Of a stretch of DNA of 64,000 bases, positions 1-64,000 are shown in pieces. The DNA lies in contig QCMN01000003.1 in the NCBI GenBank assembly GCA_003213715.1, forward strand, positions 13,057 to 77,056. The letters are read 5' to 3'. The notes beneath the pieces were generated by a model that did no database searches, had not been told where the DNA came from, and saw only the letters and a list, made by a program, of their open reading frames with translations. This DNA is from Pelagibacteraceae bacterium AG-422-B15 (GTDB taxonomy: Bacteria > Pseudomonadota > Alphaproteobacteria > Pelagibacterales > AG-422-B15). How positions within the stretch are numbered: position 1 is the first letter of the stretch; every line of letters starts with the position of its first letter. The position numbers were made by a program, and so were the translations under genes.

Positions 1-1
1 A

Positions 2-1249
2 CCGAAATGGGCTAAGGCAGAAATAGATGAAATTGATTTTCAAGATTTATACTATTACTCTTCTCCGAAAGATTTTAAAGAAAAGCCAAAATCTCTTGAT
101 GAAGTTGATCCTAAGTTATTGGAAACATACGAGAAACTAGGAATACCTCTAAAGGAACAGAAGGTTTTAGCTGGTGTTGCAGTAGATGCAGTTTTTGACA
201 GTGTGTCTGTTGCTACAACTTTTAAAGAGAAGTTAAATGAAATAGGTGTAATTTTTTGCCCTATATCAGAAGCTATACAAAAACACCCTGAGCTTGTAAA
301 AAAATATATTGGGTCTGTTATCCCTGTAACTGATCATTTTTATGCGACTTTGAATTCGGCTGTATTTAGTGATGGTTCGTTTGTATACATTCCAAAAGGA
401 GTTAAATGCCCAATGGAATTATCTACATATTTTAGAATTAATGCTTCTGAAACAGGACAGTTTGAGCGGACACTTATAATTGCAGATGAAGGAAGTTACG
501 TAAGTTATCTTGAAGGCTGTACAGCTCCAATGAGAGACGAAAATCAATTGCATGCAGCTAATGTTGAATTAGTTGCGCTTGATAATGCAGAAATAAAATA
601 TTCCACAGTTCAAAATTGGTATCCTGGAGATGAAAATGGAAAAGGAGGAATATATAATTTCGTAACGAAACGAGGTTTATGTAAAGGAAAAAACTCAAAA
701 ATTTCTTGGACTCAGATTGAAACGGGTTCTGCTATTACATGGAAGTATCCAAGTTGTATTTTGAGAGGAGATAATTCTACTGGTGAATTTTATTCTGTAG
801 CAATTACCAATAATTATCAGCAAGCTGATACTGGTACAAAAATGATCCACTTAGGGAAAAATACAAAAAGTAGAATCATCTCTAAAGGAATTTCTGCAGG
901 CAAATCATCTAATACTTATCGAGGGCTTGTTAGCTTTCACAAAAAAGCTAAAAATGCAAAAAACTTTACCCAGTGTGATTCATTATTAGTTGGTAGTGAG
1001 TGTAAAGCCAATACTATTCCTTTAACTGAAAATAGCTCTAATAGTTCATCTATAGAACATGAAGCAACAACCTCAAAAATAAGTGATGAGCAATTGTTTT
1101 ATTGTATGCAAAGAGGTTTAGATGCGGAAGAAGCACAAAGTTTAATTGTAAATGGTTTTTGCAAAGAAGTATTGCAAAAACTTCCAATGGAGTTTGCTGT
1201 CGAAGCTCAAAAACTTGTAAGTATAAGTTTGGAAGGAAGTGTTGGATAG
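2..1249 (+). CDS. sufB: Fe-S cluster assembly protein SufB (5'-truncated by the window edge)
   Basis: Frame is open from position 2 ([20 protein letters not shown]). Contains SufB motifs [27 protein letters not shown] and HEATTSKI. Confidence 0.97.
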
Positions 1250-1250
1250 T

Positions 1251-1979
1251 ATGTTAGAGATTAAAAATTTAAATGTTACCGTTGAAGAAAAACAAATTTT
1301 AAAAAACTTAAATTTAAACATTGGAAAGGGTGAAGTACATGCCATAATGGGTCCTAATGGCTCAGGTAAAAGCACTATCGCTCATACTCTAGCTGGTAAA
1401 CCAAACTATAATGTAGATTCAGGGGAAGTTAATCTCAATGGTGAAGATTTACTCTCAAAAGATCCTTATGAGAGATCATTAAATGGTCTTTTCCTTGCTT
1501 TTCAATACCCAATTGAACTTCCTGGAGTCACTAATGCTTCATATCTAAAGCAGATTGTTAATGCACATCGAAAGTCAAGAAAAGAAACACCAATTGATGC
1601 TGGAGAATTTCTAAAAATTCTAAAAGAAAAATCAAAACTTCTAGATATACCAATGGACATGCATAGTCGTTTTGTAAATGCTGGCTTCTCTGGGGGAGAG
1701 AAGAAGAAAAATGAGGTCCTTCAAATGGATTTGCTTAATCCAAGTTTAATTATTATGGACGAAACAGACTCAGGCCTAGATGTTGATGCACTAAAAACCA
1801 CTGCAGACGCAATTAATAAATTAAGAAATGATGAAAGATCATTTATTATTATAACTCATTACTTAAGATTATTAGAATATATTGAGCCTGATTACGTCCA
1901 TGTATTTCAAAATGGCTCAGTTATAGAAACTGGTGACAAGACTTTAGCTTCAAGAATAGATCAAGAAGGATACAGTTAA
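1251..1979 (+). CDS. sufC: Fe-S cluster assembly ATPase SufC
   Basis: Walker A GPNGSGKST, FSGGEKKKNE and DETDSGLD motifs. Follows sufB. ATG at 1251 preferred over TTG at 1239. Confidence 0.96.
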   Translation: MLEIKNLNVTVEEKQILKNLNLNIGKGEVHAIMGPNGSGKSTIAHTLAGKPNYNVDSGEVNLNGEDLLSKDPYERSLNGLFLAFQYPIELPGVTNASYLKQIVNAHRKSRKETPIDAGEFLKILKEKSKLLDIPMDMHSRFVNAGFSGGEKKKNEVLQMDLLNPSLIIMDETDSGLDVDALKTTADAINKLRNDERSFIIITHYLRLLEYIEPDYVHVFQNGSVIETGDKTLASRIDQEGYS

Positions 1980-2893
1980 TGAAAACTTTAACACCTTCAA
2001 TAATGGAATTAACGGATAATTTTTCGATTGAAACCAATTCTATGGATCTATCTATATCACACGAGATAATAAATGATGAACTAAAATTAAAAATCACTGC
2101 GAATTATTCACAAATACCTTCACGAATAAAATTAATAAGCAGTAATAGAAGCAACTTTAAAATTATTGCTGATATATATTTAAACGAGAATGCTACTTTA
2201 GAGATTATTGACGAAAATGATTATATAATTGATACATCTTTTATTTTTAAATCATTTTTAGCTTCCCGCTCAGTACTTGAATTATACAGATTTAATAAGT
2301 TTCAATCCGATACTAACAACTCATTTGTTCATACTTGTAATATGTCAAATGGTTCAATTTTTAAAGATTTTAATTTTACAAACGGTTCAGATTTTACAAA
2401 TAACGAGACTAAGATTAATTTAAATGAAGAAAATGCAAAGTATGTTGGCAGTGGCGTTGTCATGTCCAATTCATCAAAATGTGAAAATAATTTAGAAATA
2501 AGACACTTAAGTAAATCTGCGGTATCAGATTGTTCATTTAAAGCCGTAACTCGTGGATCATCCAATGTTTCGTTTAAAGGAAAAGTATTTGTTGATGAAA
2601 ATTGCTCAAATACACAATCTAACCAAATTAGTAAAGGTTTGTTAATTGACGAGGAATCTAAAATTAATCTTACACCAATACTTGAAATAAATAATGATGA
2701 TGTAGTTTGTTCTCATGGTGCGGCTTCAGGAAAAGCTGATGAGGAAGTACTATTCTATTTAGCTTCTAGAGGAATTTCAAAGAGTGAAGCTGAAAGAATA
2801 TACATACAGGGCTTTTTATCAGAGTTTATAGAAAAGATTGAAGATGCAGAAATGCAAGCTAAAGGCCAAAATTTTATCAACGAGAATTGTTAA
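1979..2893 (+). CDS. sufD: Fe-S cluster assembly protein SufD (short, divergent N-terminus)
   Basis: C-terminal PILEINNDDVVCSHGA and LFYLASRGI motifs; lies between sufC and sufS. Confidence 0.9.
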   Translation: MKTLTPSIMELTDNFSIETNSMDLSISHEIINDELKLKITANYSQIPSRIKLISSNRSNFKIIADIYLNENATLEIIDENDYIIDTSFIFKSFLASRSVLELYRFNKFQSDTNNSFVHTCNMSNGSIFKDFNFTNGSDFTNNETKINLNEENAKYVGSGVVMSNSSKCENNLEIRHLSKSAVSDCSFKAVTRGSSNVSFKGKVFVDENCSNTQSNQISKGLLIDEESKINLTPILEINNDDVVCSHGAASGKADEEVLFYLASRGISKSEAERIYIQGFLSEFIEKIEDAEMQAKGQNFINENC

Positions 2894-2894
2894 C

Positions 2895-4127
2895 ATGGAT
2901 GACTCTAAAACTTTAAATTTAAATGTTAGAAAAGATTTTCCAATTCTTTCTAAAAAGATATTGGAAAAAAAAGATCTTATTTATTTTGACACTGCAGCTT
3001 CTGCTCAAAAACCAAATACAGTTATTGATGAAACAAATGATTTCTATAAAAATCACTATTCTAATGTTAGCAGGGGAGTTCATACACTATCTGTTGAATC
3101 AACATTTAGATATGAGGACGCTAGAAAAAAAGTTCAAAAATTCTTAAATGCAAGGTCTGAAAATGAAATTATTTTCACAAAAAGTGCCACAGAAGGAATA
3201 AATTTAGTCGCTCAAACTTTCTATGAAAAGTTTATGCAAAAGGGAGATGAGGTAATTTTATCTCTAATCGAGCACCACTCAAATTTAATACCTTGGTTTT
3301 TTTTAAGAGACAAGTATGGCGTTGTACTAAAGTTTGCAAATATTCAACCATCAGGAGAAATTGATATTGATCATTTTAATAGTCTATTCACAAATAAAAC
3401 AAAAATTGTATCTTTGACGCATCTTTCAAACGTTTTTGGTACTGAATTAAATGAAAAGGCTATAAGTATCTGTAAAGATAAAAATGTTCCCATTCTCCTT
3501 GATGGTTGTCAATCAGCTGCTCATTTGAAAATTGATGTTCAAAAACTAGGTTGTGATTTTTTTGTTTTCTCTGGACACAAAACTTATGGTCCTGCTGGTA
3601 TTGGAGTTTTATATGGAACTGAAAATCTTTTATCAGAAATGCCCCCCTATCAAGGTGGAGGAGGAATGATTGGAGACGTGAGTCTAGAAGGTGCAAGTTA
3701 CGCAGAATTACCAGCGAAATATGAAGCAGGAACTCCTCCATTAGTCGAAGCGCACGGATTGGGTATAGCAATTGATTACATGAATAAAATTGGACTCGAT
3801 AATATTATTGAGCATGAAAATGAAATTACTAAATATGCGTTCAATAAATTAAACGAAATTGATTTTATCGAAATTCACGGTGGAGATAATAAAAGGAACT
3901 CTATCATATCCTTTAATATTAAAAATGTTCACTCCCACGAAGTATCTTCGTTCTTAGATGTTGAAGGAATAGCAATTAGAGCAGGTCATCACTGTTGCCA
4001 GCCTTTAATGAAACATCTTGGTGTCAATTCAACGGCCAGATTATCTTTTGGTGTGTATAATTCATTAGAAGAAGTTGATAAATTTGTTATTGCGCTACAT
4101 AAATGTAAGGAGTTTTTTAATAAATGA
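2895..4127 (+). CDS. sufS: Cysteine desulfurase SufS
   Basis: YFDTAASAQKP, FSGHK (PLP lysine) and RAGHHCCQP motifs. ATG at 2895 follows the sufD stop. Confidence 0.96.
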   Translation: MDDSKTLNLNVRKDFPILSKKILEKKDLIYFDTAASAQKPNTVIDETNDFYKNHYSNVSRGVHTLSVESTFRYEDARKKVQKFLNARSENEIIFTKSATEGINLVAQTFYEKFMQKGDEVILSLIEHHSNLIPWFFLRDKYGVVLKFANIQPSGEIDIDHFNSLFTNKTKIVSLTHLSNVFGTELNEKAISICKDKNVPILLDGCQSAAHLKIDVQKLGCDFFVFSGHKTYGPAGIGVLYGTENLLSEMPPYQGGGGMIGDVSLEGASYAELPAKYEAGTPPLVEAHGLGIAIDYMNKIGLDNIIEHENEITKYAFNKLNEIDFIEIHGGDNKRNSIISFNIKNVHSHEVSSFLDVEGIAIRAGHHCCQPLMKHLGVNSTARLSFGVYNSLEEVDKFVIALHKCKEFFNK

Positions 4128-4558
4128 ATAATTTAATAAATGATCTTTACCAAGAAATAATTTTAGATCACGGACGTGAACCAAGAAATTTTGGTGAATG
4201 TGAACCTCATAATAAAAGTGCCGATGGTCATAATCCATTGTGCGGTGACAATTTAAAGCTTACTTTTCTTCTTAATGATCAAAATATAATAGAAGACATT
4301 AAATTCACAGGTGAGGGGTGTGCCATATCACTTGCTTCTGCATCATTAATGACAGAAAAATTAAAAGGTAAAAAAATTGAAGTCGCTCAGGAAATATTTA
4401 AGGATTTTACAAATCTTGTTTCAGGTTCAGATGAAGACCTAAAAGTTTTAAATGAGGAAGATTCACTCTATGCCTTAAAGGGAGTAGGTAGATTTCCAAT
4501 GAGGGTAAAGTGCGCAACAATGGCATGGCATGCTTTTAACCAGGCTTTAAAAGATTAA
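4124..4558 (+). CDS. sufU: SufU-type sulfur transfer/scaffold protein
   Basis: [20 protein letters not shown] and RVKCATMAW motifs. Confidence 0.93.
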
Positions 4559-4560
4559 TT

Positions 4561-5142
4561 ATGAGACTATATCCTGTATATCTTGCACTGCTTGTATTAT
4601 TTATTGTTTTGCAACTTATTTATGGAAACCGGTCTTTTGCCGATATAAACTTAGAGGAGTACGATATGTCAAAAGTAGAAGTAATGGATACACCTTTCTG
4701 GTGTTCTGCCACGCCTGAAGAAAGACAGGAAGCTATTAATAACCTTACTGAAGAACAGAGAATTGTTGCTTTAGAGAATGGAACAGAGAGGCCATTTTTT
4801 AATGAATATTGGAATAGTAAAGATGTTGGGATTTATGTTGATGTAATTTCAGGAGAACCCTTATTCTCCTCTTTAGATAAATTTGATTCAGGAACAGGTT
4901 GGCCGAGTTTTGATAAGCCAATAAATGGAATAGAAATTGTAGAAGTTGTTGATAAATCCCATGGAATGGTTCGCACAGAGGTAAGAAGTCAATATGGCGA
5001 CGCACACCTTGGCCATTTATTTGATGATGGACCCACTGAAACTGGATTAAGATATTGTATTAATTCGGCTTCCTTAAGATTTGTTCCTCTAGAAAAGTTA
5101 AGTGAAGAAGGCTATGAGGATTTTGTAGAATTATTTAACTAA
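4561..5142 (+). CDS. msrB: Peptide-methionine (R)-S-oxide reductase MsrB, possible N-terminal signal peptide; alternative start at 4666
   Basis: [27 protein letters not shown] and RYCINSASL motifs. Lacks the Zn-binding CxxC pairs. Confidence 0.95.
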
Positions 5143-5451
5143 ATGGAAAAAGTAGAAGATCAAAAAGTTATAGATGCATTAAAGACTGTATTTGACCCTG
5201 AAATTCCAGTTGATTTGTACGAATTAGGTCTAATTTACAAATGTGAGGTTACTCCTGATAATGATGTTATTATTCAAATGACATTAACTACACCAAATTG
5301 TCCTGTAGCAGATGAAATGCCAAAAAAAGTAAAAGAAGCTGTCGACGCTGTACCTGGGGTAAAACATGTTGCAGTTGATCTTGTATGGGATCCACCATGG
5401 GATATGTCTCGCATGTCGGATGTTGCGAGATTAGAACTAGACATGATGTAA
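5143..5451 (+). CDS. sufT: DUF59/SufT-PaaD family Fe-S assembly protein
   Basis: DPEIPVDLYELGLIY, MTLTTPNCP and VWDPPW motifs. Confidence 0.9.
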   Translation: MEKVEDQKVIDALKTVFDPEIPVDLYELGLIYKCEVTPDNDVIIQMTLTTPNCPVADEMPKKVKEAVDAVPGVKHVAVDLVWDPPWDMSRMSDVARLELDMM

Positions 5452-5518
5452 GATATCCACTTGAAATACAAAAATACCTATATATTTTAGATAATAATCA
5501 TATATAAACTCAATTTAA

Positions 5519-5594
5519 GAGCCCGTAGCTCAGTTGGTAGAGCACTCCCCTTTTAAGGGAGTTGTCCTCGGTTCGAACCCGAGCGGGCTCGCCA
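5519..5594 (+). tRNA. tRNA-Lys (anticodon TTT), encoded CCA, discriminator G
   Basis: Acceptor stem GAGCCCG/CGGGCTC; D-arm GCTCAGTTGGTAGAGC; anticodon arm CTCCC-CTTTTAA-GGGAG; T-arm CTCGG-TTCGAAC-CCGAG; 76 nt. Confidence 0.97.
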
Positions 5595-5595
5595 C
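5550..5595 (+). repeat. att core copy 1 (3' half of intact tRNA-Lys)
   Basis: CTTTTAAGGGAGTTGTCCTCGGTTCGAACCCGAGCGGGCTC-G-CCAC. Confidence 0.95.
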
Positions 5596-5639
5596 GGTTT
5601 TGAACGATTTTCAATTAGTTATTACTTTCGAAACAAACA

Positions 5640-5661
5640 GTGCAGTCAATGTGCAGTCATT
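5640..5661 (+). repeat. Tandem 11-bp direct repeats, candidate integrase arm-type sites (left)
   Basis: GTGCAGTCAAT followed by GTGCAGTCATT; same motif and orientation at 6709-6750. Confidence 0.7.
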
Positions 5662-5675
5662 AGAACGGTAAAAAC

Positions 5676-6644
5676 TTAATTCATTGCCAACATATTTAGC
5701 ACCTTAAGCTGAGAATTGATTTCTGCTATTTGAGCTTTCAATAAATCATTTTCATTCTGAATCGCTTCATTCTTTGCCATCACTGCATCAATTTTATTCT
5801 CTAGTAATAAGTTGTTATCTTTAGCTTCTCTCACTGGTTTTGGAGCACCGAATTTAAATGTTATGCCAGCTTTAAGAGTTGCGTCGTCGCCTTCGCCGTA
5901 AACGACTGATGCAGCTCCTATATTGAATGATGCTTTTTGAAACATCTCAGGCATAGAGTCAACAAATGAGTAATTGGCAAAATCAAAACCACATCCACCA
6001 GAAATTGCCGATGCACTGTCATGAAATCCAGTTCCAAGTCCACACGTATAGCCTGCGCCTTCAGCTCCTGTTGGAAGTGAAGCAAATGCAGCGCCTAATG
6101 CAATAGAGCTGTCTATGCTTCCCATTACGTCCTCACCATCTATTAGTAAATTTGTACCAGATGGAATGTTGATATCAATTCTATTACCAGAGGAATTTGT
6201 TGCATATAAATGCTGCCGGCCACCTATTTCTTGTGTAACAAGAGAGTTTTCTCCAATATGCAAAGCTCCATTACCATCAACTCTCACCATTTTGTTAATA
6301 GGTATATTTTGATAAGGTGCTAAGCTATATATTGAACCTCCTGATGATCTTATTGCGTCAGACCAACTATCAGAATTAAAGTCATATACCTTAATTTCGG
6401 ATGTTAGACCTGCTCCTTGATGAATATAGAATTTATTTTCATATGCATCAAAATAACTGTTATCTGTTGCTATTCCTTGATCAAGCGTGATCGATGTAAC
6501 GACTGTTTCTGAGCCACTTGATTGGTCTATTTTAAGTAATTGATAAGTATTGCCCTCTGAATTTTTAAACATCAAAAGATTATCTGCAGAGAAAGCAAAG
6601 GTTGTTAATAAAAATGAATAAAATAATATTAGAATATATTTCAT
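5676..6644 (-). CDS. Secreted/outer-membrane protein with YadA-anchor-like segment and C-terminal coiled coil
   Basis: Signal peptide (..TTFAFSA). SIALGAAFASLP...GLGTGFHDSASAISGG resembles the YadA anchor. Heptad-rich tail. SD AAGGAG upstream. Confidence 0.7.
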   Translation of the reverse strand: MKYILILFYSFLLTTFAFSADNLLMFKNSEGNTYQLLKIDQSSGSETVVTSITLDQGIATDNSYFDAYENKFYIHQGAGLTSEIKVYDFNSDSWSDAIRSSGGSIYSLAPYQNIPINKMVRVDGNGALHIGENSLVTQEIGGRQHLYATNSSGNRIDINIPSGTNLLIDGEDVMGSIDSSIALGAAFASLPTGAEGAGYTCGLGTGFHDSASAISGGCGFDFANYSFVDSMPEMFQKASFNIGAASVVYGEGDDATLKAGITFKFGAPKPVREAKDNNLLLENKIDAVMAKNEAIQNENDLLKAQIAEINSQLKVLNMLAMN

Positions 6645-6708
6645 ATAGTCTCCTTTAAAAATTATTATTTAATTTTAACAAGTTTAATAAAAAAAAAGAT
6701 GCCAATTT

Positions 6709-6750
6709 TTGTAGTCAATTTGCAGTCATTTTTAATGAAAATCAGTCATT
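6709..6750 (+). repeat. Tandem 11-bp direct repeats, candidate integrase arm-type sites (right)
   Basis: TTGTAGTCAAT (6709-6719), TTGCAGTCATT (6720-6730), AATCAGTCATT (6740-6750). Confidence 0.7.
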
Positions 6751-6798
6751 GACTTCTAATTAATTAGAACTAACTGTAGATAATTAACAATCTTGAGG

Positions 6799-6844
6799 CT
6801 TTTAAGGGAGTTGTCCTCGGTTCGAACCCGAGCGGGCTCACCAC
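6799..6844 (+). repeat. att core copy 2 (displaced 3' half of tRNA-Lys ending ACCA)
   Basis: 41 bp identical to 5550-5590, then A instead of G, then CCAC. Confidence 0.95.
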
Positions 6845-6852
6845 TTAATTAT

Positions 6853-7017
6853 ATGAAAAAAAAATTTTATCACAAGCTTGGCCCAGTACCTACAGAGGAA
6901 GATCTCAAAAATCCAAAAAAACTAAATCCAAATAAAGCAAGAAACACAGTAATCATATGGTATTCGTTTGTTGCTATTTCTATTATACTTTACTTTGTAG
7001 TAACAAAATTGTTCTAA
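6853..7017 (+). CDS. Small single-TM hypothetical protein (54 aa)
   Basis: ATG at 6853 (MKKKFYHKLGP...); hydrophobic C-terminus; stop lies 8 bp before the next gene. Confidence 0.6.
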   Translation: MKKKFYHKLGPVPTEEDLKNPKKLNPNKARNTVIIWYSFVAISIILYFVVTKLF

Positions 7018-7025
7018 TATGAACA

Positions 7026-7865
7026 ATGAAACAATATCATTTAAATAAACTATCTCCAGAACTGGGGGCAGAAATTGGTGGAATTGATTTGTCAAAAGAT
7101 TTTAATGAAGAAATTCAAAATAAAATTTATGACGACTTAATAAATTACAAAGTTTTATTTTTTAGGGAGCAAAATATTACTCCGCAATTTCACGTTGAAT
7201 TTGCAAAAAGCTTTGGTTCGATTGAAGAGCCGCACCCCGTTTATCCTCATATAGAGGGATTTCCTGAAATTGTTTTACTAGAAAATGATAAGGATAACCC
7301 ACCGGATACAGATGAATGGCATACTGATGTAACGTTTAAAAATGATCCACCTTTTGCATCTGTTTTGTACAGTAAAATAATTCCAGAAGTTGGAGGTGAT
7401 ACATTATGGAGTTCATTATCAAAAATATATGATGCGCTTCCCCATGAATTGAAATCGCAAATTGAAAACTTAAGGGCAATTCATGACATGGGAAGTTTTC
7501 GAAATAATTATATGAACGATGATAATAAAGAGTCTTCAATTAAATTAAATAAAGGGTTTGAAGAATTTGGAAATGCAGTTCATTCAGTTGTAAAGGTTCA
7601 TCCAATTTCCAGTGAGAAGTTTCTCTATATAAACCCTAGTTTTACTTCTCAGATCGTTGGTATGACAACAACAGACTCTAATAACTTACTCACATATTTA
7701 TTTAATTTTATGTGCAAACCAGAATTTCAAATAAGATTTAAGTGGACGCCAAATACATTAGTTATTTGGGATAATCGTTGCACAATGCATTATGCTATTG
7801 GTGACTATATGCCAAATAAACGTGTTATGCATAGAGTTACAGTCTTAAATGATCGCAGAGATTAA
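7026..7865 (+). CDS. tauD: TauD/TfdA family 2-oxoglutarate/Fe(II) dioxygenase
   Basis: WHTDVTF (HxD), GGDT and WDNRCTMH motifs. Substrate is not established. Confidence 0.85.
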   Translation: MKQYHLNKLSPELGAEIGGIDLSKDFNEEIQNKIYDDLINYKVLFFREQNITPQFHVEFAKSFGSIEEPHPVYPHIEGFPEIVLLENDKDNPPDTDEWHTDVTFKNDPPFASVLYSKIIPEVGGDTLWSSLSKIYDALPHELKSQIENLRAIHDMGSFRNNYMNDDNKESSIKLNKGFEEFGNAVHSVVKVHPISSEKFLYINPSFTSQIVGMTTTDSNNLLTYLFNFMCKPEFQIRFKWTPNTLVIWDNRCTMHYAIGDYMPNKRVMHRVTVLNDRRD

Positions 7866-7888
7866 ATAACTGTTAAATATTACTTTTA

Positions 7889-8434
7889 ATGAAAAATATT
7901 CTTATTGTACCTTTATTATTAATTATTTTTATAAGCAGATCGAATGGAGAAAATATTTTGAAAGACGATTTCACGAATGAGAATGAATGGACCTATATTG
8001 CAGATAATGTGATGGGTGGTATTTCTGAAGGTGGAGTTGAATTTAATTTGGGTGATAGCAATGTTTACGCCTTACTAAGCGGCAATGTTAGCACAGAAAA
8101 CAATGGCGGCTTTATTCAAATTCGTAGAGAACTTAAGAATATTGATTTAAGTAAAGCTAAGTCGATAAGGGTATATGCAAGAGGAAATAATGAAAAATAT
8201 TATATTTTTTTAAGAACAACAGGAACGATATTGCCATGGCAATACTATTCACATGAATTTACAGTAAATGAAGAATACAATGAATTTATAATGCAGATCC
8301 AAGATTTTAAGAAATCCGGATCTTTATTAGCAAAGCAAATTAATCCAAAGAAAATAACTTCTATTGGAATTGTAGCATATGGCAGGGACCATTATGCTGA
8401 ACTGTACGTCAAAGAATTAGAATTCTTGGAGTAA
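7889..8434 (+). CDS. CIA30 family protein
   Basis: DNVMGGIS and GNVSTENNGGF motifs; N-terminal signal/hydrophobic segment. Confidence 0.88.
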   Translation: MKNILIVPLLLIIFISRSNGENILKDDFTNENEWTYIADNVMGGISEGGVEFNLGDSNVYALLSGNVSTENNGGFIQIRRELKNIDLSKAKSIRVYARGNNEKYYIFLRTTGTILPWQYYSHEFTVNEEYNEFIMQIQDFKKSGSLLAKQINPKKITSIGIVAYGRDHYAELYVKELEFLE

Positions 8435-8438
8435 ATAT

Positions 8439-9068
8439 ATGTGGCTGTTTGAATGTGGATTAGACACAATTGAGTGGAGAAGAACTATAGTAGTTTATTT
8501 ATCTGCAATGGCTCCAATAATTTTATCTTTATATCTAATATATAAAAATCAAATGAAGAAATGGATTGCATTAACGTTATTATCTTCTTTTTTAATTGCT
8601 GCTATCGGATGGGAGATATGGGTTAATTTTGGACTTGTTGATGGTGATCCGGTTAATATCAGAAGATCTGGTGCAATGACATGTGCAATTCCAATGGAAA
8701 TTAATTGGTTAGTAAACTCATTGGCCGATACAGGTATTGTTTGGTTTGCAATAATTCTTGTTTATTGGATTTTTCCAAAAAGAGCTCTTGAGTATGAGAA
8801 GTTTCAATTAGTATCCTTGTCTATTTTTTTTATTTGGTTCATGGGTCAGAATTTTTTAGTGGAAGCTGTTATTTATCACAATCAAGTAGGAGGCGATGCA
8901 GTAATCTCTTGGGCACCATTAATGCCATTTGGCCCTTATTTTAATCCAACATTAATAAATTTTGGTGAAAGAGACATAACGCTCCAATCTCAATCTGCGT
9001 GGATTATCGGAACGATAGTTTTCTATTCTATATCTGTATATTTTTATAAAAAAACAAACGGAAAATAA
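8439..9068 (+). CDS. Hypothetical integral membrane protein
   Basis: 209-aa ORF with about 5 hydrophobic segments, tightly co-oriented with upstream genes. Confidence 0.75.
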   Translation: MWLFECGLDTIEWRRTIVVYLSAMAPIILSLYLIYKNQMKKWIALTLLSSFLIAAIGWEIWVNFGLVDGDPVNIRRSGAMTCAIPMEINWLVNSLADTGIVWFAIILVYWIFPKRALEYEKFQLVSLSIFFIWFMGQNFLVEAVIYHNQVGGDAVISWAPLMPFGPYFNPTLINFGERDITLQSQSAWIIGTIVFYSISVYFYKKTNGK

Positions 9069-9205
9069 AAAACCCCATCTGCAGAGATGGGGTTTATTTT
9101 AGTTTTATTTCAAACATCTACGTCTTGTAGATTTTAGAATATTTTTGAAATGGTTGTGGACACCACCCCTTACAATGTTGGTGGCGTCAACTTTTTAACC
9201 TCCAC
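9066..9205 (-). ncRNA. Candidate structured small RNA (three hairpins)
   Basis: Minus-strand stems GACGCCACC/GGTGGTGTC (G-U only on minus), ATTTCAAA..ATCTAC/GTAGAT..TTTGAAAT, then the terminator with T-tract. No convincing ORF. Confidence 0.45.
9070..9095. terminator. Bidirectional intrinsic terminator
   Basis: AAACCCCATCT-GCAG-AGATGGGGTTT, with an A-run before and a T-rich run after. Confidence 0.85.
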
Positions 9206-9380
9206 ATTATCATCAACAAATAATATCAAGCACTCTCAAAATGTGAATTAAAAATGAAAAAAGCCTGAATACAGAAAGTATTTAAGCTTTTCATGATGAT
9301 AACGTGGATTGATGATCCTTCTGGATAATTCTTTATAAGAATCAATTAATATATTTGAAAAATATATTTACTATTAAAAA

Positions 9381-9554
9381 ATGACCCAGCAAAACTGCCA
9401 ATGGTGTAATACATCAATAATTCCAATTGATGTACATGGTCACTATCAATGCCCAAATTGCAAGATTAACATCGATCCTTGTTGCTCAGGTGAACAGAAT
9501 GATGATTATGATTCAACTTTGCAGTCTTGTAACACCAAACGCTTCGACGAATAA
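9381..9554 (+). CDS. Cys/His-rich zinc-ribbon-like microprotein (57 aa), not in ORF track
   Basis: MTQQNCQWCNTSIIPIDVHGHYQCPNCKINIDPCCSGEQNDDYDSTLQSCNTKRFDE; CxxC...HGH..CxxC...CC pattern. Confidence 0.75.
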   Translation: MTQQNCQWCNTSIIPIDVHGHYQCPNCKINIDPCCSGEQNDDYDSTLQSCNTKRFDE

Positions 9555-9559
9555 TTAAA

Positions 9560-9673
9560 TCAAAAAAAATACAAAAACAACATTAAAACCAAAAAGACAA
9601 TAAGTGCCATTAATGGAAAGGTGAGTATTCTATAAATAATTTGTAAGAACTGTTTAAAGCTAAACTGCTCCAT
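9560..9673 (-). CDS. Small membrane peptide (37 aa), not in ORF track
   Basis: MEQFSFKQFLQIIYRILTFPLMALIVFLVLMLFLYFF; starts 8 bp after the SDR stop. Confidence 0.45.
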   Translation of the reverse strand: MEQFSFKQFLQIIYRILTFPLMALIVFLVLMLFLYFF

Positions 9674-9681
9674 AGGATTAT

Positions 9682-10545
9682 TTAACTTAGAATAATGTCT
9701 TCGCCATCATCTTTGTTTACAAAGAAATCTGGAAATGGTTCAGCATCAGGAGTTGCAAGATATTCAGATAAATCCGTCTTACCAGCTTTCATCATCGTAC
9801 TGTCATCAACACACATGTTTCCAGTAAATTTTTTGGAATCCTGAGTAAGTATTACATATGCAGCATCGCCCATGATAGCAGGTGTTCTACATTTGCTTTT
9901 TCCTTGATCATCCATTGATGCGGCTAAAATATTGTTTACTGCGGCTGTATCAATCATAGTTCTTGGCCATAATGAGTTTACTGCAATGCCTGATGACTTT
10001 AATTCTTCTGACATTCCAAGTGTACACATACTCATTCCATATTTTGCCATAGTATAAGCTACATGCGGACTAAACCACTGGCTTTCCATATTTAAAGGTG
10101 GCCCTAGGTTTAATATGTGAGGATTGTTTCCTTTTTTTAAATGAGGAATACATGACTTTGAAACAAGAAACGTTCCTCTTGTATTGATGTTGTGCATTAA
10201 ATCATATCTTTTCATTTCTGTATTAACAGTAGGAGTTAAGCTAATTGCACTTGCATTGTTTACACAAATATCAATACCACCGAATGTTTCTACGGTTTTT
10301 TCAACAGCAGCAAGTACTTGATCTTCAAATCTTATATCTGTTTTTATACCAATTGCATTACCACCAGCCTTAATTAAATCTTCTGCAGCAGTAAAAATAG
10401 TACCAGGCAATGTTGGTTGCGGCTCAGTGGTTTTTGCAATGATAGCAATATTAGCACCATCTTTTGCAGCACGCTCAGCAATTGCGTATCCAATGCCTCT
10501 TGTGGCGCCAGTTATAAATAATGTTTTTCCTTTGAGATCAGTCAT
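9682..10545 (-). CDS. Short-chain dehydrogenase (HSDL2-like)
   Basis: ITGATRGIG, NNASAI, YTMAK and NSLWPRT motifs. Confidence 0.9.
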   Translation of the reverse strand: MTDLKGKTLFITGATRGIGYAIAERAAKDGANIAIIAKTTEPQPTLPGTIFTAAEDLIKAGGNAIGIKTDIRFEDQVLAAVEKTVETFGGIDICVNNASAISLTPTVNTEMKRYDLMHNINTRGTFLVSKSCIPHLKKGNNPHILNLGPPLNMESQWFSPHVAYTMAKYGMSMCTLGMSEELKSSGIAVNSLWPRTMIDTAAVNNILAASMDDQGKSKCRTPAIMGDAAYVILTQDSKKFTGNMCVDDSTMMKAGKTDLSEYLATPDAEPFPDFFVNKDDGEDIILS

Positions 10546-10572
10546 ATTAACTCCTTAAAAAGGTATAAAAAT

Positions 10573-10606
10573 TTGTCATAAAAGTTTCACTAAGATAGTC
10601 CATAAT
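10573..10606 (+). promoter_or_regulatory. PHO-box-like site plus -10 element upstream of the small-protein operon
   Basis: TTGTCAT-AAAA-GTTTCAC, 10-bp spacer, then CATAAT. Confidence 0.45.
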
Positions 10607-10628
10607 AATTTTATTTAAAGGAGTAAAT

Positions 10629-10955
10629 ATGGCTAAATTTTATATGATGGCGAAATATACCCCAGAAGCTTTAAAAGGATTTATGAGTAAACCATCAGAT
10701 GACAGAAAGGCGGCTTCGGCTAAATTAGTTGAGTCCGTTGGAGGCAGTCTTTTATCTTTTGACATAGTAAGAGGGGACTATGATCTTGTGATGGTAGTGG
10801 ACGCTATTGATTTTAATGCAGCGGCAGGTGCAAAAATAGCTGTTCAATCCACTGGCATGGTAACTGATGCAGTTATACTGGAAGCAGTAGATATGACGGA
10901 AATTGTTTCTAAAGCAGGAACAGCACTTGGCAACTATACTAAACCAGGAGCATAA
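10629..10955 (+). CDS. GYD domain protein
   Basis: YTPEALKG...R...LVESVGG...GDYD pattern; SD AAGGAG. Confidence 0.85.
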   Translation: MAKFYMMAKYTPEALKGFMSKPSDDRKAASAKLVESVGGSLLSFDIVRGDYDLVMVVDAIDFNAAAGAKIAVQSTGMVTDAVILEAVDMTEIVSKAGTALGNYTKPGA

Positions 10956-10956
10956 A

Positions 10957-11244
10957 ATGAGCACAGTTGTTACTGTTAAATTTTTTCCTAAACCGGAAAT
11001 GGTTCAAGAAATGAATAACTGGTTTAGAGAAAATTTATCCAATACGCAATCATATGAAGGCTGTCAGCTAATTAAAGGTGGGTATAACAAGGACACTCAA
11101 GAGGTTATCCTTTATGAAGTATGGGACAGTGTTGAGGCTCATCAAAAATATGTTAATTGGAGAATTGAGATTGGTGATATTCCAAAACTTGTTGAAATGT
11201 CAACTAAGGAACCTGATATCGTCTATCATGAAGAAATTTATTAA
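10957..11244 (+). CDS. Antibiotic biosynthesis monooxygenase (ABM) family protein
   Basis: TQSYEGC and LYEVWDSVEAHQKYVNWR motifs. ATG at 10957 with SD AGGAG. Confidence 0.85.
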   Translation: MSTVVTVKFFPKPEMVQEMNNWFRENLSNTQSYEGCQLIKGGYNKDTQEVILYEVWDSVEAHQKYVNWRIEIGDIPKLVEMSTKEPDIVYHEEIY

Positions 11245-11268
11245 ACAAAAAAATTAAAAAGGAAAAAA

Positions 11269-11649
11269 ATGGAAGCAAAAGAAGTAGTACAAAGAGGTTA
11301 TGACTTATTCGGATCTGGAGATATGGAAACATTCTTTGGTGAAATAGTTCATGACGAGATAACATGGACGTTTCCAGGAGAAGAAGGAAAACATCCATTA
11401 GCGGGTGTACATAAAGGAAAAGAAAATTTCATCGCGAATATGTCAAAAATTCCAGAGTATTGGGATAATTTTATGGTTACACCTCAAGCAATGATTAGTG
11501 AAGGTAACAAAGTATTCGCACTAGTAAAAGGAACTGCTGATGGTATGGATACTATGTTTGGTCATTACTTTGAAGTTGAAAACAATCAAATGAAAGTAAT
11601 GATGACTTTTGATGATACGCTTACAGCATTCAATGCAATGAAAGAATAG
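11269..11649 (+). CDS. SnoaL-like/NTF2-fold protein
   Basis: VVQRGYDLFGSGD, W..PG..HPLAG...GKE and ISEGNKV motifs. Confidence 0.85.
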   Translation: MEAKEVVQRGYDLFGSGDMETFFGEIVHDEITWTFPGEEGKHPLAGVHKGKENFIANMSKIPEYWDNFMVTPQAMISEGNKVFALVKGTADGMDTMFGHYFEVENNQMKVMMTFDDTLTAFNAMKE

Positions 11650-11658
11650 GGAGTAATT

Positions 11659-11943
11659 ATGAATAATTATATTGTAACACATACGTTCAAGTCTAAAGAG
11701 GCAAAAGAAGCCTTTGCCAAGGCTGGTGAAGGAATTTCTGAGGAAGAACAAATACAAAGCATGACAGGAGAGAATGCTGCGTGCCAAATGAGTTGGGAAA
11801 CTCCTGGAGATTCACTGACAATGTTTTGTTACTGGAAAGCAAAAAGTCCAGATGATGTTAACTCAATGCTTGCTGACTATAATGAGTTCTTTGAGCCACA
11901 TCAATTTGAATTAACAAATGAACCAATAAAGTTCACAGCATAA
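11659..11943 (+). CDS. Small hypothetical protein, probable dimeric alpha-beta barrel fold
   Basis: YIVTHTF...FCYWKAKSPDDV pattern; SD GGGAG. Confidence 0.7.
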   Translation: MNNYIVTHTFKSKEAKEAFAKAGEGISEEEQIQSMTGENAACQMSWETPGDSLTMFCYWKAKSPDDVNSMLADYNEFFEPHQFELTNEPIKFTA

Positions 11944-11959
11944 AATTAGGAGAAGTATT

Positions 11960-12253
11960 ATGTATGTAATGTTGACGCAAAAACTTTCTAAAGGTTTTGA
12001 GTCTTGGAAAGATATGGTTCATGAAAATGAACATAAACTAAAGGGCTTTAAAGGCAGAATTATATTTGCTGGATCTCATGCAGAAGATGATAATTCGATG
12101 GTAGTTATTATGCATTATGACGATAAGGAAGGACTTATGGCTTTTAAAAATGATGAAGAATTAACTAAAGCCAGACAAGAGGCAGGGGCCTTAACAGACA
12201 CAACTGTGATGACAGTTTTGACTGATGAAGCCATCTTAAATTTTCCAAGCTGA
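11960..12253 (+). CDS. DUF3764-like small protein
   Basis: FESWK and ARQEAGA..DTTV patterns; SD AGGAG. Confidence 0.65.
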   Translation: MYVMLTQKLSKGFESWKDMVHENEHKLKGFKGRIIFAGSHAEDDNSMVVIMHYDDKEGLMAFKNDEELTKARQEAGALTDTTVMTVLTDEAILNFPS

Positions 12254-12256
12254 ATT

Positions 12257-12484
12257 TTAATTGGCTGCAAGTTGAAAGGAATTATCTTCTCTGCAGCCAG
12301 TCCCAATCGATAAACCAATTTCTTTTATTTCGCTTTCTGAATATTTAGCCTCATCTAAATTATTTAAAACAGCCAAATTACGATCAATACAACTTTTGTG
12401 CGGTGAAGGAACAAGAGATGTAAAAAAAATGACAAAAACTAAAAGTGCGAATGCTAATGGAACTAAGCCGTATCTATTAATCAT
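12257..12484 (-). CDS. Hypothetical protein with N-terminal TM segment
   Basis: ATGA overlap with the DUF1192 stop; two Cys residues. Confidence 0.55.
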   Translation of the reverse strand: MINRYGLVPLAFALLVFVIFFTSLVPSPHKSCIDRNLAVLNNLDEAKYSESEIKEIGLSIGTGCREDNSFQLAAN

Positions 12485-12660
12485 TTTTTGAATAAACTCT
12501 CAGCATTTAGACGATCTTTTTCTTTAGATGAAATATAGTTTTCAGCTCTCTTAATTTCTACATTAAGTTCTATAATATATTCTTTAAGTTCTTCTATACT
12601 CAAAGTGTCAAAATCAATTTCTTTTGGCTTAATAATTGGCTCTAAATCATCTGTATCCAT
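12481..12660 (-). CDS. DUF1192 family protein
   Basis: MDTDDLEP...LSIEELKEYI..L..EIKR...AESLFK; start placed at the ATG at 12660. Confidence 0.85.
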   Translation of the reverse strand: MDTDDLEPIIKPKEIDFDTLSIEELKEYIIELNVEIKRAENYISSKEKDRLNAESLFKK

Positions 12661-12705
12661 CAAAGTTGAGTGTTTCATTTTTTTGGCAACTTGTTAAGAT
12701 TAAAT

Positions 12706-13809
12706 ATGGCAGAAGAAGTTCGTTTTTTTGATAACCGACAGAGATACCTATTGTTTGTTACAACCACAAATGAAAAAGCGGTAATAGCTGAAAAATTATC
12801 CCATTTGATTAACGAATTGAAACCAGTAAAACCTGCCCTTAAAATATTCGATGCTGGAGTAGGTGATGGAGCAGTGTTAATGAATGTGCTTCGAATTGCC
12901 CATCAAAAATTTCCAACTGTTCCTTTTTATGTTTCTTGTAAAGATGTAAGCATGGAAGATGCAAGAATAACCATTGAGAAATTAGCTGACAGATTTGTTG
13001 AGCATCCAAACATGGTTTTTACAATATCTAATTTACACTACTCTGAAGCTGGGTATCTCAAATCAAATAACGAGTCTAAGCAACAAAATATGAATTGGAA
13101 CAGTATTGCTCTAGATGGAAACTTTTCATTTGGATTTTATGAACAGTTAAGACAGTTGGGCCCACTTTTAAAAGAAAATTGGAGAGTTGAAGAAAATAAA
13201 CAGGGAAATACAACTTATGAAAACCCATCTGTAATTTGCATATATAGAAAAGACCATGAATTCACGCTTGATCAGATAATTCCAACTAAAAAAGAATCTA
13301 TTAACGAATTTGACTTAGTAATTGTCTCACAAGCATATCGTTCACGAGCAAGTGTTGAAAAAAAAGTTAATAATGTAATTAAGCCTATGGTTAATTTACT
13401 CGCCCCAAATGGAAAAATGGTTGCTTTTCACTCTTACGGAAATGATCCTGGTCTCAATGCAATTAATCAACTATGGCCAGATGAAAATCCATTTCCAAAT
13501 AAAGGTCATGACATTATTCAGTACATGAAAAATAATTTAGACAGTGAATTCAATAGCAAAATTCATTTCAGAGAACCTGAAATATTTGAATACAAACTAA
13601 GGTCACAGCCAAATGAGATAAACAGTGGCATTGCCACATCATTAGTATTTTCTGCATGGAATGCTTGTACATATGTTGCCCAAATAAGTGATCAAATGGT
13701 TAAGGAAAAGGAAGCAGATCAAAGTTATATTAAGTGCATTGAGGACATAATTCGTGATCATGACGGATTATGGTTTTATGACGAAATGCTTGTGGCTGAC
13801 AGAAAATAA
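12706..13809 (+). CDS. Conserved SAM-methyltransferase-like protein
   Basis: RFFDNRQRYLLFV and IFDAGVGDG (motif I-like). ATG at 12706. Confidence 0.75.
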   Translation: MAEEVRFFDNRQRYLLFVTTTNEKAVIAEKLSHLINELKPVKPALKIFDAGVGDGAVLMNVLRIAHQKFPTVPFYVSCKDVSMEDARITIEKLADRFVEHPNMVFTISNLHYSEAGYLKSNNESKQQNMNWNSIALDGNFSFGFYEQLRQLGPLLKENWRVEENKQGNTTYENPSVICIYRKDHEFTLDQIIPTKKESINEFDLVIVSQAYRSRASVEKKVNNVIKPMVNLLAPNGKMVAFHSYGNDPGLNAINQLWPDENPFPNKGHDIIQYMKNNLDSEFNSKIHFREPEIFEYKLRSQPNEINSGIATSLVFSAWNACTYVAQISDQMVKEKEADQSYIKCIEDIIRDHDGLWFYDEMLVADRK

Positions 13810-13846
13810 TTATTGAATTTCTCACAAGCAATTTATATCAAATAGT

Positions 13847-14365
13847 ATGTTATCATCTTTAATAGTAGGTGCAGGGTGCTTTTGGGGCGTTGAAGTCTTA
13901 TATGAACAAATGCCTGGTGTTATTGATGCAACCTCAGGTTATTCTGGTGGTCATTTAGATAATCCTAGATATGAAGACGTTTTAACTGGTGAGACAGGTC
14001 ATGTTGAAGTAGTCAAGATTGATTATGATACTAGCGAAGTTACTTTTAATGAATTAATTGATACATTTTTTATCATTCATGATCCCACAACCTTAAATCG
14101 TCAAGGTCCTGATATTGGTGAGCAATATAAATCTATACTTTTTTACAATAGCGAAGATGAAAAAGAAATTATTGAGAGTAAAATAAAAAAAATTGATTTA
14201 TCAGGCAAGTTTGAAAACCCAATAGTTACAGAAATTAGAGAAACAACAGAGTTTTATCCTGCAGAAGACTACCATCAAGATTATGCAGTAAAAACAGGCA
14301 AACTATGCTACCAGCAACTTTATGTTATGTATAATTATTCACCGATACCCATCTCAACACCCTAA
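13847..14365 (+). CDS. msrA: Peptide-methionine (S)-S-oxide reductase MsrA
   Basis: GCFWG, HDPTTLNRQGPD and FYPAEDYHQ motifs. Confidence 0.96.
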   Translation: MLSSLIVGAGCFWGVEVLYEQMPGVIDATSGYSGGHLDNPRYEDVLTGETGHVEVVKIDYDTSEVTFNELIDTFFIIHDPTTLNRQGPDIGEQYKSILFYNSEDEKEIIESKIKKIDLSGKFENPIVTEIRETTEFYPAEDYHQDYAVKTGKLCYQQLYVMYNYSPIPISTP

Positions 14366-14366
14366 A

Positions 14367-15251
14367 CTATTTTGATGAAAAAGTAGGCAGTTGAGGATTA
14401 CTTACTGTTGGAAGTACATACCTGCTTTTTGCAATATCTAAACAGTTTTCATTGTTGTGATTATAATAATTTGAACTTTTGAAATCTAAATGTTTCGCTT
14501 TATCATAAGTTTTATTAGATTGTACGCTGTACATTATATCCCCAGGTATTGATAGGTGCCCTCCAATGCCATCGTTGATCGTGCCTTCATCTTTAAAAAC
14601 TAGATGATCTTCTGCACACTGTGGTACGGCCCCCAAAACATGAAGAATTTCATGAAGAGCAGCTTTAGCAGTTTCATTAAATTCAGGTTTAAAACCACCA
14701 TTGTTTTCAATACATGAGCCACTTCTTTTTCCTGGGTAATAAAGAGCTGCCGTGTTGGCTGTTACACCCTCTGTTGCATAGCTTGGAAGTTGAGAAGACG
14801 CACAAACATCTCTGTTAGAGCCGCCATAGATGATGAAATAAACTTTTTTTGGATCATTAAAACCAAATCGACTTATTGCGGGTTGTAATACATTGACTGC
14901 CTGAATTCCATGTTTTGATATTTCATCATCATTTATGTCAAGTCTCAGAAAAGTAATGTCTATTTTATTATCATCTTTCCGATCAAATTTAAGATTCTGG
15001 CCATCTGCAAATAATCTATCTTTAGTTTTTGAATTAAACCATTTATCGATTTGATACATTAACATGCTTATTTTGCTATCAAGATCGTAGTCTTTATCAA
15101 CACCATCTTTTGGTAAAACATACATAACATGAATATTATAACCATCATCAACATCAGGAAGATCAGCGAAGTTTCTTCCTGGTTTTTCATCAGAAAACAC
15201 AGCTGAAGCTAAAAAAAAACTTATTATAATATAGCTAATAAATATACGCAT
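14367..15251 (-). CDS. Secreted putative zinc metallopeptidase
   Basis: Signal peptide and HEILHVLG (HExxH) motif. Confidence 0.7.
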   Translation of the reverse strand: MRIFISYIIISFFLASAVFSDEKPGRNFADLPDVDDGYNIHVMYVLPKDGVDKDYDLDSKISMLMYQIDKWFNSKTKDRLFADGQNLKFDRKDDNKIDITFLRLDINDDEISKHGIQAVNVLQPAISRFGFNDPKKVYFIIYGGSNRDVCASSQLPSYATEGVTANTAALYYPGKRSGSCIENNGGFKPEFNETAKAALHEILHVLGAVPQCAEDHLVFKDEGTINDGIGGHLSIPGDIMYSVQSNKTYDKAKHLDFKSSNYYNHNNENCLDIAKSRYVLPTVSNPQLPTFSSK

Positions 15252-15280
15252 ATTTTTAAATCTGATATTGTTTTTGTTTA

Positions 15281-16351
15281 ATGAGAAAGTTTATTACAAA
15301 TCCATATTTTAAAAAAGGACTTCCAGGTGATAATGGCACTGATCCTGTTAGTACAGATGTTGAGGCTGTAAAAAAGCTTTTGAGATTGTGCCCTAAAGCA
15401 GCTGAAACACCTTTAGTGAAATCAGCTAAATTAAGCAATGAACTAGGTATTAAAAAATTATGGTTTAAGGATGAAAGAGACCGAATGGGTCTTGGAAGCT
15501 TTAAAGCACTTGGCGCAGCATTTGTAATCGCAAGTGATGCAGCAAAACATTTAAAATCTTTTAGCAAGGACTCAAATTGGAGCTCAGCTCTAAATGGGAA
15601 AACTTATATATCAGCGAGTGCCGGTAATCATGGAATTTCTCTAGCGGCTGGTGCAAGAGTATTTGGAGCAAGAGCTGTAATATATTTATCTAAAAATGTT
15701 CCTTCAAGCTTTGCAGATAAAATTAAAAGTTTTGGCGCAGAAGTTGTTGTATACGGTAATGATTATGAAGAGAGTTTAGAGGGAGCAAAGCAAGAAGCTG
15801 AGAAAAACGGCTGGATGCTTTTGTCAGATGTGACTTGGGATGGATACGATCATGGCTTGCGAGTTATGCAAGGATACTTAGTTCTTGCAGATGAAGCGTG
15901 CGCAAGCTGCGATGAGCATCCAACACATATATTCTTACAAGCAGGAGTAGGCGGTTTCCCTGCATCTATTGCAACCTATATGAGAAAATATTTTGGCAAT
16001 GAGCCAAAAATAATAATTGTCGAACCTACGAAGGCACCAGTGTTGCTTGAGTCTATAAATAAGGGAGAAGCTGTAACTGTAACCGGCGGGGTTTCTAATA
16101 TGGGACGCTTAGATTGCAAAAGCCCTTCGACAAGGGCGCTATCATCGCTTGCAATTACTTGTACAAATTTCATGACAATCGAAGATGAAGATGCAGACAT
16201 TGCAGTGAAAGAGCTTAGACAAAATGATTTTGATACTTCACCTTCTGGTGGAGCTGGTTATGCCGCTATCAAAGAAGCAAAAAAATATCCAGAGTGTGGA
16301 ATTGACAAAAATAGTAAGATTTTAATTATTTTGACTGAAAAGCCGGCTTAA
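15281..16351 (+). CDS. PLP-dependent diaminopropionate ammonia-lyase family protein
   Basis: KDERDRMGLGSFKALG, ASAGNHG, QAGVGG and MGRLDC motifs. Confidence 0.85.
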   Translation: MRKFITNPYFKKGLPGDNGTDPVSTDVEAVKKLLRLCPKAAETPLVKSAKLSNELGIKKLWFKDERDRMGLGSFKALGAAFVIASDAAKHLKSFSKDSNWSSALNGKTYISASAGNHGISLAAGARVFGARAVIYLSKNVPSSFADKIKSFGAEVVVYGNDYEESLEGAKQEAEKNGWMLLSDVTWDGYDHGLRVMQGYLVLADEACASCDEHPTHIFLQAGVGGFPASIATYMRKYFGNEPKIIIVEPTKAPVLLESINKGEAVTVTGGVSNMGRLDCKSPSTRALSSLAITCTNFMTIEDEDADIAVKELRQNDFDTSPSGGAGYAAIKEAKKYPECGIDKNSKILIILTEKPA

Positions 16352-16396
16352 TTTTTATTATTGAAAATTATTCAAACATTATATTAAATTTAGCAA

Positions 16397-17581
16397 ATGA
16401 TAACAAAAAGTCTTCTCTCTAAAATCATAAAAACAGGGAACCTTACATGGGTAAAGCCGAATGGTGAAATTAACACTTACGGTGATGGTACAGGAGACCC
16501 CATAAAAATTAGAACTACAAATAACTTTTCAGAGATAAAACTACTAATGAACCCGTCAATTCATTTTGGTGAAAGTTATATGAATGGATCACTCGTAGTC
16601 GAAGAGGGGCGGATTCATGATTTTTTAAAATTAATTTTCTCAAATACAGAGGTTGATATTGATCATTGGGTAATGAAGTTATCAAAAATAGTTCGAGCCA
16701 TTTCAAATAAATTAACTACAAGCAATTATATGTCAAAATCAAAGAGAAATGTTGCTCATCATTATGATCTTTCTGATAAGCTTTATGAGCTTTTTTTAGA
16801 CCCTGATAGACAATATTCTTGTGCTTATTTTAATTCTCCAAATGACTCTTTGGAGCAGGCTCAAATCAATAAAAAAGAATTAATCTCAAAGAAGTTATTG
16901 CTTGAAGAAAATCAATCTGTTTTAGATATTGGATGCGGTTGGGGTGGAATGGCCTCGCATATTTATAAAAAATCAAACGCAAGTGTCGTAGGCGTAACTT
17001 TATCTGAAGAACAAATTGCATATGCTCAACAAAGAAAAGTTAGAGAGAAGTTGGATAAGGTTGAATACAGACTTCAGGATTACAGGAACGTAAATGAGAA
17101 ATATGATCGAATTGTATCTGTTGGCATGTTTGAGCACGTCGGTACAGCACACTACCAGGAATTTTTTAACAAAGTTTACGATCTATTAAACGATAGTGGA
17201 GTTGCGCTTATTCATACAATTGGTAGGCTGAATGAGCCTGGCAATACAGACCCGTGGATAGATAAATATATTTTTCCTGGAGGATATATTCCAGCGCTGA
17301 GTGAAACAGTTTCTAGAGTTGAGAAATCGGGTTTATCAATGACTGATGTACAGATATTAAAATTTCATTATGCGGAAACATTAAAAAGATGGAGATATAA
17401 TTTTTACGACAATATAGACAAGGTTAAAGAAATTTATGATGAAAAATTCTGCAGAATGTGGGATTTTTATTTATCTTCATCCCAGGCGTCGTTTGAGGAG
17501 TCCACGTTAGTTGTTTTTCAGTTACAATTATCTAAAAATAAAAAAACTGTTCCAGATAAAAGAGACTACATGATAACTTAG
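16397..17581 (+). CDS. cfa: Cyclopropane-fatty-acyl-phospholipid synthase family methyltransferase
   Basis: NVAHHYDL, YSCAYF, LDIGCGWG, SVGMFEHVG and YIFPGG motifs. Confidence 0.9.
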   Translation: MITKSLLSKIIKTGNLTWVKPNGEINTYGDGTGDPIKIRTTNNFSEIKLLMNPSIHFGESYMNGSLVVEEGRIHDFLKLIFSNTEVDIDHWVMKLSKIVRAISNKLTTSNYMSKSKRNVAHHYDLSDKLYELFLDPDRQYSCAYFNSPNDSLEQAQINKKELISKKLLLEENQSVLDIGCGWGGMASHIYKKSNASVVGVTLSEEQIAYAQQRKVREKLDKVEYRLQDYRNVNEKYDRIVSVGMFEHVGTAHYQEFFNKVYDLLNDSGVALIHTIGRLNEPGNTDPWIDKYIFPGGYIPALSETVSRVEKSGLSMTDVQILKFHYAETLKRWRYNFYDNIDKVKEIYDEKFCRMWDFYLSSSQASFEESTLVVFQLQLSKNKKTVPDKRDYMIT

Positions 17582-17600
17582 CCGTGTTTCCACGGCTAAG
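17577..17600. terminator. Hairpin between convergent genes
   Basis: CTTAGCCGTG-TTTC-CACGGCTAAG. Confidence 0.65.
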
Positions 17601-17608
17601 AAAACTTA

Positions 17609-18322
17609 TTAGTCTGTTAACATCACAGATATTCCTTGATCAATCATCTCAATATGAGGGTTCATGTTTCTAAATAACCAAAGCTGATTTTCCTCAAGTG
17701 CATAAATGTCAAGGGCTTTACCTAAATCAGTTAGGTTTGCGGCTGAAATGTATCCAACAGCATTAGCGGGCAATACATCTGCACCACATGTTGCGCAGTA
17801 TAATACATCTATGATTGCCGGCATTCCTTGTTCAGCCAATCTTTCCTGTAGTTTAGGAAAGTTTAGAGCAAAATTGATTCCATCCTTAATTTCCATGAAA
17901 GCATATGCAAATGAATTTCCTGCAGCTGGATTTTCGCCTAAAGATGAAGTGTTCGCAAAGGTCGCAGAAGAAATAATTATTCCACTATCTTCATCTGACA
18001 TTGCGCCATAAGTACTCTGTAATGGTTCAGGATTTTCAGTTAAAAGTTGTTGAGTAAACATCTGATCTTCGTAACTATCATAGTAACCATATACAAATGT
18101 TATATTAGAACCGTCGCCTCTAACTTTTTGTCCCATTCTAAATTGAGTATATTTAGCTCCTACAGCGGCTGCTTTTTCTCTATATTCTACAACTACCTTT
18201 GCTAGCTCGGCTGGATTGGCTCCTTCAATTGTCCAAACATCCATTATAAATGCCTTTGAAGGAAGTATACTTAGAGAAAATAAGCTAAAAGCCAATACCC
18301 ATATGTTGATAAATTTTTTCAT
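17609..18322 (-). CDS. Secreted hypothetical protein with CxxC (paralogue 2)
   Basis: Signal peptide; CATC; SD AAGGAG; similar to 18336-19052. Confidence 0.8.
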   Translation of the reverse strand: MKKFINIWVLAFSLFSLSILPSKAFIMDVWTIEGANPAELAKVVVEYREKAAAVGAKYTQFRMGQKVRGDGSNITFVYGYYDSYEDQMFTQQLLTENPEPLQSTYGAMSDEDSGIIISSATFANTSSLGENPAAGNSFAYAFMEIKDGINFALNFPKLQERLAEQGMPAIIDVLYCATCGADVLPANAVGYISAANLTDLGKALDIYALEENQLWLFRNMNPHIEMIDQGISVMLTD

Positions 18323-18335
18323 AAATTTCTCCTTT

Positions 18336-19052
18336 TTAGTTAGCGATTACAGAATTCATTCCAACATCAATTTGCTCAGCAAAAGGTCGAACATTTCTGT
18401 AAAACCAGATTGCTTCGTCAATTCCTAGTGCATCAAGATCTTCACCCATTGCCGTTGCACTTTCATTTGTCAAGAACATCATATGCGTAGTGTCTCCTAA
18501 TGATGCTGGGCAAAGCGTACAATTTAAAATACCAAATTGACCTTTCATTCCAGCGTCTTCCAAAACTCCAGCTATCTGTGGAGCTCTATTTAAGAAATTA
18601 AGTAAATCTGTAACATTAATAAATGAGTACCATAAAGTCTGCCCAAGTTGTGCTGGTTGATAATCCACATCAACACCAGGAGGTGTTTCAAATATTGCAT
18701 TACGCGCACTTTCGGCATCAAACTCAAATGGATCAAACCATTGTTGATTAGCTGCAAATATTTCATGTGTTTCCATCATATCACTCGCATTTTCATAAAT
18801 TACAGCAAATGTAAACTGTTCTCTATAGCCGTCACCCCTGATCTTAACATTTAGTGTAAAATCAATCCATTTGGCTCCACCATTAACAGCATTTTCTTTA
18901 AAGCTGTTAAATCCTTCAACCATTTGAGCTCTTTTAGCTTGAGTGTCTACACCGTCTATTGTGTATACATCTAGTACCAATGCCTTACTTGTAGTGATGC
19001 TAAAACCAATAAATGTAAGCGCAATTAAAAGTTGCTTGATAATTTTTTGCAT
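18336..19052 (-). CDS. Secreted hypothetical protein with CxxC (paralogue 1)
   Basis: Signal peptide; CTLC; SD AAGGAG; shares KxRGDG and WxxRNxxP with its neighbour. Confidence 0.8.
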   Translation of the reverse strand: MQKIIKQLLIALTFIGFSITTSKALVLDVYTIDGVDTQAKRAQMVEGFNSFKENAVNGGAKWIDFTLNVKIRGDGYREQFTFAVIYENASDMMETHEIFAANQQWFDPFEFDAESARNAIFETPPGVDVDYQPAQLGQTLWYSFINVTDLLNFLNRAPQIAGVLEDAGMKGQFGILNCTLCPASLGDTTHMMFLTNESATAMGEDLDALGIDEAIWFYRNVRPFAEQIDVGMNSVIAN

Positions 19053-19222
19053 AGAAATCTCCTTTTATTCAATTAAATTGTATGGGAATTAGATAACAAA
19101 AATATGATATATATTATCATTAATAGATAGTTTCATAATTTGGTAACAGTACTAACTATATGTAATCATTAGCATATTCTAAATGGTGTAAAACTAATAA
19201 AAAAATATATATAAATAAATTG

Positions 19223-20167
19223 ATGGATAAAAAATTTACACCATTTTTAAAACCTAATGAAGTTCTTTCAGACGAACAAATTGATCATTTAAGAGAGAAA
19301 AGCGATCTCAAGGGAATTGGATTACTTGCTCATGCTTGGATGATTATCCTTTTATCAGTGTGTATTTTTTCGATATTCCCAAATATATTTACTTTTATTG
19401 CCGCAGTTTTAATCATCGCTGGAAGACAACTTGGTTTAGCAATTTTAATGCATGAGGGAGCACATGGTCTAATTACAAATAATTCAAAATTAAATAATTC
19501 TTTATCACAATGGGTTTGTGCTTTTCCTGTATGGTCTGACACTTATGGCTATCGTCACTATCACCTCGCACATCATAGAAATACTCAATTAGAAGATGAT
19601 CCAGACCTAAGTTTATCAAAACCATTCCCCGTTGAAAAAAAGAGCATGTTAAGAAAAGTACTTAGAGATATTTTTGGCGTTTCAGGTCTTGTTCAAAGAT
19701 ATGAGTTGATTTTTAAAACTTTGCTTAAAAGCGATACAAAAAAGAATGATGGAAAAAAAATTAGTGGCTTTGAATCAAGAAACACTCTTTATGGCATTCT
19801 AATTTCAAATCTAATTATATTTTTAATTTTTTGGCTAATAGGTCAATGGTGGTATTATTTATCATTCTGGTTATTGCCACTATTCACTTTTTTTCAACTA
19901 TTTTTAAGAATAAGAAATATTGCGGAGCATGCTGGGGTAAAATCTGAAAATGATTTTAATAATGCTCGAACAACGTATGCAAATATCATAGAAAGAACCT
20001 TTGTTGCTCCATATTATGTCAATTATCATCTTGAGCATCATTTATTTATGTTTGTTCCGTGCTATAAGCTCAAGAAAGCACATGAAATGATATTAGAGAA
20101 ACATACAAATGAAGGTCTAGAAATTAAAAGTAGTTATGTTTCTATGCTACGTTCTGTATTAATTTAA
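19223..20167 (+). CDS. Membrane fatty acid desaturase family protein
   Basis: His boxes HEGAH, HLAHH and HLEHH. Confidence 0.88.
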   Translation: MDKKFTPFLKPNEVLSDEQIDHLREKSDLKGIGLLAHAWMIILLSVCIFSIFPNIFTFIAAVLIIAGRQLGLAILMHEGAHGLITNNSKLNNSLSQWVCAFPVWSDTYGYRHYHLAHHRNTQLEDDPDLSLSKPFPVEKKSMLRKVLRDIFGVSGLVQRYELIFKTLLKSDTKKNDGKKISGFESRNTLYGILISNLIIFLIFWLIGQWWYYLSFWLLPLFTFFQLFLRIRNIAEHAGVKSENDFNNARTTYANIIERTFVAPYYVNYHLEHHLFMFVPCYKLKKAHEMILEKHTNEGLEIKSSYVSMLRSVLI

Positions 20168-20180
20168 ATTATTTAGTTAA

Positions 20181-20657
20181 ATGACTGCTGATTTTGAGGA
20201 AAACATTCTAAAAAAAGCATTTGGTTCGTTTGCAACAGGAGTTGCAGTGGCTACATCTCATAAAAGTGGCTTTACAATCAACTCATTTGCATCTTTAAGC
20301 TTAAAGCCACCATTGATTATATTTAATATTTATAAGTCTGAAACTGACCACGTAGACTTTTTAAAAAATAATTCATTTGTAATTAATTTTCTTTCAAATG
20401 AACAAGAAGAAATATCACGTTTATTCGCAACTAAAGACCCTGAAAAAGTGAGTAAAACAAACCATACTATATCATCAAGTAATAATATCATTCTTGATAA
20501 CACTTTAGGTTACATTGAGTTATCAGTTTATCAACAAATTGATATTGCTGATCACGTTTTAGTCATAGGTAAAGTTGAAGATTTAAAAATTGATGATAAT
20601 AGAAATCCGCTTATTTATTATAGAAGCAATTATCAAACCTTAAAAAATGACAAATAA
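20181..20657 (+). CDS. Flavin reductase family protein
   Basis: FATGV, TINSFASLSLKPPL and DH...G..PLIY motifs. Confidence 0.9.
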   Translation: MTADFEENILKKAFGSFATGVAVATSHKSGFTINSFASLSLKPPLIIFNIYKSETDHVDFLKNNSFVINFLSNEQEEISRLFATKDPEKVSKTNHTISSSNNIILDNTLGYIELSVYQQIDIADHVLVIGKVEDLKIDDNRNPLIYYRSNYQTLKNDK

Positions 20658-20823
20658 AAAGCATTTATTAATTATCATTCCAATGTTTATTCTATTGGGA
20701 CTTGCAACACTAAGTTTGTTAGAAAAAGATATTGAAAAAGAAGTCTTAAATGAAAGTTCAGGGTGTAGTAGCTGTAGCGGTCCAAAAGCATTTAAAGCAA
20801 AAAATAAGTCAAACGATAATTAA
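20647..20823 (+). CDS. Membrane-anchored microprotein with CSSC motif (58 aa), not in ORF track
   Basis: MTNKKHLLIIIPMFILLGLATLSLLEKDIEKEVLNESSGCSSCSGPKAFKAKNKSNDN; overlaps the flavin reductase stop and fills the gap to the next gene. Confidence 0.6.
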   Translation: MTNKKHLLIIIPMFILLGLATLSLLEKDIEKEVLNESSGCSSCSGPKAFKAKNKSNDN

Positions 20824-21215
20824 GAGGAAACCTCTCCAAAATCATTACTGCCTTCACTTCCTTTTAAGCACATAAAAAAAATAATAGTAATTATTCCAAT
20901 AAAAGGAACCAGTACAATTAAGAGCCACCAACCTGAACGATTTACATCATGAAGTCTTCTTACGTATAGTGCGAAACTTGGAACAATAAAAAGAAAATAT
21001 AAAAAAATATACATGGGCCCAAGCATTATCGACTCAGATGAATTGGCTAATTGAATACCGATTAGTTGTAATTGAAAGAATATATCAAGCTGCAATCCAA
21101 CAAAACCAACAGCTGTTGTAAACAAGTAAAAATACCAAAACTCAGCTCTGTTTGCTCTTGTCTTAAAATCAAAACATTTTACGAAAGCATTGTTTATTGA
21201 TTTAAAAAAACTCAT
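20820..21215 (-). CDS. DUF805 family membrane protein
   Basis: RANRAEFWYF and VRRLHDVNRSGWW motifs. Confidence 0.92.
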   Translation of the reverse strand: MSFFKSINNAFVKCFDFKTRANRAEFWYFYLFTTAVGFVGLQLDIFFQLQLIGIQLANSSESIMLGPMYIFLYFLFIVPSFALYVRRLHDVNRSGWWLLIVLVPFIGIITIIFFMCLKGSEGSNDFGEVSS

Positions 21216-21275
21216 AATGTATTAGACAATTTAATTATTTAACTAATTATAATAAAAATAGATATAATCATTCAA

Positions 21276-23063
21276 ATGTCAAAAAAACTTAGAATTGGTG
21301 GTGCAAGTGGATTTTGGGGCGATTCCGTTATTGCAACACCTCAATTGTTGGATGGAAATGATCTAGACTTTATTGTTTATGATTATTTGGCAGAAATCAC
21401 AATGTCAATTATGGCAAGGGCTAGAGCAAAAGATGCCACAAAAGGCTATGCCGTAGACTTTGTATCAAGTGTATTGAAGTTAAATTTGCGACAAATAGCT
21501 GATCAAAAAATAAAAATTCTTAGCAATGCTGGAGGCGTAAATCCTGAAGCATGTGCTGAAGCCATTAGAGAATTAATTAAAGAACTTAAATTGGATTTAA
21601 AAGTTTCAGTTGTATTAGGCGATGATTTAATTAGTCAAAAGAATAAATTTTCAGAGTTGAATACAAAGGAAATGTATTCAAATGAAACTTTTCCGGCGGA
21701 GGACAAAATAGCAAGTATAAATGCGTACCTTGGTGCATTTCCAATAGCTGAGGCTCTTAATAGTGGCGCTGATATAGTTATTACTGGAAGAAGTGTTGAT
21801 AGCGCAGTTACATTAGGCGCATGTATTTATACATTCGGATGGAATGAAAATGAATTTGATAAACTGGCTGCGGGCAGTCTAGCTGGTCACATAATTGAAT
21901 GTGGAACACAAAGTACTGGAGGTAATTTTACCGATTGGCAATTAGTATCAAAAGACTTGCATCAAATAGGCTATCCAATTGTGGAAGTTTCAGAAGATGG
22001 TAGTTTCGATTGCACTAAGTCAAAAAATTCTACTGGCATGGTAAGTTTCGGAACTATTGCTGAACAGATGCTTTATGAAATAGGTGATCCTCAAGCATAT
22101 ATATTACCAGATGTTATTTGTGACTTTTCAAATGTTAAAATTGAAGAAACAGATAAAGACAAAGTAAAAGTCTCAGGAGCAAAAGGTTATCCTGCTCCTA
22201 ATCAATATAAAGTTTGTGCAACATACGCTGATGGTTTTAGGGCAGGTCATGTCTGTTCATTTGTTGGTATAGATGCTGCAAAAAAAGCTCGTACATATGG
22301 AGAAGCAATATTTGAGCGTTCAAAAATGATAATGCGCATGATGAATATTGCCGATTTTGATGAAACGAGTATTGAGATTATTGGAGATAACAGTCAATAC
22401 AGCAAGAAATCATCAAATGAAAATAACCGCGAAGTGGTTCTTAAATTTGCTGCTAAACACCAAGATATTAGAGCGGTAGGTATTATGCTTAAAGAGTCTG
22501 TTGGTTTAGGTCTTGCAACCCCTCCAGGTTTGTCTGGTTTTGTTGGAGGGCGGCCAAAACCGTCACCAATTGTAAGGTTGTTTTCATTTTTAATTGATAA
22601 GGATCAAGTGAATGTAACAATAGATAATGGTTCTTCAAATAGTGAGATAAAGATACCACAATCTGAAGAATTTGACTTGAACAGTATTGAAAAAACAACA
22701 GCTCCTAATTTTGATTATGCAAATGAAAAGTTTGTTGATGTGCCGCTTATTAAAGTTGCTTACGGACGAAGTGGCGATAAAGGCAATAAAGCAAACATTG
22801 GCATAATTGCAAGAGATCCAAAGTTTTATCCAGCAATATGCAATTTCCTTGATGAAAAAGCTGTTAAGGATTGTTTTACTGATTTTCTTGAAGGATCTGT
22901 TGAGAGATACTTTTTACCAGGCTCAAATTCTATAAATTTCATTTTAAATGATGTTCTTGGCGGTGGCGGGCCAGCAAGTCTTAGAAACGATCCTCAAGGC
23001 AAAGCCTATGCGCAAATACTTCTTGATCAAGTGATACCAATACCAGAAAAGTTATTGGGCTAA
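21276..23063 (+). CDS. atuA: Acyclic terpene utilization AtuA family protein (DUF1446)
   Basis: GGASGFWGD, DYLAEITMS, AGHIIECG and RSGDKG motifs. Confidence 0.9.
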   Translation: MSKKLRIGGASGFWGDSVIATPQLLDGNDLDFIVYDYLAEITMSIMARARAKDATKGYAVDFVSSVLKLNLRQIADQKIKILSNAGGVNPEACAEAIRELIKELKLDLKVSVVLGDDLISQKNKFSELNTKEMYSNETFPAEDKIASINAYLGAFPIAEALNSGADIVITGRSVDSAVTLGACIYTFGWNENEFDKLAAGSLAGHIIECGTQSTGGNFTDWQLVSKDLHQIGYPIVEVSEDGSFDCTKSKNSTGMVSFGTIAEQMLYEIGDPQAYILPDVICDFSNVKIEETDKDKVKVSGAKGYPAPNQYKVCATYADGFRAGHVCSFVGIDAAKKARTYGEAIFERSKMIMRMMNIADFDETSIEIIGDNSQYSKKSSNENNREVVLKFAAKHQDIRAVGIMLKESVGLGLATPPGLSGFVGGRPKPSPIVRLFSFLIDKDQVNVTIDNGSSNSEIKIPQSEEFDLNSIEKTTAPNFDYANEKFVDVPLIKVAYGRSGDKGNKANIGIIARDPKFYPAICNFLDEKAVKDCFTDFLEGSVERYFLPGSNSINFILNDVLGGGGPASLRNDPQGKAYAQILLDQVIPIPEKLLG

Positions 23064-23115
23064 AATATTGAATAATTTAATTAACATAATTGTTGGTAAG
23101 ATATAAAAGTAAATT

Positions 23116-23889
23116 ATGTCAAATCCTTTATTAAGTGTTGAAAATATTGAAACTTATTATGGGCCAATCATGGCCATTAGAGGTATTAGTTTCAAAGTTA
23201 ATCAGGGTTCTATAGTAACGATCCTTGGATCTAATGGAGCAGGGAAAACAACAATTCTCAAAACTATATCGGGAGCAATTGATCCTAGAAAAGGAAAGGT
23301 CTATTTAAACGGAAGTGAAATTCAAAAAAAAGATCCTGATAAAATATTAAGACTAGGAATGAGCCATGCGCCTGAAGGTAGAGAGGTATTTCCATATTGT
23401 TCTGTAATAGAAAATCTTCAAATGGGTGCTTTTACACGATCAGACAAGAAAGAAATAAATAAAGATATTGAACAAGTTTTTGAATATTTTCCAATACTAA
23501 ATGAAAGGATGAACCAACCAGCTGGCTTATTATCAGGTGGAGAACAGCAAATGTTATGTATCAGTCGAGCTCTCATGAGTAAGCCAGAAATTATGCTTTT
23601 AGATGAGCCGTCATTAGGGTTGTCACCTAAGCTTGTTAAGGAAATATTTGAAATTATCATTAGAATTAATAAAGAATTAAAAACGACAATACTTTTAGTT
23701 GAGCAAAACGCTAATATTGCACTTAGTAATTCCGATTTTGGCTATGTATTAGAACTTGGTCGAATTGTAATGGAAGGAAACAGTAAAGAGCTTTTGGAAA
23801 AAGAAGATATCAAAGAATTTTATCTTGGACAGCAAGATGAAGGTATAAGAGGAGAGAGACGTTGGAAAAAGAAAAAAATGTGGAGATAA
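23116..23889 (+). CDS. Branched-chain-type ABC transporter ATPase (LivF-like)
   Basis: GSNGAGKT, LSGGEQQM, DEPSLGL and LVEQN motifs. Confidence 0.92.
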   Translation: MSNPLLSVENIETYYGPIMAIRGISFKVNQGSIVTILGSNGAGKTTILKTISGAIDPRKGKVYLNGSEIQKKDPDKILRLGMSHAPEGREVFPYCSVIENLQMGAFTRSDKKEINKDIEQVFEYFPILNERMNQPAGLLSGGEQQMLCISRALMSKPEIMLLDEPSLGLSPKLVKEIFEIIIRINKELKTTILLVEQNANIALSNSDFGYVLELGRIVMEGNSKELLEKEDIKEFYLGQQDEGIRGERRWKKKKMWR

Positions 23890-25685
23890 ATACAATTCCA
23901 AGACTTTTTTGGGACTCAGTTAATTCTCGTAGAGAAAGAGTTGCCATGCGAGAAAAAGATCTTGGAATTTGGCAAGAAATTTCATGGTCTCACTATGGAG
24001 AAAAGGCAAAACTAACTGGCCTTGCTCTCCATACTCTAGGACTAGAAAAAGGCAATGTGGTTTCAATTGCAAGCGAAGGAAACCCCGAGTGGCTTTACAC
24101 TGATATGGGCACAATCGGTGCTGGAGGAATTTCCAGTGGAGTATATACAACAGACTCGGCTGCACAGGTTAAGTATTTAGTAAACGACAGTGCGACAAAA
24201 TTTTATTTTGTAGAAAATGAAGAACAACTTGATAAAATTTTAGAAGTAAGAGGTGAGTGTCCTACATTAAAACAAATTATTGTCTACGATATGGAAGGGT
24301 TAAGTGACTTTCATGATGACCAAGTTATTAGTTATGAAGAATTTTTAAAAGTTGGTGAAAAAACCGATCATGAAAACCCTGATCTTTGGGAGAGTTTAGT
24401 TAATAGTGTAAGTCCTGAGGACATTGCAATTTTAGTATATACATCTGGTACAACAGGGCCTTCGAAAGGCGCAATGATTAATCATACAAACTTGCTTTAT
24501 TCTATTAATACTGGATATGATATCTTTGATGTTATGGAACACGAGGAACAATTATCGTTTCTCCCATTATGCCATATATTAGAGCGATCAGTCTCAGTTA
24601 TGATACCTCTAAAAACAGGAGCAGTAGTCAATTTTGCTGAAAGTATTGATACGGTACCTGAAAATATTCGAGAGGTATCTCCGACAGTGTTTATTGCAGT
24701 TCCAAGGATTTGGGAAAAGTTTTATTCATCGATCACAATTTTGATGAAAGATGCAACTTTCATTGGCAAGTTCCTCTATCAATTCTCAATAAATGTTGGC
24801 TCTCAATATAAAGAGTACTTTATTGATGGAAAAGAACCTCCTTTATCATTGAAATTATCATATTGGATATGCAATCAACTGGTTTTAAAAAATATAAAAA
24901 AACTTCTAGGTTTGAATAACTGTCGTTACGCACTAAGTGGAGCTGCGCCTATATCTCCTGATTTAATAAATTGGTATCTTTCTCTTGGTATAGATATGAG
25001 AGAAGGATGGGGTATGACAGAAACAGCTGGAGTTGGAACTGCATTTTACTCCAGAGAAATAAAACTGGGACATGTTGGCCGAGCCGTTAATGATTCTGAG
25101 GTCAGGATTGCGCAGGATGGAGAAATTTTATTTAAAGGTCCAGGTGTGTTTTGTGGTTATTTAAATAAACCTGAACAAACAAAAGAAACGCTTATTGATG
25201 GATGGCTACATACAGGAGATGTTGGTGAAATTGATAACTATGGAAATTTAAAAATTACAGACAGAAAAAAAGACATAATCATTACAGCCGGTGGAAAAAA
25301 TATCTCTCCCTCGGAAATAGAAAATGAATTAAAATTTAGTCCATTCATATCAGATGCTGTTGTAATTGGTGATAAAAGAAAGTTTTTGTCATGTCTAATA
25401 ATGATAGATGAAGAAAATGTGATGAAACACGCTCAAGACAATGACATACCATTTTCTAATTTTGAAAGTCTCTGTAAATCAGAGGAAATAGTTGCCTTGA
25501 TTGATAATGAGGTTAATAAAGTAAATAAAAAATTCGCTTCAGTAGAACAAGTAAAAAAATTCTCATTAATTGATATACAATTAACAGCTGAAGACGATGA
25601 GCTCACTCCGACCATGAAGCTGAAACGCAAATTTATAAATCAAAAATACGGCGATATCATTGAAAGCATGTATCAATCTGCTTGA
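23862..25685 (+). CDS. Long-chain acyl-CoA synthetase (AMP-binding); start may be the GTG at 23880
   Basis: YTSGTTGPSKG, GWGMTE and GWLHTGDVG motifs. Confidence 0.92.
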   Translation: MEKEKNVEINTIPRLFWDSVNSRRERVAMREKDLGIWQEISWSHYGEKAKLTGLALHTLGLEKGNVVSIASEGNPEWLYTDMGTIGAGGISSGVYTTDSAAQVKYLVNDSATKFYFVENEEQLDKILEVRGECPTLKQIIVYDMEGLSDFHDDQVISYEEFLKVGEKTDHENPDLWESLVNSVSPEDIAILVYTSGTTGPSKGAMINHTNLLYSINTGYDIFDVMEHEEQLSFLPLCHILERSVSVMIPLKTGAVVNFAESIDTVPENIREVSPTVFIAVPRIWEKFYSSITILMKDATFIGKFLYQFSINVGSQYKEYFIDGKEPPLSLKLSYWICNQLVLKNIKKLLGLNNCRYALSGAAPISPDLINWYLSLGIDMREGWGMTETAGVGTAFYSREIKLGHVGRAVNDSEVRIAQDGEILFKGPGVFCGYLNKPEQTKETLIDGWLHTGDVGEIDNYGNLKITDRKKDIIITAGGKNISPSEIENELKFSPFISDAVVIGDKRKFLSCLIMIDEENVMKHAQDNDIPFSNFESLCKSEEIVALIDNEVNKVNKKFASVEQVKKFSLIDIQLTAEDDELTPTMKLKRKFINQKYGDIIESMYQSA

Positions 25686-25736
25686 TTTTCCTCTGTGAAA
25701 TAATAAGATTTCCTTTTAAATTCAAGAGGACAAACG

Positions 25737-26909
25737 ATGATTAGTAAGCGGTTTTCAATTTTTACAATTTTTTTGGCACTTTTTTTAACGATTGGTCACA
25801 ATTCTTATTCTCAAGGTGTTACAGACGATGAAATCATTCTTGGCATGCATACAGATATAAGTGGTCCAGTTTCTTCATTTGGAAAATATTCAGTTGAAGG
25901 TGTTCAAATGAGAATTGATGAGATTAATAAAGCTGGAGGCATTCATGGAAGAATGCTGAAAATCATTGCAGAAGATCATCAATACCAAGTTCCTCGTGCA
26001 GTCCAGGCAGCTAACAAGCTTCTGAATAAAGATAAAATATTTCTTATGGTTGCAAGTTTAGGTACTCCTATGAATAATGCCGTGTTTGAAGCTCAAGAAA
26101 AAAAAGATATACCGAATTTGTTTCCTCTATCATCAGCAAGATCAATGACTGATCCTTTACATCGTTTAAAATTTGGAGCTCTTTCAAGTTATTATGATCA
26201 AATCAGAGCTGGTGTTAAGTGGGCAATCAATGAGAGAGGCAAAAATAAAATTTGTGTTCTTTATCAGGATAATGATTTTGGACAAGAAACATATGAAGCG
26301 ACTTTAGACCAACTAAGCGAAATGGGTTTAGAGTTACATGAAAAAGCAACCAATAAGCCAACTGATACAGACTTAACTTCTCAGATTACAAAATTAAAAA
26401 ATGCAGGCTGTGAAGCAGTTGCAATGGGAACAATTGTAAAGGATACAATTCTTGGTTATACAAAAGCTAGGCAGATGAAATGGGATGCATTATTTTTTGG
26501 TCAGGTTGCAAGTTTTCACCCTGTTATAGCATCGCAACCTGATGGAGTTACAGATGGTTTTTATACATTTGCTCAATTTGATACTCCAAGTAAAGCAAAT
26601 TGTACTCCTGAAATTTGTGATTGGATTGATACCTATGAGTCGACTTTTGGAAACTTACCAAATATAGGTTCAGCTTATGGTTATATGTACATGGATATAA
26701 CTGCTAGAGCATTAGAAATTGCTGGCCGTGACTTAACAACAGATGGTTTCCTAAATGCATTAGAAAGTATAAATAATTATAAAATACCTTTTGGCGACAC
26801 AGTACTTTCTTGGTCTCCAGAGAAACATTTAGGTGCAAATGTTGCTTACTTATTTGAAGTTCAAAATGGTACTTTTATCCAAACGGATAATAAAGAATAT
26901 ACATACTAA
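25737..26909 (+). CDS. ABC substrate-binding protein, LivJ/K-like (copy 1)
   Basis: Signal peptide; GVTDDEI and GGIHGR motifs. Confidence 0.9.
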   Translation: MISKRFSIFTIFLALFLTIGHNSYSQGVTDDEIILGMHTDISGPVSSFGKYSVEGVQMRIDEINKAGGIHGRMLKIIAEDHQYQVPRAVQAANKLLNKDKIFLMVASLGTPMNNAVFEAQEKKDIPNLFPLSSARSMTDPLHRLKFGALSSYYDQIRAGVKWAINERGKNKICVLYQDNDFGQETYEATLDQLSEMGLELHEKATNKPTDTDLTSQITKLKNAGCEAVAMGTIVKDTILGYTKARQMKWDALFFGQVASFHPVIASQPDGVTDGFYTFAQFDTPSKANCTPEICDWIDTYESTFGNLPNIGSAYGYMYMDITARALEIAGRDLTTDGFLNALESINNYKIPFGDTVLSWSPEKHLGANVAYLFEVQNGTFIQTDNKEYTY

Positions 26910-28067
26910 ATGAAAATTTTTGTTTATTTATTTCTTTCATTATTTGTCTCTGGCTTATCGTTTGCTGACCAAGGGATTACAGAAGATGAGATCTTAATTG
27001 GAATGCACACTGATCTAAGTGGACCTGCCTCTATGATTGGAAAACAAAGTGTTGACGGTGTAAACATGCGAATTGATGAATTTAATCAAGCGGGTGGAGC
27101 TCATGGCAGAACAATAAAATTTATTGTCGAAGACCATCAATATACTGTCCCAAGAGCGGTTCAAGCGGCCAATAAACTGTTAAGAAAAGATAAAATTGGC
27201 TTTATGTTGGGCTCTCTTGGTACGCCAATGAATAATGCAGTGATGTCTGATCAAATAGCAATGAATATACCAAGTTTATTTCCTCTTACAGCTGCACGAT
27301 CAATGTTTGAACCCTACGATCGTTTGAAGTTTACATCAGGTTCAACATATTATGATCAGATCAGAACAGGATTGAAATATCTTATTGAGAATAACAATAG
27401 AAAGTCAGTATGTGTTTTGTATGAAGATACTGACTTTGGACAGGAAATTGTTGATGCTGTAGATGATCAACTTGCAGCAATGAATATGACATTAGTTGAG
27501 AGTGCGTCAGCAAAGCCCACGGATACTGATTTCACTGCTCAAATAAAAAAACTTTATAATGCAGGATGCGATTTAGTGGCTATGGGAACAATTGTTCGAA
27601 CAACAATATTGCCTTTTATGAAAGCAAAGGAAATAAACTGGACAGATGTTGATTTTGTGACAACTTCAGCAAGTTATTACACAGTTGTGGCAGAACAACC
27701 CAATGGAGTAATGAATGGACTGTACTGTTTAAATTCTGTCGTATTTCCTTATTACGATACGGCTAATGAAATTGAAAAAAGATGGTGGGATAAATTTAAA
27801 TCTATTTATGCAACAGAACCTAATACTGGAGCCATCTATGGATATATTTTTGCTGACATAGTTGTTGAAGCTATCCAAAGAGCAGGAAAAGATTTAACAG
27901 TTGATAGCTTTGTTGAGGCAATGGAAACTCTTAAAGATTACGAGGACCCACTAAAACTTGGCTCGGTAACGTTTAATTCAGATCAAAGACAAGGAAGTAA
28001 TATTTCTTATTTCTTTAAAGTTCAAAATGAAAGATTTGAAGTAATTTCTGGACCAATTAACTACTAA
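26910..28067 (+). CDS. ABC substrate-binding protein, LivJ/K-like (copy 2)
   Basis: Paralogue of the previous gene (EDHQYxVPRAVQAANKLL, SLGTPMNNAV). Confidence 0.9.
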   Translation: MKIFVYLFLSLFVSGLSFADQGITEDEILIGMHTDLSGPASMIGKQSVDGVNMRIDEFNQAGGAHGRTIKFIVEDHQYTVPRAVQAANKLLRKDKIGFMLGSLGTPMNNAVMSDQIAMNIPSLFPLTAARSMFEPYDRLKFTSGSTYYDQIRTGLKYLIENNNRKSVCVLYEDTDFGQEIVDAVDDQLAAMNMTLVESASAKPTDTDFTAQIKKLYNAGCDLVAMGTIVRTTILPFMKAKEINWTDVDFVTTSASYYTVVAEQPNGVMNGLYCLNSVVFPYYDTANEIEKRWWDKFKSIYATEPNTGAIYGYIFADIVVEAIQRAGKDLTVDSFVEAMETLKDYEDPLKLGSVTFNSDQRQGSNISYFFKVQNERFEVISGPINY

Positions 28068-28080
28068 TTACGGTATTAAC

Positions 28081-28695
28081 TTGATAAAGAGCGCTGTCTT
28101 AATTGCAAATGGAAATGTTTCAAAAACAAATTACGTTAAAAAGGTAATAGATAGTAACGATTACTTTATTAGTATTGATGCTAAATCAGAAAATTTAAAA
28201 GAATTAGGAGTCCAACCTAATCTAATTTTAGGTGACCTTGATTCCGCTGCAATTGATGATCTTGATAGTAAAATAGAAGTTGTTGAATTATCCGATCAGA
28301 GCAAGACTGATTTAGAAAAATCGCTAGATTATTGTAAGGAGAATAGTATTAAAAAAGTTGTGATATTAGGAAGTACTGGTTTGAGGGAAGATCATTCAAT
28401 AGCAAATGTTCTAATAGCCAGTACTTACTCAGATATTTTGCAAATTGAACTGATAACAAATTTTTATCGAATAATCTTTGTGAGAGAATATACAAAAATA
28501 AACGCTCATAATGAGCCGGTATCTATTATTTCATTGTCGTCAGATAATAAAATTACAACAAGAGGATTAAAATATGATTTGAATAACGAAAAATTGAAAT
28601 CTTTTTCTCATGGCATAAGTAACGAAGTAAATGGAGATAGCTTTACAGTGAAAGCTGAAAGTACAATTGTTGTTTTTATAGGAATTCAGCAGTGA
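28081..28695 (+). CDS. thiN: Thiamine diphosphokinase
   Basis: GDLDS, DQSKTDLEK, GLREDHSIAN, GLKY and GISNE motifs. Confidence 0.88.
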   Translation: MIKSAVLIANGNVSKTNYVKKVIDSNDYFISIDAKSENLKELGVQPNLILGDLDSAAIDDLDSKIEVVELSDQSKTDLEKSLDYCKENSIKKVVILGSTGLREDHSIANVLIASTYSDILQIELITNFYRIIFVREYTKINAHNEPVSIISLSSDNKITTRGLKYDLNNEKLKSFSHGISNEVNGDSFTVKAESTIVVFIGIQQ

Positions 28696-29822
28696 AAAAA
28701 ATTGGAATAATTGGCGGAGGCATATCTGGTCTTACTTTAGGTTGCGTTCTAAAGGGATCTGGAAAAGAATGTATAATTTTTGAAAGATCAAGCGCACCAA
28801 GTGAATATGGCGCAGGAATATCATTAACTCCCAACGCTTGTAAAATACTAGATGAAATAGATATTTTAGATGCTGTTAGAGCAGAGTCTTGCTCTCCATT
28901 GGATATTGCTTGGAGAGATGATCAGGGAAATGTCATAAAAAAAGTAAATATCAATGAATTTGGAGAAGTAATTACATCAAATAGAAAAGTCTTAATAAAT
29001 AAACTGTATGAGAAATTTATTAATCTAGGTGGAGAAATAAAATTTAATCATGAATTGTTAGATATAATAAAAGAAAAAGAATTAGTTTTCAAAAATCAGA
29101 AAAATATTAGTGTAGACTACATTGCAGGCTGCGATGGGATAAAATCACTTATTAGAACAAATAAAATCAAAAAGGATAAAATTACTTTTTCAGGCTATAC
29201 CGCGTGGAGAGGTATTGGTTCGTCCGATAGCAAAAGAATAAATATATACCTAGGTAAAAATAGCCATATCGTCTGTTACCCTGTTAATGAAAAACTCGAA
29301 ACAAGTTTTATTGCAATAAAAAAAAGCAAAATAAAAAATAATGAAAGTTGGAGAGAAGAGGGAAGTCATGAAGATTTATTAGAGGATTTCTCATCCTATG
29401 GAAGTTTCATTAAATCATTATTTCAATCTTCAAAAAAAGTTTATAAGTGGGGTTTATTTGATCGAAAATCACTTAATTCTTTTTCCAGTGGTAACATAAC
29501 TTTATTGGGAGACTCGGCGCACCCGATGATGCCGTTTTTGGGTCAAGGCGGCGCTATGGCACTGGAAGATGCATATATATTTGGAAATTTAGTAAATATG
29601 TCTGACGATCTTAATTTTGTAAGAAATAATTATGAGAAATTGAGGGTGGGTAGGACTAATGCAATTAAAAGATCTTCAAGATATCAGGGATATATAAATC
29701 ATTTAGGAAACCCAATTCTGAAATCATTAAGAAATTTTATGCTAAAAAACACAGATATTGCTATGCGAAGAACTAAGAACATTTATAATTACGAACCATT
29801 GAAAGTTATTAACAATTTATAA
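28692..29822 (+). CDS. FAD-dependent monooxygenase (salicylate hydroxylase-like family)
   Basis: GGGISG, GCDGIKS and LLGDSAHPMMPFLGQG motifs. Confidence 0.9.
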   Translation: MKKIGIIGGGISGLTLGCVLKGSGKECIIFERSSAPSEYGAGISLTPNACKILDEIDILDAVRAESCSPLDIAWRDDQGNVIKKVNINEFGEVITSNRKVLINKLYEKFINLGGEIKFNHELLDIIKEKELVFKNQKNISVDYIAGCDGIKSLIRTNKIKKDKITFSGYTAWRGIGSSDSKRINIYLGKNSHIVCYPVNEKLETSFIAIKKSKIKNNESWREEGSHEDLLEDFSSYGSFIKSLFQSSKKVYKWGLFDRKSLNSFSSGNITLLGDSAHPMMPFLGQGGAMALEDAYIFGNLVNMSDDLNFVRNNYEKLRVGRTNAIKRSSRYQGYINHLGNPILKSLRNFMLKNTDIAMRRTKNIYNYEPLKVINNL

Positions 29823-29824
29823 GT

Positions 29825-30631
29825 ATGACTACACTACCAGAAACAAAAGCCTGTAAAGTTAATATAGAAAATGAATGGTTAACTATTTCATTCAATCAAC
29901 CAGAAAAAAGAAATGCATTAACTAGCGAATTAACTGCTGATATTAAAAATATTTTTGATGCAGCACGCAATGATTTGGGTGTGAGAGGCGTTACCATGAG
30001 AGGAGAAGGGGGAATATTTTGTGCAGGTGGAGATTTAAAAATGTTTAAAACTGGTTTTCAAGGTGGAGAACAGGGTATGAAAGACGTTGAAGAGGCCAGT
30101 GCTTTAACGGGTGCGTTTTTTGATATGATAAACTCTTATCCAAAGCCAGTTGTTATGCTAGCTGAAGGAGCGGCGATGGCTGGTGGTCTTGGAATGCTTT
30201 GCGCTGGAGATATTGTGGTAGTGACTGAAGACTGTAAATTTGCTTTAACAGAAACTACTCTCGGAATACCTCCTGCACAAATTGCCCCCTTTGTTGCACA
30301 AAGAATAGGTTTAGCTAAAGCTAGACGTATCATGCTTACCGCAGCACGGTTTACAGGTAAAGAAGCGTTTGAAATGGGATTAGCAGATTTTATAGCAAAA
30401 GATGCTAATGATTTAAAAAATATTGAGTCTGATATAATTAAAGGTGTTATGAATTGTGCCCCTGGGGCAAATGCTATTACAAAAGAAATTGTCCTAGCCA
30501 CAAGACAGTTAGAGAGAAGTGAAATGATCGATTTTGCTGCAAAAGGTTTTGCTGAACGCATGCTAAGTGATGAAGGCAGAGAAGGCATTGCATCTTTTCT
30601 TGAGAAACGTAAACCGAAATGGTCAAAATGA
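29825..30631 (+). CDS. Enoyl-CoA hydratase/isomerase (AtuE/LiuC-like)
   Basis: FCAGGDLK, ETTLGIPPAQIAPFV and EGREG..FLEKRKPKW motifs. Confidence 0.88.
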   Translation: MTTLPETKACKVNIENEWLTISFNQPEKRNALTSELTADIKNIFDAARNDLGVRGVTMRGEGGIFCAGGDLKMFKTGFQGGEQGMKDVEEASALTGAFFDMINSYPKPVVMLAEGAAMAGGLGMLCAGDIVVVTEDCKFALTETTLGIPPAQIAPFVAQRIGLAKARRIMLTAARFTGKEAFEMGLADFIAKDANDLKNIESDIIKGVMNCAPGANAITKEIVLATRQLERSEMIDFAAKGFAERMLSDEGREGIASFLEKRKPKWSK

Positions 30632-31455
30632 CAGATCAAAATTTAGAATTACAACAAGCTTATGATTTTTGTAATGAAAGCAATGCAGTATACAAACTAT
30701 TATCATCTTTAAATGATAATGATTATGAGGAAAAAACTCAGTTTAAAGGTTGGAATTTTAACAACGTTATCGGCCACCTTCATGTATGGAATTATGCCGC
30801 AGATTTATCTCTTCAAGACGGAAATGATTGGAAAAATTTTGCCAACAGTGCTCTTGAAATGCTTGGTAAAGGTTCAACGATGAATCAATTTGAGGAAACT
30901 ATAACTAAGGGAATTAAAGGAAGAGAATTACTAGATACTTGGAAATCATATTACGAGAAAATGACTGAACGATTTGCGGCAGCTGATCCAAAAAAGAGAG
31001 TTAAATGGATGGGTCCCGATATGAGTGCAAGATCCTCAATAAGCGCAAGACACATGGAGACATGGGCTCATGCCCAAGAGTTATATGATACGCTAGGCGT
31101 TGATAGAATTAACGAGGATCGTATTAAAAACATAGTTATTATTGGAAATAACACATTTAAATATTGCTTTACAATAAATAAGAGAGAACTTCCTGAAGAA
31201 ACTCCAAGACTAGAATTAACTGCACCATCTGGTGAGGTTTGGGAGTTTAATAATCCGTCTAATAAAAATATAATATCAGGAAAGGCCGAAGAATTTTGTC
31301 AAGTTGTTACACAAGTAAGAAATATTAAAGATGTTAATCTTAATGTATCTGGCGACATAGCAAACGATTGGATGTCAATTGCTCAATGTTTTGCAGGCGG
31401 CGCAGAAACACCACCTAGGCCCGGTACAAGAAAAAAAGTTAATCGAAAAAATTAA
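30628..31455 (+). CDS. TIGR03084/MDMPI family metal-binding protein
   Basis: IGHL, ARHMETWAH and FCQVVTQ motifs; ATGA overlap with the hydratase. Confidence 0.85.
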   Translation: MTDQNLELQQAYDFCNESNAVYKLLSSLNDNDYEEKTQFKGWNFNNVIGHLHVWNYAADLSLQDGNDWKNFANSALEMLGKGSTMNQFEETITKGIKGRELLDTWKSYYEKMTERFAAADPKKRVKWMGPDMSARSSISARHMETWAHAQELYDTLGVDRINEDRIKNIVIIGNNTFKYCFTINKRELPEETPRLELTAPSGEVWEFNNPSNKNIISGKAEEFCQVVTQVRNIKDVNLNVSGDIANDWMSIAQCFAGGAETPPRPGTRKKVNRKN

Positions 31456-31768
31456 GTAATCTAAGCAAAAAAATAATTGACCAAAAAAGCATTTCAGTAT
31501 TAATGCCATTAATTAAAGAACTCGCTCCGAAGACAACATTTGCATAAATTATAATTCCAATAATAGTTAAGCAAAAAAATGTTCCTAAAGTTTTCTGATA
31601 AATATTTGGATTAAATACTGACTCCCTTAGTCCATACCCTGAAAAATATGCAAGTATGCTAGATGCAGCAAAAACGAAAGCATTTATAATATTGCTTAAT
31701 GAGGATATATATATTGATAATATAAATATGAGGCAAAATAAGAATAGTTTGCTATAATTAATAACCAT
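31439..31768 (-). CDS. Hypothetical membrane protein
   Basis: Hydrophobic 109-aa ORF directly after the winged-helix gene. Confidence 0.55.
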   Translation of the reverse strand: MVINYSKLFLFCLIFILSIYISSLSNIINAFVFAASSILAYFSGYGLRESVFNPNIYQKTLGTFFCLTIIGIIIYANVVFGASSLINGINTEMLFWSIIFLLRLLNFFD

Positions 31769-31769
31769 T

Positions 31770-32180
31770 CTACTTTGGGGTTTTCATAGCAACACCATTT
31801 AATGGTCCGAACGTCTCAGCATCTGCCTTAATCCAATTTTCATAATCTTTGTAAGCAGTCATTGTTAATTCTAAACTTTTTATACGCTTATCGTTAGGTA
31901 GGGGAGTTTTTTTGATAAACCCTTTTTGTATTCCAGCCTCAATAATTGATTGTATTGAAGATTTAGAGCCTGTTTTAGGTGAAATAGACTCGCACAAATG
32001 CTGAAAAGAAGTTGTATAATTGGGATCAAAAGTTGCCAACGCAATTATTGTCATCACATTCCAATGTAAAGGAGATTGGAAGATAAAGTTTGTGAGAGGT
32101 AAATTAAGTTCATATTCGTCATAAAATCTTAAAGCAGACTTTATTGTTTTAACAATTTCTTGATGGTGCTTGCTATTCAT
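31770..32180 (-). CDS. MarR-like winged-helix protein
   Basis: SKSSIQSII..G.QKGFI.K....DKR wing motif. Confidence 0.65.
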   Translation of the reverse strand: MNSKHHQEIVKTIKSALRFYDEYELNLPLTNFIFQSPLHWNVMTIIALATFDPNYTTSFQHLCESISPKTGSKSSIQSIIEAGIQKGFIKKTPLPNDKRIKSLELTMTAYKDYENWIKADAETFGPLNGVAMKTPK

Positions 32181-32256
32181 TGATAAGGAATACTATTAGA
32201 CTCCCGTAATAAATAATTACCTATGTTTGGTAATAGTTTTTAAATATTATTTTTAT

Positions 32257-33234
32257 TCAAACAGCAATTTTAGAGAGTCTTGATGCGATAATTGCTTCAG
32301 CTTCAGCAACAACTCTTTCAATTAGTTCTTTACAAGTTGGTATATCGTGAATAAGTCCAGCTACCATACCACAACTCCATGCGCCAGCATCCATCGCACC
32401 TTCTTGCATGATTTTAGGATAAACACCTGCAACCTCACCAAAGATATCTTGTATTTGAATCTCATCTCCCAGAGATTTTTCTTTTTCGAGTATTTTTGTA
32501 ACTGCATCATTTTTTAATACTCTTTCTGTATTTCTTAATGGTCGCATAATTAGTTCAGTATCGAGTTCACTTGCATTCACTAATGCCTCTTTTACATTTT
32601 GATGCACTGGAGCCTCTTTTGTTGCAATAAAGCGTGTTCCCATGTTTACACCTTCTGCTCCCATTGCTAAAGCTGCAACTAATTGTTGACCATTTCCCAT
32701 ACCACCAGAAGCAATAAATGGAATTTTTAACTCTTCAAAAGCACGCGGTAAAAGTATCATATTTGGAATATCGTCCTCACCTGGGTGGCCACCACATTCA
32801 AAGCCGTCAACACTTGCTGCGTCACATCCGATTTTTTCTGCTTTTAGAGCATGTCTAACAGACGTACACTTATGTATTACTTTTATTCCGGCATCTTTAA
32901 GAAGTGGCATAAATTTTTCAGGACTTCTTCCAGCCGTTTCTACAATTTTTACTCCACCTTTTACAATTGACTCTATATAGCCAGGATAATCTGGGTTTGC
33001 AAAACCTGGAAGGAAAGTCAAATTAACACCAATTGGTTTATCAGTCATATCTTTGCAACGAGCTATTTCGTTCGCAAGGTCTTTCGGACTGGCTTGAGTA
33101 AGTCCAGTTATTATTCCTAAGCCTCCAGCATTAGAAACAGCTGCAGCCATTTCAGCAAAGCCAACATAATGCATACCGCCCTGTACAATTGGATGATCTA
33201 TTTCGAACATTTCTGTAATTTTTGTTTTAATCAT
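32257..33234 (-). CDS. Nitronate monooxygenase/FabK family flavoenzyme
   Basis: PIVQGGM, VSNAGGLG, ECGGHPG and MGTRF motifs. Confidence 0.9.
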   Translation of the reverse strand: MIKTKITEMFEIDHPIVQGGMHYVGFAEMAAAVSNAGGLGIITGLTQASPKDLANEIARCKDMTDKPIGVNLTFLPGFANPDYPGYIESIVKGGVKIVETAGRSPEKFMPLLKDAGIKVIHKCTSVRHALKAEKIGCDAASVDGFECGGHPGEDDIPNMILLPRAFEELKIPFIASGGMGNGQQLVAALAMGAEGVNMGTRFIATKEAPVHQNVKEALVNASELDTELIMRPLRNTERVLKNDAVTKILEKEKSLGDEIQIQDIFGEVAGVYPKIMQEGAMDAGAWSCGMVAGLIHDIPTCKELIERVVAEAEAIIASRLSKIAV

Positions 33235-33329
33235 TGTTTTTCCCAGATTTATAAATAATTTGAATATTAGACTTTATCGAGCTTTTTAAATCAAGCAGAT
33301 TTTTCAGCTATTTATTTGAAAGGATTATT

Positions 33330-33545
33330 ATGATTAATCGACTTAAGTGGGCTAGTACTTTCTTTATCTTGGTTGGTATTTTACTGACTAATTTAAATAT
33401 TTATCCTTTAAATATATTTGTTCATGGAACAGGTGCGATTGGATGGACAATGGTAGGATATATGATGGCAGATCGGGCAATATTAACAAATTTTGGACTT
33501 CAAATCCCTTTGTTTATAATTGGTAATATATATCTTTTGGTATAA
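33330..33545 (+). CDS. Small membrane protein (DUF6552-like)
   Basis: LKW...NIYPLN...W...DRA pattern; SD AAGGA. Confidence 0.7.
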   Translation: MINRLKWASTFFILVGILLTNLNIYPLNIFVHGTGAIGWTMVGYMMADRAILTNFGLQIPLFIIGNIYLLV

Positions 33546-33554
33546 GTAATTTGT

Positions 33555-33938
33555 ATGTCTGAAAAAGAGATGGTTATTAACATATTCGGTGATGAGATTG
33601 AAGCTTGTTGCTATGATCCAATGACAGGATATTTTAGAGATGGTTTTTGTAATACTGACGAACATGATTATGGAAGTCATGTGGTTTGCGCAGTAATGAC
33701 GGATGATTTCTTAGAATTTAGTAAATCTAAAGGAAATGATCTCTCAACCCCAAGACCTGAATTCAATTTTCCTGGATTAAAAGAAGGTGATCGCTGGTGC
33801 CTTTGTGCTTTGAGATGGAAAGAAGCATATGATGCAGGCGTTGCGCCAAAAGTACATCTTGAAAGTTGTCATTTAAATTCTTTAAACTTTGTTACGAAAG
33901 AGCAATTAGAAGAGCATGCAGTAAATAGATTAAATTAA
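33555..33938 (+). CDS. DUF2237 family protein
   Basis: PMTGYFRDGFC, GNDLSTP and DRWCLCALRW motifs. Confidence 0.93.
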   Translation: MSEKEMVINIFGDEIEACCYDPMTGYFRDGFCNTDEHDYGSHVVCAVMTDDFLEFSKSKGNDLSTPRPEFNFPGLKEGDRWCLCALRWKEAYDAGVAPKVHLESCHLNSLNFVTKEQLEEHAVNRLN

Positions 33939-33943
33939 TAACA

Positions 33944-35014
33944 ATGAAATTTTTTATCTCAATAATCTTTTTTTTACTCACCTTTAATTTAAATGCTTCG
34001 GAATACAAATTAGAAAAAGTTATTTCTGGTCTTAATAAGCCATGGGGTATGAGTTTTATTAATGACAATGAACTATTCCTTACACAAAAATCAGGTGAAA
34101 TTTTAAAAATTAATTTAACTACAAAAGAAGTAAAAAATTTTTCCCACAATTTAAAAGTTGTTCAGCCACATTGGCAAGCTGGTATGCTCGATATTATTTA
34201 TAAAGATGGAGAGGTTTTTGTTAGTTATACAGAGGATAGAGGGAATGACAAGACAAGCACTTCAATTGCTAGAGGTATTATTAGAGATGAAAGTTTTAGT
34301 GAAATAGAAAATATTTTTCAATCAGACTCTTCATGGAATAATATTCACTGGGGCTCAAGACTAATGTTTAAAGATGACCTGCTCTACGCAAGCATTGGTG
34401 AACGTGGGCATGGAAGTGTTGCACAGGATCCCACAAGTTATTTTGGTAAAATGATCAGAATAAATAAAGATGGGTCAGCACCAAAAGATAACCCTTATGC
34501 AGACAATGAAGGCTGGCTACCTGAGATATATCAAATAGGCCTAAGAAACCCTCAGGGAATAATCTTAAACCCTCAAGATGATGAAATATATATAACTAAT
34601 CACGGTCCAAGAGGCGGAGATTTTTTTGGAAAAGTTGAGGCTGGCACTAATTACGGTTGGGCAGATGTTGCTTGGGGCGGAATAGATTATGATGGTTCAA
34701 TTATTGGCGATGGAAGTGCCTGGAAAGAAGGTCTCTTAAAGCCAATTTATACCTGGATTCCTTCAATTGCTGTTAGTGATATGACTTTTTATGGAGGAGA
34801 CTTGTTTCCTGACTTAAAAAACAAATTGCTTATAACTAGCTTAAAAGCACAGAAATTAATCTCACTTGAATTTGATGGAAAAAAAGCAAGAAATGAAACA
34901 ATTCTCTTTGAAAAGATTGGCCGAGTTCGAGATGTAGAGGCAAATAGCGCGGGTGAAATCTTTGTAATTATTGACAACGATAACAGCGGTATTTGGAAAC
35001 TAGTCAGTGATTAA
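33944..35014 (+). CDS. PQQ-dependent sugar dehydrogenase family (YliI-like)
   Basis: GLNKPW, GLRNPQG, HGPRGGD and NYGW motifs; signal peptide. Confidence 0.9.
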   Translation: MKFFISIIFFLLTFNLNASEYKLEKVISGLNKPWGMSFINDNELFLTQKSGEILKINLTTKEVKNFSHNLKVVQPHWQAGMLDIIYKDGEVFVSYTEDRGNDKTSTSIARGIIRDESFSEIENIFQSDSSWNNIHWGSRLMFKDDLLYASIGERGHGSVAQDPTSYFGKMIRINKDGSAPKDNPYADNEGWLPEIYQIGLRNPQGIILNPQDDEIYITNHGPRGGDFFGKVEAGTNYGWADVAWGGIDYDGSIIGDGSAWKEGLLKPIYTWIPSIAVSDMTFYGGDLFPDLKNKLLITSLKAQKLISLEFDGKKARNETILFEKIGRVRDVEANSAGEIFVIIDNDNSGIWKLVSD

Positions 35015-35550
35015 TGTTTTATTTTTATTTAATAATTAAAATCATAGCTTATTACTCGCTTCCTCTTTATTTGTTTCAAAAAAGAAATTTTCACAACAAA
35101 TTATTTAGTATTCAGTCTTTTTTATTGTTTGCATGGCTAGTTTACTTAGCATACTTATCATATTTGCCATTCATAGATTACTACTACACGAATGAACTGA
35201 ATGTTCAGTTTATAATACCAAATTATGCTGTTTTTATTTTGCCAGTTTTATTTGCTCCCATGCCATTATTATATTATTTATTTTTTACAGTCTTAGTATC
35301 TAAAGTTAAGATATTGACCATAGTCTTTGGACTTCTGTTTTTATTAATAAGCTCAATGATAATTTTCGGTATTGAGATTTTTAATCACCAAAAAAGAGTA
35401 CCATTAGAAAAGATGTGTTATGATTATCACAGCGACTCAGAAGAAAAACTTTCGTGCTGTCTAAAGGCAGGTTATATTTGGCAGGAGGGATTTAGCTATT
35501 TTGAAGATATACCCCTTGGCTGTAAAAAATATATGAATTGGAATGAATAA
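35014..35550 (+). CDS. Hypothetical membrane protein
   Basis: About 4 TM segments and a Cys-containing tail; coupled to both neighbours. Confidence 0.6.
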   Translation: MFYFYLIIKIIAYYSLPLYLFQKRNFHNKLFSIQSFLLFAWLVYLAYLSYLPFIDYYYTNELNVQFIIPNYAVFILPVLFAPMPLLYYLFFTVLVSKVKILTIVFGLLFLLISSMIIFGIEIFNHQKRVPLEKMCYDYHSDSEEKLSCCLKAGYIWQEGFSYFEDIPLGCKKYMNWNE

Positions 35551-35944
35551 TATGAGTAATGTTAATTTACTTTTAGGAAGAATTATAATTGGAATTTATT
35601 TTTTAGTTTTTGGAGCAATATTTAAATTATTTAATTATGAATTTACTCTAAATTATATGTTTGATCATCAAGTGCCGTATACAGAAATATCTCTAATAAT
35701 CACAATTATTTTACAAAGCATATGTTCAGTTTCAATCTTAGTCGGCTATTATTCAAAATTATCAGCCTTTGTATTAGCGCTACTGACAATACTAATAAAT
35801 TACTATATGCACGATTTTTGGAATATGAGTGAGGGCTTGGAGCAAAGACATGAACTTCAAAATTTTGTTAAAAATACTGGAATAATCGCAGGCTTATTAA
35901 TTTTATCAGCTGTTCACCCCGGCAAATACAAATTAGGTCATTAG
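35543..35944 (+). CDS. DoxX family protein
   Basis: HDFWN and FVKN..I.AGLL motifs. Confidence 0.88.
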   Translation: MNNMSNVNLLLGRIIIGIYFLVFGAIFKLFNYEFTLNYMFDHQVPYTEISLIITIILQSICSVSILVGYYSKLSAFVLALLTILINYYMHDFWNMSEGLEQRHELQNFVKNTGIIAGLLILSAVHPGKYKLGH

Positions 35945-36721
35945 ATGTACAAATATTTCCTACAAGGACTAAGAATAGGCGTCATTTCTAATTTATTTCT
36001 ACTTTGGGCATCTTTAACAATAGCAAACATTAGCAATGACTTGTTCCTCGTCGTTCCTGCTATAATTTTAATATCAGTTTCTGCATTCAGATGTTTGTTT
36101 CCTGTAAATTATGCTTCTAAATCAGTAATCATTGACACAGTTCTTTCTTCAGTATTTGTGACACGATTTTTAGTAACCATCGTTGAGGTGACATATATCT
36201 ATATGTTTAGTTATGTGCTCAGGATTATTAATTCTGATCAGTATATGTTTGTTGATTTAATTTCTTGGTTAATGGTAATCCAAGTAATTATTTCACAGTT
36301 TTTTTGCTGGGGCGCAATACTTTTGAAATACGAACGCTTTTATTTTTATGAAGAATTTGGATGGTTTGTAATATTTTTCATTAATACGATTTTAAGTATA
36401 GTTATGCTTAGCTTAGATCTATCAAATGCTCATCATTCACTTATTATTATTAACATAGTTTTTGGAGCTTTATATCTACCCTGGCAAGTACTGCATTTAA
36501 AATCTATTACAAAAAGAATAAATACCAATCCTGAAATCAAAGCTCAAGAATTCAATATGGATCTATCTAAAGTTAAGTTGGAATTTGTAAGCTCAATCGA
36601 TGATCGAAAAGTATCTTTTGAAAGTAACGATTGGGGTGGAGTAGTTGGGATGATGTGGATGTACGGATATTGGATATTATTTATTCCAGTTTGGATGTTT
36701 TATATTATTTTAATTATTTAA
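35945..36721 (+). CDS. Hypothetical membrane protein
   Basis: 258-aa multi-TM ORF (SAFRCLFPV). Confidence 0.7.
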   Translation: MYKYFLQGLRIGVISNLFLLWASLTIANISNDLFLVVPAIILISVSAFRCLFPVNYASKSVIIDTVLSSVFVTRFLVTIVEVTYIYMFSYVLRIINSDQYMFVDLISWLMVIQVIISQFFCWGAILLKYERFYFYEEFGWFVIFFINTILSIVMLSLDLSNAHHSLIIINIVFGALYLPWQVLHLKSITKRINTNPEIKAQEFNMDLSKVKLEFVSSIDDRKVSFESNDWGGVVGMMWMYGYWILFIPVWMFYIILII

Positions 36722-37480
36722 CTATTCACCCATATAGGCTTGCTTAACATCTGCGTTATTTTTGATTTCTTCAGGTAGGCCCGATGCAAGTATTTTTCCG
36801 TAATTAAGAGCAAGTATCCGATCTGACACTTTATTAACAAAACTCATGTCATGCTCAATCATAATTATGGTAATTCCTAATAAAGATTGAATATCTTTTA
36901 TCCAAAAGCCAAGATCAATTGTTTCCTCATTTGTTAATCCTGATGATGGTTCATCTAATAAAAGTAATTTTGGATCAGTACAAAGAGCTCTTGCAAGCTC
37001 AACATTTTTTCGAACACCGTAGGGAAGGCCGTTTATAAGAGTATCTCGGTAATGTTGAAGGTCTAGAAAGTCAATTACCTCTTCAACTTTAAGTCTGTAT
37101 TCATGTTCTTGCTTACGGGCACTGGGTGTAAAGAATACTTCTGATAATATATTTGTTCTTTTATAAATATGTCGTCCAAGGAGTAAGTTTTGTAGAACGG
37201 TTGCATTTTCAAATAATTCTAAATTTTGAAATGTTCTTGCTATTCCAAGCTTTGATATATTGTGAGGTTTAGTTTTTGAGATGTTTTGATTTTCAAAATA
37301 TATCTCCCCTTTGCTTGGCTCATAGATTCTACTAATTACATTGAAGAGCGTTGATTTACCTGCTCCGTTTGGACCAATTATTGTAAATATTTCACCTTTG
37401 TCGACACCGAACGATACATCATTAAGGGCTTTTACTCCTCCAAATGCTACAGTGATATTTTTTACTTCAAACAAACTCAT
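36722..37480 (-). CDS. Branched-chain-type ABC transporter ATPase (LivG-like)
   Basis: FGGVKAL, GPNGAGKST, RTFQN and IEHDM motifs. Confidence 0.93.
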   Translation of the reverse strand: MSLFEVKNITVAFGGVKALNDVSFGVDKGEIFTIIGPNGAGKSTLFNVISRIYEPSKGEIYFENQNISKTKPHNISKLGIARTFQNLELFENATVLQNLLLGRHIYKRTNILSEVFFTPSARKQEHEYRLKVEEVIDFLDLQHYRDTLINGLPYGVRKNVELARALCTDPKLLLLDEPSSGLTNEETIDLGFWIKDIQSLLGITIIMIEHDMSFVNKVSDRILALNYGKILASGLPEEIKNNADVKQAYMGE

Positions 37481-38553
37481 TATACTCGGTCCGATTTAGT
37501 AAATACTTTTTGTTTTTTAAATGTTTGTCTTTTGTAGGTAGGAAACAGTTCAAAGAATAACTTTATTTTCATCCATCTTCCATAAATCCCAAGTGGTTCG
37601 TACAAAATGAAGAATACAAGTATTATTCCAAACAACATTGGCTCTAGACCTGGTTGTGAACCAATAGAGCTTGGTAAATAGTCGCGACAGATGGCAATTA
37701 ATTGCGGTAAGAAGCCAACGAATATTGCTCCAAACACTGTTCCATGTAAACTTCCCATTCCACCAACAACGATAAGCAAAAGTAACGTTAAAGATAAAAA
37801 GATATTAAATATATCTGGAGCTAGGTATCCAATGTAATGAGCAAGTAATGCGCCAGCTAGGCCAGTAAAAGCTCCAGAAATAGCGAATGATAAAGCTTTA
37901 TAGAGACCTAAGTTAACGCCTAAACTTTGTGCCGCTATTTCACTGTCTCGAATAGCAACAAATGCTCTTCCTGTTGGTGATCTTAGTATATTGATTGCCG
38001 CAAACATCGCTGCAATAAGAAAGACAAGGCAGACATAATAAAAGAAAACACTGTCATAGAAGCTCATACCCAAGAATTCTGGTTGAGGCACAGGTAATCC
38101 TCTGTTACCGCCTGTAAAGTGTTCCCATTTTATAAAAACATGTTCCGCAATAAAGCCCAAGGCTAATGTTGCGATAGCTAAATACATCCCTGTTAAGCGT
38201 AGGATTGGTATTCCTATTGCTGCACCTACTAGAAATGAAACAATTATTACAATAGGGATTGATGCATAAAAAGGTATTCCATTAGTTAGTAAGAAGGCAT
38301 GAGTATAAGCGCCAACTCCTAAGAACGCAGCGTGACCTAAGGATGCAAGTCCGGTGTATCCAGACAAAATCATGAGACCAATTCCAGCAATGGATAGAAT
38401 ACAAATATATGAAATTTCACCTAAGTAAAAATCATCTAATACAAGTGGTAACGCAACCATAATTAATATAAGCAGTGAATACCAAAAACGATCACCGTTA
38501 TGCTTTGCAATATTTATATCTTGTGAATATTTTGTTTTAAAAATAAATCTCAT
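37480..38553 (-). CDS. Branched-chain-type ABC permease (LivM-like)
   Basis: SLGHAAF, YLAIATL and GRAFVAIRD motifs. Confidence 0.92.
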   Translation of the reverse strand: MRFIFKTKYSQDINIAKHNGDRFWYSLLILIMVALPLVLDDFYLGEISYICILSIAGIGLMILSGYTGLASLGHAAFLGVGAYTHAFLLTNGIPFYASIPIVIIVSFLVGAAIGIPILRLTGMYLAIATLALGFIAEHVFIKWEHFTGGNRGLPVPQPEFLGMSFYDSVFFYYVCLVFLIAAMFAAINILRSPTGRAFVAIRDSEIAAQSLGVNLGLYKALSFAISGAFTGLAGALLAHYIGYLAPDIFNIFLSLTLLLLIVVGGMGSLHGTVFGAIFVGFLPQLIAICRDYLPSSIGSQPGLEPMLFGIILVFFILYEPLGIYGRWMKIKLFFELFPTYKRQTFKKQKVFTKSDRV

Positions 38554-39434
38554 TATACTTTTTTGACCTCAGCTTTATCAGAGAACAATCCTCTTGGATA
38601 AATAATCAATGTTAAGATAAGAACAAGGTAAGCAGATATTTCTCTTACCCCCTCAAATAAATAATTTTCGTAAGTTCCACACAACTGTTCAACAATGCCT
38701 ATTATGATCCCACCAACAATTGCTCCAGGTATTGATCCAAAGCCCCCCAATACAGCTGCAGCAAAAGCTTTTAAACCAATTAATGAGATTGATGTGTCTA
38801 CCAATGTAATTGGTGCGAGGAGCACACCCGCAACCGCGGCAACTCCTGCAGATATTGACCATATTAATGAAAAAATAAATTTAACTGGTATTCCCATATA
38901 GTAAGCAGCTAATTGGTTTTCTGAAGATGCCCTCATAGCCACACCAATTTTTGAAAAAGTAAAAAAGAAATAGAGTGCAGACATTAAAATTGCAGTTCCA
39001 ATTATTATTGAGAGATTTACGTATGAAATTATAAGACCGTTAAACTCAGTTATCTTTCCAGAAAACGGTGTACTAAATGAAAATATGTCAGTTCCCCAGT
39101 AAATTGATGCAAATCCTCTAAAAATAAAACCTAAACCGATAGTTAGCATTACGGTTGCAAATGCAGGCTGTCCAATGATTTGTCTTACTACAACAGCGTC
39201 TAAGAAAAACCCAAATACAGCAATAATTAAAACAGTTAAGGCAAATCCAGTAAGATAGTCCATTCCCATGATGCCTATAAGTGAGTAGGCAACAAATGCA
39301 CCAAGCATGAGAATATCTCCCTGGGCAAAATTAATGGTTTCAGTTGCTTTGTAGATGAGGACAAAACCTAAAGCGACTAAGCCGTAAATACAACCTGAAG
39401 CTATTCCATCAATCAGTAATTGAATCAATTGCAT
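38553..39434 (-). CDS. Branched-chain-type ABC permease (LivH-like)
   Basis: INFAQG, AMRASSEN and LGGFGS motifs. Confidence 0.92.
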   Translation of the reverse strand: MQLIQLLIDGIASGCIYGLVALGFVLIYKATETINFAQGDILMLGAFVAYSLIGIMGMDYLTGFALTVLIIAVFGFFLDAVVVRQIIGQPAFATVMLTIGLGFIFRGFASIYWGTDIFSFSTPFSGKITEFNGLIISYVNLSIIIGTAILMSALYFFFTFSKIGVAMRASSENQLAAYYMGIPVKFIFSLIWSISAGVAAVAGVLLAPITLVDTSISLIGLKAFAAAVLGGFGSIPGAIVGGIIIGIVEQLCGTYENYLFEGVREISAYLVLILTLIIYPRGLFSDKAEVKKV

Positions 39435-39603
39435 ATATGATTTGTCTAACTTTTAACTTTAAGTTTATTAAAAAAATAAGAGTAAATATACATCATTTAC
39501 TTTGAACAAGTTATAAAAATTAGTTCAATTTCAACTAAATATTCACTGTATTTTTACCGTAAAAACTGAATACAATTCCATGTAAATTTAAAAGGGGATT
39601 TTT

Positions 39604-40407
39604 ATGTTTAAAACTGACGATAGGGTCATCCAGATTTGTCTATTTTTGACTGGCCTAATTTTTATGCTTTATGCAGGAATGATGGCATTTAATACAGGCG
39701 CTTTTCTGGACCGATACCCAACTTTTGATAATGATGCAACCAACCGATTTTTTGTTGTTTGGTTTGGTTTGAACAACATCATGTTTCTAGCAGGTATTTA
39801 TTACATGGGCTACAAAGGGCTGGATAAAGGTTACTTTGTTTTCTTAATACCAGCATCCATTCTCAATATTGTATGGATAGTTATGTCACATCAGGCAACT
39901 GGTGGTGAAAACTATACAGGCCTAACAATGGTATCAATTGGATTGTTATTAACTTTAATTGCTAGATATAGATCAGGCATGCCATTTTCATGGCAAAAAG
40001 CTGATACAGCATGGGGAACATCTGACGGATTAGCTAAAGCGGGTCTTTATGGTTTATTAATTCTTCAGGTACTTGTCGTTATTGGATATTTCGTTGATCC
40101 AAATAGTCTAATGAACAACAACCCAGATCTTACAGTAACAACTCAGGGCAGTCACTTTGCACTTGGCTTATTCTTTTTAAGTCTCTGCGTAATATTAGCA
40201 CTTGTTTATCAATACTATGTTGGATTTAGCGGAGTTCTATTATCAATGGGACAAGTGTGGCAAACAATTTTTATGTCAATACTGTTAGCGAATGTGCTTA
40301 CGGCTCAGGGTGATATGAGTCAGGGAGATCCATTGCTTGCTTTGGGCATAACACTTGGTTTTATTTTAAACACAACGGTATTTTTCCGTTTACAAAAATC
40401 ATTTTAA
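39604..40407 (+). CDS. Hypothetical membrane protein (about 8 TM)
   Basis: 267-aa hydrophobic ORF; SD AGGGG. Confidence 0.75.
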   Translation: MFKTDDRVIQICLFLTGLIFMLYAGMMAFNTGAFLDRYPTFDNDATNRFFVVWFGLNNIMFLAGIYYMGYKGLDKGYFVFLIPASILNIVWIVMSHQATGGENYTGLTMVSIGLLLTLIARYRSGMPFSWQKADTAWGTSDGLAKAGLYGLLILQVLVVIGYFVDPNSLMNNNPDLTVTTQGSHFALGLFFLSLCVILALVYQYYVGFSGVLLSMGQVWQTIFMSILLANVLTAQGDMSQGDPLLALGITLGFILNTTVFFRLQKSF

Positions 40408-40416
40408 GGAGGAGTT

Positions 40417-40830
40417 ATGATTAAAATTGAAGATAATGTATCTGTAGTACTCTTATCAGCAATGCTGGTTACGTTCTTAATTTTTGGATTTATTCATGTG
40501 TTTACGCCTCTGGCAACAACTTTTTGGATAGGTCTTGGAAATGAACAGGCACCTGATGAAAACTTGTTAATTATGATGAGGAATTTCGGATGGATGTTTC
40601 TTATTTATGCAATAGGACTGGTAATGGTGCTTACATCTCCAAAGGATGAAAGTGCTGTGTTCATAAGAGTAATTGTTGTGCTGCAATTTATAATGTCACT
40701 TAGAATGTTCTTTTTTTATGCAGAAGGAACTATGACTGATGCAACTCCAGTGGTTGTTTCGGTTATTGGCTTTATAGTTGCCTCAATCGTAATGAGACGA
40801 TTGGGATTAAATAAAGGAACAACAATTTAA
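40417..40830 (+). CDS. Hypothetical membrane protein (about 4 TM)
   Basis: 137-aa hydrophobic ORF; SD AGGAGG. Confidence 0.75.
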   Translation: MIKIEDNVSVVLLSAMLVTFLIFGFIHVFTPLATTFWIGLGNEQAPDENLLIMMRNFGWMFLIYAIGLVMVLTSPKDESAVFIRVIVVLQFIMSLRMFFFYAEGTMTDATPVVVSVIGFIVASIVMRRLGLNKGTTI

Positions 40831-40841
40831 TAATCCTTTTT

Positions 40842-40873
40842 TTTGAAGGCCCACTCTAAGTCGGGCCTTCAAA
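40842..40873. terminator. Terminator-like hairpin
   Basis: TTTGAAGGCCC-N10-GGGCCTTCAAA. Confidence 0.65.
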
Positions 40874-40954
40874 TTATTACTAAAAACCATTGAATAAATT
40901 TGACTCTAGGCGATCAGATCTTCTTTTTTCTGCTTATTGTACAAATGTCATTAA

Positions 40955-41041
40955 TTGAAATAAGAGAAGAACTTCCCCATTTATATTTGGAAGGGTGGAG
41001 GATTAAATGAGGAAGTTCAGTCTTCTGTCTAGTTACTCAAC
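40955..41041 (-). ncRNA. Candidate sRNA with anti-Shine-Dalgarno loop
   Basis: 15-bp stem GAACTTCCTCATTTA/TAAATGGGGAAGTTC (U-G pair only on minus); loop ATCCTCCACCCTTCCAAATA. PHO-like array and TAGAAT lie upstream. Confidence 0.5.
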
Positions 41042-41047
41042 GCTTAA

Positions 41048-41103
41048 ATTCTAATTTTTAATTTTGTCATAAAAATTACAAGAATATTAAAATTTTATGA
41101 CAG
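41048..41103 (-). promoter_or_regulatory. PHO-box-like array and -10 facing away from plcP
   Basis: Minus strand CTGTCAT-AAAA-TTTTAAT-ATTC-TTGTAAT-TTTT-ATGACAA (11-bp period), 11 bp, then TAGAAT. Confidence 0.55.
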
Positions 41104-41119
41104 ATTTCTAGAAAGTATA

Positions 41120-41137
41120 GCTTAACAAATCTTTCAT
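41120..41137 (+). promoter_or_regulatory. PHO-box-like site upstream of plcP
   Basis: GCTTAAC-AAAT-CTTTCAT. Confidence 0.4.
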
Positions 41138-41183
41138 AAATTATTGATAATGTAATGATTATTGATTCTTTTTTACCAAATTT

Positions 41184-42002
41184 ATGGTCAACGAAAAAAA
41201 TAATGTTATTCCTCTCTTAAAATATCGTTCCATATTTATTTCAGATATTCATTTAGGGTCAAAAGGCTGTCAAGCTGAACAGTTGCTTGATTTTTTAAAA
41301 AATACCAGATCAGATTACCTATACTTAGTTGGAGATATTATAGATGGGTGGCGACTTAAAAATAGATGGTACTGGCCACAAAGTCACAGTGATGTAATAC
41401 AAAAAATTCTAAGAAAAGCACGACATGGAACTAAAGTGTTTTATGTATCAGGAAATCATGATGAGCTTGTTAGAAAATTTGTGCCAATAACACTAGGCGA
41501 AATTAGAGTAGTTAATGAAATCAAACATAAGACAGTAGATGGATCTGAATATCTTATACTGCATGGAGACAAATTTGACTCAATTATCAATATCGCACCC
41601 TGGTTAGCCCATCTTGGCGCTAGCGCATACGATTTAGCTTTATGGCTAAATAGAAGATTTAATCAATTAAGATTATTATTGGGTTTGAAATATTGGTCGC
41701 TTTCAAAGTATCTGAAATTAAAAGTAAAAAATGCTGTTTCTTACATTAATAAGTACGAAGAAATAGTTGCAGGTTATGCAAAAAAGAAAAATCTAAAAGG
41801 AGTTATTTGCGGACATATTCATCATGCTTCACATCGAATAATAAATGGAGTTCATTACTATAATGATGGGGACTGGGTAGAAAGTTGCTCCTTTATGATA
41901 GAAAATTTTGATGGATCAATGGAAATTCTTTTTTGGAAAGATATCGTTGAAAAGTATGAAATTTTGAACAAACATAAGGACTCCGTAAAGGTATTAAGTT
42001 AA
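41184..42002 (+). CDS. plcP: PlcP-type phospholipase C (LpxH-like metallophosphoesterase)
   Basis: ISDIHLG, LVGDIIDGW, GNHD, HGD, GHIH and NDGDWVES motifs; adjacent to a GT4 gene in a PHO cluster. Confidence 0.85.
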   Translation: MVNEKNNVIPLLKYRSIFISDIHLGSKGCQAEQLLDFLKNTRSDYLYLVGDIIDGWRLKNRWYWPQSHSDVIQKILRKARHGTKVFYVSGNHDELVRKFVPITLGEIRVVNEIKHKTVDGSEYLILHGDKFDSIINIAPWLAHLGASAYDLALWLNRRFNQLRLLLGLKYWSLSKYLKLKVKNAVSYINKYEEIVAGYAKKKNLKGVICGHIHHASHRIINGVHYYNDGDWVESCSFMIENFDGSMEILFWKDIVEKYEILNKHKDSVKVLS

Positions 42003-43010
42003 TTGAAAATACTCATCGCATCAGACGCATGGCTACCTCAAATAAATGGTGTTGTTAGAACTTATCAAACACTTGGTGATAAACTTACAAGTCAAGGACA
42101 TGAGGTTAGGTACATAACTCCAGATAAATTTATTACAATTCCACTGATTATTTATCCTGAAATAAAACTTGCGATTAATCATTGGTTCAAAATTGGCGTG
42201 ATCATTGAGAAGTTTAAGCCTGACTTTATACACGTTGCTACAGAGGGACCTATCGGCTTAGCGGTTAGGAATTATTGTTCAAAGAATAATTATGCGTTTA
42301 CAACATCGTATTGTACAAAATTTCCTGAATATATAAACACGATGGCTAAGATACCTGTATCTTTTACATATAAAATTTTGAAATGGTTTCACAAAAATTC
42401 TAGCGCAGTAATGGTATCCTCTGACTCAATTATAGATGAACTTAATTCACATGGAATTAAAAGAACAGTTAAATGGTCCAGGGGTGTTGATATTGAAGCC
42501 TTTCATCCGAAAAAAAAGATTGATCTCAAATTAGAAAAACCAATTTATTTATATGTAGGAAGAATATCTAAGGAAAAATCGCTAGAGGATTTTCTTAAAT
42601 TAAATTTAAAAGGTACAAAATTGCTTGTAGGTGATGGACCCTCTAAGAAAAAACTAGAAAAAAAATATACTGATGCAGTTTTTGTAGGAGCGAAGAAAGG
42701 AAGTGAACTGGCCCAGTACTATGCATCTTCAGATATTTTTGTATTTCCAAGTAAAACAGATACGTTTGGAATGGTCATGATTGAGGCTCTCGCCAGTGGA
42801 CTTCCCGTGGCCGCATATCCTGTTCCAGGTCCAATTGATGTTTTTGATAATTTTAAACATAATTGTCTTGATCATAATTTAATTAATTCAATTGATAAGG
42901 CGAGAAAAGTGAGTCGTACAGATTGTATAAATCATAGTAAAAAATTTGATTGGCATGAGGTTTCTAAGCTGTTTTTGTCACATCAAACTGCATCACGCGT
43001 TGCAAAATAA
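42003..43010 (+). CDS. agt: GT4 glycosyltransferase, Agt-like (glycolipid synthase)
   Basis: DAWLPQINGVVRT, HVATEGPIG and FPSKTDTFG..EALASG motifs; directly after plcP. Confidence 0.8.
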   Translation: MKILIASDAWLPQINGVVRTYQTLGDKLTSQGHEVRYITPDKFITIPLIIYPEIKLAINHWFKIGVIIEKFKPDFIHVATEGPIGLAVRNYCSKNNYAFTTSYCTKFPEYINTMAKIPVSFTYKILKWFHKNSSAVMVSSDSIIDELNSHGIKRTVKWSRGVDIEAFHPKKKIDLKLEKPIYLYVGRISKEKSLEDFLKLNLKGTKLLVGDGPSKKKLEKKYTDAVFVGAKKGSELAQYYASSDIFVFPSKTDTFGMVMIEALASGLPVAAYPVPGPIDVFDNFKHNCLDHNLINSIDKARKVSRTDCINHSKKFDWHEVSKLFLSHQTASRVAK

Positions 43011-43140
43011 CAACACTTCAAAAAAATTTTTTTATACAGTAATCATCTTAATGAATTAGAAATAAAAAATTAATAATCAGAAATTAAATTGAAATAATTT
43101 TGAAATAAAAAAAACACGTTGAAACATATAAAAAAATAAA

Positions 43141-43169
43141 CTGTTATATAATTTTAACGAAATTGAAAT
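43141..43169 (+). promoter_or_regulatory. PHO-box-like array upstream of the porin
   Basis: CTGTTAT-ATAA-TTTTAAC-GAAA-TTGAAAT (11-bp period); a second array CTGAAAC-AAAA-TTTTAAA starts at 43183. Confidence 0.5.
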
Positions 43170-43290
43170 AATATTAATTTATCTGAAACAAAATTTTAAA
43201 AGACCTTAATAATTGTTAAAATTTACTTAACTAAAATTTTATAAAATCTCATGTATGACTTCATTTATTAATTAATTAATGGAGTAATTT

Positions 43291-44223
43291 ATGAATAACA
43301 AAATCTTAAGTGCGACGACTGCACTTGCAAGTATAATGGCTCTTTCAAGTGCGCAAGCAGATATAACTGTTGGCGGTACTTTTAATGGCTTGTGGGGAAC
43401 TGGAGACTCTTACGCGTCTCAGGAAAGAATATCAATTACAGAATCAGCATACGTGACTTACACAGATACATTAGACAATGGTATGGGTATAGAAGGTGTC
43501 ATGGCTTACGAATCTGGTGGAGGTGGTGATTTTGATATTTCATTCATTTCTGACATGGGCACAGTTTCTTTTGGTAATGGTCTCTCAGGCGGCCCCGTTG
43601 ATAGTATGGATAGCCACCCTGTAAAATCATCATTTGCAAGCTCAAGAAAATTACCTCAAGGCTTAAGCGCTGATTATGAAGATGGTGACGGCGTTACTGG
43701 TGCAGCAGGTTTTGATGATAGCAACCAAATTGTCTATACATCCCCTAAAATAAATGGATTTACTGTTAAAGCGGGTATCGGATTTGGAACAACGGCTGGT
43801 TATGACGACATAATGGCTTATTCAATATCAGGAAAGATCGCTGGTTTTTCAGTTAAAGGAGGCATTGTCGATGAAGGCAATACGGACTCTAGAACTGGAG
43901 ATGAAAACTACATGATTGGTATTAAAGCACCTAAGCTTGCAGGTTACACAATCGGTTATGGTCTATACGACTCGGATAGTGGTGACAGCTATACAGTTAT
44001 AGGAGTTAAAACGCCAAAGATTCCTGGATTGGATGCAACATTTCAATACGAGTATTTTGATGTCGATAATACTGGCTCAACGGCTGATGACGATGGCTCA
44101 ATTGCTTCCTTGCAAAAGTCATTCGGTGGAGGTGTAAAAGCTTCAATTGAATATCATGTTGCTTCTGTGGGCTCAAATGCGGATGTTGAAAACTTCTTCA
44201 TTGGCTACAAAATTGGCTTTTAA
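43291..44223 (+). CDS. Outer-membrane porin
   Basis: Signal peptide (SSAQA-D), TLDNGM, YTSPKINGF, amphipathic strands and terminal Phe (GYKIGF). Confidence 0.85.
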   Translation: MNNKILSATTALASIMALSSAQADITVGGTFNGLWGTGDSYASQERISITESAYVTYTDTLDNGMGIEGVMAYESGGGGDFDISFISDMGTVSFGNGLSGGPVDSMDSHPVKSSFASSRKLPQGLSADYEDGDGVTGAAGFDDSNQIVYTSPKINGFTVKAGIGFGTTAGYDDIMAYSISGKIAGFSVKGGIVDEGNTDSRTGDENYMIGIKAPKLAGYTIGYGLYDSDSGDSYTVIGVKTPKIPGLDATFQYEYFDVDNTGSTADDDGSIASLQKSFGGGVKASIEYHVASVGSNADVENFFIGYKIGF

Positions 44224-44260
44224 CTAACTGTTTCAATCCTTTCAAGTTAGTTGATCATGG

Positions 44261-44295
44261 TAACCAGAGTGCAAATATTGCACTCTGGTTATTTT
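44261..44295 (+). terminator. Intrinsic terminator of the porin gene
   Basis: TAACCAGAGTGCAA-ATA-TTGCACTCTGGTTA followed by TTTT. Confidence 0.85.
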
Positions 44296-44320
44296 AATAA
44301 ATGTGTAACAATCTTGTAAT
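44292..44320 (+). promoter_or_regulatory. PHO-box-like array upstream of the DUF3576 gene
   Basis: TTTTAAT-AAAT-GTGTAAC-AATC-TTGTAAT. Confidence 0.5.
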
Positions 44321-44331
44321 ATTAATAAGTA

Positions 44332-44829
44332 ATGAAAGCGTATTTTTTCTTCATTTTTACTTTAGTCACTCTCACTAACTGCGCTCAACTTCCATTAACT
44401 ATAGAAAGAGCAGACTCTGTCCATATAAGAGGAGAAGACGCAGTAAATCCTAACTCAAGGGGGATAAGCCTTAATAAATGGATAAAAGATGAAATAGGTA
44501 AATCACTCTCAATCAACAATGACAATTTAATCAATAATAAAGAAAAGTTATGGAAGGCTTCACTTGCAAAGTTGTCATTCATGCCTGTGTTGGAAGCCAA
44601 CAAAGAAGACTACTTTATATTGACTGATTGGTTTTCAATTGAAAAAGATATAAACAGCCGTATTAAAATTGATGTCTATATTGTTGGTGATGATTTAACA
44701 GCAGATTCCTTAGACATAAGAATATTCATTCAAGAATTAAAAAATAATAATTGGATAAAATCATCCTCCGATAACGATGTATTAATAAAAATTCAAAATA
44801 GTATAATTGATTACGCTGCATCAATATAA
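44332..44829 (+). CDS. DUF3576-like lipoprotein
   Basis: Lipobox-like LTNC; LWKASL..LSFMP and ILTDW motifs. Confidence 0.75.
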   Translation: MKAYFFFIFTLVTLTNCAQLPLTIERADSVHIRGEDAVNPNSRGISLNKWIKDEIGKSLSINNDNLINNKEKLWKASLAKLSFMPVLEANKEDYFILTDWFSIEKDINSRIKIDVYIVGDDLTADSLDIRIFIQELKNNNWIKSSSDNDVLIKIQNSIIDYAASI

Positions 44830-44830
44830 T

Positions 44831-45346
44831 CTATAAGAATCTAGGTCGAACAAAATCTGTAACTTTAAATGAATTATATTTTAAATCACTCCAATCTTTT
44901 AAATCAGATTTGAGTATTGCAAGACTTCCAGTTGGAAATTTATTTTTAATATTTAAATATTTTTCATCTTTGGTGGGTACACTTAAATCCATTGTTAAAT
45001 TACGAATTGTGGGCTCATGATTAACGATTAAAATATTTGAATAATTATTTTCAGTGTTTTTGATTAAGTCAAAAAGGTAGATTTCGTCACATAAATACAA
45101 TTTATTGCTAAAAACAACCTTCGAAGTTGCCTTTAGTATTTTTCCAATAACTAAATTAAATGTATCAACAGTTCTTCTTGCAGATGAAACATAGGAAATA
45201 TCTGGTATTATTTTTTTTTGTGAAAGAAATGTTTCAATTTTGTTACAATTGTTTTTTCCTCTATTAGAAAGAGGTCTCTCATAATCATTTAAACTAGGAT
45301 CATCCCAACTTGATTTAGCGTGTCTCAATAGATATAAATGCTTCAT
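44831..45346 (-). CDS. sixA: Phosphohistidine phosphatase SixA
   Basis: LYLLRHAKSSW, DYERPL, SSARR and HEP motifs. Start at the ATG at 45346. Confidence 0.9.
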   Translation of the reverse strand: MKHLYLLRHAKSSWDDPSLNDYERPLSNRGKNNCNKIETFLSQKKIIPDISYVSSARRTVDTFNLVIGKILKATSKVVFSNKLYLCDEIYLFDLIKNTENNYSNILIVNHEPTIRNLTMDLSVPTKDEKYLNIKNKFPTGSLAILKSDLKDWSDLKYNSFKVTDFVRPRFL

Positions 45347-45356
45347 CACTCTAATA

Positions 45357-47486
45357 ATGATAAGAAAAAATACATATTCAGACAATAAGTTCTTAAACAG
45401 AGAATTATCATGGCTTCTTTTTAACCAAAGAGTTTTAGATGAGGCTAATGATGCTAAAGTGCCGTTAATCGAAAGAGTTAATTTTCTCTCAATTTCTGCA
45501 AGTAATCTGGACGAATTTTATATGGTAAGAATACCAAGTCTTTTGGATGAAATAGAAAATAATCCAAACAAAATAAGCCATGACGGCATGACTGGACATC
45601 AGCAATTAAAAGCAGCACAAAATGCATCTGCAAAAATATTTAAGAGTCAGGATGTTTCTTTTAGAAAGCTTGTTAGAGAATTAAATGCAGAAAAAATAAT
45701 TCATATTACGCCTAATAAATTAAATATAAGATTGAGAAAAAATCTAAAGAAACTTTTTAATGAAGAAATACTGCCTATATTAACGCCAATTTCAATTGAC
45801 CCAGTACATCCATTTCCATTTATTCCAAATGAAGGACTGTGTATTTCATTGAGTTTAGTGGCAGGAGGTTCAAATAAACCGTTTAATTCGGTAATCATTG
45901 TTCCGCGAGCATTAAACAGACTTGTGTTTATTCAAGAAGGTAAAAAAGAATACTATTTATTTGTTGAAGATATTATTAGATATTTTTTTAAAGATCTATT
46001 CCCAAATTCTAAATTGTTGGATAGTGCAATATTCAGAGTTATAAGAGACAGTGATATCGATTACGAATATGAGGATGATGAAGATGTTATAAAATACTTT
46101 GAAAAAGCATTAACAAAAAGAAAAAGAGGGGAAATAGTAAGGCTAGAAATTTTAAAAAATATATCATCTAAAAAGAAAAACTTTTTAAAAAAAAATTTGA
46201 ATCTTAAAGATGCGCAAGTCATTGCTCTATCAAAGCATGTTGGTTTACAAGATTTATCGCAGATTCATAATTTAAATAGACCAAAATTAAAATTTAAAAA
46301 ATTTATTTCAAGACCTGTTGAAAGGTTAAAGCAATTTGATAATAATTGTTTTGCTGCCATCAGATCAAAAGATTTTGTTGTCCATCATCCATATGAAACT
46401 TTTGATGTCGTTGTTGATTATTTAAATCAGGCCGCTATAGATCCAAAAGTAGTAGCAATTAAACAAACGATTTACAGAACCACTGCTGATAGTCCAATTA
46501 TAAAAGCCCTTACAAAAGCAGCAGATAACGGTAAGAGTGTTACAGCTGTTGTTGAGATAAAAGCAAGATTTGATGAGGAATCTAATTTAGCTCTTGCCAA
46601 TCAAATGGAGAAATCAGGAGTTCAAATTGTATACGGTTTTGCTCAATTGAAGACGCACGCAAAGGCAAGCCTAATTATCAGAAGAGAAGCAGGCAAATTA
46701 AAAAGCTATGTACATGTTGGCACAGGAAACTATCATCCAAAAAACGCTAAAACTTATGAAGACCTGTCATTATTTACAGCAGATGAAAAAATCTGCAAAG
46801 ATATTGAAAGAATCTTTAATTACATGACTGGGTATGCTTCTCCAATGAAATTAAATGATATAGTGCTCTCTCCACCCGCAATGCGAAATCAAATTAATGC
46901 AATGATTGATAATGAAATTAAAAATGCAAAGAAAAGTAAACCATCTGGTATCTGGCTTAAAATGAACTCTTTGGTTGACCCTCAAATGATCTCCAAGCTT
47001 TATGAGGCTTCTGCAGCGGGAGTAAGAATTGAATTGTTCATTAGAGGAATTTGCTGCTTAAGACCAGGAGTTAAAAAACTTTCTGAAAATATTGTTGTTA
47101 AAAGTATCATTGGCCGGTATTTAGAGCATGCTAGAATCTTCTGTTTTGCAAACGAATCTAATATACCATCAAAAAACAACACCGTTTTAATTGGGTCAGC
47201 TGATCTTATGCCTAGAAATCTGGATAGAAGAGTTGAAATATTAACCCCCATAAAGAACTCCACTGTCCATGAGCAAATATTGAATCAAATAATGGTTGCC
47301 AATTTCCTAGATAATGAGCAAACGTGGATAATGAACGATGATGGCACATATAAAAGAGTTAAACAAAAAGGTAAGACGTTTAATGCACATAAATACTTCA
47401 TGTCAAATCCAAGTTTGTCAGGTAGAGGAAAATTAAAAGGAAATAGAAAGCCTAAGAAACTACTCTCTCTGATGCATTATGAATAA
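45357..47486 (+). CDS. ppk1: Polyphosphate kinase 1
   Basis: NRELSWL.FN.RVL, HPFP, HHPYETF, KTHAK and GSADLMPRNLDRRVE motifs. Confidence 0.97.
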   Translation: MIRKNTYSDNKFLNRELSWLLFNQRVLDEANDAKVPLIERVNFLSISASNLDEFYMVRIPSLLDEIENNPNKISHDGMTGHQQLKAAQNASAKIFKSQDVSFRKLVRELNAEKIIHITPNKLNIRLRKNLKKLFNEEILPILTPISIDPVHPFPFIPNEGLCISLSLVAGGSNKPFNSVIIVPRALNRLVFIQEGKKEYYLFVEDIIRYFFKDLFPNSKLLDSAIFRVIRDSDIDYEYEDDEDVIKYFEKALTKRKRGEIVRLEILKNISSKKKNFLKKNLNLKDAQVIALSKHVGLQDLSQIHNLNRPKLKFKKFISRPVERLKQFDNNCFAAIRSKDFVVHHPYETFDVVVDYLNQAAIDPKVVAIKQTIYRTTADSPIIKALTKAADNGKSVTAVVEIKARFDEESNLALANQMEKSGVQIVYGFAQLKTHAKASLIIRREAGKLKSYVHVGTGNYHPKNAKTYEDLSLFTADEKICKDIERIFNYMTGYASPMKLNDIVLSPPAMRNQINAMIDNEIKNAKKSKPSGIWLKMNSLVDPQMISKLYEASAAGVRIELFIRGICCLRPGVKKLSENIVVKSIIGRYLEHARIFCFANESNIPSKNNTVLIGSADLMPRNLDRRVEILTPIKNSTVHEQILNQIMVANFLDNEQTWIMNDDGTYKRVKQKGKTFNAHKYFMSNPSLSGRGKLKGNRKPKKLLSLMHYE

Positions 47487-48972
47487 TTTAATTCCCAAAA
47501 AAAAATTATTTTTTAAAGACGAACGCATTGCAATAATTGATATTGGCTCTGACACAGTTCGTTTTCAAATTTTTGAAAACTTTAGGTTTAATCAGATAGC
47601 TATTTTTAACAAAAAAATTTCATGTGGGCTAGGTAAAGATCTAATTAAAAACAATAAGCTTAATAAAGACTCCATAAAAAAAGCAATGAATGCGTTCTAT
47701 TATATAAAGGAATTGATAGACTCATCAAGTATTAAAAATTATGAAATATTTGCAACAGAAGCCGTCCGTGTTGCTAAAAATAGAGAGGCATTTATTGCTG
47801 ATGTAGAAAATATTTTTAAAAAGAAAATACATGTATTAAATGGTAATGAAGAAGCAAAGTTTTCTGCCATGGGATGTATTGTCGGTCTAAAAAAATCAAG
47901 TGGTCTCGTTGCCGATCTCGGCGGTGGCAGCTTAGAACTCGCAGAAGTTAAAAAGAAAGAAATAATGAATACATTGTCCTTGCCACTAGGTGTTCACAGA
48001 GCAAAAACTAAAAATAAAAAAATAATAGAAAAATTCAAAAACTCTCTACAAAATACTGAATGGCTTAATGAAAATAAGTTTAAAAGGGTAATCCTTACGG
48101 GCGGTACGTGGAGAGCTTTAGTTAAATTATATTTTGATAAGTACAGCTATCCTCTCAAAGTCATTCATCATTTCAAACCTGATTTTGATAACTTTGTATC
48201 GATGCTTGAAGAAGTTTCAAATTTTAAAAAAAAGGACTTGCTACAATATTCATTAATTACAAAAGATAAAACACCATTTATACGATACGCAGCCAAGGTC
48301 GCGTTGGAAATAATAAATAAGACCTCTGCTAGGCAAGTAGTTATTTCATACACAGCTATCAGAGAAGGCTATATTTCTAATAAAATAAACTTAAGCTCAA
48401 ATAGCGATCCGCTTGAATATCAATCATTAAAAGTTGCTGCAATTTCTAACGAATTAAATCCTAGCACCGTAAATTATGAGAATATTAAATTATTCACAAA
48501 TAATTTTTTTAAAAGAAAATCCTATTTAAATAAAAGAATAAGAGTGTCCTCTATAAGTTATTTATCAACGGGAGACAGTATAGCTCGTGACGAGAGGGGA
48601 TTGTTTGTATTTAAACAAATATTAAAATCAGAAATATTAAAGTTTAGCCATTCTGACAGAGTTACACTCGCTACTGTTATTTATGTTTTTCACAATGGAA
48701 TAGATCTAAATGAGATAAATGATTATAGAAAAGTTATAAATAAAAATAAATTATTAAGCAGTATTGAGCTTGGATTATTCTTAAGAATTGTATATGAAAT
48801 TGGAAAATTATCTAATTTTAATTACAGCAATATCAGTATTTATGTAAAAGATTCAAATTTGATATTTTCTATCCCAAAAAACTATTCAGAACTTTTAAAC
48901 AGTAGATTTAATAAATTTATTTTAATGCTTTCAAAGCACAAAAAATTATCACAAAAGATTATATTTGTTTAA
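47479..48972 (+). CDS. ppx: Ppx/GppA exopolyphosphatase
   Basis: IDIGSDTVR, ATEAVR, G.EEA and DLGGGSLE motifs; coupled to ppk1. Confidence 0.88.
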   Translation: MNNLIPKKKLFFKDERIAIIDIGSDTVRFQIFENFRFNQIAIFNKKISCGLGKDLIKNNKLNKDSIKKAMNAFYYIKELIDSSSIKNYEIFATEAVRVAKNREAFIADVENIFKKKIHVLNGNEEAKFSAMGCIVGLKKSSGLVADLGGGSLELAEVKKKEIMNTLSLPLGVHRAKTKNKKIIEKFKNSLQNTEWLNENKFKRVILTGGTWRALVKLYFDKYSYPLKVIHHFKPDFDNFVSMLEEVSNFKKKDLLQYSLITKDKTPFIRYAAKVALEIINKTSARQVVISYTAIREGYISNKINLSSNSDPLEYQSLKVAAISNELNPSTVNYENIKLFTNNFFKRKSYLNKRIRVSSISYLSTGDSIARDERGLFVFKQILKSEILKFSHSDRVTLATVIYVFHNGIDLNEINDYRKVINKNKLLSSIELGLFLRIVYEIGKLSNFNYSNISIYVKDSNLIFSIPKNYSELLNSRFNKFILMLSKHKKLSQKIIFV

Positions 48973-48975
48973 TCA

Positions 48976-50070
48976 ATGGAAAATATCAGTTTTATTCTTA
49001 ATAAGCTAGAAGATGCAATAATCGTTCTTGATTCCGATCAAAAAATTGTTTTTCAAAATTCCCATTCAATAGATTTATTTGAAAATAATTATACTGGTCA
49101 AAATATAACAAACTTAATTAGAAGCCCAATAGTTTTAGAGGCATTAGAAAATGTATATAAAAATAAAGAAACAGAAATAATTGAATATAATAGTGAGTAC
49201 GGAAGTTTATCACCTAGATCAACAAATTTTTACAACGTGGAGATTAGTTATGAGAAAAATCATCTCCAATTAACTAACACAAGAGACAATTATGTTATTC
49301 TCATGAAAAATATAACTCCTTTAAAAAATATTGAAAGAGTACGCTCTTCTTTCATTGCAAACGTAAGTCATGAGCTAAAAACACCTCTTGCTACAATCAT
49401 GGGTTTTTTGGAGACTATAAGAGGTCCAGCAAAAGATGATCAAAAATCTATGTCTAAGTTTCTTGGTATTATGGATAAAGAAACAATTCGCATGAAAAGA
49501 CTGATAGATGATTTAATTGTCGTATCTAAAATAGAGTCTGATGAGCATATTCATCCAACCAAAAAAGTTAATTTATTGAAAACAATAGATAATGTGGCTG
49601 AAAGTCTTAAAGAATACGCATTGACAAAGAATATTAAAATAAGAGTCAACCATCAACTTAGTGAGGGTTTATTTGTATTGGGAAATGAAGATGAGTTGGT
49701 ACAGGTCTTTACAAATATTATAGATAATTCGATTAAATATGGAAAACTAAACAGCTCAATAGATATATTGGCAGAAAAAATCAAAAAGCAAACTGATTAT
49801 AGTGATAATAAAAAGCTATTTCCACAACTTGTATCAAAAATCAGCGTTAAAGATGAAAGCGAAGGCATTCATCCTAAACATCTAGCAAGATTAACTGAAC
49901 GTTTTTACCGTGTAGATGCAGCAAGATCAAAAGAAATCGGTGGAACGGGTTTAGGGTTAACCATAGTTAAACATATTTTAAATAAGCACAGAGGACATTT
50001 AGATATAAAAAGTGAAATAAATCAAGGCAGTACATTTTCAGTAGAATTGCCTATTGCACCCATTTCATAA
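48976..50070 (+). CDS. phoR: Phosphate regulon sensor kinase PhoR (no TM segment)
   Basis: FIANVSHELKTPL, RLTERFYRVD..RS and GGTGLGL motifs; PAS-like N-terminus. Confidence 0.9.
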   Translation: MENISFILNKLEDAIIVLDSDQKIVFQNSHSIDLFENNYTGQNITNLIRSPIVLEALENVYKNKETEIIEYNSEYGSLSPRSTNFYNVEISYEKNHLQLTNTRDNYVILMKNITPLKNIERVRSSFIANVSHELKTPLATIMGFLETIRGPAKDDQKSMSKFLGIMDKETIRMKRLIDDLIVVSKIESDEHIHPTKKVNLLKTIDNVAESLKEYALTKNIKIRVNHQLSEGLFVLGNEDELVQVFTNIIDNSIKYGKLNSSIDILAEKIKKQTDYSDNKKLFPQLVSKISVKDESEGIHPKHLARLTERFYRVDAARSKEIGGTGLGLTIVKHILNKHRGHLDIKSEINQGSTFSVELPIAPIS

Positions 50071-50071
50071 G

Positions 50072-50105
50072 GTGCAATAATAGTTTAACAAATCTTGGTT
50101 AAAAT
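50072..50105 (+). promoter_or_regulatory. PHO-box-like site plus -10 (likely leaderless transcript)
   Basis: GTGCAAT-AATA-GTTTAAC, 10 bp, TAAAAT, then ATG 5 nt later. Confidence 0.4.
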
Positions 50106-50110
50106 AAGAT

Positions 50111-50833
50111 ATGGCGACTCAATTTGTTTTGTTTGGTTATCATCATTTGGCAACAATTTTCACAATTGTGACTATTTCAATTTTATTTCCTTTCTTTGTT
50201 CGATTTATAAATAATAAAAATGTAACTAGATCAATTTTTTTGTTAATTGGTTTTATATTAATTTCTCATGAGATAATAAAGCCATTTTATCGAGTGATAT
50301 TTTATGATCATTCTATTTACGAAGTATTGCCATTGCACATTTGCCATATAGCTGCAATATCAATGGGATTATATGTGTATACAAAGATTAAATTTTTTTT
50401 CGAAGTGGGTTATTTTTTTGGATTAAGTGGAAATTTCCTTGCAATCATTACACCAGATTTGGATTTCTCATTTCCTGATGCAGAGTATATTACTTATTAT
50501 TTCGGTCATGGTTTATTACTGCTTTGTGTAATATATGCCTGTGTATGTACGAAGGTTCAATTAACCTGGTGGTCAGTTTTACGAGTTCTTTTGTTTGCCG
50601 TTTGTTTATTACCTATAATTTATGGACTAAATATTTATATTTCTCAATTCTTTAAAGGTGTAAATTATTGGTATTTAATGATAACGCCTGCCGCGAACAC
50701 ACTTTTAGATATATTTCCATCTCCTCCAATGCACATTCCTTATTTGGCTGTGTTAACAGTTATTATATTCACATTAATTTATCTTCCCTTTAAATATCTT
50801 TATAAAAACAGTTATTTAAACTATCAACAATAA
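50111..50833 (+). CDS. YwaF/TIGR02206 (TMEM164-like) membrane protein
   Basis: FGYHH, LPLHIC, AIITPD, YFGH and NYWYL..P...TLLD motifs. Confidence 0.85.
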   Translation: MATQFVLFGYHHLATIFTIVTISILFPFFVRFINNKNVTRSIFLLIGFILISHEIIKPFYRVIFYDHSIYEVLPLHICHIAAISMGLYVYTKIKFFFEVGYFFGLSGNFLAIITPDLDFSFPDAEYITYYFGHGLLLLCVIYACVCTKVQLTWWSVLRVLLFAVCLLPIIYGLNIYISQFFKGVNYWYLMITPAANTLLDIFPSPPMHIPYLAVLTVIIFTLIYLPFKYLYKNSYLNYQQ

Positions 50834-50838
50834 ACTGA

Positions 50839-50878
50839 CATTCATAAAACTGTAATAAAACTGTTATAAACATGTAAC
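50839..50878 (+). promoter_or_regulatory. PHO box array of pstS
   Basis: CATTCAT-AAAA-CTGTAAT-AAAA-CTGTTAT-AAAC-ATGTAAC; four half-sites at 11-bp period matching CTGTCAT. Confidence 0.85.
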
Positions 50879-50926
50879 CAAGTCAAAATAATTTATTGAT
50901 GATTCTAAACCTTAATGGAGAAAATA

Positions 50927-51988
50927 ATGAGATTAATCAAAATAATGATTATTGCAGTTTTCGCTTCATCAATTTTTACATTCAGTTCTCAAGCTAGAGA
51001 TACTATAAAAATCGTTGGTTCGTCGACTGTATACCCTTATGCAACCGTAGTTGCTGAGAGATTTGGTAAGACTGGATTTAATACACCAGTGATTGAGAGT
51101 ACTGGTACGGGCGGTGGAATGAAATTATTCTGTGCTGGAGTTGGTACCGATCACCCCGATATTACCAATGCGTCTCGTAAAATTAAAAGTAAAGAAAAGG
51201 CATTATGCGCTAAAAATGGCGTTACTGATATAATTGAAATTACAATTGGTAATGACGGCTTGACGCTTGCTCATAGCTTAGATGCTGCCGATGCAGACTT
51301 TACGCAAGAGCATTTATTTTTAGCAATTGCAGAAAAAGTACCCGCTAACGTTGCAAAAGATGGCGAGGGTAATGTCGTTGCTGGAAATTTAATTGATAAC
51401 CCATATGAAAAATGGTCTGACATTGATGCTTCATTACCTGATCATAAAATTGAAATCCTAGTTGCACCGCCGACATCTGGTACAAGAGATGCTTGGAATT
51501 CACTTATTATGAAAAAAGGTTGCAAAGCAGCAGGCGCATACACACTTTGGGAAAATGCCGGTGAAAAGGCAAAGAAAAAATGTGCAGTAGTGCGAGAAGA
51601 TGGAAGAGTTATTGAAGCTGGTGAAAACGACACTTTAATAGTTCAAAAATTATCAGAGGATCCAGAAAGATTTGGTTACTTTGGTTACAGCTATCTTTTA
51701 GCTAACGAAGATAAAATTAAATCTGCTTCGATAACTGGAATTCAGCCAACGCTTGCCGGTATCCAGGATTATTCTTACCCAATTGCACGACCATTACAGT
51801 TTTACGTGAAAAAAGCTCACGTAGGTGTTGTGCCAGGAATTGAAGAGTTTCTTGAAGCTTTCACAAGCCCTGATGCAATGGGCGAAGATGGATATCTAAC
51901 TGATATCGGTTTAGTTGCATTATCTGATGGTGATGCATCTGATATAAGATCAAGAGTTGCTAACTTAGAAACACTCGATCTAGACTAA
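50927..51988 (+). CDS. pstS: Phosphate ABC transporter substrate-binding protein
   Basis: GSSTVYP, STGTGGG, NASR, SGTRD and YPIARPL motifs. ATG at 50927 has SD GGAG. Confidence 0.96.
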   Translation: MRLIKIMIIAVFASSIFTFSSQARDTIKIVGSSTVYPYATVVAERFGKTGFNTPVIESTGTGGGMKLFCAGVGTDHPDITNASRKIKSKEKALCAKNGVTDIIEITIGNDGLTLAHSLDAADADFTQEHLFLAIAEKVPANVAKDGEGNVVAGNLIDNPYEKWSDIDASLPDHKIEILVAPPTSGTRDAWNSLIMKKGCKAAGAYTLWENAGEKAKKKCAVVREDGRVIEAGENDTLIVQKLSEDPERFGYFGYSYLLANEDKIKSASITGIQPTLAGIQDYSYPIARPLQFYVKKAHVGVVPGIEEFLEAFTSPDAMGEDGYLTDIGLVALSDGDASDIRSRVANLETLDLD

Positions 51989-52004
51989 AAGACTTGATTA
52001 ATCC

Positions 52005-52037
52005 ACAACTGAGGCAAGTTATGCTTGTCTCAGTTGT
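52005..52037 (+). terminator. pstS-pstC intergenic stem-loop
   Basis: ACAACTGAGGCAAG-TTATG-CTTGTCTCAGTTGT. Confidence 0.7.
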
Positions 52038-52059
52038 TGAATAAGCATTATGGTGAAGT

Positions 52060-53451
52060 ATGGGATTTATATTAATTTCTTTAATTATTCTAATTGGTAT
52101 CACCAGCTATTTTCTAGGAAATTTAAGAGCAAAAAATCTTAGGACTTCAAATCAAAAAAATCTTAAATCACTTAGTCATTATTATGGGTACTACGTAGCT
52201 CTATGGGCTGTTGTGCCGGCGTTATTGATACTGTTGATGATTACCTCGTTTAAATCATTTTTTATTGAGCAATATGTATTAAGTGATTTCATAGCACTTG
52301 GCAGTTATACAGAAACAGAACTAAGTTTATTATTTACCCAAATCGAAAACACTGCAATGGGCATAAAACTTTTTGATGAAAATACTATTCTTATAGATGG
52401 CGCCGTAAATAAATTAAATTATATTAATAAGACGAGTGAAAACTTAACTTATGTTACAGTTCTTGGGTTTTCAGGCTTACTTGTACTTTACTCAATATTC
52501 AATATTAATCACAAACTTAATTCTAGAAAAATTGTCGAGAAATTTTTAATAGTCTTGTATTTTACATGCTCACTTGTCGCTATTATGACTACTGTTGGAA
52601 TAATTTTTTCCTTATTATATGAAACGTTGCGTTTTTTTTCTCAAGTTCCAATAACCGATTTTTTATTTGGATTAAATTGGAGTCCTCAAAGAGTTTTTGT
52701 TAGAGAAGCTGGAGATCTTGATACAAGAGACTTGGCCAATGCATTTGGCGCTGTTCCATTATTTGCTGGAACATTTCTTATTGCATTAATTGCAATGTGT
52801 GTTTCAGTCCCAGTTGGCTTACTCACAGCCATTTATATGTCTGAATACGCTTCTCCAAAAGTCAGAGATTGGGCTAAGCCAATTATTGAAATTCTTGCTG
52901 GCATTCCAACGGTTGTATACGGATTTTTTGCAGCGTTAACTGTCGCGCCTTTAGTGAGAGATATCGGTCAGGGTGCTGGACTAACTGTCTCTTCTGAAAG
53001 CGCTCTTGCTGCGGGATTTGTTATGGGAATAATGATAATACCATTTATTTCATCACTTTCTGATGATGTAATAAAATCTGTACCTCAGAGTTTAAGGGAA
53101 GGCTCTTATGCCATGGGAGCAACCAAAAGGGAAACAATTGTAAAAGTATTATTGCCAGCTGCTTTGCCAGGCATTGTCGGTTCATTTCTATTAGCTGTCT
53201 CAAGAGCAATTGGGGAGACAATGATTGTTGTTATGGCTGCAGGATTAAATGCAAAATTAACAGCTAATCCACTTGATGCGGCAACTACAATTACTACTCA
53301 GATTGTTGTTATTTTAATCGGTGATCAAGAATTTGATAGCCCAAAAACACAGTCAGCTTTTGCTCTGGGTTTAACTTTGTTCGTTGTTACTTTGGCTCTA
53401 AATTTTATAGCTTTACAGGTCGTAAAAAAATATACGGAGAGATATGACTGA
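52060..53451 (+). CDS. pstC: Phosphate ABC permease PstC
   Basis: EILAGIPTVVYG and SRAIGETM motifs. Confidence 0.96.
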   Translation: MGFILISLIILIGITSYFLGNLRAKNLRTSNQKNLKSLSHYYGYYVALWAVVPALLILLMITSFKSFFIEQYVLSDFIALGSYTETELSLLFTQIENTAMGIKLFDENTILIDGAVNKLNYINKTSENLTYVTVLGFSGLLVLYSIFNINHKLNSRKIVEKFLIVLYFTCSLVAIMTTVGIIFSLLYETLRFFSQVPITDFLFGLNWSPQRVFVREAGDLDTRDLANAFGAVPLFAGTFLIALIAMCVSVPVGLLTAIYMSEYASPKVRDWAKPIIEILAGIPTVVYGFFAALTVAPLVRDIGQGAGLTVSSESALAAGFVMGIMIIPFISSLSDDVIKSVPQSLREGSYAMGATKRETIVKVLLPAALPGIVGSFLLAVSRAIGETMIVVMAAGLNAKLTANPLDAATTITTQIVVILIGDQEFDSPKTQSAFALGLTLFVVTLALNFIALQVVKKYTERYD

Positions 53452-54727
53452 TAGAATAGAACAAAGAATAAATAGTTTAAATAAAAGGCTCAATTCAGAG
53501 AAAAGATTTAGGATTTATTGTATTGGTGCAATGAGCTTTGCGCTTGCATGGGTGCTTATTTTATTTCTAAATATATTTTCATCTGGCTATTCAGCATTTT
53601 ATAGAACTGTTATCCAGGTAGATGTACCTTTTTTAAATCTTATTGAAGACACGACACAATTTTCTGAGATGAGTTCAGAGGATATTAACAACCTGTCAAT
53701 GTATTCTTTTTCCAAAAAGGCTATTTATAGACTTTTTCCAGATATTGAAGAGAAAAAAGATAAGAAAATGTTGATACGATTATTCAGTATTGAATTTGAG
53801 CAAGAAATAAGAGAATTTTTAAAATCGAATAAGTCAAATATAAATGAAGCAGAAACAATATATTTAACTGCCTCCGACGATGTAGATCAGGTTAATAAAG
53901 GAAACTACCCAAGGGACTTAGATGAAGACAAAAGAAGAATTAAAGATATTCAACTTTTATTTTTTGATGACCTTGTAGATAGGGGACTTGTCAGCTATGA
54001 ATTCAATCTACCATTTTTAATGAGGGGTGACAGCCGAGAACCTGAACTGGCAGGAGTAGGAGGTTCAATAGTAGGTTCTTTATTCACAATTTTGGTAGTT
54101 TTGATTTTGTCTTTTCCTATTGGAATTTTTGCAGCTATTTATCTTGAGGAATTTGCACCAAAAAATAAAGTTACCGATTTTATTGAAATTAATATTAATA
54201 ATTTAGCAGCGGTACCTTCTATTGTATTTGGCTTATTGGGGCTTGGTATTATTTTAAATACATTTGGATTGCCAAGGTCAACACCTCTGGTTGGAGGCAT
54301 AGTCTTATCTTTAATGACCCTACCAACAATAATTATTGCAACTAGAGCCTCATTAAGGGCAGTGCCGCCATCAATAAGAGAAGGTGCATTAGCAGTCGGA
54401 GCAACCAAAATGCAAGCAGTAATGCATCATGTAGTTCCTGTAGCAATGCCTGGTGCATTAACAGGTACGATTATAGGCCTTGCTCAAGCACTTGGAGAAA
54501 CTGCGCCATTATTATTAATTGGTATGGTGGCATTTGTTGTAGATGTTCCACAAACACCGCTGGACGCTTCTGCCTCTTTGCCAGTTCAGGTTTATTTATG
54601 GTCAGAAAGCGCAGAAAGAGGTTATGTTGAAAAAACTTCAGCTACAATTATGATGTTACTTGGATTTTTAATTTTAATGAATTTAGCTGCAGTATTAATT
54701 AGAAGAAAATTTGAAACAAAATGGTAA
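53444..54727 (+). CDS. pstA: Phosphate ABC permease PstA
   Basis: NLAAVPSIVFG and AQALGETAPL motifs. Confidence 0.96.
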   Translation: MTDRIEQRINSLNKRLNSEKRFRIYCIGAMSFALAWVLILFLNIFSSGYSAFYRTVIQVDVPFLNLIEDTTQFSEMSSEDINNLSMYSFSKKAIYRLFPDIEEKKDKKMLIRLFSIEFEQEIREFLKSNKSNINEAETIYLTASDDVDQVNKGNYPRDLDEDKRRIKDIQLLFFDDLVDRGLVSYEFNLPFLMRGDSREPELAGVGGSIVGSLFTILVVLILSFPIGIFAAIYLEEFAPKNKVTDFIEININNLAAVPSIVFGLLGLGIILNTFGLPRSTPLVGGIVLSLMTLPTIIIATRASLRAVPPSIREGALAVGATKMQAVMHHVVPVAMPGALTGTIIGLAQALGETAPLLLIGMVAFVVDVPQTPLDASASLPVQVYLWSESAERGYVEKTSATIMMLLGFLILMNLAAVLIRRKFETKW

Positions 54728-54735
54728 AATAGAAT

Positions 54736-55497
54736 ATGAAAAGTATAAAAATAAAAGCAGACAACTTGAATGTTTATTATGGAGAGAAACAGGCACTCTT
54801 CGAGGTTTCCATGTACATGGAAGAAAAACAAGTCACTGCTTTAATAGGTCCATCAGGTTGTGGTAAATCAACCTTTATTAGATGCTTAAATAGAATGAAC
54901 GATGTTATTGATATATGCAAAGTACAAGGAAAAATAGAAATCGATGGCAACGATATTTATGCACCAGACATGCATGTTGAACAACTAAGAGAACGCGTGG
55001 GTATGGTTTTTCAAAAGCCGAACCCCTTTCCAAAATCTATTTTTGAAAATGTTGCTTATGGCCCAAGAATACATGGAATTGCAGAACATAAATCTGATTT
55101 AGAAGAAATTGTTGTTACCAGTCTAAAAAAAGCAGCTCTCTTTGATGAGGTTAAAGATAGATTAAGCGACTCAGGAACAAGCCTGTCAGGAGGGCAGCAG
55201 CAAAGATTATGTATTGCAAGAGCTATATCCGTAAATCCAGATATTATTCTAATGGATGAGCCTTGTTCAGCTTTAGACCCAATTGCTACGGCTAGAATTG
55301 AAGAATTAATGGGAGATCTTAAAACAGAATATACAATAATTATTGTTACACACTCGATGCAACAGGCAGCCAGGGTTTCATCAAGAACAGGTTTCTTTCA
55401 TTTAGGTAAATTAGTTGAAGTTGATAAGACTGAAGCAATTTTTTCAAATCCATCAGATCAGAGAACTCAAGATTATATAACAGGAAGGTTTGGCTAA
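54736..55497 (+). CDS. pstB: Phosphate ABC ATPase PstB
   Basis: [17 protein letters not shown] and DYITGRFG motifs. Confidence 0.97.
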
Positions 55498-56189
55498 TGA
55501 GTGAGCATATAGTTTCATCTTATGATGAACAATTAGATTTAATAAATAGTACATTAATTAAAATGGGAGGGTTGGTAGAAACACAACTTCATAATTCTCT
55601 TGTTGCTTTGGGCGATAAAGACACTGCTTTTGCAGAAGAAATTATTAGAGATGACAATAAAATTGATGCCTTAGAAAAGGAAATTGATGCTTTAACATAC
55701 AAAGTAATTGCAATGAGGCAACCGCTTGCTAATGACTTAAGAACTGTTTTATCAGCTCTTAGTATTGCAAACGATCTCGAGAGAATGGGTGATCACGCTA
55801 CCAATATTGCAAAGAGAGTTGCGAATGTAAAAATTAACATGCCCGACACCCCAGTTTCAGAAATTGTCAATATGGGTGAGAATGTTCAAAGTATGATAAA
55901 AAATGTTTTGGATGCCTTCGTTCAAAAATCGGATAAACTAGCAATTACTGCATGGGATTTAGATGTAAATATTGATGAGTTATATTTATCAATTTACAGA
56001 GATCTTCTTAAGACGATGGCAGAAGACCCGGATACAATTACAGGCTGTTCACACCTATTGTCGATTGCTAAAAATATAGAGAGAATAGGAGATTATGTTC
56101 AAAATATCGCTGAAGACATTCACTTCATTACAACTGGTGACGCCTTAGAACGTAAGTCGGAAAAAAGAATTAAATGGGAAAAGGTGTAA
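55497..56189 (+). CDS. phoU: Phosphate signalling protein PhoU
   Basis: RQPLANDLR, DLERMGDH and NIERIGD motifs. Confidence 0.96.
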   Translation: MSEHIVSSYDEQLDLINSTLIKMGGLVETQLHNSLVALGDKDTAFAEEIIRDDNKIDALEKEIDALTYKVIAMRQPLANDLRTVLSALSIANDLERMGDHATNIAKRVANVKINMPDTPVSEIVNMGENVQSMIKNVLDAFVQKSDKLAITAWDLDVNIDELYLSIYRDLLKTMAEDPDTITGCSHLLSIAKNIERIGDYVQNIAEDIHFITTGDALERKSEKRIKWEKV

Positions 56190-56875
56190 TGAAGCCTAAA
56201 ATCCTTGTAATTGAAGATGAAGTTTCAATAGTTGAACTATTAAAATACAATCTAACAGCTAGTGGATTTGATGTAGACGTATGCTTTGATGGCGATAGTG
56301 CGTTGGATAATATATTTGGTGATATTAAATACGATCTTATAATCGTGGATTGGATGCTCCCAAACATTTCTGGGTTAGAATTATGTAGAAGAGTTCGTAA
56401 AGATAAGACTACAAAAAACATTCCATTAATTATGCTCACAGCCAAAGGAGAAGAAGAAGATAAATTAAGAGCATTTGAAACTGAAATTGATGACTACATA
56501 ACAAAACCATTTTCAGTCAATGAGTTAGTAGCTAGAATTAAAGCAGTACTTAAACGCCTAAGACCTATTTTTTATAATGAAGTTCTTACATATAAGGGGA
56601 TTCAATTAGATGTTTCAACGCATCGTGTCACAAGAGATGAAACAGAAATAAATCTTGGACCTACGGAATTTAACCTTTTACGTTTTTTAATGGAAAACCA
56701 AGGTAAAGTATTTTCAAGACAACAATTGCTTGATTATGTATGGACTACAAGTCCATATGTCGAACCCAGAACAGTCGATGTTCATATCAGAAGATTAAGA
56801 AAAGCATTAAATGAAGGATTTGAGTACGACCCAATTAGAACAATAAGATCGGCTGGATATTCTCTTGGCATATGA
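56189..56875 (+). CDS. phoB: Phosphate regulon response regulator PhoB
   Basis: DWMLP, LGPTEF and RTVDVHIRRLRKAL motifs. ATG at 56189 overlaps the phoU stop. Confidence 0.96.
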   Translation: MKPKILVIEDEVSIVELLKYNLTASGFDVDVCFDGDSALDNIFGDIKYDLIIVDWMLPNISGLELCRRVRKDKTTKNIPLIMLTAKGEEEDKLRAFETEIDDYITKPFSVNELVARIKAVLKRLRPIFYNEVLTYKGIQLDVSTHRVTRDETEINLGPTEFNLLRFLMENQGKVFSRQQLLDYVWTTSPYVEPRTVDVHIRRLRKALNEGFEYDPIRTIRSAGYSLGI

Positions 56876-57300
56876 ACATTAAAAATGTTTTATATTTATG
56901 TACTCAAAATTCAGCTAGAAGCATTATAGCTGAAGCAATTACCAATTATAAATATAGCGAAAGTCTGAAAGGTTTCAGTGCTGGAAGCACACCCTCAGGA
57001 ATAATAAATTCTAAAACTCTCGATTTATTAGACGAAATGAAAATACCAACAGAGAAACTCTATAGTAAAAGTTGGGACGTATTTGGTGAATCCAACTCTC
57101 CCTCTATGGATTATGTCGTTACTGTATGTGGGAATGCCGCTAAAGAAACATGTCCGATCTGGCCGGGTGCTCCAAAAACATTTCATTTCAATATTGAAGA
57201 TCCTGTTAAACAGAATTTAAACGAAGAAGAACACAAAAAGTTTTTTAGATCTACATTTGATTATATTGATCAATTAATAAAAGAAAACTTGCTGAAATAA
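56872..57300 (+). CDS. arsC: Arsenate reductase (LMW-PTP/thioredoxin-coupled type)
   Basis: CTQNSARS P-loop, TVC..A..CPIWPG and EDP motifs. Confidence 0.9.
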   Translation: MNIKNVLYLCTQNSARSIIAEAITNYKYSESLKGFSAGSTPSGIINSKTLDLLDEMKIPTEKLYSKSWDVFGESNSPSMDYVVTVCGNAAKETCPIWPGAPKTFHFNIEDPVKQNLNEEEHKKFFRSTFDYIDQLIKENLLK

Positions 57301-57301
57301 G

Positions 57302-57943
57302 ATGTTTCAAAAACTACTTTCTGAATATCTGGGTACACTCTTACTTGTTTTCTCGGTAGTCGGATCAGGGATAATGGCTGAAAACCTATCGCCAACAAAT
57401 GAAGGCGTTGTATTGCTAGCTAATGCAATAGCAACAGGAGCAATGCTTTACGTGATAATATCAATATTTAGCCCCATATCTGGAGCTCATTTTAACCCGA
57501 TTGTAAGTTTATATTTTAGATTAAAATCCAAAATTACTTCGATTGAGATGTCATTATTTATTATTTTACAAATCATTGGTGGTATATCAGGAGTTATTAT
57601 CGCTAATTATATTTTTAATGATTTATTTATTGAATTTTCTGATAAACAAAGGACTGGTTTAAATATTCATATTTCAGAAATTATAGCCTCGGTAGGACTT
57701 CTTTTGACAATTGTATTATCACTTAGAGCAAAACGTGATCCAGCAATTGCAGTTGCACTATATATTACAGGTGCTTATTGGTTTACGTCCTCTACATCGT
57801 TTGCAAATCCAGCAGTGACCATAAGCAGATCACTTACAAATACATTTACTGGCATTGATCCTGCTCATATATTAGGATTTATTGTATCTCAGATTATTGG
57901 CTTAATTATTGCTTTTTTAATATTGCGTTTATTTAACGAGTAA
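57302..57943 (+). CDS. MIP/aquaporin family channel (ars-associated type)
   Basis: VVGSGIMA, SGAHFNP and AYWFTSSTSFANPA motifs. Confidence 0.9.
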   Translation: MFQKLLSEYLGTLLLVFSVVGSGIMAENLSPTNEGVVLLANAIATGAMLYVIISIFSPISGAHFNPIVSLYFRLKSKITSIEMSLFIILQIIGGISGVIIANYIFNDLFIEFSDKQRTGLNIHISEIIASVGLLLTIVLSLRAKRDPAIAVALYITGAYWFTSSTSFANPAVTISRSLTNTFTGIDPAHILGFIVSQIIGLIIAFLILRLFNE

Positions 57944-57953
57944 AAAAACTAAA

Positions 57954-58787
57954 TTATGATACGTATTCCAATAAGAAAACTCCTATAAACAAAATAACAG
58001 CTGCAGCAAGCCTTCTCTTTAACCCTTGTTCTTTAAAAAATAATAATCCGATTAGTGAGGCAAATATTATACTGCTCTCTCTTATTGAAGCGACATAGTG
58101 AATTGGTGCTTGTGTATATGCCCAAAGAACAAGTGAGTACGAAGTTACAGAGCCAATTGCAGCAATAATCAGTGGAAATTTGTTTTCTGTGAATGTTGTT
58201 ATCAATAAATTACGTTGATTGCTTATAGAATAAAGCAGAATTGGAATAGGCATCAAAAAAAATAGCCATACAATATATTGCATTGAACTTTCGACTGTTT
58301 TAACTGCGTATGAATCAACTAAAGTATAAAACGTTATAGATACTGGAAAATATAATAAGACCAATACGTTTTTATAATCTAAGCTGAAACTTTTACCAAT
58401 AAAAAGCACAAAAATACCTGATATAATTATTCCAATTGCTATGATTTCATTTAATGAAATTGTTTTGTTTAAGATAAATATTAAAATCAAAATTGTTAGT
58501 AAGGGTGCAAGACCTCTTGCAAATGGATAAGCGACCGAAAAATCCTCTATAGCATATGCCCTTGTTAATGAGTGCATGTACATTGTATGGGCAATGACTC
58601 CAAAAAATAAATATATTGCTGCAGTAGAAGAGGGCAGGCCAACGTAAAATAATAAAGGTACCATAAATAGAGCAATAATCGTTGCTAAGATAACCATCTT
58701 CGCAAATCCATTACCTTTATTTTTTATGAATGCATTCCAAGACGCATGCAATATTGCTGAAAATAATATTACACTTAAAATTGACAT
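57954..58787 (-). CDS. EamA/DMT family transporter
   Basis: LHASWN, YPFARG and SIRESS motifs. Confidence 0.9.
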   Translation of the reverse strand: MSILSVILFSAILHASWNAFIKNKGNGFAKMVILATIIALFMVPLLFYVGLPSSTAAIYLFFGVIAHTMYMHSLTRAYAIEDFSVAYPFARGLAPLLTILILIFILNKTISLNEIIAIGIIISGIFVLFIGKSFSLDYKNVLVLLYFPVSITFYTLVDSYAVKTVESSMQYIVWLFFLMPIPILLYSISNQRNLLITTFTENKFPLIIAAIGSVTSYSLVLWAYTQAPIHYVASIRESSIIFASLIGLLFFKEQGLKRRLAAAVILFIGVFLLEYVS

Positions 58788-58788
58788 A

Positions 58789-59415
58789 TTACGGAGTAAG
58801 CCATTCTTTGTTTAAACTGTCATTTGTGGATGTAAATAATGCTCGGCGATGCCCTTGACGATGCAAATAAAGCCACTCAATTGAGTGAATTTGAATTTCC
58901 ACTAAAGTAAAGTTGTTGTAACCGTTTTGTAAAAGATCATCGTCTGGAAGTTCGTTTTCATGCTCTGGTAAGTACCCTGAAGTTGGTTCATCTGACGGGG
59001 TACCTGGTGCCTTTTCTACAACATAACATTTCTTGCTAAATGACCTTGAGTTATCCCAGGCCATTTTTGCTTTATCGTTTTTATGATTGATTTCAGCTTT
59101 TCCCGATACTTTAATTTGTATCTTTTTGCCATGATCGTAAAACAGCATGGTTACAGCGCTATTTTTTTTGATTTCATCAATTTTACTGGATCGGATGTCT
59201 GTATGAAAGCTTATGGTATTATTTTTCTTATCAACATGTCTTAAGACAACTGTTCTAACCGATGGAAATGAGTCATTGAATGTTGAAATATACCCTTGAT
59301 GTAATTCAGATTTTGATTTTGATTTACCAATTATGAGTTGATCCCAAATATTTTCATAAGTCTTATCAAGATCATTATAAAAATCAGGTTTATTGTGTGT
59401 ATGATCTTTTACCAT
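58789..59415 (-). CDS. Pyridoxamine 5'-phosphate oxidase-related FMN-binding protein
   Basis: PSVRTVVLR, FHTDIRSSK and HRRA..WLTP motifs. Confidence 0.88.
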   Translation of the reverse strand: MVKDHTHNKPDFYNDLDKTYENIWDQLIIGKSKSKSELHQGYISTFNDSFPSVRTVVLRHVDKKNNTISFHTDIRSSKIDEIKKNSAVTMLFYDHGKKIQIKVSGKAEINHKNDKAKMAWDNSRSFSKKCYVVEKAPGTPSDEPTSGYLPEHENELPDDDLLQNGYNNFTLVEIQIHSIEWLYLHRQGHRRALFTSTNDSLNKEWLTP

Positions 59416-60086
59416 TCTAGCTTTTTTCCTTCATAGTTTAAAAATGAGCCAGAGTTATCAAGATTTAGTTCATTTATAACATTGATCATTCGGGTAATGC
59501 TCTCAGGTATCTCTAATTTCGCACTTGTGCCACCCATATCGGTTTTTACCCATCCTGGGTGCAAAATAAGGACAGATATACCATCTTCTTTCCAATCTAT
59601 TGATAAGCTTCTTGCTGCGGAATTAAGAGCTGATTTTGACGAGCGATAAAAATAAAATCTACCAGAGTAATTGTCATCAATGCTTCCCATTTGACTGGAT
59701 ATAAAAACGACTTTCTTATCAGATCCCATTTTTAAGTTATTTTTTAATTTGCGTGCAAGAATTATGGGTATCACAGCGTTAATTCTCATTTCATTCATCC
59801 AGGCATCTGTATCTAGATCTTCTTTTAATTGCTCATCACTAAAAATACCTGCGTTGTGAATGAGTATATCAATTTTTTGAGACCCGATACTTGTTACAAA
59901 ACTATTCACGCTTGCATCAGAAGTTAAGTCAAGTTCGGCTATATCAATGTTACTAATTTCACTCAACTCTTTTGAGCTATCTTTATTTCGAGTGGTTGCA
60001 ATGATATTATGGTTTGTATTGCTGTATTGCTTTACAAACTCAAGCCCAAGACCTCGATTGGCTCCTATGATTAATATATTGCTCAT
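59409..60086 (-). CDS. Short-chain dehydrogenase (CsgA-like)
   Basis: GANRGLG, YRSSK and HPGWVKTDMG motifs. Confidence 0.92.
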   Translation of the reverse strand: MSNILIIGANRGLGLEFVKQYSNTNHNIIATTRNKDSSKELSEISNIDIAELDLTSDASVNSFVTSIGSQKIDILIHNAGIFSDEQLKEDLDTDAWMNEMRINAVIPIILARKLKNNLKMGSDKKVVFISSQMGSIDDNYSGRFYFYRSSKSALNSAARSLSIDWKEDGISVLILHPGWVKTDMGGTSAKLEIPESITRMINVINELNLDNSGSFLNYEGKKLEW

Positions 60087-60112
60087 TTTATATATAAACT
60101 TATAGTACGTTC

Positions 60113-60475
60113 ATGAGCATTTTAGCAAATCCTCTTCGACTAATCTTCTTTTTTTATTTATTTTATCTTTATTATTCATATGTGCGACCTGTGCCTGTTG
60201 ACTCTACAGTAAGAGAAGTGGCAAATTTAATTACTGATTATGGAATACACTTTATCTCATTTTTCATACTTGGCGCCTTGGCACAACTCGCTAACAGTAA
60301 AAACAATGACTTTGTATTTGGTATCAGCTTAGCCCTGATCACAAGTGTTTTTATTGAGTTTATACATTTTTTTATACCGTTTCGTGATTTTGCAATAATG
60401 GAAGGTTTTGCGAATATAGTTGGTTGTGTGTCAGCTATTTATCTAATAAGTTATTTAAGAAAGAAAAATGAGTAA
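60113..60475 (+). CDS. VanZ-like membrane protein
   Basis: HF..F.ILG, EFIH..IPFR and ANIVG patterns. Confidence 0.75.
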   Translation: MSILANPLRLIFFFYLFYLYYSYVRPVPVDSTVREVANLITDYGIHFISFFILGALAQLANSKNNDFVFGISLALITSVFIEFIHFFIPFRDFAIMEGFANIVGCVSAIYLISYLRKKNE

Positions 60476-60836
60476 ACTTTTAATTAGAAATATATGTCAA
60501 CCACCAGATAGCAATCCTTACGGCACAGCTCATGGAGCTTGGATCGTAAAGCAAATGGCCCATGGAGGTATTTATATGACTCAGCTTGTTTCAAAAGGAA
60601 ATGCCGTATTAGTGGAGTCTAAAGTTAAGTATAAAAATCCAATGCATGTTGGTAAATTCATCAATGTTTATGGATCGATTGTATCTGTAAAGCAGTCCAA
60701 AATGATATTCAAAATTACTGCGATGCGTTCTGAAATGAACCAAAAGGAAGTTGAAGTGGCAGTAGGGGAGTTTTCCTACGTTGCTATCAATGACAAAAAT
60801 AAAACAAGAAAATTTAAACCTAATTTAAAGATCTAA
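60468..60836 (+). CDS. Hotdog-fold acyl-CoA thioesterase-like protein
   Basis: P.DSNPYG..HGAWI and FSYVAIND motifs. Confidence 0.8.
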   Translation: MSKLLIRNICQPPDSNPYGTAHGAWIVKQMAHGGIYMTQLVSKGNAVLVESKVKYKNPMHVGKFINVYGSIVSVKQSKMIFKITAMRSEMNQKEVEVAVGEFSYVAINDKNKTRKFKPNLKI

Positions 60837-60864
60837 AAAAAAGCCCCCAAATTAATGGGGGCTT
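60833..60864 (-). terminator. Intrinsic terminator (T-tract on minus strand)
   Basis: Minus strand AAGCCCCCA-TTAATT-TGGGGGCTT followed by TTTTTT. Confidence 0.8.
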
Positions 60865-60871
60865 AATGTAG

Positions 60872-60970
60872 TTAAAACGGAGCTCCACTCAAAAAGTGGA
60901 GGTTTCCACATCTACAATCACATGGAATTTCACTACTCGAGCAAAGCTCCTCTATACTACCTATAGACAT
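60872..60970 (-). CDS. Cys-rich 32-aa peptide, not in ORF track
   Basis: AAGGAGGT SD 5 nt before ATG; MSIGSIEELCSSSEIPCDCRCGNLHFLSGAPF; own terminator. Confidence 0.6.
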   Translation of the reverse strand: MSIGSIEELCSSSEIPCDCRCGNLHFLSGAPF

Positions 60971-61055
60971 AGACCACCTCCTTTCATTAAATATGGTTAA
61001 AACTGTATTAGTATATATAATTTACTGGATTCTTATTTCAATCAAGGAGTTTATT

Positions 61056-61493
61056 ATGCAACCCGAATTAATTTTTGAGCCAGTCATCAATATGTTATGG
61101 CTTTCTTTGGCAGTTTTTGCCTTTGGGACAGTCCTTAGACTTAAGGCTATTGTCATCGATAAGAAGAATACAGAAGATGATTTTAAAATACCCACATTTG
61201 AAAACGGCAGTGAATTAATTCAAAATAGTCAGCGAAATTTGACAAATTTGTTCGAATTTCCAATCTTCTTTTACGCGGTTTGCATTATGATTTATGTAAC
61301 GGGAACAGTTGATGAGTATTTTATGTTGTTAGCAGCATGGTTCTTTTGGTTAAGAGTTTTACACTCAATCGTTCACATATTTTACAATAAAATCATACCT
61401 GGTGTTGCCTTGCCAGTTAGAACGTTATTTTGGTTTCCGTCTACGATTATCCTGGCGTGGATGGCTTATCGAGCCTGCTCTTTAATGATCTGA
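61056..61493 (+). CDS. MAPEG family protein (copy 1)
   Basis: NLTNLFEFPIFFY and LRVLHSIVH motifs. ATG at 61056 with SD AAGGAG. Confidence 0.88.
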   Translation: MQPELIFEPVINMLWLSLAVFAFGTVLRLKAIVIDKKNTEDDFKIPTFENGSELIQNSQRNLTNLFEFPIFFYAVCIMIYVTGTVDEYFMLLAAWFFWLRVLHSIVHIFYNKIIPGVALPVRTLFWFPSTIILAWMAYRACSLMI

Positions 61494-61915
61494 TGTTAAC
61501 TAATATTTTAGTTCCAGCACTTGGACTTATTTTATTAACTTTTGTTATTGGATTAATTCATACAATCGCATCAGTTAATTTAATGGGTAAAGGCAAGGAC
61601 TGGGAGGAAAGTGGAATTCCTGTTGAGCCTTATAAAGATGCTCCTCTACATTTGAAAATTATAAAAAATAATATTTCAAATATATTTGAGTTTTCAGTTA
61701 TTTTTTATTTTCTAATAGGGATCATCGTTTTTATTGAAATTGAAAGTACTTTTTTGCTAATTTGCGCATGGTTATATTTATTATTTAGAGTGATCCATTC
61801 CATTGTACATATCTGTTTCAATAACACTGCAGCAAGAGGCGCCATCTGGATTTTTTCTCAAACTGCTTTGTTGTTATTGTTTCTTGGAACTGCGTATTAT
61901 GTTTTAAGTAGCTGA
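61493..61915 (+). CDS. MAPEG family protein (copy 2)
   Basis: NISNIFEF and FRVIHSIVH motifs; TGATG coupling to copy 1. Confidence 0.85.
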   Translation: MLTNILVPALGLILLTFVIGLIHTIASVNLMGKGKDWEESGIPVEPYKDAPLHLKIIKNNISNIFEFSVIFYFLIGIIVFIEIESTFLLICAWLYLLFRVIHSIVHICFNNTAARGAIWIFSQTALLLLFLGTAYYVLSS

Positions 61916-62245
61916 TACCCCGGCATCAGATAATTTTTTCTTAAGTTTACCTGTAAGCATTAAATAAGCCATATGATGATCACCAATGAGTGACCATAAA
62001 GGATATTTAAACGTAGCGGGTTTATTTTTTTCTATAAAGAAATGTCCAATCCATGCAGGACCATAACCTGCAAGTAAGATTAAAGGCAGGAATAAGTAAT
62101 TTTGAGTTAGCAGCAGGGACCAAAATAGAACTTGGTACCCAATCGTACCAAAATAGTGCAGCATCCTTGTGCTTTTTTTGCTGTGTTCCCTTAAATAGAA
62201 AGGAAAAAAATCTTTGTAATTTGTATATCTAGCTGGATTTTCCAT
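61904..62245 (-). CDS. DUF962/Mpo1-like protein
   Basis: FYLREHS..R.LH, AWIGHFFIEKNKPATF and YPLWS motifs. Confidence 0.9.
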   Translation of the reverse strand: MENPARYTNYKDFFPFYLREHSKKSTRMLHYFGTIGYQVLFWSLLLTQNYLFLPLILLAGYGPAWIGHFFIEKNKPATFKYPLWSLIGDHHMAYLMLTGKLKKKLSDAGVSAT

Positions 62246-62268
62246 AGAATAAACATTATATTTCGATC

Positions 62269-62349
62269 ATGAATCTAGACAACAAAATAATGTACATAAT
62301 TGTTGCTGCTTTTGTGGTCTTTATACTGATATCCAGCTTCAGCGCATAA
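62269..62349 (+). CDS. Possible 26-aa membrane peptide, not in ORF track
   Basis: MNLDNKIMYIIVAAFVVFILISSFSA; ends 4 bp before the next gene. Confidence 0.35.
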   Translation: MNLDNKIMYIIVAAFVVFILISSFSA

Positions 62350-62353
62350 TTTC

Positions 62354-63064
62354 ATGACAAATTTTGGCTATATTCCTGTATATGCGCTTAGATTCATGAT
62401 TGCATATTTTATTGTAACAAATGCCGCGGCTATGATTTTATTTCCTGGAGGAACTTTATTTAATCCAGATTTAAATTCTTACTCTTTTAGTGGAAATTTT
62501 TTTAGTGACTTGGGAATCACATTTACTCGCGATGGCACTCAGAACTTTCTCTCAAGCTTTTTATTTAACAGCTCTTTGTTGATAATGGGACTATGCGCTG
62601 TCTCTCACGTATTTGTACCAAATTTATTTAGAGAGAATAAGAAAACTTATGTGATTTCAGTCATTGCATCAATTTTATTAGTTATTTCTGGAATATCTTT
62701 CATTGGCGTTGGTTTAACACCAGCTGATATTTATTTTGAAGAGCATGTTTGGTTTGTTATTTTAGCTTTTAACGCTCAAACTGTTGGTATTTTTTTTATG
62801 ACAATCGCATTTTTACTGAGCAAAATAAGTAATAGATATACTATTGTTGCTTTTATCTATTTTATAAATGTCGCTCTTTATACAATCTTTGAAACAAGTG
62901 AGCCTCCACCTGACTTCAATCCATTTGAATTGGAAAATGTTGAAGAGTTCATAGATTACCACCGATTCACGATATCAGTTGTTTGGCAAAAAATAATTAC
63001 AGTTATTTCTATGATCAGTATTCTGATCTTTACATTTGGTTATAAGAAACTTTTAAATGACTAG
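62354..63064 (+). CDS. DUF998-like membrane protein (copy 1)
   Basis: FPGG, YSF..NFFSDLG, GVGLTPAD..H and QK motifs. Confidence 0.75.
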   Translation: MTNFGYIPVYALRFMIAYFIVTNAAAMILFPGGTLFNPDLNSYSFSGNFFSDLGITFTRDGTQNFLSSFLFNSSLLIMGLCAVSHVFVPNLFRENKKTYVISVIASILLVISGISFIGVGLTPADIYFEEHVWFVILAFNAQTVGIFFMTIAFLLSKISNRYTIVAFIYFINVALYTIFETSEPPPDFNPFELENVEEFIDYHRFTISVVWQKIITVISMISILIFTFGYKKLLND

Positions 63065-63773
63065 ATTCTGGTGTGTACATATCCCAAGAATTGCATCTAC
63101 TTATTATATTTTTGCGGTAATCATTGCTATGCTTCTATACCCTGGCGGTAATCATATAGAACTAGATCAAGTAGGTTATTCATTTCATAAAAATTTTCTT
63201 AGTGAGCTTGGTTTTCATAAAACAATGTCTGGAGATTTAAACTTTTTTTCATCTTTTTTCTGGAATACTGCAATGTACATGCTCTTATTACAAGGCATAG
63301 CTTTTTTGTTTATTCCGAGTTTATTTAGGGTAAATCGTTACTCGTTTATATTTGCTTGTTTAGGAACATTATTTATGTTTCCGGCTTGTGTTTTTTTTGT
63401 AGGAGTTGCCTTAACACCAGGTGATATTTACTTTGATGCGCATCTATTTACTACAACTATGGCATTTAATTTATACTCTGTAGCAATTCTCTTTTATGTT
63501 CTTGCTTTTTTATTTAGTCCTTTATCAAACTATTATGCGTCAGGAGGTGTGCTACTTTTTATTGCAGTAGGAGTTTATGCCTATTATCTTGGTGACTTTC
63601 AACCGATTGATGCAATAAATGACCGTGTTCGTTTTTTAGAAACGTACACAATGGATTTCTTGATATTTAATGTAGTGTTACAGAAGGTGATGATTATTCT
63701 AATGATTACAACAATTGTCATGTTTACGTTTGGCCTCGATAAGTTAATAGGAAAAAAAAATGCAAATGACTAA
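63057..63773 (+). CDS. DUF998-like membrane protein (copy 2)
   Basis: YPGG, YSF..NFLSELG, GVALTPGD..H and QK motifs. Confidence 0.75.
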   Translation: MTRFWCVHIPRIASTYYIFAVIIAMLLYPGGNHIELDQVGYSFHKNFLSELGFHKTMSGDLNFFSSFFWNTAMYMLLLQGIAFLFIPSLFRVNRYSFIFACLGTLFMFPACVFFVGVALTPGDIYFDAHLFTTTMAFNLYSVAILFYVLAFLFSPLSNYYASGGVLLFIAVGVYAYYLGDFQPIDAINDRVRFLETYTMDFLIFNVVLQKVMIILMITTIVMFTFGLDKLIGKKNAND

Positions 63774-64000
63774 ATTTTGGACAGTCTATATCATTCGATT
63801 TGTATCAATTTTTTTTGTTGTCTCAGTAATTATTGCTTCATATTTTTTTCCAGGAGGAAACATACATAATCCTGATCAAATTGGTTATTCATTTAGTCAT
63901 AATTTTTTAAGTGAACTGGGTGGGTATATTACATTTGCGGGAGATATTAATAGTATTTCATCATTTTTTTTTAACTCCGCACTTTTTTGTTTTTTATTGG
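63766..64000 (+). CDS. DUF998-like membrane protein (copy 3, 3'-truncated by the window edge)
   Basis: MTKFWTVYIIR...FPGGNIHNPDQIGYSFSHNFLSELG; frame is open to the window end. Confidence 0.75.
   Translation, partial: MTKFWTVYIIRFVSIFFVVSVIIASYFFPGGNIHNPDQIGYSFSHNFLSELGGYITFAGDINSISSFFFNSALFCFLL

What the first reader, a model, noticed from the sequence alone, without database searches (positions are those of the whole stretch)
5550..6844. Integrase-less 1.25-kb single-gene cassette at tRNA-Lys that keeps a full attP architecture
Seen: the tRNA 3' half is duplicated (45/46 bp), and identity begins exactly at the 7-nt anticodon loop CTTTTAA. Pairs of co-oriented 11-bp repeats (consensus near TGCAGTCA[A/T]T) lie inside both ends, at 5640-5661 and 6709-6750. 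Only one cargo gene lies between them, with no recombinase or remnant. Established: tyrosine integrases often cross over in tRNA anticodon loops and bind tandem arm-type sites on both sides of the attP core. Inference: excision would give a 1249-bp circle with core plus both arms, so this looks like a non-autonomous gene cassette moved by an integrase in trans. That could be a minimal gene-shuffling system in a streamlined genome rather than a decayed prophage.
Basis: partly seen in the sequence, partly recalled or inferred. Interest (0 to 1): 0.85.

Follow-up and report, generated by a model that had tools for sequence, protein, structure and literature searches.

The report
Integrase-less gene cassette at tRNA-Lys
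A 1.25-kb single-gene unit beside a SAR11 tRNA-Lys gene belongs to a family of tiny, recombinase-less cassettes that stack at tRNA genes and keep paired protein-binding repeats at both ends, suggesting a borrowed-enzyme way of swapping cell-surface genes in a streamlined genome.

Summary
The tRNA-Lys 3' part (5550-5595) recurs at 6799-6844 (45/46), starting at the anticodon loop. Tandem 11-mers lie inside both ends, and that repeat pair occurs nowhere else in the 1.09-Mb genome.

Comparison with 46 same-genus SAR11 genomes turns one locus into a family:
- Empty sites are exact.
- Occupied sites hold one to three tandem cassettes of 0.2-3.6 kb, at tRNA-Lys in 4 of 35 genomes and at tRNA-Met in 14 of 38. 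The window's own genome has a further one at tRNA-Ser.
- None of the 28 cassettes examined encodes a recombinase.
- The 11-mer pairs sit at fixed distances from the crossover. They fall into at least five sequence classes, and the class co-varies between the left and right arm of a cassette while the surrounding non-coding backbone stays conserved.
- One relative carries a 9-kb element inserted in a tRNA-Thr anticodon loop. It has the same arm layout and encodes an integrase with an arm-binding domain.

The window's cargo is a small, trimeric-autotransporter-like surface protein found only in these cassettes.

Best reading: non-autonomous attP-bearing cassettes moved by an integrase supplied in trans. 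That integrase and the excised circle were not found. This is a new variant of known kinds (CIME, additive island, tycheposon array).

The parts
5519..5594 (+). tRNA-Lys(ttt). Its part from the anticodon loop onwards is the proximal att core (attL side).
   Evidence: ARAGORN. The same tRNA is present in 35 of 47 genus genomes.
5550..5556 (+). Anticodon loop CTTTTAA, the inferred 7-nt crossover (overlap) region.
   Evidence: Identity between the two copies begins exactly here in 5 of 5 tRNA-Lys cassettes. It begins at the corresponding loop at tRNA-Met (CTCATAA) and tRNA-Ser (TTGGAAA). The integrase-bearing G036 element duplicates only the tRNA-Thr loop.
5550..5595 (+). Proximal copy of the 46-nt direct repeat.
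   Evidence: family D1.
5626..5633 (.). Conserved palindrome TTTCGAAA just before the left arm pair; a possible accessory-protein site (inference).
   Evidence: Present before the left arm pair in most cassettes, whatever the arm class.
5641..5661 (+). Left (P'-side) tandem 11-mer pair, class GCAGTCA.
   Evidence: It starts 46 nt after the core. In cassettes with a clear pair the left pair starts +42 to +56 after the core in all but one.
5676..6644 (-). Cargo gene, 322 aa. It has a hydrophobic N-terminus, a variable N-terminal part, a conserved trimeric-autotransporter-like anchor (helix 173-188 plus four strands 199-263) and a C-terminal coiled coil (280-321).
6690..6709 (.). Conserved backbone block (A-run, GATGCCAATTTTT) on the cargo side of the right arm pair.
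   Evidence: Near-invariant in 5 tRNA-Lys right arms while the arm 22-mer next to it varies.
6710..6730 (+). Right (P-side) tandem 11-mer pair, class GCAGTCA.
   Evidence: It starts 137 nt before the cassette end; 15 of 24 cassettes have theirs at -136 to -141.
6731..6798 (.). Conserved right-arm backbone between the arm pair and the core. It includes ATCAGTCATTGACTTC and TTAGAACTAACTGTAG.
   Evidence: conserved across arm classes.
6799..6844 (+). Distal copy of the 46-nt repeat (attR side), a tRNA-Lys 3' fragment.
   Evidence: D1. The flank beyond it equals the flank that follows the intact tRNA at empty sites.

Best explanation
Window 5596-6844 is an integrated, non-autonomous integrative cassette. 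It consists of one cargo gene plus a complete attP-type site.

How it got there (inferred). It entered as a circle by tyrosine-integrase recombination whose strand exchange lies in the 7-nt anticodon loop of tRNA-Lys. The cassette carries the rest of the tRNA, so the gene is restored at attL and the old 3' part is left at attR.

The repeats (inferred). The tandem 11-mer pairs inside both ends are arm-type sites for the N-terminal arm-binding domain of an integrase. The cassette does not encode that integrase, so it must come in trans from a rare or transient element.

The family (shown). The cassette belongs to a genus-wide family in a SAR11 lineage. Members stack in tandem at tRNA-Lys, tRNA-Met and tRNA-Ser. 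They come in at least five arm-specificity classes and mostly carry cell-surface functions: a trimeric-autotransporter-like protein with a variable head, an O-acyltransferase, an FkbM/RfbT-like methyltransferase and small secreted proteins.

Shown: the anatomy, empty sites, arrays, arm covariation, restriction of the arm repeats to cassettes where searched (the window's class in its own genome, the GCGGGAT class in the 60 family genomes), and an integrase-bearing relative with the same layout. Inferred: binding of the repeats by an integrase, present-day mobility, and the circle.
For: 1. Anatomy:.

2. Empty sites. The intact tRNA-Lys is followed directly by the window's attR flank in many same-genus genomes; the flank is near-identical in L008, L009, L010, L012, L013, L014, L018 and L019.

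3. Census of 47 genus genomes. The Lys core is present in 35, with 2 or more copies in 4 (G000, G035 with 3, G032, G005). The Met core is present in 38, with 2 or more copies in 14.

4. Twenty-four cassettes of 193-3577 bp were catalogued. Three more came from metagenome contigs and one more from tRNA-Ser(gga) in the window's own genome. None holds a recombinase ORF.

5. Arm pairs are at fixed positions.

6. Arm class matches between left and right. By eye, 17 of 23 cassettes longer than 400 bp have recognisable pairs of the same class at both ends. In one of these 17 (L035_c2) the first right-hand unit is of another class. Six lack one or both pairs. None has two clear pairs of different class. 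The left 22-mer scores a mean of 14.4/22 against its own right arm and 12.0 against other cassettes' right arms; 0 of 20,000 permutations reach this (19 cassettes used, 4 dropped, and some cassettes are orthologous). In arrays the left arm fits its own right arm better than the upstream neighbour's in 5 of 5 cases.

7. The arm 22-mers are replaced in concert inside an otherwise conserved non-coding backbone.

8. GCGGGAT-class pairs occur at 11 places in 7 of 60 family genomes, all inside Lys/Met cassettes, and 0 times in the reversed control.

9. The G036 element is 9.15 kb and sits in the anticodon loop of tRNA-Thr(ggt). An exact empty site exists in G065, whose flank is 100% identical. It has tandem 11-mers (GGTGTAAAT) inside both ends. 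It encodes an integrase with Arm-DNA-bind_3 (2.3e-16) plus Phage_integrase domains, and an AEP primase-helicase.

10. Distal cores stay identical to the tRNA in most cassettes, while cassette bodies differ by 6-30% between genomes.

11. The cargo family was found only inside these cassettes: 7 of 401 order genomes, all in this genus.
Against: - No cognate integrase was found. The window's genome has only XerC- and XerD-like recombinases. In 47 genus genomes the only extra integrases are the G036 element, which has other arms and another tRNA, and fragments in G036 and G010.
- G036-type integrases were found in 1 of 401 order genomes.
- No viral contig holds even 23 nt of the Lys or Met core. 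No isolated phage matched.
- The metagenome scan returned only three more integrase-less cassettes.
- No circle junction was seen.
- Six of 23 cassettes lack one or both arm pairs.
- Loss by homologous recombination between the 45-nt cores, and gain by homologous recombination in the flanks, would give the same presence/absence pattern.
- Cassettes are related and genomes are kin, so the permutation count overstates independence.
Confidence: 0.6

Rival explanations
1. Fossil att scars. The cassettes were laid down by past integrations of larger integrative elements or prophages and have lost everything but one gene. Today they are immobile as units. They spread or vanish only by homologous recombination, either in the conserved flanks after DNA uptake or between the 45-nt cores.
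For: Almost no integrase is present in 47 genus and 401 order genomes. No phage or viral partner was found. Some cassettes have decayed or missing arms (L035_c1, L139_c1, L043_c2, L045_c1, L140_c1). CIMEs are defined as arising this way (PMC5704250, passages read).
Against: No integrase or other backbone remnant occurs in any of 28 cassettes. The uniform single-gene format and fixed arm positions are not what independent random deletions give. Arm 22-mers change in concert at both ends inside a conserved backbone, which points to selection on the repeats. Distal cores remain identical to the tRNA although they are not part of a gene.
Confidence: 0.27
2. The tandem 11-mers are not integrase arm sites. 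They bind some other protein, for example a transcription regulator of the cargo, or a replication initiator if the excised circle replicates (iteron-like).
For: The right pair lies upstream of the cargo start codon. 11-bp tandem repeats are also typical of iterons and operators (general knowledge). The G036 element also encodes a primase-helicase.
Against: Pair positions are fixed relative to the att cores, not to the genes. Cassettes whose cargo lies on the other strand keep the same layout. Pairs sit at both ends, next to the att sites, in the G036 element too, and far from its primase gene. The cassettes encode no DNA-binding protein.
Confidence: 0.06
3. The host XerC/XerD pair, the only tyrosine recombinases in the genome, moves the cassettes, as with Xer-exploiting elements.
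For: XerC- and XerD-like genes are present in nearly all genus genomes, so the enzyme would always be at hand.
Against: The site is a tRNA anticodon stem-loop with flanking direct-repeat arms. It is not a dif-like pair of inverted 11-mers around a 6-8-nt spacer (general knowledge of dif; anatomy). Five arm classes cannot all match one enzyme pair, and Xer proteins have no arm-binding domain (one search shows only Xer-type full-length matches).
Confidence: 0.04
4. Assembly artefact of single-cell or metagenome assemblies (chimeric joins at a repeated tRNA fragment).
For: Most genomes are fragmented single-cell or binned assemblies.
Against: The same architecture recurs in many independent genomes and in metagenome contigs from other records. 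Short contigs from four public runs cover parts of the cassette and its junction regions; none spans the whole stretch.
Confidence: 0.02

Closest known systems
CIME (cis-mobilizable element) and site-specific accretion at tRNA genes (Streptococcus ICESt1 family). Definition read in PMC5704250.
   Same: Bounded by attL and attR, with no integration or transfer genes, and sitting in tandem with like elements at the 3' part of a tRNA gene.
   Different: CIMEs are described as decayed ICEs or IMEs that are mobilised in cis after an ICE integrates beside them. Here no ICE, conjugation genes or decay remnants were found. The units are 0.2-1.6 kb with one gene in most cases, share a uniform layout, and fall into several arm-specificity classes.
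Additive flexible genomic islands and tRNA-fragment repeats in streamlined plankton (Methylopumilus tRNA-Lys island, PMC10872708, passages; SAR11 islands with a partial tRNA repeat, PMC11796062, passages).
   Same: Variable numbers of gene blocks separated by repeats of a tRNA 3' fragment, in genomes with almost no mobile-element genes.
   Different: The passages I read report the repeats and the variable content. They do not report arm-type repeat pairs, their left/right covariation, an anticodon-loop crossover or a cassette-specific cargo family. I could not see the supplementary figures.
Tycheposons of Prochlorococcus (preprint 10.1101/2020.12.28.424599, passages).
   Same: Integration at tRNA genes, tandem elements separated by partial tRNAs, and remnants in islands. 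The G036 element (tyrosine recombinase plus primase-helicase) resembles the autonomous form.
   Different: The preprint passages I read screen for elements by their integrase and other mobility genes. The window's unit has none and is far smaller (the Methylophilaceae paper, passages, gives 4-200 kb for tycheposons). The preprint text does not mention SAR11 (0 occurrences).
Integron gene cassettes.
   Same: Arrays of mostly single-gene, recombinase-less cassettes, each carrying its own recombination site and inserted at one chromosomal site by a tyrosine recombinase acting in trans.
   Different: There is no attC hairpin site, no IntI/attI/Pc platform and no recombinase in the genome besides the Xer pair. 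The site here is a tRNA anticodon stem-loop with double-stranded arm-type repeats. Integron features are from general knowledge.
Temperate pelagiphages and their tRNA att sites (10.1101/410191; PMC8477408).
   Same: SAR11 tRNA genes are the attB sites, cores are 11-46 bp, and tRNA-Met is used by prophage PNP1. These phages are a plausible source of trans-acting integrases.
   Different: No phage sequence matched these cores or arms. The sites named in the passages I read of these papers are tRNA-Cys, Leu, Arg, Asn and Met; tRNA-Lys is not among them, and the full list of the eight HTVC010P-type sites is in a supplementary table I could not see.

Membership tests
tRNA-integrating tyrosine-recombinase element (genomic island or prophage with attL/attR) | Element flanked by a direct repeat of part of the target tRNA, with the tRNA gene kept intact | tested here: met
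   46-nt repeat, 45/46 identical; the tRNA is called intact by ARAGORN.
tRNA-integrating tyrosine-recombinase element (genomic island or prophage with attL/attR) | Precise empty site in relatives | tested here: met
   Thirty-one of the 35 genus genomes with the Lys core have a single copy. Several of these have the window's attR flank directly after the tRNA.
tRNA-integrating tyrosine-recombinase element (genomic island or prophage with attL/attR) | Encodes its own integrase | tested here: not met
   There is one 322-aa ORF with no recombinase family match, and no recombinase ORF in 28 cassettes.
attP-type site of an arm-binding integrase | Arm-type repeats on both sides of the core, distinct from the core sequence | tested here: met
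   Tandem 11-mer pairs at fixed distances on both sides, with the class matching left and right.
attP-type site of an arm-binding integrase | The repeats are bound by the integrase N-terminal domain | not testable with these tools
   Only indirect evidence: the G036 element with the same layout encodes an integrase with PF13356.
CIME (cis-mobilizable element) | [quoted passage not shown] | tested here: met
   definition from PMC5704250.
CIME (cis-mobilizable element) | Derived by decay of an ICE or IME and mobilised in cis by an ICE that integrates next to it | tested here: inconclusive
   No remnants and no ICE or IME in the genus genomes searched. Absence in incomplete genomes does not exclude a past donor.
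Integron cassette | attC recombination site, and an IntI/attI/Pc platform at the head of the array | tested here: not met
   The boundaries are tRNA 3' fragments. The genome holds only Xer-like tyrosine recombinases, and integron-integrase models score far below their cut-offs.
Tycheposon | Hallmark genes (deep-branching tyrosine recombinase, replication module) within the element | tested here: not met
   The window cassette has none. The G036 element has an integrase and an AEP primase-helicase, but it was not compared with tycheposon proteins.
Trimeric autotransporter adhesin (the cargo) | YadA-type membrane anchor: a helix followed by four beta strands | tested here: met
   The family profile hits the YadA anchor 2lme (E 1e-3) and 9gh4 'cell surface protein' (5e-9). 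The AF2 model (pLDDT 81) has helix 173-188 plus four strands. Foldseek matches the Hia and AtaA transmembrane domains at TMt 0.54-0.81, with E only 4e-3 to 1e-2. The single-sequence Pfam scan found no YadA anchor.
Trimeric autotransporter adhesin (the cargo) | Anchor at the extreme C-terminus; the protein forms a trimer | tested here: not met
   A roughly 45-residue helix (280-321) follows the last strand. Trimer formation was not tested.

The most novel reading that the evidence does not exclude
This SAR11 lineage may run a tRNA-anchored analogue of an integron. Arrays of one-gene cassettes are inserted in anticodon loops. Each cassette carries a full double-stranded attP whose 22-nt arm 'address' exists in at least five interchangeable classes. 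The cassettes would be serviced by matching arm-binding integrases that visit only transiently, on satellite-like or phage elements. If so, cells with no resident mobile-element genes could shuffle outer-surface proteins and surface-modifying enzymes, probably under phage pressure. The arm code would decide which visiting integrase can move which cassette.
Probability: 0.35. Interest if true: 0.85.

Novelty: new variant of a known kind. Interest (0 to 1): 0.7.

Why it matters
SAR11 is the most abundant bacterial group in the ocean. Its flexible genome is large, yet it has almost no recognisable mobile elements, and how its islands gain and lose genes is an open question.

These cassettes supply a concrete, testable mechanism:
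- defined att cores in anticodon loops;
- arm repeats whose sequence class predicts the partner integrase;
- a cargo set centred on the cell surface.

They also give search handles (core plus arm patterns) for finding the missing integrases in single-cell, vesicle and virome data. The set of natural arm variants could be used to study how arm-binding domains read DNA.

Tried and rejected
Phage or viral partner
- Exact 41-nt Lys and Met cores, and a 23-nt degenerate core piece, gave 0 viral contigs.
- Arm-pair patterns hit 17 and 35 viral contigs. None of these 52 has a core-like sequence, and most are GC-rich, so they are chance matches.
- blastn of right arm plus core against 50,697 phage records gave only unrelated AT-rich matches or phage tRNA genes.
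- The cargo protein was not found in viral contigs.

Integrase
- PF00589 in the own genome gave the two Xer-like genes only.
- The G036 integrase P0001 has relatives in 1 of 401 order genomes and none in viral contigs. Its best matches to phage integrases are at most 27% identical, and none is a pelagiphage.
- The one metagenome scan (class-A arm plus core) gave 3 contigs, all integrase-less cassettes.
- The genome-contig scan with the cargo C-terminal domain gave 8 loci. Seven lie in single-cell or binned SAR11 genomes that appear to be the ones already seen. One is a 2.1-kb contig binned with a Uhrbacteria MAG, probably a mis-binning.

Reads
- Only Logan contigs of four marine metagenomes were available, and they are short.
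- No 'go back' (circle or tandem) joint was listed.
- One contig in X4 joins 5610 to 6738 (side 30 nt). It may be a cargo-less form, but that is too weak to use.
- The summed contig depth is higher on the flanks than on the cassette. The tool states that such depths cannot be compared, so I draw nothing from it.
- One 255-nt loose end in X2 at 6738 shows a GTCGTCA-type arm joined to the same distal backbone.

Other
- Pfam and PHROGs on the cargo alone gave nothing significant.
- The promoter/terminator scan was not above chance: 8 found against 7.1 expected.
- Base composition: cassette 0.34 GC against 0.33 for the window, so there is no foreign signature.
- The 1.4-kb insert after tRNA-Lys in G030 has no arms and no distal core, so I did not count it as a cassette.
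- The idea that arm classes pair across a junction (right arm of one cassette with left arm of the next) was rejected: 5 of 5 arrays fit better within the cassette.
Fig. S2 of PMC11796062, Table S2 and Fig. S2 of 10.1101/410191, and Table S4 of PMC8477408 may list tRNA sites or cassettes that bear on novelty.

None of the passages read describes arm-bearing integrase-less cassettes in SAR11.
Full report
**1. The observation**

The window is AT-rich (33% GC). It lies in a 1.09-Mb, 36-contig genome that is 85.5% complete. The closest public records are single-cell genomes titled 'uncultured Pelagibacteraceae bacterium', that is, SAR11.

ARAGORN finds one tRNA in the window, tRNA-Lys(ttt) at 5519-5594. 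A 46-nt direct repeat (5550-5595 and 6799-6844, 45/46 identical, spacing 1249) begins at the first base of the anticodon loop CTTTTAA. Inside both ends lie co-oriented tandem 11-mers: TGCAGTCAAT-G-TGCAGTCATT (5641-5661) and TGTAGTCAAT-T-TGCAGTCATT (6710-6730). This pair pattern occurs only at these two places in the whole genome and never in the reversed control.

Between the repeats lies one long ORF, 5676-6644 on the minus strand, 322 aa, with no recombinase signature. The genome's only tyrosine recombinases are an XerD-like and an XerC-like protein on other contigs. One correction applies: the third right-hand copy (6741-6751) belongs to a conserved backbone block, not to the variable arm pair.

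**2. The same locus in relatives**

A search with window 5100-7400 in 60 relatives showed same-genus genomes in which the left and right flanks abut, sharing a single copy of the 46-nt segment. At base level, the intact tRNA is followed at once by the sequence that follows the window's attR copy. Examples are L008, L009, L010, L012, L013, L014, L018 and L019.

Of 47 genus genomes, 35 contain the Lys core. Thirty-one have one copy and four have more: G000 has 2, G035 has 3, and G032 and G005 have 2 each. G035 holds two cassettes in tandem (1420 and 1362 bp). G005 holds one of 1426 bp. G032 holds one of 1152 bp with three unrelated small ORFs.

So empty sites, tandem cassettes and different cargo all exist at this locus.

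**3. Other tRNAs**

Parts of the cassette also matched next to a tRNA-Met(cat) gene. There the repeated segment again starts exactly at the anticodon loop (CTCATAA). Thirty-eight of 47 genomes have the Met core, and 14 have two to four copies. Cassette sizes are 193 to 3577 bp.

I scanned all 23 tRNAs of the window's own genome for extra half-copies. This found one further case, tRNA-Ser(gga) on contig C1. It has a 687-bp cassette whose repeat starts at the loop TTGGAAA and which carries a 139-aa membrane protein.

Three metagenome contigs add three more cassettes. None of the 28 cassettes contains a recombinase ORF.

**4. The arm repeats**

In the 24 cassettes tabulated:
- The best left tandem pair starts 42-56 nt after the core in 19 of the 20 cassettes with a clear pair (7 or more of 11 matches); in L037_c1 it starts at +22.
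- The right pair starts 136-141 nt before the cassette end in 15 of the 24. Among the others with a recognisable right pair it starts 167-175 nt before the end in a second right-arm type.

The repeated word differs between cassettes. By eye I see five classes:
- GCAGTCA (window, L035_c2, L044_c1, L139_c2);
- GTCGTCA/GTCGTGA (L036, L039, L040_c2, L041, L042_c1, L042_c2, L043_c1);
- GTGCGGGAT (L037, L040_c1, L135, L138, L141, and the 193-bp L136);
- GCAGGCC (L044_c2);
- TAGCCCA (the Ser cassette).

Among the 23 cassettes longer than 400 bp:
- 17 have recognisable pairs of the same class at both ends. In one of them, L035_c2, the first right-hand unit is of another class.
- 6 lack one or both pairs (L035_c1, L139_c1, L043_c2, L137_c1, L045_c1, L140_c1).
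- None has two clear pairs of different class.

A blind score gives the same picture. Matching the left 22-mer against right-arm windows averages 14.4 of 22 within a cassette and 12.0 between cassettes, and 0 of 20,000 label permutations reach the observed mean. Nineteen cassettes were used; four without a left pair were dropped. Some cassettes are orthologous, so the test overstates independence. In the five arrays that could be tested, a cassette's left arm fits its own right arm better than its neighbour's. The unit is therefore the cassette, not the junction.

Alignments of five Lys right arms and left arms show the arm 22-mers replaced in concert. The sequence on either side of them is nearly invariant: the A-run/GATGYYAATTTTTG and AAATCAGTCATTGACTTC...ACTGTAG blocks on the right, and CTTTCGAAA and TTAGAAAGGAAAAAAC on the left.

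GCGGGAT-class pairs occur at 11 places in 7 of 60 family genomes, every one inside a Lys or Met cassette. These are the properties expected of protein-binding sites that co-evolve with their binder, placed as the P and P' arms of an attP.

**5. An integrase-bearing relative**

The genus census for PF00589 shows the two Xer-like genes in nearly every genome. Extras occur only in G036 and G010.

The G036 gene encodes a 415-aa protein with an Arm DNA-binding domain (PF13356, 2.3e-16) and the catalytic domain. It lies in a 9.15-kb insertion that also encodes an AEP primase fused to a DUF5906 helicase region.

The insertion has TGGTGTAAAT tandem 11-mers inside both ends. This word is found nowhere else in 401 order genomes.

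The insertion sits in the anticodon loop of tRNA-Thr(ggt). G065 has the intact tRNA with a 100% identical flank, and in G036 only the 7-nt loop is duplicated.

So in this genus an arm-binding integrase is associated with the same geometry: an anticodon-loop crossover and tandem 11-mer pairs in both arms. Its integrase gene occupies the same place and orientation as the cargo gene of the cassettes, namely next to the right arm and reading towards the tRNA. That parallel is my inference.

This integrase has different arms and a different target, so it is a model for the partner, not the partner itself.

**6. The cargo**

The 322-aa protein has 233 relatives in the 90% clusters and 269 in the 50% representatives. 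Nearly all are from marine metagenomes and on short contigs. Residues 117-322 or so are conserved and the N-terminal part is variable.

Evidence for the fold:
- A profile of 69 members hits the PDB chain 9gh4 'cell surface protein' (5e-9) and the YadA membrane anchor 2lme (1e-3).
- The AlphaFold model (mean pLDDT 81.3) has a helix, four strands and then a long C-terminal helix.
- Foldseek aligns the helix-plus-strands part with the Hia and AtaA transmembrane domains, at TM-score up to 0.81 on the target but with E-values only about 4e-3 to 1e-2.
- A few relatives carry YadA head and stalk repeats.

I read it as a small trimeric-autotransporter-like surface protein with an exchangeable head and an unusual helix after the anchor. 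Trimer formation and location were not tested.

In 401 order genomes the conserved domain occurs in 7, all in this genus, and every copy lies in a Lys or Met cassette. Ten of the 16 cassettes whose ORFs I listed carry a member; none of the genomes behind the other eight tabulated cassettes matched.

Other cargo includes a 4HBT thioesterase, an AT3 acyltransferase with an SGNH domain, an FkbM/RfbT-like methyltransferase, and small secreted or membrane proteins without a family. Several of these are surface-modifying functions. It is general knowledge, not tested here, that temperate phages of enteric bacteria carry such genes next to attP.

**7. Mechanism**

Shown:
- the duplication boundaries;
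- exact empty sites;
- tandem stacking;
- arm position, specificity classes and covariation;
- restriction of the arm repeats to cassettes where searched, and of this cargo family to cassettes;
- absence of a recombinase in the cassettes and, Xer apart, in the genome.

Inferred from the established behaviour of tRNA-targeting tyrosine integrases (anticodon-loop sublocation, arm-type and core-type sites; Williams 2002 as cited in PMC8477408, otherwise general knowledge):
- A cassette circle carrying right arm, core and left arm recombines with the tRNA.
- The 7-nt loop is the overlap region, and the anticodon stem offers the inverted core-type sites.
- The cassette's own copy of the tRNA 3' part restores the gene.
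- A later cassette can enter at the tRNA-proximal core and push older ones outward.
- Excision of 5596-6844 would give a 1249-bp circle.

The integrase must come from outside the cassette. Candidates are satellite-like elements such as the G036 one, or temperate pelagiphages. These phages use about half of the SAR11 tRNA genes, including tRNA-Met for PNP1 (PMC8477408, passages read; 10.1101/410191).

The 193-bp cassette in G017 keeps one arm pair and no gene. It shows that the att apparatus can persist without cargo.

**8. What argues against active mobility**

I found no partner. There is no viral contig with even 23 nt of the cores and no phage record. No integrase sits next to these arms in 47 genus, 60 family or 401 order genomes, or in the metagenome scan. 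No circle junction appeared in the contigs of four runs.

Presence or absence can also arise by homologous recombination, which is frequent in SAR11 (general knowledge). A quarter of the cassettes have lost an arm pair. I therefore keep the fossil-scar reading at about one in four.

Three points weigh against the fossil reading:
- the uniform one-gene format;
- the lack of any backbone remnant;
- the concerted arm changes inside a conserved backbone, together with the preservation of distal cores.

**9. Relation to what is known**

By definition the unit fits a CIME: att sites kept, integration genes gone (PMC5704250). However, there is no sign of ICE ancestry or cis-mobilisation.

It fits the 'additive island' pattern described for other streamlined plankton, where tRNA 3' fragments recur between gene blocks (PMC10872708). 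[quoted passage not shown]

Tycheposon arrays are the nearest autonomous analogue. Functionally the arrays work like integron arrays, but the defining integron parts are absent.

In the passages I could read, and in searches, I did not find four things described: the complete two-armed attP on integrase-less single-gene units, the several arm classes that co-vary left and right, the anticodon-loop register shared by four tRNAs, and a surface-protein family confined to such cassettes.

**10. Verdict**

This is a new variant of known kinds. Interest is 0.7.

Noticed in passing
Own genome contig C1:149108-149881 (locus L168), outside the window: A second cassette in the same genome, 687 bp, after tRNA-Ser(gga). 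The repeat starts at the anticodon loop TTGGAAA. The arm word is TTAGCCCA, tandem on the left and a single clear copy on the right. The cargo is a 139-aa membrane protein.
   Followed up: partly
L076 about 9130-18295 (G036:C1): A 9.15-kb element splits tRNA-Thr(ggt) at its anticodon loop without restoring it. It encodes an integrase with an arm-binding domain and an AEP primase-helicase, and has GGTGTAAAT tandem 11-mers at both ends. The empty site is in G065 (L170 1464-1537). The tRNA appears broken in G036.
   Followed up: yes
L136 611-803 (G017:C11): A 193-bp cargo-less mini-cassette at tRNA-Met: one GCGGGAT arm pair plus backbone and a distal core with 1 mismatch.
   Followed up: partly
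L077 3195-9180 (G010:C14): A different island type, about 5.9 kb, on the 5' side of tRNA-Gly(gcc). The tRNA 5' half (34 nt) is duplicated exactly, and there is a 193-aa integrase fragment.
   Followed up: partly
L038 (G030:C2), reverse-complemented positions 1578-2991, as printed: A 1.4-kb insert directly after tRNA-Lys with no arm repeats and no distal core. Its content was not identified.
   Followed up: no
L027-L032 (six genus genomes): A sub-group of the genus has a tRNA-Lys with a different acceptor end (...GGGCATACCA). No cassette was seen at that variant in the six loci examined.
   Followed up: no
L166 (2.1-kb contig titled as a Candidatus Uhrbacteria MAG): It carries a 72%-identical copy of the cargo C-terminal domain. 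This is most likely a SAR11 contig mis-binned into that MAG.
   Followed up: no
window 6875-6848 (minus strand): A promoter-like site (TTGTGA, 16 nt, TATAAT; 10 of 12) in the host flank points into the cassette. The total count of such sites is no higher than in shuffles (8 against 7.1), so I give it no weight.
   Followed up: no
window 2838-5451: Upstream context, named from the ORF translations by recall (no family search was run): a cysteine desulfurase-like gene, an IscU/SufU-like gene, an MsrB-like gene and a small SufT-like gene, ending 67 nt before the tRNA.
   Followed up: no
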